The notes below the pieces were generated by a model, which saw only the letters and a list, made by a program, of their open reading frames with translations, ran no database searches and had not been told where the DNA came from. Positions 1 to 64,000 of a stretch of 64,000 nucleotides of DNA are shown here, one piece after another. A program made the translations under genes and the position numbers. The DNA is from Torpedo marmorata (lineage: Eukaryota). Where the stretch lies: assembly GCA_977017645.1 (NCBI GenBank), contig OZ360227.1, positions 148,676,001 through 148,740,000 of the forward strand, written 5' to 3'. Position 1 is the first letter of the stretch, and every line of letters starts with the position of its first letter.

Positions 1-92
1 GCGGGAGCGCTGCATCTCCGCTCCCTAGCTCCCCGTGGGTCCGCACCAGCGGCAGCGCTGCCACTACAGCGGCTCCGGCAGCACCGCCATTT
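1..92 (-). mobile_element. 5' end of a GC-rich non-autonomous retroposon (same family as 23489-24321), running off the window edge
   Basis: Reverse complement of 1-76 (GGAGCCGCTGTAGTGGCAGCGCTGCCGCTGGTGCGGACCCACGGGGAGC...) aligns closely with 23490-23563. Confidence 0.8.
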
Positions 93-1029
93 CAATGATC
101 TCCTCATGCAATCACACCATTTAAAACAAAGTCCACAGTCCTTCAGATCACAGTTCTTCAGGTACACATCAAAAAACACTGTGAAAATGATGAGGATTTC
201 TTCCTCCATCTCCTTTAAGCAGGGAATTCCAGACCTTTTCTACCCATCAGTTGATTTCTCTCCTCTTCTCACCTCAGCTCCTCTCCCAATTCCTTTTATT
301 TTATGTCCCTGTTTTTTTTTACTCTGATAGGTAACTTCAATTTTATTATCTGATTTATTCAATTTACCTGAATACTCTTACCTCTGGAAAGTCTATTCAT
401 TTTGATCAAGGGACCTCCACATTCAAGGAAAAATCTGATACAGTTGGAATGATACAAAATAGGATAGCTTCTCATTTCATTTTTCATATTGAGATGAATC
501 ATAGAAAAACACGAAAAATGCTGGAATCTCAAGCAAGCAATGATCTACGGTGCGAATTCAGCAGATCACCCAGGGTCCATGGGTTGAAATGTTCAGTCAA
601 CATTTCAGATCAGGATATTCTATATTGAGAAAGGGGTTATTGCTGATCGTCTGCACATCAGTCCTATCATGGGATTGGAGACTTCATTCACAACATAAAG
701 AATTCCTGGTGCAGATTAGAGGGCAGTAAGCACTTTTAAAAAATTATTTTAATAATGTTTAATGCTTTTTGTTGATTTATTAATAATTGAATAAATATTT
801 AGGAAGTTTTCATTTTTTCATTTAAAAACAATAAAATGATTAGTTTTCAAAAAGTCTGTTTAAGTATCAGAGACATTTATAAACTGAAAAAAAATCCTCA
901 AGATTTCAGAGATAGAGCTTCATCCAACTTTTGTAGCTTATCCAAGTCTCGAATGGCATTTAAGAGGCAGGGCTGTAATGTAAACCAATTGAGCCCTATT
1001 CATTGACACCTTACTATTCATCTCTTTGC

Positions 1030-1810
1030 TGTAAAAATAAGTTGGATCGGCAGGAGATGATAGGTGGAGAAGGGAGGGAGGGGACAGCAGCGATCAGGGG
1101 GAGGAGAGATGGCTGGGTTGGTGAGGGGGAAGGGAGGGGAGAACTAGAAAGACAAGAAAGGGGGAGGGGAAAGAAGGCGAGCAAGTTTAGCAGAAAGCAG
1201 AGAAGTCAATGTTAAGGCCATCTGGCTGGAGAGTGCCCAGAAGGAAAAGAAGGTGTTGTTCCTCCAATCTGCGGGTGGTCAGGATGGGATAGTACATAAG
1301 GCCATGGACAGACATGTGAGTGGGAGAGTGTTGGCTACTGGGAGGTCGCTGTTGTTGCGGGTATTGAGCGAAGCGATCTCCCAATCTGCAACCGGTCTCT
1401 CTGATGTAGAGAAGGCCACAAAGGGAGCACCAGATGCAGTCAATTAGTCCTGTGGAAGTACAAGTGAAGTATTGCTTCACTTGAAAGGCCTGTTTGGGGC
1501 CCCGGACTGTGGTGAGGGAGGAGGTGTGGGCGCAAGTGTTGCACCTCCTGCGGCCACAGGGGAAGGTGCCGGGGGGTGGGTTGGAGGGGAGGGATGAGTG
1601 CACAAGTGAATCACGGAGGGAGCGGTCCCTGAGGAAGGCCGAGAGGGGAGGAATAGGAAAAATGTGTCTGGTGGTGGGATCCTGTAGTAAGTGCCGGAAA
1701 TTCCGGCAGATAATGTGTTGGATGCGGAGGGTGGTAGGTGAGGATGAGGGGGATTCTATGTTTGTTGCGTCTGGGGGCAGAGGGGGCCAGGGCACATGAG
1801 CGGGAAATGG
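1030..1810 (-). mobile_element. Penelope-like element fragment (GIY-YIG endonuclease region plus 3' polypyrimidine tract)
   Basis: ORF 1187..1795 contains PGTFPCGRRRCNTC...FTCTSTGLIDCIWCSLCGLLYIRETGCRLGDRF...TLQPDGLN, the Cys-rich linker and degenerate GIY-YIG domain typical of Penelope-like elements. Confidence 0.85.
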
Positions 1811-1814
1811 AAGC

Positions 1815-2049
1815 TGTAACCCTGCTGAACCTTACATCACAGCACTGAGCGATATTGCACCCATATTGTACTGTCAGTACTTTTATACTTGTTTGTTTGC
1901 TGGAGCGTTTGCTTTTATTCGCAGTTACTTGTAAATAGCACTATTCTTTGTACCTCTGGTTAGATGCTAATTGCATTTCATTGGCTTTGTATTTGTACTT
2001 GGCACAATGGCAATAAAGTTGAATCTAATCTAATCTAATCTAATCTAAT
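1815..2049 (+). mobile_element. LINE 3' tail fragment ending in (AATCT)n
   Basis: CAATAAAGTTG followed by about 5 copies of AATCT; no coding part retained. Confidence 0.5.
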
Positions 2050-3273
2050 TTTCCTCATGTAAATTCAGGAGTTTCCTGTAAATCTTCTGTCTCTATTGCT
2101 AATTTAGATCTTTATTGTTGTCCATTAATTGCATTCGTATCCTGATATCAAATTTTTGATTTCATAGAAAATATAAATATCAAGAGGGGGATTCTTGTTT
2201 TGTGATAGAGATCATGCCTCCGCAGAGAAATTCAACCTTTGTCAACAGGTATTGGACCTGATAGTGACTGTTTTATACAGTGCCTTTGAATTTTAGTTCC
2301 AGTGATTTCAATTAAAACTAATTATAGAAGTTGAGTAGAAACCTCAGCAAATAAAATATTGAGCATTACAGACTGGGAATCAATTTCAAGACAATTTCAA
2401 AGCGGCCACTCGTAATATTCAGAGACACATTCGCCATCCTGACTTTCTCCTTCGTGTAAATTCCAACCTGACATGATTTTACAAAATTTTCAGAGAAGAA
2501 ATTTATAATTAGAACCATAGAACCATAGAACACTACAGCACAGAAAACAAGCCATTCGGCCCTTCTAGTCTGTGCCGAAACATCACTCCTCCAGTCCCAC
2601 TGACCTGCACCCATTCCATAACCCTCCAGACCTCTCCCATCCATGTATCTATCCAATATATTCTTAAAACTTAAGAGTGAGCCCTCATTTACCATGTCAG
2701 ATGCCAGCTCATTCCACACTCCCAACACTCTCTGAGTGAAGAAGTTCCTCCTAATGTTTCCCTAAACGTTTCCCCTTTCAGCCAAAGTCATGTCCTCTTG
2801 TATTTATCTCTCCTAATCTAAGTGGAAAGAGCCTACTCGCATGTACTCTCTCTATACCCCTCATAATTTTGTAAACTTCTATCAAATCTCCCCTCATTCT
2901 TCTATGCTCCAAGGAATAAAGTCCAAACCTGTTTAATCTTTCCCTGAAACTCAACTCCTGAAGACCCGGCAACATCCTAGTAAATCTTCTCTGCACACTT
3001 TCAATCTTACTGATATCCTTCCTGTAGTTTGGCGACCAGAACTGCACACAATACTCCAAATTTGGCCTCACCAATGTCTTATACAACTTCACCATAATGT
3101 CCCAGCTCCTGTACTCAATACTTAGATTTATGAAGGCCAAGATGTCAAAAGCTTTTGTTATGGACCATGACTGACCATTTGGACTGCGGACGGTCAGCAG
3201 GAAGCATGAAGTCTTTTGGAGTACACACTGGGACTAGGTATTGAAAGAGTTAACTTGCCCAGGACTGGCTGTG

Positions 3274-3276
<3 letters not shown>

Positions 3277-3322
<46 letters not shown>
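3277..3322 (+). repeat. (AG)n microsatellite inside the solo LTR
   Basis: About 23 AG units. Confidence 0.95.
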
Positions 3323-3327
<5 letters not shown>

Positions 3328-3873
3328 CTGTGGAAAGATACTTTGTTGCACTTTTGCAAAAGCAGGTGCAAACCCCTGCAAAAAGCATTCAGTCTGGAGA
3401 TGCAAAAGGCTAAAGCAACAACATAAAATCCAGGCTTGTGCATTCCAGTAAAAAGACTGGGGAAAACAGCACATGGCCTCTTGAATCAGCAAAATCCTGA
3501 GATAAAGCAACTTGCGTGAAGAACAGGCGTGAGATCAGCAAGACAGGCTGTGTGATCCAAGTATACGCCTCAATCAGTGGTATACTGATTTGGAATCGCA
3601 ATCCTCGTGTACCTACCAAAAGGGAAAGTCATCAGGGAAGAAAAGCAGGCCAAGCATTCGTAAGCTTAAACAGTCATTGTCTCTCTCTCCAACGTTCATT
3701 AAGAAGTTCTTCATGCCAGCACACAGAGCTGAATTTGGACCCTGAACATAGAGAGTGATTTTTGTGGACTGTATTTTTGGGACTGACTTATTTTTATGAC
3801 TGACCTGGGGTTTTGGGGAAGGATTTCCATTTTTCCATGAGGGTTCGGCACAGACTGTAATGGTCTGGGCTTT

Positions 3874-3940
3874 ACGCACACGCGCGCACACACACTCACG
3901 CACACACACGCGCGCACACACACGCACGCACACACACACA
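3874..3940 (+). repeat. (CA)/(CG) mixed dinucleotide microsatellite
   Basis: acgcacacgcgcgcacacacac... alternating purine-pyrimidine tract. Confidence 0.9.
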
Positions 3941-6900
3941 AGATAAGAATAGTGTTTATAGACATTTATAGTGGGGTTAATTGTTAAGATATTATATGTT
4001 TAATTGTCTTTAATAAATATAAATTTCAATTTTACCCCTTTTGCATTGCGTCTTCTGTTATTGCTGGTTTGAATTTGCAAAACTTTCTTTACAACCCTGT
4101 CTTACCTGTGATGCCAGTTTCAGGGAATTATGTATCTGTATTCCCAGATCCCTTTGTTCCTCCGTATTCCTCAGTGCCCTACCATTTACTCTGTATGCCC
4201 CACCTTGGTTTGTCCTTCCAAAATGCAATACCTCACACTTCTCTGCATTAAATTCCATCTGCCATTTTCTGGCCCATTTTTCCAGTTGGTCCAGATCCCT
4301 CTGCAAGCTTTGAAAGCCTTCCTCGCTGTCCACAACACCTCCAATCTTAGTGTCATCAGCAAACTTGCTGATCCAATTTCCCACATTATCATCCAGATAA
4401 TTGATATAGACAACAAACAACAATGGTCCCAGCACTGATCCCTGAGGCACACCACTAATCACAGGCCTCCAGTCTGAGAAGCAATCATCCACTACCACTC
4501 TCTGTCTTCTCCCATTCAGCCAATTTTGATTCCAGTTTGCAACCTCTCCATGTATACCTAGTATCTGAACCTTCTGAACTAACCTCCCATGTGGGACCTT
4601 GTCAAAGGCCTTACTAAAGTCCATGTAGACAACATCCACAGCCTTTCCTTCATCTACTTTCTTGGTAACCTCCTCGAACAACTCTATAAGATTCATTAAA
4701 CTCGACCTACCACGAACAAAGCCATGCTGACTATCATTAATCAGCCCTTGGCTGTCAAATACTTGTATATCTGATCTCTCAGAACACCCTCCAATAATTT
4801 ACCTACTACTGACGTCAGGCTCACCGGCCTGTAATTTCCTGATTTACTTTTGGAGCTTTTTTTAAACAACGGAACAACATGAGCTACACTCCAATCTTCC
4901 GGCACCTCACCCGTGGCTAAGGACATTTTAAATATTTCTGCCAGGGCCCCTGCAATTCCTACACTAATCTCCCTCAAGGTCCAAGGGAATATCATGTCAG
5001 GCCCGGGGGATTTATCTACCTTTATTTGCTGTAAGGCAGCAAGCAACTCATCTTTAATCTCCATATGTACCATTCCACTACTGCTTGTTTCCCTTCCTTC
5101 CTTATACACTATGCCAGTTTCCTGGGTAAATACTGATGCAAAAAAACTGTTTAAGATCTCCCCCATCTCATGAAATTCCACACAGAGACGACCACTCTGA
5201 TCTTCTAGGGGACAAATTTTGTCCCTTACTATACTTTTACTCTTAACATACTTGTAGAAACCCTTCGGATTTACCTTCCCATTATCTGCCAAAGCAACCT
5301 CATGTCTTCTTTTTGCCTTCCTGATTTCCTTCTTGTATTTTCTTACATTTTCTATACTCTTCTAGTACCTCATTTGCTCCTTGTTGCCTATACCTGCTAT
5401 ACACCTCTCTCTTCTTCTTTACCAGATCGCCAATATCCCTTGAAAACCAAGGTTCCCTATGCCTGTTAACTTTGCCTTTAATCCTGACAGGAACATGAAA
5501 ACTCTGCACTCTCAAAATTTTGCATTTGATGGCCTTCCACTTACTGAAAACATCCTTGCCAGAAAACATCTTATCCCAATCCACTCTTCCAAGATCCTTT
5601 CTCATTTACACAAAATTGGCCTTTCTCCAATTTAGAATCTCAACTCGAGGACCAGACCTATCCTTATCCATAATTAACTTGAAACTAATGACATTATGGT
5701 CACTGGACGCAAAATGTTTGCCTACACATACTTCTGTCACCTGACCTGTCTGGTTCGCTAATAGGCGATCCAGTATTGCACTCTCTCCAGTTGGTACTTC
5801 TATATATTGATTTAGAAAACTTTCCTGAACACATTTGACAAACTCCAAGCCATCCAGCCCTTTTACAGTATGGGAGTCCCAGTTAATATGTGGAAAGTTA
5901 AAATCTCCTACTATCACAAATTTCTGTTTCTTACATCGGTCTGCAATCTCTCTACAGATTTGCTCCTCCAATTCTCTCTAACTATTGGGCAGTCTATAAT
6001 AAAACCCTATCAGTGTGGTCACACCTTTCCCGTTCCTCAGCTCCACCCATTTGGCCTCTGTAGACGAGCCCTCTGGGCTGTCCTGTCTGAGCACAGCTGT
6101 GATATTTTTCCTGACTAACAATTCCACTCCTCCCCCTCTATCACATCTGAAACAACGGAACCCCGGAACATTGAGCTGCCAGTCCTGCCCCTCCTGCAAC
6201 CAAGTCTCACTTATAGCAATAATGTCATAATCCCATGTGCCAATCCATGCCCTAAGCTTGTCTGCCTTTCCGACAATACTCCTTGCATTGAAATAAATAC
6301 ATTTGAGAACATTTCTATCATGTACAAACCTTTTTTCTGTCTATACATGCAGTCCTCACATGACCTTTATCCTCCTCCACCTCACTATCTGCTCTAACAT
6401 TCTGGTTCCCATCCCCCTGCCAATCTAGTTTAAACCCCCCGGAGCAGCACTGGCAAACCTCCCTGTAAGGACGTTAGTCCCTTTCCAGTTCAGGTTCAAA
6501 CCGTCCCGTCGAAACAGGTCCCACTTTCCCTTGAACAGAGCCCAATTGTCCAGAAACATGAAGCCCTCCCTCCTACACCATCTCTTTAGCCACATTTTTA
6601 GCTGCATTAACTTCCTATTTCTAGCCTCACTAGCACGTGGCACAGGTTGCACTCATGAGATCACAACCCTGGAGGTCCTGTCCTTCAACTTTGCACCTAA
6701 CTCCCTAAACTCTCTTTGCAGGACCTTCTCATCCTTCCTACCCACGTCATTGGTCCCTACATAGACCACGACATCTGGCTACTCACCCTCCCTCCTGAGA
6801 ATACCGAGAACTCGATCGAAGATATCGCGGACCCTGGCACCAGGGAGGCAACAGACCATCCAGGATTCTCGATCTCTCCCACAGAACCTCCTATCTGTCC

Positions 6901-9744
6901 CCCTATCGAATCCCCTATCACTACTGCTCTCTTCTTTTCCCTCCTTCCTTTCTGAGCTGAGGGTCCAGTCTCAGTGCCAGAGACGTGACTACTACAACTT
7001 GTCCCTGGTAGGTCGTCCCCACCAACATTTTCCAAAACGGTATACTTATTGTTCATGGGAACGGCCATAGTGTTGCTCTGCTCCCTCTGTCTATTCCCCT
7101 TCCCTCTCCTGACAGTCACCCAGCTACCTGCTTCCTGAATTTTGGGGGTGACTCTCTCCCTGAAACTCCACTCTATCACCCGCTCTGCCTCTCAAATGAT
7201 CCGGAGTTCATCCAGCTCCAGCTCCAGTTCCCTAACTCGGTTTGTCAGGAGCTGCAGCTGGATGCACCTTTTGCAGGTGTAGTCAACAGGAACAATTATG
7301 CTGTCCCAGATTTCCCACATCCCGCAATCGGAGAAATCCACTGCCCTAGCTGACTCCATTACCTACTCCTAATTTAATTAAAGGATCTTACGGGGCCTTA
7401 CCTCACTGGAAGCAATCTCTTCCTCAGCTCTCCAAAGCCTCTCAAGCCAAAGCCACAAAGCTCCACTTCTACACTCGGCCGCTCCTACACTGGGCCGCTT
7501 CTCACTGGCCACTCCTCTTCAGCTTCCCCTCCTTTTATTTGTCCCTGCCAATTATCTCAAGTACTCACTCTGACAAATCAACACTCTGTTCAATCCTTCA
7601 GTTGCCCTCCTCGCTCTTTTTAAAACTCACTCACCTCGGCTGGTTCCCTCCACTCACTACTCTCCCGAGTCCTTCGCTCCTCCTCTGACTGTGACGGTCC
7701 AGAGATCGCAATGGCCCGAGTCCCCGCTCCGCGCTCCTTTTAAAACAGCTCACTCACCTCGGCTGGTTCCCTCCACTCACCGCTCTCCAGAGTCCTTAAT
7801 GGGCTGGATTTTAACATTTCAGTACATTTTCAGAAGGGAACTGTACTGATGAGTTATTTTCATGTCTGCCTGTGGCAGCCTGAGACCTTGGCAAGTTTAA
7901 CCTATGTGTCTCATTAGCAAGTCATGTGGACCTCCTGCAACTAAAAGTAGACAGATAGTCGCTGACCTATGGAAATCTGCCTGCTGCCTTCTCTTCTTTA
8001 CCCTCCTTTGCCATGCCTTACTCCTTCCACTTTCATTTGCCCATTGTCTAAATGTTCATTCACTCTGTATCTAACCCTGCTTCACCTTCTACATATCCCC
8101 AAACCTCTCAACCTCATCTGTGATATTAGCTCATTTATTCTTGAACCCAGCATCTATGTCTTCATCTTTGCACTTGAAAATCCTCAGCCTGGTTTTACCA
8201 TTCAATCCACTATGAAGTTGACTTAGTTGTTCATATTCTAACTTTCAGTGATTGCATTCACCATCAACATCCCCCTCCCATGAACCTAAATAGCACATTA
8301 TCAAATTATTATTCATTTTTACCATCCATTCTATGATTTTATCTTTATTAACCCTCTCAACTGTATAATATCTCAAATTAATTGTTTTCCTTCAATTCAG
8401 GCTCCTGGACCATTCCACATTTAATTACTCTATCACTGGTGAAAAAAAATCGAAAGCTCTTGATTTACACCTTCAAACCTTTTTTCCTCTCCCTCCTTTT
8501 AGAGACTCTCATAGAAGCCTACCTCTTTGAACAAGGTTTTGGCCATCTACCTCAATATTTCCTCATATAATACTTCTCTAGTATTACTCAGGAAAGGAAG
8601 CCATGCAATGTTTTAATGACTTTTTCTTTCTTATTAGTCATATCTTTGATGTAAGAGCAGCTGACCTTTTGTAGTATGGATCAAACTATGACTAAACAAA
8701 TGAAAAATATTTCAGTAAAATCTTATATTAGTTCAACTTCTATACCTACATAAAATCTCAAATTATGGAACAAAATGTAGGGCATAAATAAAATGAATAA
8801 TAATTTATTTCCCTGTGTATATCTAAATAAAGAAAGAAAATTAAGCATATTTCAAAGGATATAAACTATCAAATTTATGCCAAGCACAAAGTAAAACTGA
8901 GCTCGACATATAAACATAGAAACAGGAAATACTCAACATTTTAGCCTGTACCTACATGGAAGGAAATAAAATGAATGTTTCATATCATTCACCTCAAACT
9001 GTTCCCTGTTCTGAAGAAAAATCATCAATCTGAAACATTAACTCAGTTTCTTTTTCCACAGGTATGTCAGGACTTTTGCTGATTTTAGAGATTTTATTTT
9101 GCTATTATTGTATAAAATCTAGCAGTTTAACCAATATTGTACTGAAGGTAACTAAAAATATGTCATTTCAAATAAAAATACTATCCTCAGTCCTAATATG
9201 GTTCAAGTTCAAGTTCATTTATCATCCAATTGTACCAGTACAACCTGATGATTCTGTGCGTCTGGTGGGGTCCTCACAGATTTTGCGAGCCCTCTTTAAA
9301 CAACGATCCTAGTAAATCATATCGATGGGGGGAAGGGCACACTCTGCCACACATGATCCTGTGGAGTGACCTCTGATCCAATTCTCTACAGCAACCATAC
9401 CACACTGTGATGCAGCTGGCCAGGATGGTCTCAATAGAGCTCCTGTAGAAAGTTGACAGAATGGTGGCCGGAAGCCTTGCCCGCCTCAGTCTTCCAAGGA
9501 AGTGCAGTCGCTGTTGTGCCTTCCTGACAAGGGAGGAGATGTTTTGTCTCCAGGACAGGTCATTTCTTTAGTGGACTCCGCGGAACGTGGTGCTCTCCAC
9601 TTCCAAGCTATTAGTGTAGTGTGTAGTGAAGGGTGGTCGTCGCTGGTTCTCCTGAAGTCCACAATCATCTCCTTTGTCTTATCCATGTTGAAATTCAGGT
9701 TTTTATTCTCGCACCATTTCACGAGATTTTCCACCTTTTCTCTG

Positions 9745-11163
9745 TATCGTCACAATCGCTCCACAGCAGACGCAATATCACTGGTTCGCCACTCAGCTCT
9801 GAATCACCTAGAAAACAACACATACATACGGCTGCTCTTCATCGACTACAGCTCAGCCTTCAACACCATTATTCACTCAGTGCTGGTCAACAAGCTCCAA
9901 ACCCTGGGCCTCTGCACCTCTTCCCCCCCCCACCCCCCCCGCCCCCACTCTGCAACTGGATCCTTGTCTTGCTCATCGGAAGAGCACAGTCAGTACAAAT
10001 TGGAAACAACATCTTTTCCTCATTGACAACCAACATAGGTGCACCTCAAGGATGCGTGCTTAGCCCACTGCTGCACCTATGACTGTGTGGCCAGGCACAT
10101 TTCCAATGCTATCTACAAATTAGCCAATGACACCACCGTTGTCAGCAGAATCATAGACGGCAATGAGGAAGTGTACAGGAGGGAGATAGATCAACTAGTT
10201 GAGTGGTGTCACACCAACAACCTTGCACTCAACATTAGAAAAACCAAGGAGATGATTGTGGACTTCAGGAGGAAGTCAGGAGGATACGAACCAGTCCTCA
10301 TCGAGGGTCAGCAGTAGAGAGGGTCAAGAACTTCAAATTCCTGGGTGTCAACACCTCCGAGGATCTGTCCTGGAGCCTCCATGTCGATGCAATCATGAAG
10401 AAAGCTCGCCAAAGGCTATACTTTGTAAGGAGTTTGAGGAGATTCGGTATGTCACCGAAGACTCTCTAAAACTTCTACACGTGTACTGTGCAGAGCATTC
10501 TGGCTGGTTGCATCACTGTCTGATACGGAGGTGCCAAAGCTCAGGACAAGAAAAAAGTTCCAAGTATTGTTAACTCGGCCTGCGACATCACGGGCACCAG
10601 TCTTCATTCCATAGAGGACATCTACAAGAGACGGTGTCTTAAGAAAGCAGCCTCTATCCTCAAGGACCCCCACCACCCAGACCATGCCCGCCACTCTGAT
10701 ACCATCAAGAAAAAGGTATAGGAGCCTGAAGTTGAGCACTCAGCGCCACAAGGACAGCTTCTTTCCCTCTGTCATCAGATTCCTGAATGAATAATGAATC
10801 ACAGACACTGCATTACTTTGACTTTTTCTTGCACTATTTTTATTTATTTTGTAAAGTGGTTTATCTTAATGTTTACACTGTGATGCTACCACAAAACAAT
10901 GAATTTTGTGACACACCAATAGCCTGAATACGACTGGATTGTCTGATCTTGGAAGCTAAGCAGGCACAGGACTGGTCAGTACTTGGAGGGGAGATGGCCA
11001 AGGAACACCAGGTGTTGTAGGTTTCTGTGAGGGGCGCTGGACAAAGTAGCGACCCTCTGTCTGCCTTACGGTAGACAAAAACTAAAGAATTTCATGTATG
11101 TTACATTCTAAATGTAGTATTACATCACAATAATGGAACCTTTACCTTTAAATTCTGATTCTA
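9745..11163 (+). mobile_element. Rex1/Babar-like LINE, 5'-truncated (RT region to 3' tail)
   Basis: [46 protein letters not shown]; 3' UTR like 26029-26973; ATTCTG tail at 11152-11163. Confidence 0.88.
10913..11150 (+). mobile_element. 5S rRNA-derived SINE (SINE3-type) with a LINE-like tail
   Basis: 10913-11024 aligns to 5S rRNA (GTCTGATCTTGGAAGCTAAGCAGG...TGGTCAGTACTTGGAGGGGAGA...GGTGTTGTAGGTTT), followed by about 125 bp of tail ending in ACCTTT repeats. Confidence 0.8.
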
Positions 11164-12609
11164 TTGCTACTCATTGTTGTTGCTGATGAGGCCAACTACT
11201 ATCGTGTCATCTGCAATCTTGATGAATCTGTTGGAGTGGATCTGGCATTGAAGTCGTGGGTCAGGAGCATGAACAGGAGGGGCTGAGCACACAGCCTTGA
11301 GGTGTACCACTGCTCAGTGTGATGGTGCTTGACGTTCTGCTGCCAACCTGGATAGACTGTGGTCTTTCTGTTAGGAAATCCAGAATACAGTTACAGAAAA
11401 GAGTGTTTACCCCAGTAAGGACAGCTTCACCACCAACCTCTGGGGTATGATTGTATTAAACGCTAAGATGAAGTCAATCAACAGCAGCCTGGCGTATGAG
11501 GCATTATTCTCCAGGTGGGTCAGGAGAGATTTGAGGGACAAGGCTATAGCATAGTTAGTTGAACAGGTCCATCTGTAGGCGAATTAAAATGGGTTCAGTG
11601 TCTCTGGGAGGTGAGCTTTGATATGTTCCATCACCAGACGCTCGAAGCATTTCATAATGGTGGAGGTCAGTGCCATTGGATGATAGTATTGAGGCCAGTT
11701 ATTGTCACCCTCTTTGGTACTGGATGATGGTTGCTGCCTTGAAACCCACGACATATACATTAAAACAGCTAAATCATTGTCACCTTACTCTGTCTAACAT
11801 TGCTGCACATAATTAAAGCTTTATCTCCCTCTCACTTTTTATTTTTCCAAACTCTGATAAGTAGTATTGTACAGAGAATAATTCAGCATTGTATATAGGT
11901 GTGACTTGTTCCTATTTTTGCTGTATATGGTTACAGATGTCCAGAAGATCATAACTCCAAAATAGAAATGTAATTCTGCTGGTAAAATATTACAGCTGCT
12001 TACCTCAGTTAGAAATGTACCTTACACTGCCAAAGACAGATGGGAGAGTATTGTTTCAAGTCTTAGTTAAATAAAATCTCCACTACCTTAGCAAAAATGT
12101 TGCATAAAATATGATATAACCAGTAGGGAAATTAATTCAAAAGATAGGCAAGATAAAATTTGAACCCTTAGTCATGCTGTCAGCATTACAGTCATAAATT
12201 ATTTGTTCTCAGCCAGTTAGGGCATGCATTTTTCCCATAAACTCTCACCTGGGGAAGGGAAATAATAAATATGGCACATTTTCAGTTTCTAATCGTTATG
12301 CAATTACTGGACAAATGTGGATTAAGCAACTGCATTTCTGGCAACTCGTTTCCAGTTTAAATTTTCTAATTAATGCCTACAATATAGAAATCTAAAGCTT
12401 TGAAGATACAATGGCGTAATACAGGAACAGATTTACAGAAAATGTAGTTCAAAGAGAGAAGAATGTTTACCTTGCTCCCATCAATTCCGTTATGGAGTCT
12501 GACAACTATCAAAGCTGCAGACACAGTAATTAACATAAATGAAAGTTGGAAACAGTATTACCCCTCCATAAGGTTTGCATAGTAGTGATTTTTTCACCTA
12601 AGCAAAGAA

Positions 12610-12800
12610 AGAGAATGTGGAGGCACTCATGGGTCAGGCAGCTCCCATGGAGAGAAATGAACAGTCAGTGCTTCATAGAGAAATAGAAGATGCAGATGCT
12701 GGAATCTTGAGCAGACAAAGAATTGCTGGAGGAACTCAGCAGGTCAGACAGCATCCACAGATAGAAATGGTCAGATTCTACCAAAAGATCCCAGATGTAG
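12610..12800. repeat. Short dispersed repeat of the kind flanking Penelope-like elements (related pieces near 507-620, 29120-29330, 43280-43350, 63860-63960)
   Basis: GATGCTGGAATCTTGAGCA...TGCTGGAGGAACTCAGCAGGTCAG.CAGCATC motif recurs in both orientations. Confidence 0.55.
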
Positions 12801-12934
12801 TATATGTTTGGTGAGGTCCAATCCCGTGCACATACTGTATATTAACAGAAAATTAGATGATTGAACCAACTCAAATTTGTACAGGTGCACAGGATACACA
12901 TGTCGGAGCACAGTAAACCTTTCCAGAATCACCT

Positions 12935-13488
12935 TGTAGCGACTTTGATCCAATAAATAGTCGCTTGGAGGCTAGGTGAGACACTTGTTCGTGACACATT
13001 TCAATTAATTTACTACCAAGTCCAATAGGTTCAAAAGGTTTATTAACACACGATGACTTGTAGCAATCTATAATAACGTAACAATCTTCTTTAACAAAAT
13101 ATGAACGATTCGCGATAACGGTCAATGAAAATTATGGGAGCCTCACTCACCCTCCTCAACTTTATGCCGTCATAAGGCTCAATGCGGGCTAAATGCCTGC
13201 CACAATTGCGCCTAAAGCTTTGCTCTTGCGCAAAGCTTTCCTATCCGCGGACCGCCCGCGCATGCGCCAGCCGGCACTACAATACACCTACCCACTGTGC
13301 ATGTGCCTGCCGGCACTCCAATATACGAACGCACTGAGCATGCTCCAGCCGGCAATCCAATATACGAATGCACTGCGCATGCTCCAACCGGCACTTGCAC
13401 ATTCGCACTACAACAAAGATGGCCTTATAAACCCCGGGATGAAAACTAAACAAGGTAAGTAAACAAATTACCCATTTTGGTTCCTACA
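12935..13488 (-). repeat. 3' LTR of the BEL element (554 bp, four copies of a 39-bp unit)
   Basis: Direct repeat of 18252-18724; GCATG cores at 13260, 13299, 13338 and 13377. Confidence 0.93.
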
Positions 13489-13725
13489 ATACCAGCCCCT
13501 AATTATTATAATGAGACGTAATGTCTTAAATAATAATTACACAATCAAGTACAAATAACAATAAACATATAACATTCAAATAATATACAAATCTTCTTTC
13601 TTCATAAGACCAGAGGTTACCAGCACATAGCCTTGGAAAAGAGTGATCTTTACCATCACTCTGGATCAATAAAGTCTGTAACCTGTGTAGTTGGCAAAAG
13701 CAACAAAATAAAGTCATTTTGTACA

Positions 13726-15165
13726 TCAAAGTTCCTCTGTCTCCAGAATCTTTGAGTTAAAATGTCGACCAGTAAACCTCAAATCTTCCTCAGACAAAAT
13801 AGATACAGTTTTCCTTTTGAATTTAACATCAGGCACTTCTTCAGCATGTTGTTTCACTTTCTTCCTTTCTTCAGCATTCCACTTCTCATAGGAAGAATTT
13901 GAACTCTCAGAACTAGATTTTGAAGAATTATCTGATCCTCTCGATTTTAATAAACGAGTCTCTTTAAACATTCCTGCAACAGATTTGCTCATCTTTTTCT
14001 TTCTTTTCCACAGTTGTTCATAGATAAGGTAAGATTCAAATGACATTATTTCTTCAAACTCATCAACAACCACCACATTTGTAGAAACCTTCTGTAAAGA
14101 GGTCGACTGGTTCCACGTATGGCTCATACAAATCTATTTAACTAAAACTGTAGTCTTTTCAACCACTTTAGTTTCTATTGCCTTTTCCTGCAATTTCACA
14201 TCCAAATTTGCAACTTTCAATTCAGTCTCATTTTCTGACCATTTATTTTGAATCCTTTTATTAGATTCTCTTTCTGTATCCAATTATTTCAATAAGAAAG
14301 TAATTCTCTCATTATCTTCTGAGAAATTAATCACTTGATCTAAAGTGAAAAGATCATGTGATACATCGGTACTTCTACTGTCAGCCCTGCTGTGGTAAAC
14401 TTGAAATATTTGAATTTCTTCATCTTGCTTGTTACATTGCTGCAATGCAATATCACTTTCTTTCTGCTTTGTTAGTAGCTGGGCCTTCAAGTTACATTCT
14501 TAATTGTTTTCTATAGTCAGCTGTTTTGTGTGATTAACCAATGACTTGTTCTCTTTCAAAAGATGAAACTCTTCCTCCAACCTTTTACATCTTGATAATG
14601 CTGAATCTCTTTCCTCAATAACTGTATTTATTTCTTCAGCAGTTATTCTTTTCTTCCACTTTCTGGCTTTGCAAATTATATTTACAATTAAACCTTTCTG
14701 GTTACTGTTTTCATGATTATCCAATATTTCCAATTCCTTTTTCAACATTTTGTTCTCTGAATACAGTTGCATTAAATTGTCAGTCACATTCTTCTTTATT
14801 CAATCAGCACAATTTTCTGCGTTCGCCAGTTTTGCAGCATGTTGCAACATTTCTTCATTGACCTTGTCTGCTGTAACCTCTGAGCTACAAAAGCTACTTT
14901 CAAATTTGTTCTCAATCATTTGTTTTGATCCCGCCTCAGATTTAATTACACAGGAATAATCACCAGTAGTATTTGCAACATCTTCTAATACATAATTTTT
15001 ATCTATTTCTGATGAAAATAATTCCTTCAATGTTGTTTTAGATGCCTTTGATTTATTTTCACATTGATTGTTTTCTTTTCTTCAAGTGACTTTCTTATTT
15101 ACAGTCTTTTGCTGTTCCCTTAACTCATCAAATTTCACAACCAAAATCCTGTTAACATTTATCGC
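13726..15165 (-). pseudogene. Decayed C-terminal coiled-coil frame replacing RT/RNase H/integrase, including a MIPOL1-like segment
   Basis: ORF pieces 14800..15030, 14500..14787, 14284..14490 and 13726..14127 share one frame and are separated only by stops; they follow the BEL post-protease motif VNRILVVKFDELREQQ. Confidence 0.75.
14389..14700 (-). pseudogene. MIPOL1: Captured intronless MIPOL1-like coiled-coil fragment
   Basis: KGLIVNIICKARKWKKRITAEEINTVIEERDSALSRCKRLEEEFHLLKE...LTIENN*ECNLKAQLL...ALQQCNKQDEEIQIFQVYHS resembles, from recall, MIPOL1 KMRITAEEMSALIEERDAALSKCKRLEQELHHVKE...LTAENNQERALKAKLL...LEEEIQTLRVYYS. Confidence 0.78.
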
Positions 15166-15169
15166 TAAC

Positions 15170-17789
15170 TTACTGAGCAATATCATTATTTCTTTCCAAT
15201 GGTCCTTTGATTGTCGAACTAAGCACTGTTTTAATAGCATAAGGTCCATTTCCCCTACTCTGTATTACTTCTAGTGGTTCCAAAGCCTTCGGTACATTTG
15301 AACCAAACTGCATCTCCACCTCAGAATTAACTTCAAGTATATAAACCATCCACAGATAAGACAACTGATGGATATCGTTTTGATGTGGAAAGTTTCCTTC
15401 GTGCACAGGCATAGTCTTCTGAGTGTATAAAATTGGAAGATCACAAAAATCTTTGTCATGTAATCCACAAACATCTAAGCCTGCAACAATGCTGGTTTCA
15501 AGGAGCTTTTCTTGTCCCATGGTTTTCAACATAATCTTCCCTGAAGATTAAGTTTGTTCATTAGTCCCACCGTGCAAAAAGACGCAGTGCTGCCTGGGTC
15601 GAGAAATCCATAAGTACATACTGTTGCATTCCCTTTCTTGCTCTTGTCTTGTACAGGCACTATTGAAAGTTTGCAGTTATCCACACCAGCCCCAGTAAGA
15701 CCACTTGTCTGAACCGAGGCTATAATACTGTTTTCTGATGTTTCCTTTGTTTCTGTTTGCTCCTTTTCCAATTCCTTGCTTCTTTGGTGGATATGCAGCA
15801 TTCTAGGATACTTCAAAGTGCATATGTTACAGTTAAGTCGCTTCTCGCAGTTTTTACTGATGTGGCCTTTACACAGACAGCTACAACATACTCCATTTTC
15901 CTTTAAAAAAGCGATCTTATCATTATGTTCCTTCTTTTCCAACCATAAACACATTTCCAAAGCATGTGCACCTTTACAGAACAAACAACTCTTCTCATTA
16001 GGCAAACTATCCTTTTCCTTAGTTACTTTATCCCTTTCTTTATTTAAAACTGACACAGTAGTAGCAAAACTACTCCTTTTCAATTTCGGACCAGGCTGTG
16101 AGTTAGACCTCCTTACATCTTTGTTCCTCATTGAAGTATCTCTGGTATTCCCATATATTGGATCTGTTTCAATGTACACCTGCCGTTCAAGGAAAACTAC
16201 CAAATTCTTTAAGGTAGCTCTTTGATCGTATTTTTCCTGGAAATCACAAGCCAAATTTCTCCATCTATCCCACATCCGGTAAGGTAATTTATTTAAGATG
16301 ATTCACATATTACCAGGCACGTCAAGCTCACAAATATTATCGATATCTTCCATGGCATTACAATATCCTCTTAAAAAGTGAGTGTATGCTTGTAGAGTTT
16401 TTACATCATTCGGTTTTATTGATGACCATTTAAGAGCTTTATCCATATAAGCTAAAGCAATTTGATGTTTGTTGCCAAAATGCTGTTCGAGTAAAGACTT
16501 AGATCTGTTTAATCCTCTATCCGAAGACATACGTTAACAATTCTTTACAAGTTCCCTTGGCTGTCCTTCTGTGAACATTTCCAAATAATAAAGACATTCT
16601 TCAGGGTCTTGCCATTTATTTTCAATATTGCATCTAAAAGATCTCATGAACGCTTGGTACTGAAGTGGGTCACCATCAAAAGCTTGTATCTCTTTCTTGG
16701 GCAGAGAGACTGTAGTTGGATCAATGATGCAGCGATTTCATTTTGTTTTCCCATGGATGATAGAACGTTGCTCTGTTCACTGCCTCTTGTAACAGGTTCT
16801 GTATCTGGAAACCTCACTGGTGTATGTTCTCCCGTATTTCTGATGCTTGACTCAAATGCCAAGGGAGCTGCAGCGTTTTACCGAACCCAAGCCGCAGCTT
16901 TGTCTGTGGATGTTACCACTGGTACATGTGACTTTATAACACCATGCTCTGGGAGGATTTGTCCTTGTATATGCATGTCTTGTACCCGTGGTACTAAAAT
17001 ATCTACCCTTTTGACTGGTTTCCTTTCCTGTGGCTCTTTTTTAAAATATGATTTCTTATCATCATACACTTTAGATAATTTACTCCGAACACCAGATACC
17101 ATTCAGCCTTCTGGTAGCTCCATTCTGGCCCTGGTAATAGCAATGTTTGCTTCCAGCTCCTGCTGCTCCTTTCTCTGCTTTAGCTGCTGCCTTAGCTGCT
17201 GCTGTCTCTGCCTTTGCTGCTCTTCCTCTTCTTCTAAAACATGTTTATCCTTAATCGATTTTTATCGTGCAAGAAGAGCTGCCAATTCAGCTTTAATCAT
17301 TGTACTTGACGATGCAGAACTTGAAGTATGAGAAACTCTGGAGCTTAAACCAGAAGAACTTTGTTTGCTTCCCCTGCTTTCAACATTTGACACACTGTCA
17401 CTTGATTGTATTTCGTCCTGCAGGTCAGATGTTGACTTCTTACTTACCCCTTTCTCCAATTCAAATTGTACATCCTTTGCATTTTCATCCTCTTCGTTTT
17501 CTTCATCTTTATCATTTTCTTCATCACCATTTGGTGACACATCTTCAGCGATTTCGACGTTGCTGTCTTCATGTTCAGTCGTTGTCTTCTGCAATGGTTT
17601 TGCAATGTCTTCATTCCCATCAACCAAAGTCGTGGCTTCTTCCACCGCCAGCTTCAGTCTTGCAATGAGAACACTTTTATTTCCACTTGTATCTAGTTTC
17701 CATCACCTTAGTTCTTCTTTGAGATCCGCAACCTTCATGTCTTCAATACGTTGATCCTCAACAGCAACATCAGCGGCTGCTGCGGCCAT
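15170..17789 (-). pseudogene. Decayed BEL SAP-Gag-protease polyprotein
   Basis: ATG at 17789 (MAAAAADVAV); SAP domain; acidic linker; DSVSNV/serine-rich and coiled-coil gag region; CLFCKGAHALEMC, CCSCLCKGHISKNC and CNICTLKYPRMLH knuckles; TYGFLDPGSTASF protease; stops and frameshifts. Confidence 0.85.
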
Positions 17790-18251
17790 TTTACTCGTCT
17801 TATTCCACCGTCCGTTGAGCATGCACAACACAAGCCAAATCAACAGTCCCCAATGGACAAGCGGCATCAAAATCCAAACTGTATTCACACTTGCCAAAGA
17901 TACACAGAAGGAGTCATTAGATGTATGCCTACCACTTCAGATGGCTGTAATATACTGCTATTAACAAACGAGTCTCCACCGCAGCATCCGTCAATAATAT
18001 CGCTGATTTTCAAGAAATGGCTTCACCAACGTGTTTATAGGACACTTTACTATAAGATTAGAAGCTCCGAATCCCTCTCTGGCTATTACTCATGGCAGAT
18101 GGATGTGGATTACAAACTGCCCCTAACTCGAGGCATTTCCAAGATGGCCACCATTTTATTTTAAATATCAATCCAAAGCACAGAGAGATTATTTTCTATC
18201 TTCTATCCTTCAATTTTCTGTTCCAATCAATACATTTTTTTGTTGACTAAA

Positions 18252-18724
18252 TGTAGCGACTTCGATCCAATAAATAGTCGCTTGGAGGCTAGGTGAGACA
18301 TTTGTTCGTGACGCATTTCAATTAATTTACTATCAAGTCCAATAGGTTCAAAAAGTTTATTAACACACGATGACTTGTAGCAATATATAATAACGTAACG
18401 ATCTTTAACAAAATATAAACAATCCGCGATAACGGTCAACGAAAATTATGGGAGCCTCACTCACCTTCCTCAACTTTATGCCATCATAAGGCTCAATGTG
18501 GGCTAACTGTCTGCCGCAATCGCGCTTAAAGCTTTGCTCTTGCGCAATGCGTTCCCATCCGTGGACCCCCCACGCATGCGCCAGCCGGCACTCCAATTTG
18601 CGAATGCACTGCGCATGCTCAAACCGGCACTCGCACATGCGCACTACAACAAAGATGGCCTTCTAAACCCCGGGACGCTGACTAAACAAGGTAAGTAAAC
18701 AAATTACCGATTTTGGCTCCGACA
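18252..18724 (-). repeat. 5' LTR of the BEL element (473 bp, two copies of the ~39-bp unit)
   Basis: Direct repeat of 12935-13488. Confidence 0.93.
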
Positions 18725-19003
18725 CACCTTATGTGCATACAGAGTGTAATTCCATCACTTGACACATAACAGTGCTGCATTAAAAAATAGAATTTCTAGG
18801 CCCTGTACTTTCGCAAAGGTACAAGCAATGTTAAAGTTTTGATAGGTACCTGGCTAAGAGTTGAAATCTGAGGAACTGTTTCTACGTCCGTGAAAAGCAA
18901 AATACAAGCAGCTATCTTAAAGCAAAAGACGATGGTAATTAGGTAGACCAAAATAAATGGCAGTGAAGAATGAAACTCCCTTTTCACAAAACTAGTTTTA
19001 GGT

Positions 19004-22000
19004 AGGAAAAATTTAATTGGAAAAAAATTGCATTATAATACGTTACAAACATATAAAATGGAAAAATTAATTGAAAGAACTAAGCAAAGATATTATGAAC
19101 TGGGAGAAAGAGCGCATAAAGTGTAGGCGTGGCAATTAAAGAAAGAACAAACTTCTAGAACTATAAATGCCATAAAAAAGAGTTCAAAGAAAATAACGTA
19201 TAAACCTTGAGAAATAAATGATTCCTTTAAGGAATTTTATTTAAATTTATATAAATCTCAAACTGATAAAGATGATTCTAAAATTAATGAATTTTTATCT
19301 AAAATTAAGTTACCTAGATTAAATACTCAAAGTAAAGAACTTTTAGATTTGTCGTTCTCGATGAGGGAAGTCAATGATGTTCTTAGTTCTTTAACGAGTG
19401 TAAAATCTCCAGGGGAGGATGGTTTCCCATCAGAATTTTATAAAGAGTTTAAGGATTTATTGATACCTCCATATATGGAGGTGTTGAAACAAATAACGGA
19501 AACTCATTCGTTACCGGAAACATTTTCAAATGCAATAATTACAGTTAGACCTAAAAAAGATAGAGATGTGTTGAAAGCAGAATCATATAGACCAATTTCA
19601 TTGTTGAATGTGGATTATAAGATAATGGAATGGCAAAAAATTTAGCAAATAGAGTGGCTAAATATTTACCAGATTTAATCCATGTAGATCAAGCTGGATT
19701 TATTAAGAATAGATATTCAAAAGATAATATAGCTAGATTAATTAGTTTAATAAATGTGGCACAAAAAAAGAGGAATTAGCATTAGTATTAACATTAGATG
19801 CCGAAAAGGCTTTTGACAGATTAGAGTGGAATTATTTATTTAAAGTATTGGGGAAATTTGGTTTTGGGACTACATTTATTAATTAGATTTAAACTATATA
19901 TAAAGAACCTTCTGCTAGAGTGGTGACAAATGGACAGATTTCTTCAAAATTTTCTTTGACTGGGTCATCTCGACAAGGATGTCCTTTGTCACCTGCATTG
20001 TTTATTTTAGCAATAGAACCTTTGGCAGAATTAATTAGACAAGATATTAAGATTGCAGGTATTAAAGTTGGAAGAGAAGAGTATAAAATTAGTTTATTTG
20101 CAGATGATGTATTGATTTATATGACAAAACCTATTACTTCTTTAATACAATTGAATGTTTTATTGAAAGAATACAGGGAAATATCTGGTTATAAGATTAA
20201 TTCTGATAAAAGTGAAATTATGGCATTGACACAAGGGGATTATAGTAAATGTAAAGAAATTACACAATTTAAATGGTCAAAGGAAGGAATTAAATATTTG
20301 GGAATAAAGATTGATACAAAATTAGCCAATGTATATAAATTAAATTATTTACCATTATTTATGAAAATTAAAAAAGATTTAGAAAGTTGGAAGGATTTAC
20401 CTATAACTTTAATAGGAAGGGTAAATTGTATTAAAATGAATGTGTTTCGAAGAATTCAATATCATTTTCAATCAATTCCTTATGAAATTCCTCCAAAATT
20501 CTTTAAAGATTTAAATTTAATTATTAGGAAGTTTTGTGGAAAGGAAAGTTGGCTAGAGTAGGTACGGAGAAATTAACTTGGAATTATGAAATGGGTGGTT
20601 TACAACTTCCTAATTTTCAAAATTATTATAAAGCAGCTCAATTAAAATTTGTTAATGAAATGTTTGATTTAGGAAAATCTTCTGCTTGGATTAGAATAGA
20701 ATTAAATAATATAGGAGAAGATTTGAAAGAAGAAGTTATTTATAAATGGAATTCTAAATTATTATTAACAAGAGGGAAAAATTCTCCTATTTTTAAACAT
20801 TTGTTAGAAATATGGAATAGAGTGGATATGGAGATAGGAGGGAAAGGGTTAATTTCTGGAAAAATGCCTTTATATCAAAATAAACTTATTCCATTTACTG
20901 TTGATAATCAATTATTTAAAATTTGGTTTCAAAAGGTAATTAAGAAAATAAATGATTGTTTTGAAGCTAGTAAATATATTACTTTTCAAAGAATGAAAGA
21001 AAAGTTTAATGTATTAAACAATACACTTTTTGCTTATTATCAAATCAGAGCATTTTTAGTTGAAAGGTTGGGTTATAGTTTGACTTTACCAAGACAAAGT
21101 GAACTGGAATTATTAGTTACTAATGGAGGTGTAAATAAATTTATTTCTCAAATGTATAGATTGTTACAGAGAAAAATGCCTAAATTTGGAACTCACAAAT
21201 CAAGATTAAATTGGGAATCAGATTTGAATGTAACAATAGACGAAGAACATTGGCAAGAATTATGTAAACTAAGTATGACAAAGATTATTAATGTTAGATA
21301 TAGATTCGTGCAATATAATTTTTTTCATCAATTATATTTAACACCTAAAAAATTAAAGAAATTTAATCTGACATTATCTGGTTTATGTTTTAGATGTAAT
21401 AGAGAGGAAGGTTCTTTTGTACATTCTACATGTTTCTGCCCAAAGATATATTATTTTTGGTTGAAAGTTAAAAAAATTTTTAGATAAAGTATTAAGTATT
21501 ACACTTCCAATGGACCCTATGATATTTTTGTTTGGAGATATTAAAATAATTAGTATTAAGATGAAATTAAATATGTATCAAATAGAATTTTTGCGAATTG
21601 CTTTAGATTTTTCTAAGAAATGCATTGCTATTACTTGGAAATCTGATGTAGATTTAGGGTTAGAAAGATGGCATGCAGAACTTCGTTCGTGTATACCACT
21701 TGAAAAAATTACTTATAATTTACGTAATAAATATCATTTCTCTTTGAAAATATGGAGCCCATTTATAAAAACTGTTGGTTTAAGGATTTGAAGATCTCTG
21801 GATATCAGATCTGACTGGCGAACCTATCTTCCACAATAAATTCAGTTTATAGTTGTTCTTTTTTAGATTGACATCTTCCTGACTCTATCTTTTACTTTCT
21901 TTCTTTTCGGGTGGGTTAGGGAGGGGAGGGAGGGAGGGGGGGGTGAAAATGTATCACATGTATTTTGATAATTTTGCATTTTATATTCTGTATTCTGTGA

Positions 22001-22050
22001 TTTAACAAATTTAAATAAAATATATTTTTTTTTAAATAAAAAAAACAAAC
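19004..22050 (+). mobile_element. 5'-truncated L1/Tx1-clade LINE (ORF2 RT and C-terminal region)
   Basis: [34 protein letters not shown]; A-rich tail; 15-bp TSD AAACTAGTTTTAGGT at 18989-19003 and 22051-22065. Confidence 0.93.
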
Positions 22051-22199
22051 AAACTAGTTTTAGGTTATAACCTGAATAATGTACCCTGAATAACATCACT
22101 ATTGGTACAATTAATCAAATACAATTGATCCTTATGTCTGAAAAGAGAATGTTAAAATACTCTTCATACTGTAAGCATCATTTCTCACAAAGGAATTAA

Positions 22200-22402
22200 C
22201 CTGACCTGATCTTCTCTGATAACTCGGCATTGCTTTAGCTTTGTGTAAACCATAAACGAGTTATAAAATACACAAAATGAGACCATATACAGTTACGCCA
22301 ATTTTAAACCCGTATTTTTTACCTATTTATTTTCCGTGAGTTTTTTTGCTGGTTGCTTGAAGCTGCTGGTTGTTTGAATTCCAGATAACAGGGATTTTAC
22401 TG
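22200..22402. mobile_element. Partial copy (one end) of the Tc1/mariner-pogo-type MITE at 32940-33649
   Basis: Ends GGTTGTTTGAATTCCAGATAACAGGGATTTTACTG followed by TA, like 33615-33651. Confidence 0.65.
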
Positions 22403-23194
22403 TAATTACCTTATTGTGCAGGCTTCTTTTAATAGGTGAAGTATTCCCTGTCCATTCATCTACTTGAATGTTCAAAACGCATTTCAGAGGCAAACACCAT
22501 TTGATAGGTTGAATGTAAATTGAAAACTGCTTATAATAATACTGATATGTGGCAGATTATATTTGAGGAAAATTTCAGAACTGGGTCCTGTCCCAATTCA
22601 GTTTTCCTAGTTATTAGATTATTCCATCACCCTGGCCATGTTCTATTCTTGCCACAGGAGGTACAGAAACCTGAAGTCTGGCACCTCCAAATTCAAAAAC
22701 AGTTTTAAAATCAGGCTCTTGAACCCACCTCCCCCCCTCCATAACCCTAACTGTAACACTATTTCAAGACTACCAAACAATTGTCTGTACTGCTAACTCA
22801 GCACAGTCGATTTATTTACAAATGTGAATATTTATTATTTTTTCATTTTTTAAACTTTCCAATACATTGTCATAATTTTTCCTCTCGTTTTGTGTTGTTA
22901 ATTTGTTATAAGTTTTATGTACCTAGGAAGCTGCAGTAATTATGACTTTCATTGCATCTGAACATTGTACTTGTGTATATGACTACAAACATCATTCTTT
23001 ATTCATCATTCATAGTTCCACTATTAACCAGTCTTTCATGAAGTGGCAGCACACTTGGACAATCTATCACAAATTTATCAGTTTAATTAAATGAAGTGAA
23101 TGTTTCAATCTTGTGGTAAATATGCCAACCTTTATTTTATTTTTTTTAAATGTACATTTTTAAATTTAAATCTTTAATTTTTTAAAATTATTTT

Positions 23195-23448
23195 TTTAAA
23201 TTAAAATTTTAATTTAGACATACAGCATAGTAACAGGCAATTTTGGCCCAAGAGCCCGTGCTGTCCAATTACATCCAATTGACCTACAACCCCGGTATGT
23301 TTCGAACGGTGGGAGAAAACTGGAGCCCCCGGGGAAAACCCACGCAGACACGGGGAGAACGTACAGACAGCGTGGGATTCGAACCCCAGTCCCGATTGCT
23401 GGTGCTGTAACAGCGTTGCGCTAACTGCTACGCTAACCGTGCCGCCCC
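23195..23448 (-). mobile_element. tRNA-derived V-SINE with (AAATTT)n tail
   Basis: Head GGGGCGGCACGGTTAGCGTAGCAGTTAGC with B-box GGTTCGAATCCC; V-domain GTTCTCCCCGTGTCTGCGTGGGTTTTCCCCGGGGGCTCCAGTTTTCTCCCAC. Confidence 0.85.
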
Positions 23449-23449
23449 T

Positions 23450-24558
23450 TATTGAGGACATGGGTTAAGCGCGAAAGGGGAAAAGTTTCGGAGCCACTGT
23501 AACGGCAGTGCTGCCGCTGGTGCGGACCCGCGGGGAGCGAGGAGCGGAGATACAGTGCTCCCGCGGGGTCCAACCACCCAGTCAACTGCCATCAGCACCG
23601 CACAGGCTTTGAACGGCCCGTTAAAGGAGCCGATGGTAGTTTTATTTAAAATCCCGCGACCACGGGGTCTGCTCCCAAGATGACAGCGCCTCTGATCAGC
23701 AGCAGCCACGAGGGGTTGCAGACTCCAGGGGAGCGGAGGACTGGTGCAGGGCACCAGAAAACGAGGAGACCATCCCCCGTCTGAGAAGGAGAAGCAGAGG
23801 AGATGACCCACGGGACGGTGACCATGATGGCGGACCAGTGAGGGGGCTCTGCGGCTGAAAGACCAATGCATGCGGCGGGCTGCTGGTGACTTGAGGCGAG
23901 GAACCCGCGGAAGCTGTGGGCTGCTGGAGACTGCTGTCGGGAGACTTGCGCCTGGATGTGGACTGCTGAAGACTGGCTCAAACTGGCTGAAGGGGTACCA
24001 GGTATCGGAACCAGGATGCGAGGGGGTGCCGAGGGCGCTGAGTGGTTCCTGACCGTGTCGGAGGTTCGGATCTGGAGCTCGGGTTGCCAATGGTTTGGAC
24101 TGGACTCTATGTGGCTGCGGAGGCTGCAGAAGCGCTGGAGGCGAATCTATGGACACTGGGTGACTCTGGGGGGACTCTCTTTTGCTTCTCTTTCTCTGAC
24201 TATAAGAGGCGCTTCAGGCAATTTCTGCCGATGGCGAATCTGTCTGCCTTACAGCAGGCAAAAACAATTTTGTGTAATATGACACTGTTTTATTGCATGA
24301 CAATAAATTGAATCTTGAATCATGAACTTCTTCACTCAGAGAGTGGTGGGAGTGTGGAACGAGCTTCCAGCAGAAGTGGTAGGTGCAGGCTCGATTTTAA
24401 CATTTAAGGGAAATTTGGACAGGTATATGGATGGGAGAGGTATGGAGGGCTATGGACTGAGTGCAGGTCAGTGGGACTAGGCAAGAAAAAGTTGTTTTGG
24501 CACAGACTAGAGGGGCCGAAGAGGCCTGTTTCTGTGCTGTAATTGTTCTATGGTTCTG
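23450..24558 (+). mobile_element. CR1 3'-end fragment split by the GC-rich retroposon
   Basis: GAGGACATGGGTTAAG...GAAAAGTTT (to 23488) resumes as GAACTTCTTCACTCAGAGAGTGGTG near 24324; GTTCTATGGTTCT tail. Confidence 0.8.
23489..24321 (+). mobile_element. GC/CpG-rich non-autonomous retroposon with a stem-loop and (TTGAATC)n tail
   Basis: Interrupts a CR1; second copy at 1-92; ends GACAATAAATTGAATCTTGAATC. Confidence 0.75.
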
Positions 24559-25435
24559 TGGAAACAGCTTCACTGGGCTGAACAATAAGATCAGAAAGTT
24601 CACTGTATTTTTTCAGAATCACCTAACTGAAATCTGGTTTTCTTTTCCTGAGCGAAATAGGGTAATATTTCCAGAATTTTGGCACAATTCAGGAAATGTA
24701 GCCAGCCACCACATGTCATGAATCAGTGTGCGATCTTGGACAGATTTTTGTACCAACACTTGACACAACAACGGCAACTCCCCTTCCCAGTTTCAAATTA
24801 TGATCACCCTCAATTGCTAGTCTCCCACCTAACATCCAATGATTCTCTCCACCTACAAGAACTCAGCTGCTGATAGTCTGGTCTTCTCTCACTCTGCTCA
24901 CCAACACAATAAATTCTGCTCCAACTCCTCGGCACTGATCATGGTCTCCTCTTCCTCAACCAGGTTCTGAAAACTAGCAGTACTTCATATGTTAAACAAA
25001 ATTATCTCTATTGAATTATGTCTGCATTGTTTATACATGTGCTATAATGTGAAGTTATGTCAAGAAATCTACATGAAAGTAACAATGTGCTCAAATGTAC
25101 TTGCAGTTTACTATTACTATTACCTGGAGATAATGTTCTCACTGATATTTTCATTTGACATAGGCAACACCGGGCAAAGCATTGGTGTCAAACAAATTTG
25201 CAATCGCTTTGGACTCACTTTGGTTTAACTTTAACACTGCCAAATGTGAAAGAAAGGAAATGAATCGACAACCAGGTCATAGCTCTTTTCCATTCAGTCT
25301 TGGGCTCAAAATACAGAAATTGGGATAACTAACTTTGCAATGAACAGCAAGTAGTATGCAGTTGGTAACATTAGAATAATGATTAGTGCAGAGTTCCACT
25401 CTTGATGATAATGAATAAAAGTGGGATGAGGTAAG

Positions 25436-25533
25436 TAAGATGGTTATAATATGAATGTTTGCACTATGATGCTGCTGCAAAACACCGAATTTCATGACTT
25501 GTTCATGACAATAAATTCTGATTCTGATTCTGA
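25436..25533 (+). mobile_element. Extreme 3' end of a Rex1/Babar-like LINE
   Basis: Nearly identical to 26882-26973; (ATTCTG)n tail. Confidence 0.85.
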
Positions 25534-26028
25534 ATAACTGGTGATCTCTTCTGACAGATCATCTTTTAGGCCATGAAGGTGAAAGTTTACTTGTAAAATT
25601 AAACAAACAAATTCACCACATGTGGTCATATCAGGTCTGATTTGATATGAATTCAAACATAAATATGAAATGTAAAACAAAGTTAAAATAAAAGTTAATT
25701 TTGTTTCCACTTTATCCCTATAATATTCCCTGAAAATACAGAAAACAATATTTTAAAGACATCATTAAAATTAAATTCTTGGTTCCCATGTGCTTTAATG
25801 CTGCTCTTGTTCAGTTTATTTTGAAAATAATTTAGTGTCTTATTATATTCATCACCTTCAAGAAACAATTTGGCCTGATAATGGAAAATGGTTGGTTCTT
25901 ATGAACCAGCATCTTTGCCAGCAGTCAACAACTTCAGGAACACAGTGGAAAAAGGCAATCAGAGGGAGAAAACATATTGAATTAAAACTACACAACTTAA
26001 CATTAATCATTTAAAAAAAATAATTAAA

Positions 26029-26973
26029 TCCTCACTGATTATCAACACAGGCGCACCCCAAGGATGCGTGCTTAGCCCACTGCTCTACTCGTTATACACC
26101 CATGACTGTGTGGCCAGGCACAATTCCAATGCCATCTACAAGCTTGCCGATGATACCACAGTTGTTGGCATAATCACAAACGGCAATGAGGAAGTGTACA
26201 GGAGGGAGATAGATCAGCTCGCTGAATGGTGTAACAACAACAACCTTGCGCTCAACGTCAGCAAAACCAAGGAGATGATTGTGGACTTCAGGAGGAAGTC
26301 AGGGGAGCACGACCCAGTCCTCATCGAGGGCTCAGTTGTGGAGAGGGTCAAGAATTTCAAATTCCTGGGTGTCAACATCTCCGAGGATCTGTCCTGGAGC
26401 CTCCACGTTGAAGCAATCACAAAGAAGGCTGGCCAGCGGCTATACTTTGTGAGGTGTCTGAGGAGATTCGGTATGTTACCGAAGACTCTCGTAAACTTCT
26501 ACAGGTGTACCGTGGAGAGCATTCTGGTTGGTTGCATCACTTCCTGGTATGGAGGCACCAACTCTCAGGACAAGAATAAACTCCAGCGGGTTGTTAACTC
26601 GGCCTGTGACATCACAGGCACCAGACTTCACTTCATCGAGGACATCTACATGAGGCGGTGTCTTAAAAAGCAGCCTCTATCCTCAAAGACTCCCACCACC
26701 CAGGCCATGCTCTCTTCACTCTGCTACTATCGGCAAAAAGGTACAGGAGCCTAAAGACGAGCACTCAACGGCACAAGGACAGCTTCTTCCCCACTGCCAT
26801 CAGATTCCTGAATAACCAATGAACCATAGACACTGCCTTACTTTTCGTGCACTATTATTTATATTTTTTATAGTAATGTCGTAAGATGGTTATAATATGA
26901 ATGTTTGCACTATGATGCTGCTGCAAAACACCGAATTTCATGACTAGTTCATGACAGTAAATTCTGATTCTGA
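26029..26973 (+). mobile_element. Rex1/Babar-like LINE, 5'-truncated
   Basis: ORF 26068..26754: [44 protein letters not shown]; ATTCTG tail. Confidence 0.9.
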
Positions 26974-27595
26974 ATTGAAGAACAATCCATTGCAGGGAAT
27001 GTCATTTTTTAAAGAATATAATTTGTATCAATAATTTACAATCAATAATCATCTTTTCAAAGCTTGGAGCTAACAGTGTCTTATTTGCAAATATATTTAT
27101 AAAATTGTGATTACAGTATGTGCAACTGACGTACACAATCCTCTAATTTAATCATATTTTTTGATGCCACATAAAATGTGGACCATCTTCTGAAACTTCT
27201 GGTAATAGTTCATGAGGCTACTTCAGAGAATGGGCTATAACATTGACATGGGGCTACAGGAAGACCAAGTGTGATGAGCAAACATCTACCCCTGAAATAC
27301 ATTCATGAACTAATGGGGTTTGTACCATAAGCCAATCATTTTGTTGTCATTTTTATGAACACCATTAATTTACAACTTTTCAAAACAGAATTCAAAGGTT
27401 CAGAGAGCCTCCATGCCCAATAAATAACCAATGCATCGCTGCACTTCAAAATCAGGTCATGTAATAAATGTGCATCATATACTCAATGGATTTCTCATTT
27501 TACTGATTGAGTATTTGAGTCAAAACACAAGAACTAATTATTAAAAAAGTGCATTCAATCAGTGCAATATTCAATTATTTCAGATATGTACTTAC

Positions 27596-27967
27596 TCTCT
27601 ATAATTACTCTTCTGTCAGTCCAGTCATCATTAATAAGTTGAATATTTCCAAAATGAACATCACTCATAAATATCCGATTGGTCTCCTTTGTGTTTCGCC
27701 GGTAATCAAAGGCCAAGGCAATCACATTTTTGAAGTATTCCGGTTTCTCATATGGTCTAATTGGAGGATTTAAGTTAGTTTCATCAGTAAGATGAATGCT
27801 CTTTAATATAGTTCTTTCTGAATAGAGCAAGTATCCATCATAATCACGACAGCTAACCGAATCCTCTGCGAGTACACTGTATGAACATCCGCAGGTCTTC
27901 TGACCTTTTCCACGGTATAAACAAAGCTGCTGGCATCCACCGTTATTCTTTGCACATATATTGGTAC
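27596..27967 (-). CDS. LRP1B: LRP1B-like coding exon, 372 nt (EGF repeat and start of a YWTD propeller)
   Basis: cag|GT ACC AAT...ATA GAG A|gtaagt; [20 protein letters not shown]...[44 protein letters not shown], closer to LRP1B than LRP1 by recall. Confidence 0.93.
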
Positions 27968-30144
27968 CTGTCAGGATGTAGTTTTCAATTGTTAGATCAT
28001 CCACAACAGTTAATGAGCTTTGACTTATATAATGCATGCAGCAGGGGAAAAATGGTTTTAAATCTAGGATTTTCAATTTTCCTTGGACTCGTTATTACCC
28101 AACGCATACAAATGTTTGATGAATTTGATTTTATACTTCAGTATTTTACTCACACTCCCCAAGCAGTAGGAAGCAAAATGAATTACTTTTAAATTGGAGG
28201 AGATGTGTGAGAAACTTGATTTTACTTAGGCATATCTGGCATGCTCTTAATTTCAATTAAGGTAGTTGATGCTGTCTCAGTGTTCCTACTCCACATGACA
28301 GCTGTAGATTTCCTGCAGGTTTTGTCAGCTTGTTGATTTTCAACAAATATAAACTTTGCATGCTTAATTCAGCATGCAAAGCACAAGTATGTCAAACTGT
28401 TTCTGATTTGTGGGAAAGCACAAAATTATGCTTTGTCCTTCTTTCTAAGCAATAACATTTCTATTTTATTCATAATATTTTCTTAGGATTCCATGTCAGG
28501 CTTACACGATGCAAAATTTGAACAATCCACTGCGTACAAAGACAGCTGAATTGCCCTGAATACAAATCTAAAATAGAGAAATCTATGCTAAGAAAAGGAG
28601 AGAAGTAAAGAGAAAGGCTGCAATATCCCTCCTGTCTGGGAGCTTGAGGGGATCCTCAGGTTACTTCAAAACAAATCTTTACCATTATGTTGGAGGGCTT
28701 GCTTATTTTATGAAGCAGCTGAATCCCTGCTTCAGTCTCTCTCTGCCATGCAGGTTTCCCATCTAAGCACCCAGTTAGAACAGAATTCAGATTACATTAA
28801 ATGAATATGATCTAAATTTTAATAAATCCAGAAGGTGTCTCACACAATGTTTTGTGAGTTCTTCATCTGCCTATAAATATGGTTTGGTTAAGATTAGAAA
28901 TTATGTACAAGGATCTGCTCACTTTTTGCTGCCACAGCTCATCTTCTGCTCTAACAAATGTTAAGAATGACCCACTTCTGCTCTTGCACTCAGCTTTGCC
29001 ACCATTACATTTGTGGAGGATTTTTCAAAGATTACAGGTGCAGTTGAATCTCACTGCACATTTCTTGACACAATATTTGGTTAAAGAAAAGCTTTCATCT
29101 GAAGTGTCCTGAGCAAACTCAAGCAAAACAAAACAAACTGCTGGAAGAATTCAGGAAGTTAATCAGCATCTTAAGGGATAGGAACTCTTCCCATCAGGAA
29201 AAATACAGGACCTTGACCCAAAATGTAAATTATTTTGCCTCCACAAATGCTGCTCGACCTGCTGAGTTTCTCCAGCAGTTTGTTGTTTGTTTGTTGCTCC
29301 AGATTATAACATCTGCAGTCTCTTGTGTCTCCGATGCAAACCAGAGCCTGCTTGGTTTAAGGTGAGGTTAGTCTTAACTCTTTCCATATGCTAAGAAGGA
29401 AGAGACAGAAATATTCTTATGAAATTCATCATTATCAAACTAAAGGATGACAGCAATATTTTTTTACCTACCATAGTTTACCACAATGCTGATCAAACTT
29501 TCACTGATGTCAATAATCTAATAACTTTTGCTTTCTCTTCATACAATGTAATAGTCATTTATATTGGAATAGGTCTCTATAATTCCACAATTCTCTTTGA
29601 TGGATGCGGCAGTACTTTGTCTTCCTGCCTTAGATCTCCAAAATGGAATTATCTGACAATAGCCTGCAGCTCAAACTACTAATAATCAACTTTAGGAAGG
29701 CAACTTCCTTTAGTCACATAAGCAGTAAATGTGTCTTATCAGAAGAAAACATGTATACAGTAAATTCAGTTTTATAGTCTGTGATTAAATAGTACGTTAC
29801 AGATTGGATAAATTGGAATGCCAACCAGATAAATGGTAAGAGATATGTAAACAGAGAAGGCTGAAATTCAAATATTTTGGCACATCACTTAGAGATGAAT
29901 ATTTATCCTGATTCCTCTTTGGGTATGTGATTTAACAGGAATGAAACATTGGATGAAAATATTAACTGGTGCCACCCTTCAGATAAACTCATGTAGTTTT
30001 CCAAGCAAAATATTTTTCATCCACCTAAATGTATTTAACAATTTAAACAAAAATCCAGAGAAAGTAATTTGGTCATTCTTTGAGTTAAATAATTTAAGTC
30101 TGTATAATGGGTCTTTAATACAAAGTAATTAAAAATGAATATAC

Positions 30145-30269
30145 CTATTTCCCTGGCACGGTTGAACACTTTCACACCCTTCAGGTTGACTCCAAGATGT
30201 GTTCTCATGGTCACAGCATCTATAGCATTGTTCTTGTTGCCTCTTTTAATGGATCCATTGGCATGTGCC
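30145..30269 (-). CDS. LRP1B: LRP1B-like coding exon, 125 nt
   Basis: cag|G GCA CAT...ATA G|gtatat; [41 protein letters not shown]; phases match neighbours. Confidence 0.92.
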
Positions 30270-30520
30270 CTGTTGAAAGGAAAGACCCTTATTAGCAGGA
30301 TGGTTTTAAGTACCACAGAAAGGAGGTAGAGAAGCATACACACCTGTAAGGAATTTTGTGATGTAAAGTCAAATATCAGAAATGTAAAAATACTCAGGAA
30401 CATACCCCCTTCAGGATTTTCAATATGACCTTGCAAGGAAAGGGCTAATCCCGCATGGATAGAAAAGTAGGGACTGCGAGAACATTTTGAATCCAACACA
30501 TCTATGGGAAAATAAATTAC

Positions 30521-30672
30521 CTGTCAGACCAGAAGATGTAAACCCCAAAGACTGCAACTGAAAACATATCCATGTTGTTGCCTGACAACACAATCTCTCG
30601 GTTTTCTCCAGTTTTAAGGTCAATTCTTTCTATCTTGTCTGTGCGAGCATCACACCAATATAATTTACTTTC
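30521..30672 (-). CDS. LRP1B: LRP1B-like coding exon, 152 nt
   Basis: tag|GAA AGT...GAC AG|gtaatt; [51 protein letters not shown]. Confidence 0.93.
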
Positions 30673-30765
30673 CTAGGGATCAATCACAAAATAGATGTCA
30701 GCTGACATTTATTGAGCAGTCAGAGGCATCATATTTTTAAAAAAAATATATATATATATATATAT

Positions 30766-31953
30766 TGTTACGTACCAGACAGCAGCGATAAAAAGTAGCC
30801 CAGATGGTGTTATATTTAAAATAATATTTTTAATTATTAATCAACAATTATATAACACCTAATCTAATTTAACTAATTTATCTAAACTTAACTAAATTTA
30901 TCTACACTTATCTAAATTAAACCCCAAATATGCACGAATATATTGGTATGTGTGGAATACACCAAGCCACTACAGCTCAAGGCCCAATTCTTGGAATGCA
31001 GTTCAAATTTCAGTTCGGAAATTCAGTGAAGACACGTGGGCTTGAAATTGATGTGACACACAGGCTTTAGATGGTTGAGACACACAGGCCTTAGAATGTT
31101 GAGTCACGCAGGCCTTAGATGAATGCGACCCGTAGGTTTTAGATCAAATTAGCAGTTCGTGAAGTGGGTGAAAGAGACCGGGGGTGACAGAATGTTGATT
31201 AACTCACAAAACCCTTGTTCAGGTGCTTCAATGAAGTGTTCTTTTTAGACGAGTGCCGACTAAAATTCCCCTCTTCTTTGGCGTAGGGGATACGAAGCAA
31301 ATTATGCTCACGAAGCTTCCGGAACCATTTTCGTGGTCAGTCGAAGTAAAGTGCAGTATTTCTTCTGCAACTAGAACCCTTTTTGTGGGTCAGTCGAAGT
31401 AGAGTGCAGTATTTCTTCTGCAACTAGAACCCTTTTCGTGGGTCAGTCGAAGTAGAGTGCAGCATTTCTTCTGCAACTAGAACCCTTTTTGTGGGTCAGT
31501 CGAAGTAGAGTGCAGTATTTCTTCTGCAACTAGAACCCTTTTCGTGGGTCAGTCGAACAAAAGTGACCTTCACTCTTTTGGTCACAAAGTGGTCTTCTCA
31601 TTCCTCTATAAGCAAAAGGAGGAAATCTGACAGTTTGTCTATAACCACACAATGAGGCCAAGTGGGATTCTCATTCCCACAGACAGGTCGAAGAGCTGTT
31701 TACTCTTGTGCTGCCTACTTAAAATGGCCCCCTGAGCGAAATGTGCACTGTCGCTTCAATAAGCTGGTCACATGGTCTCTGCTTCAGGGCTTCTTGCCTT
31801 CACTCTGCAAATGTATCAAGTCAAGAACATGCTGTCTTCGAAGCCTGCAGACCTTTTCACAGTCACTTTCCAAAACCTGCAAGGGTTGTTCAATCTGTTC
31901 TCTTTAAGGGACAGTACCACTCAAATAAAATGAACAAAAAATGGAAGAACGTC

Positions 31954-31956
<3 letters not shown>
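30766..31956. mobile_element. Solo LTR (Gypsy-like), 1191 bp, inserted in a (TA)n microsatellite
   Basis: TGTTACG...CGTCACA termini with (TA)n on both flanks (ATAT-compatible TSD); no coding sequence. Confidence 0.8.
31322..31556 (+). repeat. 53-bp tandem repeat, about 4.4 copies, within the solo LTR
   Basis: GTCAGTCGAA at 31336, 31389, 31442, 31495 and 31548. Confidence 0.95.
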
Positions 31957-32003
<47 letters not shown>

Positions 32004-32084
32004 ACTCAAGGGAGAAATAACTTCCTAAAATGTAATTGCAGACAAATATTGTTGACATTCTTTGGAGCAAATCTGCAGGCAAAC

Positions 32085-32211
32085 CTCAAAGTCTATTGAT
32101 ATCCCATTTGGCCATGCAATGTTGGAGCTCACGAGGACAATTTGTTCTGATCCATCCAACCGTGCTCTCCCAATGCAAGGCTTCTGTCCCCATTCTGTCC
32201 AGAACATGAAC
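32085..32211 (-). CDS. LRP1B: LRP1B-like coding exon, 127 nt
   Basis: tag|G TTC ATG...TTT GAG|gtttgc; [42 protein letters not shown]. Confidence 0.93.
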
Positions 32212-32939
32212 CTATTTTAGAAGATAAAAATGTTGCTGAGCATAAAATCTAATAATTGCAGAGTGCACGTTACAAATATCTCGTGTAATGCACTTAGTAT
32301 TATGGAGCATTATCACTACCCTTTAAGAAATGTTATATAAAATTGTAACATTCAGTACAAAGTGTCATGTTGTCACAGATCATAAAATACAAAACTACTA
32401 TTGTGATAGCTTTGCTGGGCCAAAGATATGATCAGTAAAGGATACAAATTTATATTTTAATCATAAGTAACTTTATATACATGTTTATAATCTTTCAACA
32501 TGATCCAGCTACTGCATTGTAAATCTTTTGAAAGTTCACAATGCACAATTGCTAAACTGAAAGTAGCTTGAACTCACCAATCGATGTGGGCTATATCTAC
32601 TGTGATTTATTTTATGGAAAATAAATAGACAGTTAACCAAACACAAAGGTTAGACATCCAGTGCATGGTGCTAAAAATATATTTATATTTTATATAAAGT
32701 AATATTTGACCGTATAAAGCCAACAATACAAATAACTTTAGAAGTGTGGATTAACATTATGTAAGCAGACAACAAACAACCCCTACAAGCAAGAATGACA
32801 AGTCCTCTTTCTAAACAATATACTGCAGAAACAAAAGAATCATATATCCGTGTATTAAGTAAGGGGGTCCTAACTGTCTGCCAATCCATATCGAGGGAAA
32901 TATGTTAGGGATTAGGGACATGCAGTTTGGAACAAAATA

Positions 32940-33649
32940 CAGTAAAAGCCCTGGTATCCGGCACCTATGGGGATTGGTAAATGCCGGATAAGTGTATTTT
33001 ATGGTTGCTTGAGACTAATACAATGCCTAACTAGTGCACCTGCATTAAGAATAAACAGTTTAAAAGACAAAAATACTATACTGTACTTAAACTGAACAGA
33101 CTTCACTTGCATGAATATACTGTGTAAACCTTAAAGCATTTTACTTTATTTTCAATCACATTCTTTGAAAACATTTAACCTTCGCTGTATGTGCAGGTTC
33201 CTCCCCCTCCATGGAGCCGCCTGAAAGATGAACAATAACATTATAGATAATTAACCCCACCCCCTCCCAAGTTTACAGATAAAGCCTCTGATCAGGGTGA
33301 CTATTACTAAGCAGGAATAAGGGACACTTTAAGAAAGTCACCCCAATGTCGAGCGGCATCAACCAGCTGTTCATCCTGGGTAACGCTCTTCCTGTTTCAC
33401 ACAACTTTATTCCAACAGCTGCTATGAGCCAAGCATGACCAAAGCACTCCGCTGGCTGAATATTTGCTCGTATCTTCACCAAAGATTATGTTTTAGTTCA
33501 GAGAACATTTACAATTTTAAACTTACATATTTTTACCTATTATTTATTTCTTATTTATTTTAATATTTTTATTTATTTTCCTCGATTTTTTTTTGCCATT
33601 TGCTTGAGGCTGCCGGTTGCTTGAATTCCAGATATCTGGGGTTTTACTG
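32940..33649. mobile_element. Tc1/mariner (pogo/Tigger-like) MITE
   Basis: Imperfect TIRs CAGTAAAAGCCCTGGTATCCGG and CCAGATATCTGGGGTTTTACTG; TA on both flanks. Confidence 0.82.
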
Positions 33650-34573
33650 TATATTACATTGTACCCTTTCCCCCCCCCCCACAAAAAAAATGTCTCAGCT
33701 TCTTTTGCCTGGCACATTGTTTTTCTACTCTTATTCAAAACACCATTGTGTTTAGTGCTTTGTGCATTAACTACATACATTATGAAAATCCACATTCTCC
33801 ATCCACATGATGTGCATTCCCCAGAAGACATCTGAATATTGGCAGAGACATTAAGAAGAGAACCAGACACAAACAAAATGAATTTACATGGTGCTCGGAA
33901 CAATGTTGTGCACTCACATAACTTTATGTCACAATCTTTCACTGGAATGAGGCCGTTGATTCTGACATATTGATCCTCACAAGGGTACATACACTTTACA
34001 ATTTATTTGCTCTGTCTTCCTTTGGCCCCAGTTCCATCACCCACCCTAACCCTGCTCAAGAGTTCCCGATATATTTTACGTTCTAGCACCAGATTCTAGG
34101 CAATCACATTCCAGATCCCCATCAATATTCTAGATCCCCATCATCCAATCTTAACCTTCGTCTCAATCACAACCCATCACTCACCCTTGCAAAGATGTTT
34201 GGTTTTATTTTCCAATTCACATTTCACCTCAATTTGAGGTCCAGTTTTCTTTGCCCTTCCCACTAGGCCTCCTTCAACTTTACCCCCTCCATCACACAGA
34301 CAAGCTACCAGTTCTTCTATGTTTGTTTTGCCTTTGTCTTTGACCTTGTGTATCATAAAATATTACTGCAGTGGGGGGAGGGAGACACATAAAACATGCC
34401 TTTCTTGTGCATCAATGGTTTAACAATCCTTTAATGTACATAAGCATTCTATGCCCTTCTATTTCAGAGGTGAATTACATTCAGCCATTGTTCTACAAAA
34501 AAACATATACCCCTAGATTAAGGAATGTGAAAACATTTAAGTTTACAGATTCCTACATCTGAAGAATTCAATA

Positions 34574-35035
34574 CAGGTACCTAACCTTTTATCCGAAAAC
34601 CTTGGGACCGGACACTTTTCAGAATTCAGATTTTTTCGAATTATAGAATTATTTTAACGGCGGTACTTTTAAATAATTGCGTTGCTTCAGATTCACGCAA
34701 AACAAAGACACACTCCAACTAGAAGGGTTTCTGGACGGCGACGTTGGATGGTGGGGGGTTGCTGTGGTGCTTGATGGGGGGTTTTCAGCGGCGCTGGACA
34801 GGGGGGTTGCGGCGGCGCTGCACGGGGGTGTTCGCAGCACCGCTGGACGTGGGGGGGGAGTGGTAAATGAAGTGAGATAAAGATAGACCATAAAATTACT
34901 AGCGTACTTTTTATTTTTAAGTAAAACTTACAGTAAAACTTCAAACATTAACTGGCTCAAACTAAGCTAAACACCTGAAAATATACTGGAAAAAATGTTC
35001 GGTTTTCGGAATTACGGATAAAAGTTAGGCACCTG
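34574..35035. mobile_element. Tc1/mariner (pogo/Tigger-like) MITE with an internal G-rich ~20-bp minisatellite
   Basis: TIRs CAGGTACCTAACCTTTTATCCG and CGGATAAAAGTTAGGCACCTG; TA TSD; GGGGGTT...GCGCTGGAC repeats at 34730-34860. Confidence 0.85.
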
Positions 35036-36299
35036 TATTATATATTTTTTAATAATAATTTACTTAAAATTTAAATAAATAGTTATACATGAAGAAAGCC
35101 AGGAGGTGGTGCTCATTTAACTGTTGTTCCTGGACGGTAATGATCTACACAGACTGAAATTTGCTTGCCGATAGTGTGATTTATCTTCTCAGAATATTCT
35201 AATGTGAGTTGAATTGCTCTGAATCAAATGACAAACTGAACATTATATTGCTACATTTAGTCAACTCTTTTACTGGAACAGAAATGTCCATATCAGAAAT
35301 GCTGTCACTATTGGTTGAAATAGTTATGAAACAGGAACTTTGTCTTGACAAATGAAGTTGAGCTGATTCCCTTATATGTTCAATGTTATAACCAATAAAA
35401 AGCTGCTGCATATTTTTAACCTAGAAGGCAACTGTACTCTGGAGGCATTTCTTCCTGGTTTGTGTTCTTTCACAAGGGTAAATAACAAAGAATGTCAACT
35501 CTTGGGAAATAATGTTCCACTGTTTTACAAAATCTTATGTAATGCTGGTTCAGACAACAGAAGATATTCAGCAGGTTCCTCACACATTGTTATGGCAATC
35601 AGAATCCTCTCTCAGAAATCATTGAGTGCAACCAATCAGGTGTACTTAATTTGTGAGATTTATAAACATTTATAAAGCAAAAATTTCACCTTGATTTTCT
35701 ATCCAAAATATCAACAAAACTGGCCCTGCTTTACATACCCCACAAAAAGCTGCATTCCAATCTTGTGGCAACTAAGATCTGCACATGTTTGTAGTGCCCC
35801 CTCCACCCCAAAGAGAATGACAACTAAAACAAAGTGTTTCCTAAATGGGATCTGTCTGAACTATGATAATGAAGTCAATAATAAAAAATCCATTAGAACG
35901 AATATCAACTTGATGACAAGGCAGAAATGCCATGTCCCCAGTGCCATCATTGCAAAAGCAGGCTTATTTGCTTTCAAAATAGACATAGATGTGTGATGAT
36001 TCGAACAGGGTGCAGGATGTATGGGGAACCAGGTGAAGAGCAAGCTAAAAGGCCAATAATATGGAAGCTGTTGGGCCTCACTTTAAGATGGAAATTTGCA
36101 GTCACCCATCTTGAACCAGCAAGAATTAGTTCAGAACCAATGACATAGATGCATTAATGCAGCAGCATAAAGGAAGGTGGTAAGGTGATGTCTGCATCTG
36201 GAAGAAGATAAAAAACAATCTGGAATCTGAAGTCGTGGTGGGCATAGGGACTGAAGTGGTTCATTGGGGCGGTTTGTTAGAGGTAAGGCAGAGGAAGAT

Positions 36300-37332
36300 G
36301 AACATAGAACAGGCCCTTCAGCCTATTTCAAAGTAAACTAAATCTCTGCTGCTTGCATATGATAAATATTCCTCTATTCCCTGCATATCCATGAATTTAT
36401 CTAGAAGCCTCTTAAGCACTACTATTGTATCTGCTTCCAACTCTATCTCTGGCAGCCATTCCAGTCACCTACTCGTCTCTATGTAAAATACTTGCCTTGC
36501 ATATCTCCTTTAAACATTCCTCCCCTCCCCCAACCTTAAATATCTTATTTATATCTTTCCTGTAGTTAGGTGACCAAAACCGCACACAATACACCAAATT
36601 TGGCCTCATAAATGTCTTATACAACTTCTTCATAACATCCCAATTCCTGTACCCAATACAATACTTTTATTTATGGTCAATGTGCCAAAAGCTCTCTTTA
36701 CGACCCTATCTCCCTTTGACGCCTCTTTGAGGGTATCTGTATTCCTAGATCCCTCCTCAGTGTCCTACCATTTACCATGTATGTCCTACCTTTGTTAGTC
36801 CTACCAAAGTGCAACACCTCACATTTATCTGCATTAAATTCCATCTGCCATTTTGCAGCTGGTCCAGATCCTGCAGCATGCTTTGAAAGTCTTTCTTACT
36901 GTCTAACACACCTTCAATATTCGTATCATCGACAAACTTGCTGATCCAATTTACCACATTATCATCCATATCCTTGATATAGACGACAAACAACAATGAA
37001 CCCAGCACCGATTCCTGAGGAACACCAGTAGTCACAATCCTCTAGTTAGATAGGCAATCATTCACTACTACTCTCTGGCTTCTCCCACAAAGCCAATATC
37101 TAAACTAATTTACTACCTCATCCTAAATACCGAGTGACCGAATCTTCTGCACCAACATCCCCATGTGGGACCTTGTCAAAGGCCTTACTAAACTCCATGT
37201 ACACAACATCTATGGTCTTTCCTTTATCAACTTTCATGGTAACCTCCTCGAAAAATTCAAAAAGATAGGTTAAACTCGACCTACCACGCACAAAGCCATA
37301 TTAACTATCCCTAATCAGTCCCTGTCTATCCA
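36300..37332 (-). mobile_element. Decayed CR1 RT/3' fragment
   Basis: GVPQESVLGSLLFVVYI and ISKFVDD (36772..37035); similar to 4058-4740. Confidence 0.85.
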
Positions 37333-37904
37333 CCAGTGTTTTTCTAATTCAAGAAATGGATTCATACAGCATTGAACAAGACCACTTAGCCCACAATTTT
37401 TATACTCTCCCCACTCCCCATTGTATCACTCACCTAAATAGAAGGGTTAATTTACAGGAGGCTATGAAACAATGATCAATTCTTTATAACCAATCTCCAT
37501 GTCCAAAATCTGAATTTTGAAATTGAGTGAGTAGAAGAAGGACAATGTGAAGAGAGGAAGGAGGGAGGAAGACAGGAAACAATGAGATCTGGAAAGGAAA
37601 TGTTCACCTGGCCATAAAATTTACTGATCAAGACTCATCAGTTTTCCTTAAAAAATATATGAATTTAGCATTATGAATCAAATTCAATCTGTGCAATATC
37701 AATTCTAAGCCTCTTCTCCCCAACATACTTAATGGTACTTTTGCTGTTTAAGACTTTATCTTTAGTGTATCTTTTCATATTTTTCAAATAATGAAAAAGA
37801 AGAATTTTTCTGCAGCTTTTTGACACATGGATCAATTGGTTACATTGTTAGGGTATCCTTTTTGTTGTCAACTTAGATGTGATTGAATAAGAAATCATTC
37901 TTCG

Positions 37905-38135
37905 CCCAGTTAGCATGGCAGTTAGCAAAACGCTATAACCCGGGTTCGAATCCAGTGCTGTCTGTAAGGAGTTTGTATATTTTCCCTTGTCTGCATGGGT
38001 TCCTCCAGGTGTTCTAGATTCCTCCCACCCTTCAAAAATGTACAGGGATTGTAGGTTAATTGGTGTATTTGGGGGGCACAGGCCAGTGAGCCGGAATGGC
38101 TTGTTACCGTGCTGTATGTCTAAATTTAAAAAATT
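37905..38135 (+). mobile_element. tRNA-derived V-SINE
   Basis: GGTTCGAATCC B-box, V-domain and GTATGTCTAAATTT tail. Confidence 0.8.
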
Positions 38136-38261
38136 GACCATGACATTATTCAGCTGAAGGAAGCAGGCAAGGATGTAGAAACTTCTCAGTTAATAAAAAT
38201 AGAAAAGGTCATTAAATGTGCCCATCTTAGTTTTTCTTTTATGAAAATACTACTGGCTTAC

Positions 38262-38391
38262 CCTTTCTCTGGATGGACTGCTATTGCACGTGGCTGATCG
38301 AGTCCTTGTGATATAACCACAAAACGGAAGGACCCATTAAATCTAGCAACTTCTATTATATTGAAGCCATGATCTGTCCAGTATATATTGC
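38262..38391 (-). CDS. LRP1B: LRP1B-like coding exon, 130 nt
   Basis: cag|GC AAT...AAA GG|gtaagc; [44 protein letters not shown]. Confidence 0.94.
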
Positions 38392-38479
38392 CTGAGAAAA
38401 GATGCAGAAGAGATAAATATTAATGTTCCAACAAATTACTCCATTAACAGGTAATTGAAAAAAGCAGAATCTCTCCTAC

Positions 38480-38614
38480 CAGCTATCCAATCCACTGCTA
38501 TTCCTTCAACCCGTCCAAGGCCATTAGTAATAATATCCTCTCTCCAGGTCTGGTCTCGTTTAGCCCTGCTAATTGTACTTCTTCCCATGTCTGTCCAATA
38601 GATTGTATCATTTG
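38480..38614 (-). CDS. LRP1B: LRP1B-like coding exon, 135 nt (most 5' exon found in the window)
   Basis: cag|CA AAT GAT...GCT G|gtagga; [44 protein letters not shown]. Confidence 0.94.
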
Positions 38615-39907
38615 CTGCAAGTAAAAATTAAAAATTATACATTAAAAGAGCAACAATTTGCCAGGATTTTCATCCATCAAATCCGAAGGAGAAGATATCT
38701 TTCAAGAGATCATTAGTTTTTTTCTCAATTTTGCACTAATTTTCTGTCAATTATCTGTAAAGTGCATTGAATGCAATGTCATCTGCTGCCAGACTGTTTT
38801 TTCATCTATGAACCTGCATGTAACACTGCTGTCAACCTCATCTGACACAACAATTTAACATCCACAGTATACGTTAATGTGTGCATAAGTCTTCGATGAT
38901 GACAGGGACAATTGGAAAGGCTGGCTTTTAAAGATGAATCAAGCAGTCAAACACCACAACTTTTGGAGATCTGACCCCACCTCCCCACTCCCCTTCATGT
39001 TTCTATGTCTTACAAAAGTCTTCTCCTTTGATAATTGCATCATAGTGTTTTACAGTACAAAGACCTTTCAGACCACTCAGTTTTCTCAAGCCATCAAGCA
39101 CACTCACGCTAATCTGACCAAAATCTATTTTGCAGTCCCCATACTCCTTCCAGATTGGATCATTTATCAACTGACAAATGACAATTTACAGTGGCCAATT
39201 AACCTATGAATCTTCATGTCATTTGCATGTGGTAAGACATCAGAGTGACTGGAGGAGGCCCACGGTCACAGAAAGAATGTGCAAACTCCATCCACACAGC
39301 ACTGAAAGTCAGGAACTAATGATTACAACTGTGGTATGTTTTCTATTTGAAAATCATTGCATTCTATTCTCCTCTGCTTGAGCATGTTCAAAATGGATAC
39401 ATTTCAAGAATCTAATTTTAGGCAGACAAATCACCAGTCTCTAGCCTCTGGTCCTTGACATCAAGTGCAAGTGCTGGGGCTAGCTTCAGCCCAGTAGCAA
39501 GACCAAAGGCCTGCCAACACAGAAGAAAAACATATATTGTTGACATTAACTTCACTGGTAGAACCCAGTGTTTTTTAATGCAACTGCAGAAAGCTTCTGG
39601 TTTCAGTACAAACCATGAATTTGATTCCCTAAAGAGGAATGATGGGAAAATCACTTAATTTTATGTATTTATCACCAGCCTATAGCATCTGTATAGCTTT
39701 TATTGGTAATATATGGAGGTTAGGATTCACTCTCTGTATGGAGGTCAAGAAGACAGATATACAATATGCAAAATTGTGTCTGTCTTTCTATCTCCAATGC
39801 ATTAATTCAGGAACATCTTCAAACTATGTATCTACAAAGGTTTTTTTTTTCTCTCAAAACCCTCAAGATAATCCCAATACCAAAGTCCTGCTAAAGAAAA
39901 TATAAAT

Positions 39908-40468
39908 TTTCTGAGGCCAAATTTGGAGCACTGTGCAGTTTAGATCACCTGCCCACAGGAAAGATATCAATTGAAAGAGTGCAGAGAAAATTTACAAGGA
40001 TATTTCCAGGACATGAGGAGCTGAGTTATAGGGCAAGGTTGTATATGTTTGGGCTTTATTCCCTGGAGCATCAGAAAATAAGGGAAGATTTAAGAGAGGT
40101 ATACAAAATTATGAGGGGCACAGACAGAGTAAATGCAGACAGGCTTTTTCCACTAAGGTTGGGTGAGATGAGAATTAGGCAACGTGGGTTAAGGTTGAAA
40201 GGTGCAATGTTTAAATTGAAGATCAGGTGGAACTTCTTCACCAAGAGAGTGGTCAAAGTGTGGAATGAGCTGCCAGGGGAAGTGGTGAATGTGGGCTCAA
40301 TTTCAACATTTATGAAAAACATTGGATAGGTACAGTGCATGGATTGGGAGGTGAGCATGGAGGAGTATGATCTGGGTGCAGGTCAATGGGACAAGATAGA
40401 CTAATAACTCAGCTCAGACTAGATGGGCAGATGGGCCTGTTTCTGTGCTGTAGTGCTTTATGATTCTA
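39908..40468 (+). mobile_element. CR1 3'-end fragment
   Basis: QRKFTRIFPG, DLREVYKIMRG, FFTKRVVKVWNELP; CR1-type tail. Confidence 0.85.
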
Positions 40469-40474
40469 TTTAAA

Positions 40475-42598
40475 GATTCAGGATGGGAAGGTCATGTTTG
40501 TCAAATTTATTGCCGTTTTTGAGGATATAACGAGCACAATGGATAGAGGGGAACAGGTGGATGTTGCATATTTGGATTTCCAGAAGGCGTTTGAGTTTAT
40601 GTCACTCTAAAGACCTCTGCATAAGATACGGATGCATAGAGTTGGTGGAAAAGTATGAGCATGGACAGGGGATTGGTTAACCAACAGAAGGCAGAGAGTT
40701 GGGATAAATAGATCTTTCTCTGGTTGGCAATCCGGGGTGAGAAGAGTACCACAGATGTTCAAGACAAAGTTCAAATACAAGTTCAAGTTTATTGTAATCT
40801 GATTGTACATATACATATACAACCTGACAAAACTGCACATCCCCAGACCATAGTGCACACAAACAGACACACAGTACATCCTACACACAAACAACATATA
40901 TACATAGCCATCCAAAATAAATATACATAAAAATAATTTAAGTGTTTCTAGAATTGTTCAAGTTCACCACCTGCCCAAAGAAACTGTTTCACAGACAGGC
41001 AGTCCTGGTTTTGATGCTCCTGAACCTCTTCCTTGAAGGTAGTGTTTCAAAGATACTGTGAGCTGGATGGTAAGGATCCTCAATGATTCTCTGAGCCCTC
41101 TTTAAACTCTTTAAGCACCGCTCCTTATAGATGTCATTGGTAGAGGGAAGGGAGACCTCAGTGATCTTCTTAGCAGTTCCACTCATCCTCTGTACTGACC
41201 TCCGATCTGATGCTTAACAGCTACCATACCACACTATGATGCAGGCAGCCAGGACACTCTCAATTGTGCTGCTATAGAACCTTGTTAGGATGGTGGCTGG
41301 TAGCCTTGCCCTCCTAAACCTCCTTAGGAAGCACCTTCCTAACTAATGAGCAGGTGTTGGGTGTCAAGGATAAGTCATCCTTTAAATGGATGCCAAGATG
41401 GTGGCTGTCTTGAATCCTGTGAGGACAATGGACAGCTGGAGTGAGATATTGAAGATGTTTATTGGGACCTCAGTCAGCTGGTCTGCGCATTCCCTCAGCA
41501 CCCGACCAGGTATGCTATCTGGTCCTGTTGCTTTGTGTGGGTTCACCCTGGATAAGATCCTCCTCAGCTCAGTTGAGGGGACGAGGCTTTCTTTGGTGTC
41601 ATGTTGTTTTCCGCATCGAGCCGTACGTAGAAGATGTTCAGCCTGTCAGGAATGGAGGCGTCATAATCATGACATACATTGACGATTTGGAAGAGGGGAT
41701 CAAGTGTAATGTATCTAAGTTTGCAGATAACACTTAGTTGAGTCGAAAAGCAAATTGTGCAGAGGATGCTGAGAGTCTGCAGAGAGATGTAGATAGGGTA
41801 AGTGAGGGTCCAGCAGATGGAGTGCAATGTTTGTAAATGTGAGGTCATCCAGTTTGGAAGGAAAAGTAGAAGATCAGATTATTATTCAAATGCTGTTGTG
41901 CAGAGGGACTTTGGAGTGCTTGTATATGAATCAGATAGGGTTGCTTTCCTGGTGCAAGAGGAAATCAAGAAAGCAAATGGAATGTTGACCTTTATTGCTA
42001 GAGGGCTTGAATTTAAGAGCAAGGAAATTCTGCTGCAACTATACTGGGTACTGGTTCAGCCGCATCTTGTGTTCTGCGTGCAGCTCTGGTCTCCTTACTT
42101 GAGAAAAGACATGCTGGGTTTGGAGGTGGGGCAGAGGCTGTTCATGAGGTTTATTCCAGAGATGAGGGAGTTAGCCTATGAGGAGAGAGAGATTATATCG
42201 TCTTGGACCTTACTTATTGGAATTCAGGAATAAGAGGGGATCTTAAAGGAACATGTAAAACTATGAAAGGGATAGATAAAATAGAGGAAGGAAAGTTGTT
42301 TTCCATTGGTAGGTGGGACTGGAACTGGGGGACATCCTCTCAAGATTCAGGAGAGTACCTTTAGGATGAAGATGAGGAAGAACTGGTTTTCCCAGAAAGT
42401 AGCAAATCTCTGGAATTCTCTGATTCAGGAAGCAGTACAGGCTGCCTCATTAAATATATTTAAGACAAAGCAGGATTTGCCAAATTACGAGGAAAAAGCA
42501 GATAGATCTGATCCATGGCCAGATCAGCCATGATCTTATTGAATGGTCGAGCAGGCTTGAAATGCCAGATGACCTACCCCGTTCCTGATCCTTATGCT
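40475..42598 (+). mobile_element. CR1 (second subfamily) RT to 3' end, interrupted by a Rex1/Babar-like copy
   Basis: YLDFQKAF near 40570; resumes near 41673 with YIDDLEEGIKCNVSKFAD. Confidence 0.8.
40757..41672 (-). mobile_element. Rex1/Babar-like LINE with internal deletion, nested in CR1
   Basis: (TTGAAC)-type tail near 40757-40790; IIEDPYHPAHSIFETLPSRKRFRSIKTRT (40989..41186). Confidence 0.8.
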
Positions 42599-44046
42599 GT
42601 GAATCGGCAAGTGTCATGTCAAATCTGACTGAAATAATTCCCTTTAGTGTAATAGCAATGGATTGAATTTCATTGGTGAAATGCCATTTGAGGGAAAATG
42701 TCAGGGCAGACTTTGAACAATTCAAATGATGAATCTCAAAAATAGAATATCATCAGATTAAATGATTAAAAATGAGTAAAAAGAGAGACTTTATCAACAA
42801 CAATTTAGACATAATTCTCTCTGACATGGAATTATGCTGAGAAGAAAGACAGCGTTCTTTCCAAATCCGCTAACAAACAAGGAGTGCAGTGATTTTAACA
42901 AATGTAGCAGACCTAGATGTTTCACACTGAGGTGGCCGAGGATGTAGTTGATGTTTAATTAGCATGTGTGGCTGCCAACATTGTTCTTGTCAACACTTCT
43001 AATAAATTCTGCAAATATGCTTTTTCTTTCCATGCATAATAATTTGTTGCATTGATGCATCCTATGTTATGCAGCACAAAATGTTGTCTGATATTACAAT
43101 TATGCTTATCAGGTTTTAATGTTTTGCATTAATCTGGTGATTCTATCTATATTGATCAAAATGCAACTAAAATAAAACCATTACTTCTGTTTGTCTTGAT
43201 ATGAAGTGATTTTCTTTGATTTTACTCATAAAATATATTAATTCCTACTGAGAACAGAAAATGTTCCCTGCTTACAATGAAAAGCTGGAGGGACAGCAAA
43301 TCAGACAGCATCAATGGAGAGAAATTAACTATCAATGTTTCAGGTTGGGTCCCTTTTTTGAGTAAATGTGGTCACTTGTCACTTCTATGGAGAGAGAAAA
43401 AAAAGTTAAATGTTCCAGGTTGATGACCTTCTATTAGGATGAATGGAAGGCTGTCAATCTGAAGCATTAAATATGTAAGACTTTTTTTCCCTTTCCACAG
43501 TCTCAAGTTGACCCACATTTTCTGGTTAGATTTTAGAATTTCAGAACATTATCAGATAACTTTGATGAGTGTGTTAGGAATGGCCTTGGACAACCGAAGC
43601 ACGTACTGCATCCTACTCAACTAATCACCAACAAATAATACAAGCTAGTGTTCAAGTTTGTTCAGCAATAATTGAACCGATATGATGATAAATGATAAGC
43701 AAGCATTGCCAAAGTTGTTATTAGAGTTTGCCATTGATGGAAAACCCTAAACTGTGGAATTTGTTGACTTTGTAGTATCATTTTGAAAATTACAACACGA
43801 TGCTTAAAGGATGATAAGGTTAAAACCTCATGAAATGCCCCATAATTCTACGTTATCATTGCTTCAGCATGGAAAACTTCACTGCTTAATAACAGCAGTG
43901 ATTTGATGGGCAACTCCAAATTGTCAATTCTAACACTCTTCTTAACAACTATTATTTTTTCCCATGTCACTCTCACCAAGTCTACTTCTTAATGACATGG
44001 TGTAACAAACCACTTTTGGGTTATGAAAACCAATATCATACACTAA

Positions 44047-44321
44047 CATTTAAATTTTAAATTTAGACATACAAACACACAGCACGGTAACAGGCCATTT
44101 CGGCCCATAAGCCTGTGCCGCCCAGTTACACTCAAATGACCTACAACTCCCGGTACGTTTTTTCAAACAGTGGGAGGAAACCGGAGCCCCTAGAGGAAAC
44201 CCATGCAGACACGGGGAGAACATACAAACTCCTTACAGACAGTGCGGGATTCGAACCCCGGTCCCGATCACTGATGCTACAACAGTGTTGCGCTAACCGC
44301 TACGCTAACCGTGCCACCCCA
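44047..44321 (-). mobile_element. tRNA-derived V-SINE
   Basis: Same family as 23195-23448 and 48529-48810. Confidence 0.87.
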
Positions 44322-45080
44322 TTTTAACAGAATATTACACATGCATTATTCACTTTTAATCTTAAACACTCAGTATGTTTCAAGATGAACAGGACAACAG
44401 AATAATTTCCATTTATAATTTATAAATAAGCTATATAAAAAAAAATAATTAACATATGTTGCAGATTCATATGTCTTTGTTTAATGTTTCAGTTGTACAA
44501 CAGCTTTCATTTATATAGCAACTGCACTATACAACACCTCAAGGTATTATCAGACAAAATTTGGTAATAAACCTAGGAAAGGGGCACCCCTGTGGCCGTT
44601 CCCCTCAATAACATGTATACCATTTTGGAAACTGTTGGGGGGGGGAACGACCTACCAGGGACAAGCCACAGCGATCAGGTCTCTGGCACGGGGTCTGGTC
44701 CTGTGGCTAAGGAGGGATGGGAGGAGAAGAGGCGAGCTGTAGTGATAGGGGATTCCATAGTTAGGGGGACAGATAAGAGGTTCTGTTAAAGAGATCGAGT
44801 ATCCCGGATGGTATGTTGCCTCCCTGGTGCCAGGGTCCGAGATATCTCAGATCGAGTTCACAGCATTCTCAGGAGGGAGGGTGAGCAGCCACATATCGTG
44901 GTCCATCTAGGGACCAATGACGTGGGTAGGAAGGGTGAGGAGGTCCTGCAAGGAGAGTTCAGGGAGTTAGGCACTAGGTTGAAGGACAGGACCTCCAGAA
45001 TTGTGATCGCAGGGTTGCTACCTGTGAGGTTAGAAATAGGAAGATAATGCAGCTTAACATGTGGCTAAAGACATGGTGCA

Positions 45081-45270
45081 ATAGACAATAGACAATAGGG
45101 GCTGGAGTAGGCCCTTCGGCCCGTCGAGCCGGCACCTCCATTTTACAGATCATGGCTGATCACTACTATCAGTACCCCTTTCCAGCTTTATCCCCATAAC
45201 CCTTAACTCCCCTGCCCACTAGAGGAATTAAGGGTTATGGGGATAAGGCTGGAAAGGGGTACTGATAGGA
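45081..45270 (-). mobile_element. Short CR1-tail insertion with a fold-back duplication
   Basis: (TATTGTC)n tail on the minus strand; TSD GTGCA at 45076-45080 and 45271-45275; inverted arms 45166-45210 and 45224-45268. Confidence 0.85.
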
Positions 45271-45849
45271 GTGCAGGAGGGAAGGCTTCAGGTTTCTGGA
45301 TCATTGGGCTCTCTTCCAGGGAAGGTGGGACCTGTTCCGATGGGACGGTTTGCATCTGAACTGGAGGGGGACTAATAGGTTTGCTAGTGCTGCTCTGATG
45401 GGTTTAAACTAGATTTGCAGGGAGTGGGAACCAGAGGGCAGATATAGTGGAGGAGGGAAAAAATGATGTGAAAATTGCATGCACCATTAGACGTCAATGG
45501 GTTGTACATGGTGTAAATGTTCTCAGGTGCATCTATTTCAATGCAAGGAGTATTGTAGGAAAGGCAGATGAGCTTAGAGTGTGGATTGGCATGTGGAATT
45601 ATGACACTGTGGCCATTAGAGAAACTTGGTTGTAGGAGGGGCAGGACAGGCAGCTCAATGTTCCGGACTTTCGTTGCTTTAGACACGATAGAACAGGGGG
45701 GATGAAAGGGGGAGGAGTGGCATTGCTCGTCAGGGAAAATATCACAGCTGTGCTCAGGCAGGACAGACCAGAGGGCTCATCCACTGAGGCTATATGGGTG
45801 TAGCTGAGAAACGGGAAAGGTATGACCACACTCATGGGGTTGTATTATA

Positions 45850-46189
45850 TTTCACACTGCCGTTTACATGTGGGTTGAACCGGGTAATTTATCGGGTCCG
45901 TACCCGGTAATCGCGCGGTGTGAAACGTCCCAACCGGGCAGGGCGAGTTAAATTCAACCGGGCTCTGACACTTGGTGGGGGCAAGTGTCAGAGCCCGGCC
46001 GAGTTAACTCACTAATCGCCTTCTGGCGGTGTGAAAGCACAACCTGCTCTCACATTGTCACCGCTGGAGCTTAAAATCCCGGGTTGCCGATTAACTTGGT
46101 AAATCACGGTGCAGTGGGAAAAGCTCCCGAGAGTAGGATGCCCAGTAAGTTTACTCGCTTCCTAGGAGGGTTGGCAGTGTGAAAGGGGC
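45850..46189. mobile_element. MITE, probably PIF/Harbinger-type
   Basis: TTTCACACTGCC ... GGCAGTGTGAAAGGGGC termini (left end clipped); interrupts CR1 GGGTTGTATTATA|GACTGCCC; central palindrome. Confidence 0.75.
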
Positions 46190-47004
46190 TATAGACTGCC
46201 CAATAGTCAACGAGAATTGGAGGAGAAAATCTGTAGAGAGATAGCAGACAGCTGCAGGAAACATAAGGTTGTGAGGTTCTATAATCTTATCTACTTTTCT
46301 TTCCAAATTGGATGCCCCCACGTTTACCAACATTCTCCATACGCCAGACCCTCGCCCACTCACTTAACCTGTCTATTCCTCGGCTGGATGGGAAGGGTAT
46401 GGAGGTTATGGTCTGGGCACACATCAATGGGATTAGGCAGGCTAGTACAATAAGGACATTTAAAAGACTCTTAGACGGGTACAAAATGCAAGAAAAATAG
46501 AGAGTTATGGGTGTTAGGTAGGGAAGGTTTAGACTGTTGAGTAGGTTTATATGTGCTATAATGTTCGAAGAGTTTTGGCATGGACTAGATGGGCCAAAGG
46601 GCCTGCTTCTGTGCCGTGATGTTCTATGGTGATGATGTTCTAAATATTGCAAAAGATGGTTAAAATCCTGGGTTAAAGATGGTTTCAAGGTGTAAGGAAA
46701 GAGATGTTAAAACATGATTCAGTGGTTCAGAGTGCAGGGCCTCAGGTGATTGAATGCACAGGCACAGTGTCACAGTGACTAAAACTGGGGATGTGGAAGA
46801 TGTCAGGATGAAGAGGAGGACGATAGAGCTGGAGGATTTTACAGTTGCAGAAAGAATCAAGATCATCAATACTGTGGAGAAAGCATGAGGACTGGGAAAC
46901 TTGGGGCAGACAGTGCTAGTGTCTTGAGAACAGTCGGTATTGTAGTTGAGGAGGAGCAAAGATGTGTATGAAGATAGACAATATCTCCAGGGCCTTTTCA
47001 GATA

Positions 47005-48485
47005 CATCCAAGGACACTGTGGGAAATGAGAGGAAATTGCAGGTGCCCTGGCTGAGATTTATGAGACGTCACTAGTACAAGTGAGGTGCCGAAAGACTGA
47101 AGGGTCAGAAATATTGTGCTGTTATTCAAGAAAGACTGTAAGGAAAAGATTGGGAACTACAGGCCAGTGAGTTTAATATCTGTGGTTGGTAAGTTATTAT
47201 AGAGCATTTTGAAGGAGAAGATACACATTCAGAGGTCATGTCTCACAAATCTAATTCATTTTTTTTTTAAGATATGACCAAGAAGGTTGATGAGGGCAGA
47301 TCTGTAGGCATTACATATATAGATTTCAGCAAGGCATTCAATAAGGTTCTGAACCGTCGGCTGCTCCGGAAGGTTAGATCACATGGGATCCAAGATGAGA
47401 TAGCAGAATGGATAGAAAATTTGCTTCATGGTAGAAAGCAGAGGCTAATGGTGAAAGGTTGTTTTTCAGACTGGAGGCCTGTGACTGGTGGTGTGCCATG
47501 GGGTTTGGTGCTGAGCCCATTGCTGTTTGTTATATCAGTGATTTAGATGAAAATGTACATGGTATGATTTGCAAGTGTGCGGAAGATACAAAAGTGTCTG
47601 GTATTGTAGATAGTGAAGATGGTTGCCAAAGATTGCAGCAGGATCTTGATCAGTTGAGTAGGTGGGCAGAGGATGATTGAAGGAATTTCATACAGGAAAA
47701 TGTGAGGTGTTGCATTTTGGAACGTCTAACATGGACAGGACCTATACAGTGAATGGTAGAGATCTGGGGAGTGTTGTAGAGCAGAGGGATCTGGGAGTAC
47801 AGGTACATAGTACCTTGAAAGTGACATCACAGGCAGATACAATGGTCAAAAACACTTTTGGCACATTGGCCTTCATCAATCAAAGTCTTGAGCAGACAAG
47901 TTAGGAAGTCATGTTGCAGTTGTACAAGATGTTGTTGAGGCCCCATTTGGAGTATCATGTTCAGTTTTGGTCACCATTCTATAGGAAAGATATAGTTAAG
48001 CTGGAGGGAGTGCAGAGAATATTCATGTTACAATGACTTGGGGGGCAGAGATATAGGGAGAGGCTGAGCAGGCTATTATTTCTTGGAGCATAGGAGGATG
48101 AGTGGTAATCTCACAGAGGTAAACAAGATCATGAGTGGAATAGATCAGGTGAACACAAAGAGCCTTTTGAAAAGAGGAGGAGAATCAGTAACTAGAGGAC
48201 ATACAGTAGGTTAAGATGAGGTGGAGCAATTTTACAGTAACCAGCTGCGGTATCTTTTTGACACAGAGGATGGTGGGTGAATGGAATGGTCTGTCAGAGG
48301 AGGTGGTTGAGAAGGGACTATAGCAAATTTTAAGAACAAAATCTGATAGATACATGGATGGGATAGGTTTAGATGGATATAGGCCAAACGGAGGCAGGTG
48401 GGACAAGTGCAAGTGGGACATTTTGGTCGGCGTGGGCAAGTTGGGCAGAAGTGCCTGTTTCCACGCTGTATGACTCCATGGCTAT
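47005..48485 (+). mobile_element. Decayed CR1 ORF2 and 3' end
   Basis: YIDFSKAFNKV, GVPWGLVLSPLLF, KCEVLHFG; tail TGTATGACTCCATG. Confidence 0.85.
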
Positions 48486-48528
48486 AAATAGATTAAAACA
48501 AATAAAATTACCGTAAGTAGCAGTTTAG

Positions 48529-48810
48529 TGGGTGGCACGATTGGCGTAGCGGTTAGCACAACGCCTTTACAGCGCCAGCGATCGGGACCGGGGTTTGCAT
48601 CCCGCGCTGTCTGTAAGGAGTTTGTACGTTCTCCCCGTGTCTGCATGGGTTTTTCCCGGGGGCTCTAGTTTCCTCCCACCGTTCAAAAATGTACTGGGGG
48701 TGTAAGTTTATTGGGTGTAAATTGGACGGCACAGACTCGTGGGCCAAAATGGCCTGTTACCGTGCTGTATGTCTAAATTTAATTTAAATATAAATTTAAA
48801 ATTTAAATTT
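48529..48810 (+). mobile_element. tRNA-derived V-SINE with (AAATTT)n tail
   Basis: A-box TGGCGTAGCGG, V-domain and AAATTT repeats. Confidence 0.87.
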
Positions 48811-49925
48811 ACTTGGGAATCCATTTAGGTACAAAGAAAGTGAGAGTGATAGATAAATGGGATCGTACAACATAATACAAGTTGGCCAAGGACAACAGAG
48901 CTTTAGATAATTTCAAATATATGTTGGTGCAGAACACAGAAAGCCAACACGACATTGGAATAGACAATTTTATACCGTGCTGATGAAGATTTTGCCTCAG
49001 AAGCAGATTCATGGAACTGGAAGCAGGTCACCTCAGCGTCAAAAGTCACACCGAGTTTACAAACAAATTGGGTTCAGATTTAAGCATTCCCCTGGAATCA
49101 GTGTCAAGGGAACAGAATTTGTGGCAGGGACTGAAGCTAAAGGCTTCTGTTTACCCAACATTGCCCTACGGGGGCTGTGAGATGCTCTATAGCACCATCA
49201 CAGGAGTATATGGAACCAGGTGACGATGAGGATGAAGAAGCGCTACTGCGCATGCGCGAGAAGTTGCACAAGCGCAGAACACAAAAAATCCAAATTGTCA
49301 GCGAACAGGACACTACACCCCAGGCCAGCGACGAAGAAGAGGAATATGAACAAGAATTACCAACACCTATAGTTCCTAAAGACAAAGGTAGGAAACCTAA
49401 ACTGGATGAGGAAAGATATATATCCATAATGAGAAAATTTAAAGAGTTGAGAACAGAAATGAAAAGTTATTTTGAAGTGGTAATAAAAGTGAATAACAGA
49501 ATGGACAAAGTTAATAAAAAAGTTAAAAATATTGAGAATGAGATGGAAGGAGTACAAGGAAGAGTGGATCGTATGGAAAATAATACAGATGCATGGATTA
49601 GTGAAAGAAAACAGCTCTGGGATTGATGAGCTCATCAATAACTCCAAAAGACTAGAAGTTACACAAGAACTGAAAGGCTTTTATTGGCAAAAGAATGGAG
49701 CTACATTCGTGCTGATGATCTGTCCCGGACTGGGGGTGAAGCAGTGGCACAATGGCCTTTATTCAAGGGGGTCTGTGGGAGGAGCCACCGGGACAGTCAG
49801 CAGGGGCATGTCCAGACTTATCACCCAGCCCACAACCCATACACAGTGGTTTACCACATTCACCCCTCCTTTTTAAAAGAGTCCAGCGGGGTGAAGGGTA
49901 TAACAGTATTTACAAGAAATTAAAA

Positions 49926-52900
49926 TTACAAATTGAGTCGATCAGGCGGTCGAGTCCGCCGCTGTGATCGGCGCAGTACTTGTGGTGATGGGGCAGGTGG
50001 CAGAGCTGCCTGCTGCCTGATCTGGAGTACCGGCACGTCTGGTGATCGCGAAACCTCAGATGAATATGCTGGTAAGTTTGGTGTCTCTTGTGTGTCCTTA
50101 GTGGTAGGTAAGGGGGTAACCGTAACTACGGGGTGGTCGAGGGCAGCGGCGGGTCCCAGTGCTCCTGCGGACGCCAGGTCCCGGATGGAAACCGTGTCTT
50201 CCCGCCCATCAGGAAAAGCCACGTAGGCGTACTGGGGGTTCGCGTGTAATAATTGGACCCTCTCGACTAATTTATTTATTTATTGCTCCTGACATGTTTC
50301 CGGAGCAGCACTGGCCCTGAGGACGTCAGCCATGCTGGTAGGGTAGTCCCGGTGGTCGACTTCTTGGGGAAGGAAAAGAGTCTCTCATGAGGTGTAGCAT
50401 TGGTGGATGTACATAGCAGGGATCGGATAGAGTGGAGTGCCTCGGGAAGGACTTCTTGCCAGCGGGAGACTGGTAATCCCGTAGACCTGAGGGCTAAGAG
50501 TGTGGCTTTCCAGACCGTGGCGTTCTCCCTCTCCACTTGTCCATTACCCCGTGGGTTATAGCTCGTGGTCCTGCTAGTCGCGATACCCTTGGCCAGCAGG
50601 TATTGTCGCAGCTCGTCACTCATAAATGAGGACCCTCGGTCGCTATGGATGTAGCAGGAGTATCCAAACAGCGTGAAGAGTTTGTGGAGGGCCTTTATGA
50701 CTGAGGTGGTCGTGGTATCGGGGCAGGGGATGGCGAAAGGGAACCGCGAGTACTCATCAATAACGTTGAGGAAGTACACATTGCGGTCGGTGGATGGAAG
50801 GGGGCCCTTAAAGTCGACGCTTGGTCGCTCAAATGGGCAGGTCGCTTTTATTAACTGTGCCTTGTCAGGACGGTAGAAGTCCTGACCTCTTCCAGGGAGT
50901 ACAGTAGATTACGGGCTTTCACAAAGTGAAAAAGCCTGGTGACTCCGGGGTGGCAGAGGTCACAGTGGAGGGCATATAACCGGTCGATCTGTGTGCTAGC
51001 GCACGTCCCCCAGGATAGAGCGTCGGAGGGATCATTGAGCTTCCCGGGCCGGTACATTATATCGTAGTTGTTGGTGGAGAGTTCGATCATCCACCTCAGA
51101 ATTTTATCATTTTTGATTTTACCCCGCTGCTGGTTGCTGAACATGAATGCGACTGAGCGTTGGTCAGTCAGCAGGGTAAACCTTTTTCAGGCGAGATAGT
51201 GCCTCCAGTGCCTGATAGCTTCCACTATGGCTTGGGCCTCTTTCTCCACCGCTGAGTGCCGAATTTCTGGGCCTTGAAGGGTACGGGAGAAGAACGCCAC
51301 CGGTCTTCCCGCCTGGTTGAGGGTAGCAGCCAGTGCGAAGTCGGACGCGTCACTCTCTACTTGGAAGGGAGTGGACTCGTCCACTGTGTGCATTGCTGCT
51401 CTGGCAATGTCCCCTTTTATGAGGCTGAAAGCCTCACGTGCATCCGTTGAAAGGGGAAAAGTGGTGGACTTGACAAGGGGGCGGGCCTTGTCCGCATAAT
51501 TAGGGACCCATTGGGCATAGGAGGAAAAGAAACCCAAGCACCTTTTGAGGGCTCTGAGGGTGTGGGGAAGCGGTAGTTCCAACAGGGGGCGCATGCGGTC
51601 GGGGCCGGGGCCGATGACCCCGTTCTCCACAACACACCCCAGGATAGCGAGTCGGGTGGTCCCGAATACGCACTTATCCTTGTTATAGGTGAGGTTAAGT
51701 GCTTTGGCCGCCTGGAGGAACTTCTGAAGTTTGTTATCGTGGACCTGGCAGTCGTGGCCGCAGATGGTGATGTTATCTAAGTATGGAAAAGTGGCCTTTA
51801 ATTTGCATTGGTCCACCATCCTGTCCATCTCCCTCTGGAAAATGGATACGCCATTTGTGACACCAAAGGGAACACGCAGGAAATGATAGAGTCTGCCGTC
51901 CGCCTCGAAAGTGGTGTAGGGGCGGTCCTCCCGGCAAATGCGGAGCTGGTGGTAGGCAGATTTGAGGTCTATGGTGGAGAAAAGCTTATACTGAGCTATC
52001 TGGTTCACCATATCTGCAATGCGTGGTAGAGGGTACGCGTCAAGCTGCGTGAACCTATTGACGGTCTGACTATAATCTACCACCATACTGTTTTTGTCCC
52101 CGTTCTTGACGACAACCACCTGGGCCCTCCAGGGACTTGTACTCGCCTCGATGATCCCTTCCCCAAGTAACCGCTGCACTTCTGACTTAATGAATGCCCT
52201 GTCCCCTGCGCTATATCTCCTGCTTTTGGTTGCCACAGGTTTACAATCAGGGGTCAGGTTGGCGAATAGCGATGGGGGCGGGATCTTGAGGGTGGATAGA
52301 CTGCAAGTAGTGTGGTGTGACAAAATATTCTTGCTGTTCTTAAGGTGATTGCCGACAGTAATCGGTGGGAGGGGCTCGTCATAATCTATAGTCACACTTT
52401 GGAGGTGACTCTGGAAGTCGAGGCCCAGTAGTACAGGTGCGCACAGTCGGGGCATGACCAATAGCGTGAAGTCCCGGTATTCCGTGCCCTGTACCACTAT
52501 CGTCGCTACACAACCCCCCTGGATGTCTGTTGTGTGCAATCCGGAAGCCATGGAAACCCTCTGGCTTACCGGCTGTGTCGTGAGGCCGCATCGCTGTACC
52601 GTGTCAGGGTGGATGAAGCTCTCTGTGCTGCCTGCGTCGAACAGACAGTTTGTCCTGTGTCCCTCGACCAGAATGTTCATCATCGACCTCGCGAGTTGGT
52701 GGGGTGCACTCTGGTCGAGTGTAACTGACGCCAACGTTGGATCGCTGTCTTGATCCGACGTCGCGATGGAGTGCCTGCTGTCCCGGGATAGCGGCACCCT
52801 GTGTCGGCTCGTTGGCGTGGAACAAAATGGCCGCTCCCATGACTCGCACGTGTTGGCGGCGGGTAGGTAAGATGGCGGCGACAGAAGTGACGAAACACAA

Positions 52901-53916
52901 GATGGCCGCCCCCATACCTCGCACGTGTTGGCCGCGGCCGCGGGTAGGTAAGATGGCGGAGGCGGAAGTGACGACACGCAAGATGCCCGCCCCCGAGTCT
53001 CGCATGCGGCGCTGCTCAGTCCCGCTCGCGGTTTAGATCTACAGACCTTAGCGAAGTGGCCTTTCTTCCCGCAGTTGGAGCAGGTCGCTTCTCGGGCCGG
53101 GCAACATTTCCGGGGGTGCTTCTCAAGCCCGCAGAAATAGCATTTCTCGGGCTCGCGGCTGATGGCCGCAGTGGTCAATTAGCTGGCATGGTGGGGGGTC
53201 GGCAGCATCCACGGGGCCTGCTGGAGATCGCGCGCCTGCATAGCATCCGAATTCTGTAGTGCGGCCTCCAGCGTGTCGGCCAGTTCGATCGCGGAACGGA
53301 AGGTGAGGTCAGCTTGTTCCAGCAGCCGCTGGCGCATATACACTGACCTGGTCCCCGTAACAAAAGCGTCTCTCACTAGGAGCTCTGCATGCTGTTCAGC
53401 CGTCAGTCCCCGGCAGTCTCAGGCCCACACGAGTGTTTTTAGGGCTTGTACGAACTCCACGCTCGACTCCCCGGGCCGCTGCTGCCGCGTCGCTAGCCTA
53501 TGTCTTGCATATACGGTATTCACAGGCCGTATATAAGACTCTAATGGGCAGAGGATTTAAGGGTTATGGGGATAAGGCTGGTAAGGGGTACTGATAGTAG
53601 TGATCAGCCATGATCTGTAAAATGGCGGTGCTGGCTCGACGGGCTGAAGGGCCTACTCCAGCTCCTATTGTCTATTGTCTATATACTGTCTTTTAAGCGT
53701 ATTCATCGCGTCCTCATAAGTCTGCAGAACTTGGATCATAGAGTAGACTCGTGGGCTTACCCAAGAGAGGAGGACCTTGCGTTTTGCGGCGTCTTCTTGC
53801 ACTTTGATCTCCTCCAGAAACGATTCAAAACAGGCTAGCCAGAGTTCGAAGGCATTGCCAGCTTCCGGTGTTTGTGGGTCGAGGTCCAGTTTGTCTGGTC
53901 TCAAGACATTCTCCAT
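49926..53916 (-). pseudogene. Gypsy gag-pol, broken by stops, frameshifts and an insertion
   Basis: ORF pieces 53665..54066, 53179..53376, 51187..53178 (663 aa), 50851..51144, 50276..50779 and 49926..50222. Confidence 0.9.
53536..53679 (+). mobile_element. Short CR1-tail insertion in Gypsy gag
   Basis: TATATA duplicated on the flanks; (TATTGTC)n tail; same sequence family as 45081-45223. Confidence 0.85.
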
Positions 53917-54618
53917 GTTTACAATTTTGCCAATAAAATTGATGAGTCCATCAATAACTCCAAAAGACGAGAAGTTACACAAGAACTGAAAGGCTTTTAT
54001 TGGCAAAAGAATGGAGCTACATTCGTGCTGATGATCTGTCCCGGACTGGGGGTGGAGCAGTGGCACAATGGCCTTTATTCAAGGGGGTCTGTGGGAGGAG
54101 CCACCGGGACAGTCAGCAGGGGCATGTCCAGACTTATCACCCAGCCCACAACCCATACACAGTGGTTTACCACAGGGATAAAATAAATGTACTAGAAAAC
54201 TTCAGTAGAAGAAATAATATTAAAATTGTTGGCCTTAAAGAAGGCACAGAAGGTGCAGATCTGATAAATTTTTTTCAAGCATGGATACCAGAAGTTTTGG
54301 AAATAACAATGGATAAAAACCTATTGAAATTGAAAGAGTGCACAGAGCTTTAAGACCACGTCAACTACAAGATCAAAAGCCAAGATCAAAACTGATAAAA
54401 TGTCTTCGTTATCAAGATAGAGAGACAATATTAACAGCAGCGGTACGAAGAGCTAAAGCAGGTAAAGGCAAATTGCAATCTGATGGAAACAAAGTCTTCT
54501 TTTATCTGGATATAAGATATGAATTGTTGAAAAGAAGAAAAGAATTTAACAAGGCGAAGAATGACTTGTGGAAAATAGGATAAAAATTTTACCTACGACT
54601 CCCTGCTACTCTGAAGAT

Positions 54619-57600
54619 CTTTTTTTTTTTTAAATATTTTATTTGAAATTTTTAAATCACACAATACACAGTTTAAAACGCAAATTTCTCAAATTGCATG
54701 TGATACATTTTCACCCCCCCCTCCCTCCCCTCCCTAACACTCCCAAAAAGAAAGAAAGAAGAAGAAAAGGATAGAGTAAGGAGAATGTCAATCTAAAAAG
54801 AACAACTATAAACTGATCTTATTGTGGAGGATAGGCTCGCCAGCCAGAACCGATGTCCAGAGATCTTCAAATCCTTAAACTCACAATTTTTATATATGGG
54901 CTCCATACTTCCAAAAAGAAATGATACTTATCACGTAAATTATATGTAATTTTTTCGAGTGGTATGCATGAACGCAATTCTGCGTGCCATCTTTCCAACC
55001 CTAAGTCTACATCCGACTTCCATGTGGTGGCAATACATTTCTTAGAAACGGCTAAAGCAATCCGTAAAAATTCTGTCTGGTACATATTTAATTTCCCTTT
55101 AACACTGGTTCCTTCAATATCTCCAAACAAAAATATCATAGGATCCATTGGAAGTGTAGTTCCTAATACTTTATCTAAACATTTTTTAATTTTCAACCAA
55201 AAATCATAAACTTTTGAACAAAACCATGTAGAATATACAAAAGAACCTTCCTCTTTATTACATCTAAAACATAAACCAGATAATGTCGGATTAAATTTCT
55301 TTAGTCTTTTAGGTGTGAAATATAGTTGATGAAAAAAATTATATTGCACCAATCTATATCTAACATTAATAATCTTCGTCATACTTCGTTTACATAATAT
55401 TTTCCAATGCTCTTCATCTATTGTTACATTCAAATCTTTTTCCCAATTTAATCTTGATTTATGAATTCCTGTTTTAGGAAGTTTCCTCTGTAACAATCTG
55501 TACATTTGAGAAATAAATTTAGGCACACCTCCATTAGTAACTAATAATTCCAATTCAGTCTGTCTTGGTAAGGTCAAACCGCAGCCCAACCTTTCCCCTA
55601 AAAACGCCCTAATTTGATAGTAAGCAAAGATTGTATTATTTGCTACACTAAATTTATCTTTCATTCTCTGAAACGTAATAAATTTACCAGCTTCAAAACA
55701 ATCATTTATTTCCTTAATTCCCTTTTGGTACCAAATTTTAAATAGTTGATTATCGACAGTAAATGGAATAAGTTCATTTTGATATAGTGGCATTCTTCGA
55801 GAAATTGATCCTTTTGCTCCTATTTCTCTATCCACTCTATTCCATATTTCTAACAAGTGCCTAAAAATAGGGGAATTTTTCCCTCTTGTTAATAATAATT
55901 TAGAATTCCATTTATAAATGACTTCTTCTTTCAAATCCTCTCCTATATTATTTAATTCTATTCTCATCCAAGCAGAGAGCTTCCCTAAATCAAACAATTC
56001 GTTAATAAATTTTAGTTGGGCTGCTTTATAATAATATTGAAAATTAGGAAGCTTTAGACCACCCATTTCGTAGTTCCAGGTTAATTTCTCCAATCCTACT
56101 CTTGCCAACTTTCCTTTCCACAAAAATGTCCTAATAATTAAATTTAAATCCTTAAAAAACTTCTGAGGGATTTCATAAGGAATTGATTGAAAAAGATACT
56201 GAATTCTCGGAAAAACGTTCATTTTAATACAATTTACCCTTCCCATTAAAGTTATAGGCAAATCCTTCCATCTCTCCAAATCCTTTTTTATATTCACAAA
56301 TAGTGGTAAATAATTTAATTTATACAAATTGGATAATTTTGTATCAATCTTTATTCCCAAATATTTAATTCCTCCCTTTGCCCATTTAAATTGTGTAATT
56401 TCTTTAAATCGCTATAGTCCCCTTGTGTTAAAGGCATAATTTCACTTTTATCCGAGTTAATCTTGTAACCAGATATTCCCCCAAATTCTTTCAATAAAAC
56501 AGACAATTGTGTTAGAGAATTAATAGGTTTTGTCATATATATCAATACGTCATCTGCAAACAAACTAATTTTGTGTTCTTCCTTACCAACTTTAATACCT
56601 GCAATCTTACTATCTTGTCTAATTAATTCGGCTAAAGGTTCTATTGCTAAAATAAACAATGCTGGCGATAAAGGACAACCTTGTCTAGTAGACCTGGTTA
56701 AGGAAAATTTTGAAGATATTTGACCATTTGTGACCACTCTAGCAGACGGTTCTTTACATATAGTTTTAATCCAATTAATAAATGTATTTCCAAAACCAAA
56801 TTTTTCCAGTACCTTAAATAAATAATTCCACTCTAATCTATCAAAAGCCTTTTCGGCATCTAATGTTAATACTAATGACAGTTCTTCTCTTTTTTGTGCC
56901 ACGTTTATTAGACTAATTAATCTAGCGATATTATCTTTTGAATATCTGTTTCTAATAAAGCCTGCCTGATCTCCATGGACTAAGTCTGGTAAGAACTTAG
57001 CCACTCTGTTTGCTAAAATTTTCGCCATTATTTTATAATCCACATTTAACAACGATATTGGTCTATATGATTCTGTTCTCAACAAGTCTCTATCTTTTTT
57101 CGGTATAACTGTTATTAATGCATTGGTGAAGGATTCCGGTACAGAATGGGTTTCCGTTATTTGTTTTAACACCTCCATATAAGGAGGAATCAATAAGTCC
57201 TTAAATTTCTTATAAAACTCTGATGGGAAACCATCCTCCCCTGAGATTTCCCACTTGTCAAAGAACTAAGAACCCCATCGACTTCCCTCATCGTAAATGG
57301 TGAATCTAAAGATTCTTTACTAAGTGCATCTAACCTGGGCATCCTAATTTTGGATAAAAATTTGTTAATTTTAGAATCATCTTTATCGGCTTGAGATGTA
57401 TATAAATTCAAATAAAAATCTTTGAAAGAATCATTTATTTCTCGCTGTTTATAAGTTATTTTCTTAGAATTCTTTTTTATAGCCGTTATAGTTCTAGAGG
57501 TTTGTTCCTTCTTTAATTGCCAGGCTAAAACTTTATGAGCTCTTTCTCCCAGTTCATAATACCTTTGCTTAGTCCTTTCAATTAGTTTTTCCAATTTATA

Positions 57601-59744
57601 TGTTTGTAACGTATTATAATATAACTTTTTCCCAATTAAATCTTTCTTCTTTTCTTCTGATCTCTTCTTTTGTAGATCCTTCTCCAAAAATTCAATCTCC
57701 TTCTCCAAATTATCCAATTCCTGAATATTTTCCTTCTTAACTTTTGCTGAGTAACTTATTATCTGACCTCTTAAATAAGCTTTCAAAGCATCCCAAATAA
57801 TAAATTTGTTTTCCATGGAATCTGTGTTAATCTGTAAAAATTCTTGGATTTCTCTTCTTATATATTTACAAAAATCCACTCTCTTTAGTAAAGAAGAGTT
57901 AAACCTCCATTTATATATAATTTTTTCTTTTTCTGGAATTATGCACGACATTAATAAAGGCGAGTGGTCAGAAATTAATCTAGCCTTATATTGTACTTGA
58001 GTCACCCTATCCTGTAATTGTGATGACAGCAAAAACATGTCTATTCTAGAATAAGAATCATGTCAAGAGGAATAAAAGGAGTAATCTTTTTCTCTCGGAT
58101 TCAACTTCCTCCAAATATCAATTAGATTCAGGTCTTCCATCATCGTTAGAATTCTCTTAGCAGTTTTAGTTCTAATAATTGATTTGGATATTTTATCCAT
58201 TACTGGGTCCAGACAACAATTAAAATCTCCACCAATTAAAATATTATCGTATGCCTCTGACAGATGCATAAAGGAATCTTGAATAAATTGATCATCTTGC
58301 GTATTCGGCACATATATATTCATAAGAGTCCACATTTCTGAGTATATCTGACAGTTAATTAAGACGTATCTTCCTGACCCATCAGTAACCACTGAATGTA
58401 TTTTAAGGGGTAGCTTCTTATTAACTAGAATAGCGACCCCTTTAGCCTTGGAATTAAATGAAGATGCCACCACTTGACCAACCCAATCTCTTTTCAACTT
58501 CTGATGTTCTAAATCAGTCAGATGCGTCTCCTGTAATAAAGCTATGTCTGCATTCAATTTTTTGATGTACGCTAAAGTTTTCTTCCTTTTAATAGGGTTA
58601 TTGAGCCCATTTATATTAATACTAACTACATTTATTAATTTACTGTCCGCCATTGCTGATGTACAATAACTTTCTCTCCCTCGGATCCGCTGGCTCCCCC
58701 CCCCCACATCTGTAAACTATTTGACATCTCCTTAGAAGAAAAAAGAGAAAAGGATATAAAAAGAGAATAGAGAACGAGAGAACCCCCTATATATAATACT
58801 GGTAAATTTACACCAGTACTACCCCCCTCCATTGCTCGGGAAGTGGCCCTCGCCACTAAAATGACGCGCGACTAGGTCAAGGAAGACCAGAAGTCCATCT
58901 CCCCCATACAGATTCCGAACAAATTATGTTATCGTCTCTTCGTCAAACAACTCCAAGATTCCTATTAACTTAATCTTCATCGGTTACTACCCCATTGACA
59001 TGTTCCAAAACTCTTGACGAGAGCAATTTTAATGATTTGGTGACGCTCCGTAAAACCTTGACCTTTCTTTGAGTCTGGAAGCATATTTGCATGATGTAAA
59101 GCTTCTTGGGGATCAGTAAAGAACATTGATTGGTTCTCTGCAGACTGCACTCTCAATGTCGCAGGATACCTAAAAGAAAATTTATAACCTTTTCCCCACA
59201 AAACCGCTTTTGCCGGATTAAATTCCTTCCGTTTCTTTATGATTACCGAACTCAAATCCGCGTAGAAAAATACCCTGTTCTTATCGATTCTCAACGGGTC
59301 CTGCTGAATTCTTGCTTTTTGTATAGCCAATTTCAATATTTTTTCCTTATCTTGATATCTTAGGCATCTAATTAGAATTGAGCGTGGCCTTTGATCAGGA
59401 TACGGTTTCCTCCTGCTATCCCTGTGGGCTCTGTCCAGTTCAAATCCATTCGGAAAGTGATCCTTTCCTAAGGTCTGCGGGATCCAGTCTTGAAAAAAAG
59501 TAGTTGGAATGGTTCCTTCAAAATCCTCAGGCAGTCCCACAATTTTAATATTATTTCTTCGGCTTTGATTTTCTAATACATCTAATTTTTGTAAAAGTTT
59601 GTTCTTTTGCAGCTCCCAACCCGTGAACGAATCTTCCACTTTGTCCACTCTGTCCTTGTAGTCCACCAAATCTTCATCGTGTTCCTCAACCTTTTCTTCA
59701 ATTTTCTTAACCCTCGATGACACTTTATCCACAATGACTGAAAA
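54619..59744 (-). mobile_element. L1/Tx1-clade LINE (element B): most of ORF1, complete frameshifted ORF2, poly(A)
   Basis: ORF1 58977..59732 (ENQSRRNNIKIVGLPE); ORF2 endonuclease NINGL, LQETH, GGDFN, SDH; RT FADD; poly(T) at 54620-54632; same family as 19004-22050. Confidence 0.95.
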
Positions 59745-61399
59745 TCACCTCTAATTATACCTGGAATCTCATCGGATTGTCGAAAGGCAGTTGCTAAAGG
59801 TTCAAGAGCTAGGTCAAACAATAACGGGCTAAGAGGGCAGCCTTGCCGAGTACCACAATATAATCTAAAGGGGGAAAACTGTTTTCTTTACTTCCAGATT
59901 TGACTTTGTATTCCCTGGTTTTAGGTGGTGATCTTAACTGTTGGCTGGACCCGATATTGGATAGATCTTCTGTCAGACTTGCGGTTATTAATAAGTCAGC
60001 CCAGTTTATTAACTCCTTTATGCTGGATACTGTTGTGGTGGACATTTGGAGATTTCTTAACTCAACAGACAAAGATTTTTCCTTTTTCTCGAATGTTCAT
60101 AAAAGCTATACCAGGATAAATAACTTTTTGATTGATCAACAATTGGTGACTTTGACTGAATCTTGTAATTATGAGGCTATAGTAGTCTCTGATCATTCCC
60201 CAGTTGTCCTTCAACTCAATATCCCTGATATCCCTATTAAAAATACGCCTTGGCGGTTCAATGTTACTTTACTGTCTGAACCGGAGTACCAAGACTTTAT
60301 GAAGAATCAAGTACAAACTTTTTTTGATAATAATTCAGCAAATGGAGTCTCGGAACTAATTGTTTGGGATACCTTTAAAGCCTACAATCGTGGACAAATC
60401 ATTTATTATACAGCCAAAGTTAGGAGAAATTCTGTTACAGAACGCAACAAGTTGCTGTCAGATATTAGGCTCATAGATGAGGCTCTTTTTAAAAGACGCT
60501 GTGAGCTTAAGACTAGACATGATATGCTTCTTACCTATCCTATTGAGGCCTATTTGCTAAAGAGTATATCAGAGTTTTATGTTCATGGGGATAAAGTTGG
60601 CAAATTACTTGCTAATCAAATTAAATTTCATAATGTTAAACAATTTATTACGGAGATTCGAAAGAAGGATGGTATTTTAACTATGAATCATGATCAGATA
60701 AATGATGCTTTTCGGGAATTCTATTCAGTATTATACAGTTCTGAGACGCCTGATGATCCTTTAGAAATAGATCAATTTTTGGATAATTTAGATATCCCTA
60801 CATTATCGGCAGAAATTAAATTGGGGTTGGAGAGGCCCATTTCTTCAGGTGAGATTTTAAAGGCTATTAATTCTATACAATCAGGTAAAGCCCCCAGCCC
60901 AGATGGATTTTCTGTAGAATTCTACAAAACATTCAAAGATCTCCTACTTCCTTATTTAGAATTGACTCTGAAAGAGGCTAAAGTGGCGGGTAAGCTGCCT
61001 AACTCCTTTTATGAAGCTTCTATTTCTTTAATACTTAAGAAAAATAAAGATCCTGCTAACTGTGCTTCCTATCGCCCCATCTCTCTTATTAATGTGGATG
61101 CAAAAATGTTGTCTAAAATTCTGACTCACAGATTAGAAGAGGTGATTCCTAATATAATTTCTGATGATCAGACTGGTTTTGTTAAAGGTCGCTATTTACA
61201 GTTTAATATTCGAAGGACCTTAAACATCATTTATTCTACTAGTACGTCTCCAAAAGAATGTATTATCTCATTAGATGCTGAGAAGGCATTTGATAGGGTG
61301 GAGTGGGCTTATTTATTTGCAGTATTAAAGAAATTTAATTTTGGTCCGCAGTTTATAAATTGGATTAAATTAATGTATTCATCTCCCACAGCTTCTGTG
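59745..61399. mobile_element. L1-clade ORF2 (element C) in two oppositely oriented pieces
   Basis: Plus piece about 59882-61399 runs from LVLGGDLNC to MYSSPTASV; minus piece about 59881-59745 ([27 protein letters not shown]) is its direct continuation. Confidence 0.85.
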
Positions 61400-62200
61400 G
61401 TTCAATATAATTTCTTACATCAATTATATATTAAACCACAGAAACTGAAAAAGTTAAAATCAGACTTACAAGATCAATGTTTTAGATGTAATCAGGAAAT
61501 AGGAACGTTTTTACATTCAACTTGGTCTTGCCCTAAAGTAAGATCTTTTTGGTTAGATTTACAAACCTTTTTAGAGCAGATTATGAGAACTAAATTTCCA
61601 CAAGATCCAATGTTGTTTTTATTAGGTAATATTGAGGGCTCAAGACCCAAATTGAAATTAAATATGTATCAAAAAGAATTCTTAAAAATTGCATTAGCTG
61701 TAGCAAAAAAATGTATAGCCGTAACTTGGAAATCAGACTCCCATTTGGGTATGGAATGAGAAATGCGTAGTTGTCTCCCACTTGAGAAGATTACGTACAA
61801 TTTAAGAAATAAATATAATGTACTTTTGAAAATACGGCGCCCATATTTACAAACTGTGGGAATAAACTTATAGTTTTTTCCTTTCCCTTATCAAGTGCCT
61901 CATCAATTTCCCCCTGAGAAATATATGAGAAATAAAAGTAACTAATTAAAAACCGTGATGTAGGTGGCGACTGTTTACCATCCAGGTCACTTTATCTTTC
62001 TTCATACTTTTCTTATTTCTTTTCTTTATTTTCTTTCTTCTTTTCTGGGGTTTTGGTTTGGAGGGAGGGGGGGGAAGGGGGACTGGGGTTTACCCATCGT
62101 GCATAAGCAGTGTAATAATAATAAATTGACATCTTGTTATGTATTATATAATTATGCAAGTATGGATAAAAATTTCAAAATAAAATATTCAAAAAAAACT
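61400..62200 (+). mobile_element. L1-clade 3' end (probably element A), 3' UTR and A-rich tail
   Basis: VQYNFLHQLY, CFRC, HSTWSC, IAVTWK; AATAAA and A-run near 62180-62198. Confidence 0.85.
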
Positions 62201-63539
62201 AAATAGTGGAGGGATCAAGAGAGTTGGGAATATGCTGAAACAGGCTGTTTGTTATGCCTCGGTGGAACATAATGCAGTGTATCCAAAGTATATCACTGAG
62301 GGGCTGCACGTGAATGGGGAAAAAATGGATAGTTGGGTGATATCAGAAATAATGGTGTGAATGTGAGAATCACTGCTGATAATGGTTTGGCTTCCAGTGC
62401 AAACACAAGAATAGAATCATGCAAGTGCTGAGCTACCCAACTTGATGACAATGGGGAGATATTGGAAGAAGGCAGAAATATTAACGATGCATTTTCAAAT
62501 AAATATTTAATGTTATTTTATGGTTGTCAATGAAATGATATTATCCCTCATCTACATATTATCTCTCATCTACATATTATCTCTCATCTACATATACTGC
62601 AGACATGATTTGTCATTTTGGCAATTCTCATGGACACTGCAGCTCACTGCTTTAGTTTTTTTTTATGTGCCAGTGTTGATCTTTCACAGCTTAGATGAGA
62701 TTTGTAGTTCCCTTGGTTTGTTGCAGATATTCACTGTGTACTTTCCATTTTCCCTCACTGGGATTCTCATTCTGTATGTGTAACACGTTGCATTAGCAAA
62801 GTCTGATGAGTGAGATGGGAATTCAAAAATGATGCACATCAATGATAGGGTTTCTCAAACCAAACAAATTAAAGAAGAGAAATAGTCATCATCTGTGCCT
62901 GGGTAGAAATGAAATTGCATAAAAAATATCATGGCCATGGAATCCATTTCTGTAAGTGGGGCGAGTATAATTATGTGCTGCTATTCCAATCTTTTATCTA
63001 TGGAAGATGAGTTCTTTGAATTCCCTGTGCCATTACTGTTGTATCTCAAGTAGTAAATAAAGGCTTAGTGTTATCAATGCCTCATTTGTCGGTCTTTTCT
63101 TGTTGCGATAATGATGCTTTGGCATGAAATATGGTGGTACTTTAATGGCTACATTTTACTTGTGCTTAACAGGACATAGAACTGAACAGATGCACAATAA
63201 TTTACTTTTGAAAATAACTACACATTGAATGCAAAGGATATCTTGTAATCTTACAATGTTTGATTCCCACTGGAAGTGTTAGATGTTTGCAGAGTGTGAA
63301 AATGTATCCAATTCCCCAATTGCTTCAGCCTCTCATTTCTTTTTGTTTGGCAGAGCACTTGTACTTAGTGAATAGGTTCTGCCAGAGCAAAAGCCTTGAC
63401 TCATAGGATAAGTAACAAGGTTATATAAACAAAAAACACCAGGGAAAATTGATATGAAATTTTACCAGGTTAAAAGAACAAGATAAAAGCCACCTTTTGT
63501 CATCATTGTATGTTAGGGTGGCGTACATCCACCAACTGA

Positions 63540-63965
63540 AATTGGAAGAATGACACCATCTCGGCAGTCTCAAATTAGATGTCATCGATATCGACCTCCA
63601 ATGTCCATTAACCTTCTCTCTTTCCCTGCCCATCTATTTCCTTTCCTCCAGCTCCCCATCCCCTTCCCTTCCTTCTCCTGTCAGACAGCTACATTTAGCC
63701 TTCTACCCTCTCTCCCATCGCTACTCAACTTCTACCCTCCTACCTGTATCCACCTCTTACCTGTTAACCTGTGCTCCTTCTCCTTCTTTTCTTCCTCATC
63801 TCCTCTCCTATCCTCCTTCCCCCACCTCTTTATTCAGACATCTACACATTTTTCTGCATTCTGAAATGTTGATTGCCTTTTACTTCCTGTGGATGTTGCA
63901 TGACCTGCTGAGTTTCTCCACCACTTTTGTATATTGCTCAAGATCCTAGCATTTGCATATTACTT
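63540..63965 (+). mobile_element. Penelope-like 3' remnant with polypyrimidine tract
   Basis: Similar in organisation to the reverse complement of 1030-1260; ends in TGACCTGCTGAGTTTCTCCA motif. Confidence 0.6.
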
Positions 63966-64000
63966 GTTTACCTCCATTTACCCTTCTGGAGTGTTTTCCC

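Follow-up and report, generated by a model that had tools for sequence, protein, structure and literature searches.

A BEL/Pao retrotransposon family of a ray with spliced BRCA1, MIPOL1 and Elongin A fragments in place of reverse transcriptase and integrase, and a MIPOL1 part probably copied from a circular RNA

Results

Structure of the element

The window, by which we mean the whole analysed stretch of 64,000 nucleotides from Torpedo marmorata, contains on its minus strand a 5,790-bp LTR element (12935–18724), a decayed copy of a non-autonomous BEL/Pao retrotransposon (Table 1). The lengths of its LTRs, its polypurine tract (PPT) and its target-site duplication (TSD) fit the criteria for BEL/Pao elements, and the presence of both LTRs, the PPT and the TSD CACCT on both sides supports the original prediction that the composite integrated as a unit. 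Pfam analysis of the translation, with stops read as X, revealed a SAP domain (E = 7e-10) and the BEL Gag domain DUF1759 (E = 1e-6, above the cut-off), and a BEL-type Gag and protease are present, while reverse transcriptase (RT), RNase H and integrase are absent after the protease, which marks the element as a non-autonomous derivative.

Comparison with autonomous BEL elements revealed that the homology breaks off at position 15109 and restarts at 13745, with 1.36 kb of non-pol sequence in between. A non-pol stretch of about 1.4 kb, kept in one frame with scattered stops and ending about 240 bp before the 3' LTR, had been predicted, and this description proved accurate: the frame from 15264 to 13729 (512 codons) contains 5 stops in the window copy, whereas the two alternative frames of the same anchored stretch contain 40 and 60, and it terminates at 13726, approximately 240 bp short of the 3' LTR. 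The notion that this stretch forms a single coiled-coil module had to be abandoned, as it consists of pieces of the three host genes BRCA1, MIPOL1 and Elongin A, hereafter termed the cargo. Overall, the window copy differs by 4.5% from the commonest letter of each column in an alignment of 40 copies.

Table 1 Features of the BEL/Pao element in the window, listed from its 5' to its 3' end.
Feature	Positions	Strand	Basis or remark
TSD CACCT, 5' side of element	18725–18729	.	sequence
5' LTR, 473 nt, TG...CA	18252–18724	-	K2P 0.086 to 3' LTR
Putative primer-binding site (PBS) position	18234–18251	-	core TAGTCAA recurs in family copies and autonomous helpers
SAP domain, polyprotein N-terminus (ATG at 17789)	17649–17747	-	Pfam; also in autonomous helpers
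BEL Gag core DUF1759, stop-interrupted here	16255–16680	-	Pfam
Cys/His zinc-knuckle cluster, BEL Gag	15793–15987	-	read from sequence; aligns with autonomous ORF
Aspartic protease region (LDPGS motif) and post-protease stretch, frameshifted here	15109–15670	-	upstream BEL homology ends here
BRCA1 cDNA fragment, spliced (host exons B10, B11; skate BRCA1 aa ~201–349)	14713–15114	-	protein search and exon mapping
MIPOL1 exons E7 (part), E8, E9, spliced	14390–14712	-	protein search and exon mapping
Back-splice-type joint, E9 end to upstream E3 start, phase 2 to phase 2	14389–14390	-	exon mapping
MIPOL1 E3, E4 and first ~17–20 nt of E5, spliced	14131–14389	-	exon mapping
17-nt linker equal to family LTR start, 15/17 in decayed window copy	14114–14130	-	sequence comparison
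Elongin A (ELOA) cDNA, spliced: E4 end, E5 mostly deleted, E6 start	13748–14109	-	protein search and exon mapping
BEL integrase tail (LETEEL, stop 13726–13728) and 3' untranslated stretch	13501–13745	-	autonomous BEL alignment
Polypurine tract adjoining 3' LTR	13489–13500	-	sequence
3' LTR, 554 nt	12935–13488	-	LTR comparison
TSD CACCT, 3' side of element	12930–12934	.	sequence

Host origin of the cargo

Protein searches identified MIPOL1 (E = 4e-64), BRCA1 (E = 4e-26) and Elongin A (E = 5e-5) as donors, and the donor exons were mapped together with their splice sites at the host loci, namely MIPOL1 on C40 (one match each), BRCA1 on C61 and an intron-containing Elongin A on C41; the exon numbers with the prefixes E and B are our own labels. 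The nearest named proteins in the MIPOL1 search came from Narcine bancroftii, to which the host MIPOL1 exons are mostly 84–96% identical. In the window, the cargo runs from BRCA1 through MIPOL1 E7-E8-E9, MIPOL1 E3-E4 and the start of E5, and a linker to Elongin A and the integrase tail, with every piece in sense orientation, in its native frame and free of introns at all joints. Scrambling is confined to MIPOL1; the BRCA1 and Elongin A parts follow the order of the host exons. The cargo has neither a poly(A) nor a TSD of its own, and the element shows secondary retrotransposition with distinct TSDs at 15/15 resolved loci.

The linker between MIPOL1 and Elongin A matches the LTR start of copy L198 at 17/17 positions when the old-subfamily linker is compared, and the 17 nt are exact in 8/10 old copies, suggestive of an intermediate with an LTR end adjoining the MIPOL1 cDNA. 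At the remaining switch points, a microsimilarity of about 2–4 nt was observed for BRCA1-MIPOL1 and short linkers of unassigned sequence for BEL-BRCA1 and ELOA-BEL, for which the exact parental BEL was not found.

No Pfam family matched within the cargo. A word-index search with the BRCA1 part among proteins of 253–805 aa gave no match, while an exhaustive search returned BRCA1; an assignment of the same part as MIPOL1-like (ESM Atlas, 0.94) was rejected, as the DNA maps to BRCA1 exons. The original prediction had counted two host-like additions. The host origin of the cargo stands, extended to three genes, whereas the SAP domain is no capture specific to the cargo element, given that intact autonomous partners possess it as well. 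An origin of this domain from SAFB/SLTM is unsupported, as no match was obtained among proteins of 246–2,000 aa, which is weak evidence.

Copy number and subfamilies

A search of the 6.2-Gb genome of the same species with the non-pol stretch returned 8,822 candidates, and all of the 40 matches scored were near full length and, besides the self-match, 92–94% identical. Confinement of the coiled-coil region to one copy, as expected for a late insertion, was thereby rejected, since the insert is full length in 40/40 scored copies and the TSDs at the resolved loci differ. Both LTRs were resolved in 15/40 loci, with 5-bp TSDs that are exact in 11 and carry one mismatch in 4 and are all different, in line with the predicted independent insertions; the LTR divergence at these 15 loci amounts to 5.5–8.3%.

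Host-exon searches uncovered an older form at 10 loci with a cargo of approximately 2.0 kb (BRCA1 from B8, Elongin A E4–E8), which is mostly 90–98% identical to the host exons where undeleted and shows an LTR identity of about 90% (three loci). The cargo measures 1.36 kb in the window's subfamily and approximately 1.08 kb in younger forms, in one of which 40/40 scored matches are about 100% identical. For 11 of 12 fetched loci of younger forms that were analysed, the LTR pairs are 98.8–100% identical in 10, and a natural ORF of 1,289–1,340 aa is found in 8/11 oriented young copies; in a young intact cargo copy, SAP is the sole Pfam match. The BRCA1 and MIPOL1 parts are present in all subfamilies examined. 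Several old copies are devoid of much of Gag, and some lineages may accordingly have moved without a Gag of their own. The C-terminal end varies by subfamily, with the stop always located within about 420 nt of the 3' LTR: in old copies, the reading continues in a different frame past the integrase tail, LETEEL is the end point in the window's subfamily, and in young copies the stop lies about 420 nt ahead of the LTR.

The scrambled MIPOL1 joint

In the host gene, E9 ends at a GT donor and E3 follows an AG acceptor about 206 kb upstream, while the element fuses E9 to E3 base-exactly at the annotated splice sites, with both exon ends in phase 2. This joint maps in 44/44 copies, and the only MIPOL1 exons found in the element are E3–E5 and E7–E9, with none from outside the putative circle. 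Three mutually exclusive joint-spanning patterns of 25–26 nt gave 3,743, 5,151 and 147 exact matches, in total 9,041 and a lower bound on the number of copies, compared with 0 for the reversed controls; the 147-match pattern is identical to both host exon ends. In addition, read-run contigs of organisms B and C bridge the E9|E3 joint with at least 31 letters per side (C at low depth; B may be the source of the assembly itself), and one of organism D bridges the BRCA1-MIPOL1 joint at low depth. The back-splice junction had not been part of the original prediction.

No genomic duplication explaining the E9-E3 order was found, as each exon with its intron flanks is single in a 400-kb host region, a mapping that left out the small exon E6 and the last exon; a tandem duplication in the host MIPOL1 locus was therefore rejected as the source of the order. 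Non-colinear exon order is a criterion for circRNA-derived pseudogenes according to the available text of PMC4897178. Taken together, the exon order and the base-exact joint make it probable, and we hold this with good confidence, that the MIPOL1 part was copied from a circular RNA.

Selection on the cargo

As predicted, the frame of the family is open: a stop is the commonest codon in 0/494 cargo codon columns, whereas the divergence to the host predicts about 8.6 stops (Poisson p = 2e-4), and the cargo is stop-free in the natural copies L047 and L059. Common internal indels, defined as those found in 4 or more of 28 copies, have lengths divisible by three in 13/13 cases relative to the natural copy L194, a count that excluded two L194-private frameshifts, terminal joints and events in only two copies, of which three events, each common to two copies, are out of frame. 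In contrast, only 8/53 indels in individual copies are in frame (Fisher p = 1e-8).

The accompanying prediction of a dN/dS below 1 failed, with the cargo at approximately 1.0–1.1 relative to the host. In detail, values of 0.73 (old, few changes), 1.03 (middle) and 1.09 and 1.10 (younger) were obtained, with 0.37 for the Elongin A part of the oldest group on few changes (8 synonymous, 9 non-synonymous) and 0.9–1.4 for the MIPOL1 part alone, varying with the transition weight. The respective alignments contain 1 (middle subfamily) and 1 and 5 (younger) stop columns, which we tentatively ascribe to local alignments that overran joints or deletion sites, and also to the terminal stop, given the open frame of natural copies at those places. 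Gag and protease of the window's subfamily gave 0.18–0.5 in comparison with the helper, and the low dN/dS of Gag in cargo elements may have been imported from helpers through recombination. MIPOL1 sites that are at least 90% conserved among 20 orthologues changed in 30/79 cases compared with 27/78 for variable sites (p = 0.74), and large in-frame deletions take parts of all three donors. A domesticated chimeric gene would be expected to show few copies and a dN/dS well below 1, whereas joint matches in the thousands and a cargo dN/dS near 1 were found. These sequence comparisons indicate that selection likely acts on the open frame and not on the protein sequence of the cargo.

Autonomous helper and backbone exchange

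A profile search with PF05380 yielded 6,618 candidates, and from 20 fetched loci 11 were picked for long frames, each with a single ORF of 2,018–2,134 aa encoding SAP, Gag, Pro, RT, RNase H, Peptidase_A17, integrase and DUF5641. An autonomous helper, as anticipated by the original prediction, thus exists in the form of an intact BEL element, and helpers and cargo elements share the same LTR ends and the same PBS core. The helpers are 92–96% identical to young cargo copies and show about 82% nucleotide identity to the window copy. We consider it likely that the element was mobilised by such an intact SAP-Gag BEL helper.

In a Gag-protease tree of 37 rows, from which 5 rows had been dropped owing to short coverage, cargo-bearing copies interleave with helpers, and a single clade of the 22 cargo-bearing rows, a group defined by the presence of cargo, was rejected (p-AU 4e-6), which led to the conclusion that the cargo changed backbones. 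Such a change would most simply be explained by recombination in shared particles. Twelve young copies carry a near-invariant cargo on differing Gag; having been chosen by cargo likeness, they show only that identical cargo occurs on differing Gag.

Discussion

Proposed mechanism and rival explanations

In the mechanism that we propose, BEL particles would co-package host RNAs, including a circle of MIPOL1 exons 3–9, and RT template switches would join them, while the joint between MIPOL1 and the LTR start would derive from an integration or end-joining intermediate that was recombined afterwards. The chimeric RNA would be translated as one SAP-Gag-Pro-cargo polyprotein, and RNAs with a stop at a great distance before the 3' LTR would become subject to nonsense-mediated decay, so that only frame-keeping variants would be copied on. 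The cargo would shrink by in-frame deletions from about 2.0 to 1.36 and about 1.08 kb, with RT and integrase coming from helper particles and repeated recombination shifting the cargo to newer helper backbones. Nonsense-mediated decay is the likely reason for the open frame, and for the whole chain, comprising a stuffer ORF held open against this decay, helper-supplied RT and integrase and a circRNA-derived MIPOL1 part, we estimate a probability of about 0.62. The full history, in which a vertebrate BEL/Pao element captured a host circRNA in its particle, joined it to BRCA1 and Elongin A pieces in one continuous frame and carried the cassette through some 10,000 or more insertions to the present while hopping onto new helper lineages, has in our judgement an even chance of being correct. 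If true, the family would represent a fossil record of the packaging and reverse transcription of a circRNA by an LTR element, and a natural experiment in which RNA surveillance alone keeps a protein-meaningless ORF open.

The scrambled MIPOL1 part could alternatively stem from linear RNA, either through exon repetition by trans-splicing of two pre-mRNAs or through an RT switch between linear mRNAs, as both processes can make exon-precise non-colinear joints and could yield the same E9|E3 joint; the available text of PMC4897178 likewise concedes that other mechanisms can make some non-colinear joints. E9 and E2 both end in AG, which offers 2 nt of microhomology for an RT switch, and the captured piece is shorter than one turn of the circle and hence lacks a rolling-circle repeat as proof. 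However, a random switch would strike both exon ends with a probability of only about 4e-5, or 1e-3 if 2-nt slips are allowed (rough values, with three exon lengths estimated), and an origin from linear RNA leaves the restriction of scrambling to MIPOL1 beside the colinear BRCA1 and Elongin A to be accounted for. Moreover, the host MIPOL1 gene spans more than 320 kb, and where the introns of a gene are very long, such joints commonly arise by back-splicing. We consequently regard a linear template as unlikely and retain the circular one.

As for the open frame, the cargo might serve as a useful protein module, e.g. a coiled coil for co-assembly with helper Gag or a decoy, in which case a dN/dS near 1 would mix constraint and adaptation, as an average of purifying and positive selection can produce such a value. 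The frame has stayed open across about 0.27–0.30 substitutions per site, all examined subfamilies retained the BRCA1 and MIPOL1 parts, and most oriented young copies possess natural ORFs of 1,289 aa or more. On the other hand, conserved MIPOL1 residues were not spared, the large deletions hit every donor, the C-terminus differs among subfamilies, and the cargo sits after the protease, where RT is normally cleaved off, all of which renders a selected protein function quite unlikely. A third reading assumes camouflage at the RNA level, with small-RNA silencing also striking BRCA1 and Elongin A and the cargo element thereby escaping repression. Among the donors are genes with important roles in genome maintenance and transcription, and cargo copies number in the thousands; non-autonomous elements may in general be less repressed (PMC5131818, available text). 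Yet the synonymous divergence from the host reaches 0.27 in the youngest and most numerous subfamily, meaning that nucleotide likeness has not been maintained, and the conservation of the frame would be left unexplained, which makes camouflage very unlikely. Selection for an open frame under RNA surveillance hence remains our preferred reading.

Comparison with known systems

Compared with the features of BEL/Pao elements (Belpaoviridae) given in PMC8742986, i.e. LTRs of 0.2–1.2 kb, a PPT, a TSD and an 18-nt PBS complementary to tRNA-Arg or tRNA-Gly, the ray element agrees in its LTRs, PPT, BEL Gag and protease, and its helper in the single Gag-Pol ORF. It differs in the loss of RT, RNase H and integrase, and element and helper share an N-terminal SAP domain unmentioned in this ICTV profile.

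Contrary to the original prediction, the architecture is not without precedent. The maize element Bs1 likewise combines three host-gene fragments in one LTR element, with a chimeric ORF and switch points common to its copies (PMC5131818, PMC13317346, available text), but is described there as a chimeric gene with 1–5 copies per Zea species, whereas the ray family belongs to vertebrate BEL/Pao, counts at least 9,041 copies, has been active recently, and combines a back-spliced donor with a cargo dN/dS of about 1. Tan et al. 2016 (PMC5131818, available text) also report LTR-mediated retrocopies from Drosophila and from other animals, one of them a chimera of two genes in the Pao element BATUMI; as in the ray element, part of the internal ORF has given way to spliced host cDNA, several genes may be joined, products are frequently in frame, and re-transposition is non-autonomous. 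These retrocopies are young, low-copy events, while the ray cargo persists across several subfamilies with frame-level selection and backbone exchange. The string "circ" has 0 occurrences in the main text of PMC5131818.

For the scrambled joint, the closest parallel is found in the mouse circRFWD2-derived pseudogenes, where a non-colinear back-splice joint is fixed in the genome in 33 copies, flanked by LTR sequence (MMERVK10C-int), by a mechanism that the authors call mysterious (Dong et al. 2016, PMC4897178, available text). There, the copies are treated as ERV-associated pseudogenes, whereas the ray joint is enclosed in a BEL element with TSDs on both sides, where it keeps the frame of Gag-Pro and is flanked by two other captured genes, and it exceeds the mouse copies more than 200 times in number, with an identifiable helper. 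Our literature search, with subscription journals, Repbase and paper supplements outside its scope, returned no description of the ray element, no paper on circRNA-derived sequence captured by an LTR retrotransposon and none on BEL/Pao in cartilaginous animals. While multi-gene capture by LTR elements is thus already known, the ray element joins to it a back-spliced donor, a high copy number, a helper and frame-level selection.

The reverse transcription of circRNA into genomes is a route that the first paper on circRNA-derived pseudogenes left open in its available text (PMC4897178), and the occurrence of such a joint in a complete LTR element with a helper and graded subfamilies points to a capture in particles that can be traced. 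The family also separates selection for an open frame from selection on a protein sequence unusually cleanly, and could serve to examine whether non-autonomous LTR elements are shaped by nonsense-mediated decay.

Acutely transforming, oncogene-transducing retroviruses, to which the element had been likened, share with it a defective genome, a Gag-host fusion ORF and dependence on a helper, and in their case the host protein is the selected cargo. The analogy extends to the way in which host sequence was captured, but does not include selection of the cargo protein, since the amino-acid sequence carried by the ray element shows no constraint (dN/dS of about 1). Finally, gene annotation and read mapping in these rays will be confounded by the thousands of fragments of BRCA1, MIPOL1 and Elongin A, which may also supply small RNAs against the host genes.

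Autonomous helpers and decayed copies

Intact autonomous BEL/Pao elements, the presumed-helper class sharing LTR ends, PBS core and SAP domain with the cargo-bearing copies, were recovered at loci L142-L152, with 97-100% identity between the paired LTRs. Their polyprotein starts with a SAP domain at its N-terminus, and an acidic stretch and an E/Q-rich repeat that expands in tandem also precede Gag. A protein search covering proteins of 246-2,000 aa revealed no source for the helper SAP domain. Several copies of the old subfamily, which carries the longer cargo, are missing SAP together with much of Gag (L194:4700-6000, L198, L201). In the window element, the length difference between the two LTRs traces to a tandem repeat within them that varies.

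Host gene matches

A further Elongin A exon match, located at G000:C25:175318125-175318316 (-) in the same genome, was more diverged (67%) and contained a stop; it is possibly a paralogue or an old retrocopy. The introns of host MIPOL1 (G000:C40:64320001-64720000, L072-L111) hold at least four cargo-bearing copies, whose cargo includes pieces of MIPOL1 itself, and these copies occur in both orientations.

Other elements in the window

The Gypsy-type frames display zinc knuckle, protease, RT, RNase H and integrase motifs. The LINE frames resemble L1/Tx1. Among the three retroelement fragments there are resemblances to CR1, to an RT of the Rex/L2 type and to a GIY-YIG endonuclease of the Penelope-like kind.

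Coordinates of the helper elements and of features in the window
Feature	Location	Strand	Remarks
Intact BEL/Pao helpers	L142-L152, e.g. L150:2493-8849		autonomous
Variable tandem repeat, unit ~39 nt	13278-13400, 18574-18640		inside both LTRs
Gypsy-type LTR element frames	50276-53178	-	motifs read from translations
LINE elements	54867-59744, 59864-61759, 19893-21487	-, +, +	ORF1, endonuclease, RT frames
Retroelement fragments	4058-5361, 25981-26754, 1187-1831	-, +, -

Follow-up and report, generated by a model that had tools for sequence, protein, structure and literature searches.

The window analysed here, a stretch of 64,000 nucleotides, carries on its minus strand (positions 12935-18724) a BEL/Pao retrotransposon of 5,790 bp whose Gag begins with a SAP domain that, judged by DNA similarity, almost certainly descends from a host gene of the SAFB family. 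In this element pol has been replaced by pieces of the host genes BRCA1, MIPOL1 and Elongin A (ELOA), which continue the Gag-protease frame, and the MIPOL1 piece, with its exons in the order F-G-H-B-C-D, very probably came from a circular RNA.

The element, of about 5.8 kb, is bounded by LTRs and by a perfect 5-bp target-site duplication (12930-12934 and 18725-18729). Its 5' LTR (18252-18724) and 3' LTR (12935-13488, with TG..CA ends) agree at 437 of 473 aligned bases, a K2P distance of 0.081. Between them, along the minus strand, lie the SAP domain, an acidic tract, the Gag core DUF1759 (16255-16680; Pfam E 1.1e-6), a CCHC zinc-knuckle region recognised by sequence inspection (15793-15987), the protease region (15109-15680), a foreign block of 1.36 kb and a remnant of the element's 3' end (13491-13745), which contains the end of pol and a purine-rich stretch and is 72-76% identical to autonomous copies. 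The LTR pair with its target-site duplication, and a Gag with DUF1759 and CCHC knuckles followed by a BEL-type protease motif, assign the element to BEL/Pao. Reverse transcriptase (RT), the Pao peptidase A17 region and integrase are absent from it and present in two relatives (L081 and L083), and the window element is a non-autonomous derivative. This particular copy is dead: it has more stops and frameshifts beyond the stop in the SAP, and its protease is frameshifted where that of sister copies is open into the cargo. Of 20 sisters fetched, 15 reach this foreign block and five are cut or interrupted earlier, with pol in place of the block in none. All 30 bins of the element are covered by contigs from each of four public runs, belonging to four studies; one of these runs may be the source sample itself. 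Elsewhere the window contains two inverted LINE-like copies (19006-22023 on the plus strand and 54634-57646 on the minus strand, 85-90% complementary) and a 53-bp tandem repeat of about six units (31282-31599).

The first-pass annotation had proposed a SAFB/SLTM-like SAP domain at the Gag N-terminus, followed by an acidic tract and hidden by a stop codon that arose through CpG decay. The frame, for which the annotation named no strand, is on the minus strand; it opens with an ATG at 17789 and meets the stop at codon 29 (17705-17703). With X placed at that codon, Gag residues 15-47 (17649-17747) match the Pfam SAP family PF02037 with E 2.4e-10 and 40.2 bits, where the curated cut-off is 23.9, which bears out the domain by the profile search that had been suggested for it, and the acidic tract is present downstream. 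The CpG origin of the stop also fits, since a CpG-type sense codon occupies this position in the host gene described below and in 14 of 14 autonomous copies. Thirty sisters were fetched by their likeness to the window, a choice biased towards the stop, and among the 25 that could be scored 16 carry the stop, eight a CpG-type sense codon and one the alternative product of CpG decay. Beside the stop lies a second change, at a position that, mapped by offset, would be one required for the SAFB2 fold (PMC9958909). Nothing was found in the plus-strand reading of the same region. Three broader comparisons placed the domain less specifically: when long proteins were searched with the SAP region, none of 29 candidates reached E<=0.01, which is weak evidence; a protein-cluster atlas, used as a lead only, placed it among generic SAP clusters; and the nearest SAP structures in the PDB were those of MKL1, E1B-AP5 and Hcc-1, with no SAFB-family entry matched.

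The view that this is an ordinary TE-borne SAP, grouping with widespread transposon domains rather than with SAFB/SLTM, had its basis in the finding that, of the 30 best-scoring Pfam SAP loci retrieved, 29 were the starts of BEL Gags, and in the public Gags described below. It was overturned by a match to a host gene that extends over 5'UTR and exon 1 into exon 2. A motif search for host SAFB returned TE copies only, and the SAFB-type gene on C54 was found via its RRM; a sister subfamily whose SAP is far closer to the SAFB family surfaced in a motif search. A pattern search demanding a splice donor gave a single match in the genome, exon 1 of a gene on C68, which lies in a CpG island and ends in a GT donor. 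Exons encoding an RRM and an ER-rich region follow downstream, and an N-terminal SAP, a middle RRM and an ER-rich region make up the layout described for the SAFB family (PMC10901741). The sister subfamily is 88-89% identical in DNA to this single-copy gene from about 40 nt of the 5'UTR through exon 1, after which the intron is missing and some 16 nt of exon 2 follow directly. In the window element the host-derived 5'UTR and exon 1 (17653-17820) have diverged further: the match spans 178 nt at 68% identity, with E 5e-12 in a search of 120 kb. Graded intermediates are present.

The genome contains three SAFB-family paralogues, the C68 gene and two on C54 that lie about 1 Mb apart, and exon 1 was recovered for one of the C54 genes. 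At the 37 bases that differ between C68 and C54, the window family follows C68 at 24, C54 at 6 and neither at 7; at the 16 synonymous-diagnostic codons it follows C68 at eight and C54 at none; and its 5'UTR score was equalled in 0 of 2000 shuffles for C68 as against 347 for C54. All five genome families follow C68 at the diagnostic bases. A direct C54 origin, or a C68/C54 mosaic, was ruled out at the DNA level. By likeness to the human sequences we provisionally take C68 to be SLTM and C54 to be SAFB, so that the donor is likely SLTM-type; the proposed SAFB/SLTM likeness thus stands as descent from a host SAFB-family gene, and falls where it would point to the SAFB-type paralogue. The same division applies to the SAFB-like loop, whose amino acids in the window family are indeed 89% like C54 and 64% like C68, whereas the loop DNA follows C68, so that the SAFB look is likely convergent. 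In helix 1 the SAP has moved away from either host gene and is now 38-57% identical to C68.

Autonomous relatives with about 80% DNA identity to the window element occur in the 6.2-Gb genome, which the best hits of the MIPOL1 and BRCA1 pieces mark as that of a cartilaginous fish, likely a ray. Among 20 loci picked by their Pao peptidase, 18 carry the SAP and nine have single frames of more than 2,000 aa; two of the latter were scanned (L081 and L083), and the SAP, RT, A17 and integrase domains are all present in both. Net dN/dS of the SAP, reckoned from the host gene, is 0.20 (0.06-0.62) for the autonomous copies, 0.36 (0.12-0.87) for family C, 0.40 (0.15-1.04) for the window family and 0.49 (0.15-1.62) for family B, the last two intervals including 1; these values come from pairwise subtraction over 32 codons, with intervals from 100 resamples of at most eight copies, some of them unusable. 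They indicate that the SAP of autonomous copies is under purifying selection, and a SAP that Pfam still recognises, free of indels, persists even where synonymous sites have diverged by as much as about 1.4 per site. Retention differs among 20 copies with host-like cargo, in which the SAP core was lost in frame in five and kept in seven, several of these being intermediates, while the 5' end is not visible in eight. With the core deleted in five of the 12 cargo-bearing copies whose 5' end can be seen, the SAP is dispensable at least in cis. The loss is common to L164, L169, L172, L174 and L180, in which the host 5'UTR and start codon are kept.

Such copies without the SAP core but with UTR and start retained are what would be expected if the element had profited from the 5'UTR and start codon of the host, with the SAP as no more than an in-frame, foldable filler. 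Two of the family dN/dS intervals include 1, in line with that account, as is the absence of a SAP from all 10 of the nearest public Gags scanned, some of which may be truncated gene models. We nevertheless consider a mere passenger role improbable, because the SAP has stayed intact over the divergence just given with a dN/dS of 0.20 in autonomous copies, and because Gags of other BEL clades also have a SAP in this position. Among 18 public BEL Gags pre-screened from 150 hits, 17 have an N-terminal SAP at E<=0.01, ten of them above the cut-off, and a SAP at the BEL Gag N-terminus is not unique to the window lineage. These public SAPs are identical to any of the three host SAPs at 9-19 of 32 positions and show no lean towards the SAFB family (11 of 16 anchored).

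This recurrence allows a different history, in which a generic SAP was present beforehand in the Gags of the clade and was exchanged for the host version through homologous template switching. A quick Gag-core tree was built with 75 rows, leaving out 11 of 59 genome loci for insufficient length. In it the 49 genome rows group together (SH-aLRT 99) and are surrounded by Gags that lack a SAP; the host-like copies branch off first, on short branches, and the other SAP-bearing Gags fall elsewhere. The AU test on 26 rows does not reject placing every SAP-bearing Gag in a single clade (p 0.142), and gain and replacement of the SAP are therefore both compatible with the data. Replacement agrees with this p value and with the 17 of 18 public Gags, but in the best tree SAP-less Gags stand between both SAP groups, and since the five genome families all follow C68, any swap must predate them all. 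We regard it as rather unlikely, and it changes the history of the SAP, not its host origin. Within the genome, the cargo of the window family and of L164-L183 is 84-88% alike and their Gag 73-79%, and the window Gag adjoins autonomous copies in the tree, which suggests recombination between Gag and cargo lineages.

As to function, small modules that act as chromatin tethers are found in several retroelement proteins, such as MLV p12, foamy-virus Gag and chromodomain integrases. By analogy with these, whose folds differ, the SAP may hold the incoming complex on chromatin, and we lean towards this role as a chromatin or dsDNA tether. The SAP of SAFB2 binds dsDNA, with a slight AT preference, via a Lys-Ser pair (PMC9958909), and the loop of the window family has this pair at a position that, mapped by offset, would be the same. 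An AT-rich insertion preference was not seen in the six of 60 loci that were usable, an underpowered sample in which flank GC was about 0.40 against a background of 0.40. The donor's family suppresses L1 and LTR/ERV elements (PMC10901741), and the stolen SAP, which is under selection and whose loop has converged on the form of a paralogue, could alternatively compete as a decoy with host SAFB/SLTM proteins that restrain retroelements. We think this antagonism unlikely: the host defence is described in the same source as RNA-based, which weakens the decoy reading, the SAP was taken with neither the RRM nor the ER-rich region, and the drift of helix 1 to 38-57% identity with C68 is unlike close mimicry. 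With SAFB1, SAFB2 and SLTM themselves (PMC10901741, PMC9958909) the window family shares the descent of its SAP and the Lys-Ser pair in the loop; it differs from them in that the capture was confined to the 5'UTR, exon 1 and the first 16 nt or so of exon 2.

The foreign block begins with a BRCA1 piece (14713-15108), which covers about residues 233-378 of the ray protein P0171, with 68% identity in the window and 76% in a sister. The MIPOL1 piece lies between those of BRCA1 and ELOA. It consists of the 3' part of exon F with exons G and H, spliced (14390-14712; 86-88% identical to the host exons, protein 81% to ray MIPOL1), and, placed downstream of them, the upstream exons B and C with the first 18 nt or so of D (14130-14389; B and C 84-85% identical to the host exons on C40, the start of D assigned by inspection). 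About 20 nt without an assigned source separate it from the ELOA piece (13748-14109), which is spliced, in linear order and internally deleted in the window subfamily, with 84% and 90% identity to host exons on C41. In longer sisters the ELOA piece comprises five spliced exon parts, likewise in linear order, and matches Pfam Elongin_A and PDB 8oev. Another Elongin-A-like gene, also spliced, is found at C25:175318134-175337048 (assembly label G000). The window also holds a young second LTR element (49622-54174) with 237-nt repeats that are 98% identical and a 663-aa frame (51187-53178); this Gag-like frame is 36% identical to the first 175 residues of P0171, a BRCA1 gene model that seems to begin with a retrotransposon Gag.

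The joining of the exon H donor to the exon B acceptor (14389-14390) has the form of a back-splice. Host MIPOL1 on C40 extends over 320 kb, in which each exon is single-copy between exons A and I and all are bounded by AG and GT. Of 57 exon-H hits, 51 show the H-to-B join with no gap or overlap (gap 0), the rest being the host exon, three hits without B and three offset. Three non-overlapping exact patterns of the join have 4,630, 185 and 1,162 matches in the genome, at least 5,977 in total, with none for reversed controls; the true number is likely 10,000-20,000, because, among 12 sisters retrieved through their SAP end, just four match the first pattern. Among the contigs listed, the join is bridged in three of the four public runs. 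Closed into a ring, exons B-H would make 780 nt with an uninterrupted reading frame. All copies with a part of exon F start at the identical F base, or later through a deletion, which points to one capture of the piece.

A permuted order could also result from a backward template switch, from trans-splicing or from a tandem duplication since lost, given that the element contains several other switches, that the two linear joins have three bases in common around the exon ends, and that about 587 of the 780 nt were captured, less than one turn of a circle. Against a non-circular source, which we judge improbable, stand the exactness of the join at both splice sites and the rarity of exon-end pairs among backward pairs with a shared 3-mer (28 of 15,859), together with the single-copy state of every MIPOL1 exon between A and I; moreover, exon A or I occurs in none of the 59 element loci, and the linear H-I join has no genome match at one mismatch. 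In one copy (L182:6835-7936) a block of 405 nt from the cargo, in which a portion of B adjoins a portion of F, is tandemly triplicated; this is not a rolling-circle turn, because exons C-E are skipped. Junction copies of a shorter subfamily lie in and around the introns of two donor genes (C40:64321601-64641600 and C41:38900001-39040000, G000), with six in 460 kb around the donor genes and none in 160 kb elsewhere; the same regions have four exact-pattern hits against 0.6 predicted from the genome-wide rate, which may reflect regional density.

Selection on cargo residues was considered and rejected, as dN/dS does not differ from 1 for MIPOL1 (0.84, 0.45-1.75) or BRCA1 (1.06, 0.39-5.93) and is borderline for ELOA (0.42, 0.19-0.93), a value that includes silent change in the host; measured against autonomous copies, Gag and protease have 0.35 and 0.27. 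From the protease to the end of the cargo no stop is common to more than 29% of copies, and an apparent common stop at 15084 proved to be a local frameshift of the window copy itself. If change is modelled simply as neutral, the probability that no stop arises is 0.077 for the MIPOL1 part, whose open frame may thus be due to chance when it is taken by itself, and 0.024 when ELOA is included. Selection has likely kept the cargo frame open but not the cargo residues, perhaps to avoid RNA decay.

The history that best explains these features, which we favour with moderate confidence, would begin with template switching onto a co-packaged spliced mRNA, a route of capture within the particle that has been proposed for LTR retrotransposons (PMC5131818) and that would have given Gag a host 5'UTR, start codon and SAP. 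Descendant families have kept the SAP, likely as a dsDNA handle that would hold the Gag/cDNA complex on chromatin. Later switches would have replaced pol with the BRCA1, back-spliced MIPOL1 and ELOA pieces, giving rise to a non-autonomous family mobilised by helpers, in which selection would have preserved the open frame of the cargo and not its residues.

LTR-mediated retroposition, including chimeras of several genes, has been described by Tan et al. (2016, PMC5131818), with BATUMI as a Pao example. As in those cases, pieces of spliced host mRNA from several genes were inserted in sense and in frame, replaced internal ORFs between LTRs and transposed again; in the window element the introns are removed, each mRNA is partial and an internal ORF is replaced. 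Unlike the cases there, the captured SAP is a standing N-terminus of autonomous Gags that appears to be under purifying selection, the MIPOL1 piece has a back-splice (the string 'circ' is absent from the main text of that paper), and copies number in the thousands. Pseudogenes derived from circRNAs were reported by Dong et al. (2016, PMC4897178), who called their mechanism mysterious and whose largest case had 33 high-confidence copies. The MIPOL1 piece resembles them in its reversed exon-exon junction, where a downstream donor is exactly joined to an upstream acceptor, in lacking exons from outside the circle and in its LTR association; it differs in lying inside a defined LTR element with a target-site duplication, in a Gag-protease frame and at the copy number given above. 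The SAP of Zisupton and Chlamys Penelope-like elements (PMC8557442) is, like that of the window lineage and other BEL Gags, an accessory DNA-binding module carried by a mobile element; its donor is not named in the passage that describes it, whereas the one here was traced at the DNA level. A search of literature outside subscription journals, Repbase and the supplements of Tan et al. and Dong et al. returned nothing on a SAP in BEL Gags, on capture of a SAFB-family gene by a retrotransposon or on circMIPOL1, and 'SAP' occurs 0 times in the accessible text of PMC3118150 and PMC8321522. Each ingredient has a precedent, and neither a selected SAP of traced donor in autonomous Gags nor back-spliced cargo at such copy number turned up in print in this search.

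Although Gag accessory domains are common, their donors are rarely traceable, and here the donor gene, the spliced join, the intermediates and the selected descendants are all in one genome, so that the path of a host domain to a retroelement part can be followed, from a family that restrains retroelements. The back-splice-type junction, within the frame of an LTR element that has a target-site duplication, bears on the mechanism of circRNA retrotransposition, and its copies exceed by more than 100 times the largest number given in PMC4897178. It is a tentative proposal, which we hold at somewhat less than even, that one lineage took the SAP of a host anti-transposon factor as a working part of its Gag, tuned it towards the DNA-contact loop of a paralogue, and also packaged a stop-free circular RNA of 780 nt whose junction now stands at 10,000 or more sites. 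If true, LTR template switching would be a route for circular RNAs into genomes. Annotators should expect both gene models and circRNA calls in these cartilaginous fishes to be confounded by fragments of MIPOL1, BRCA1 and ELOA, which number in the thousands.
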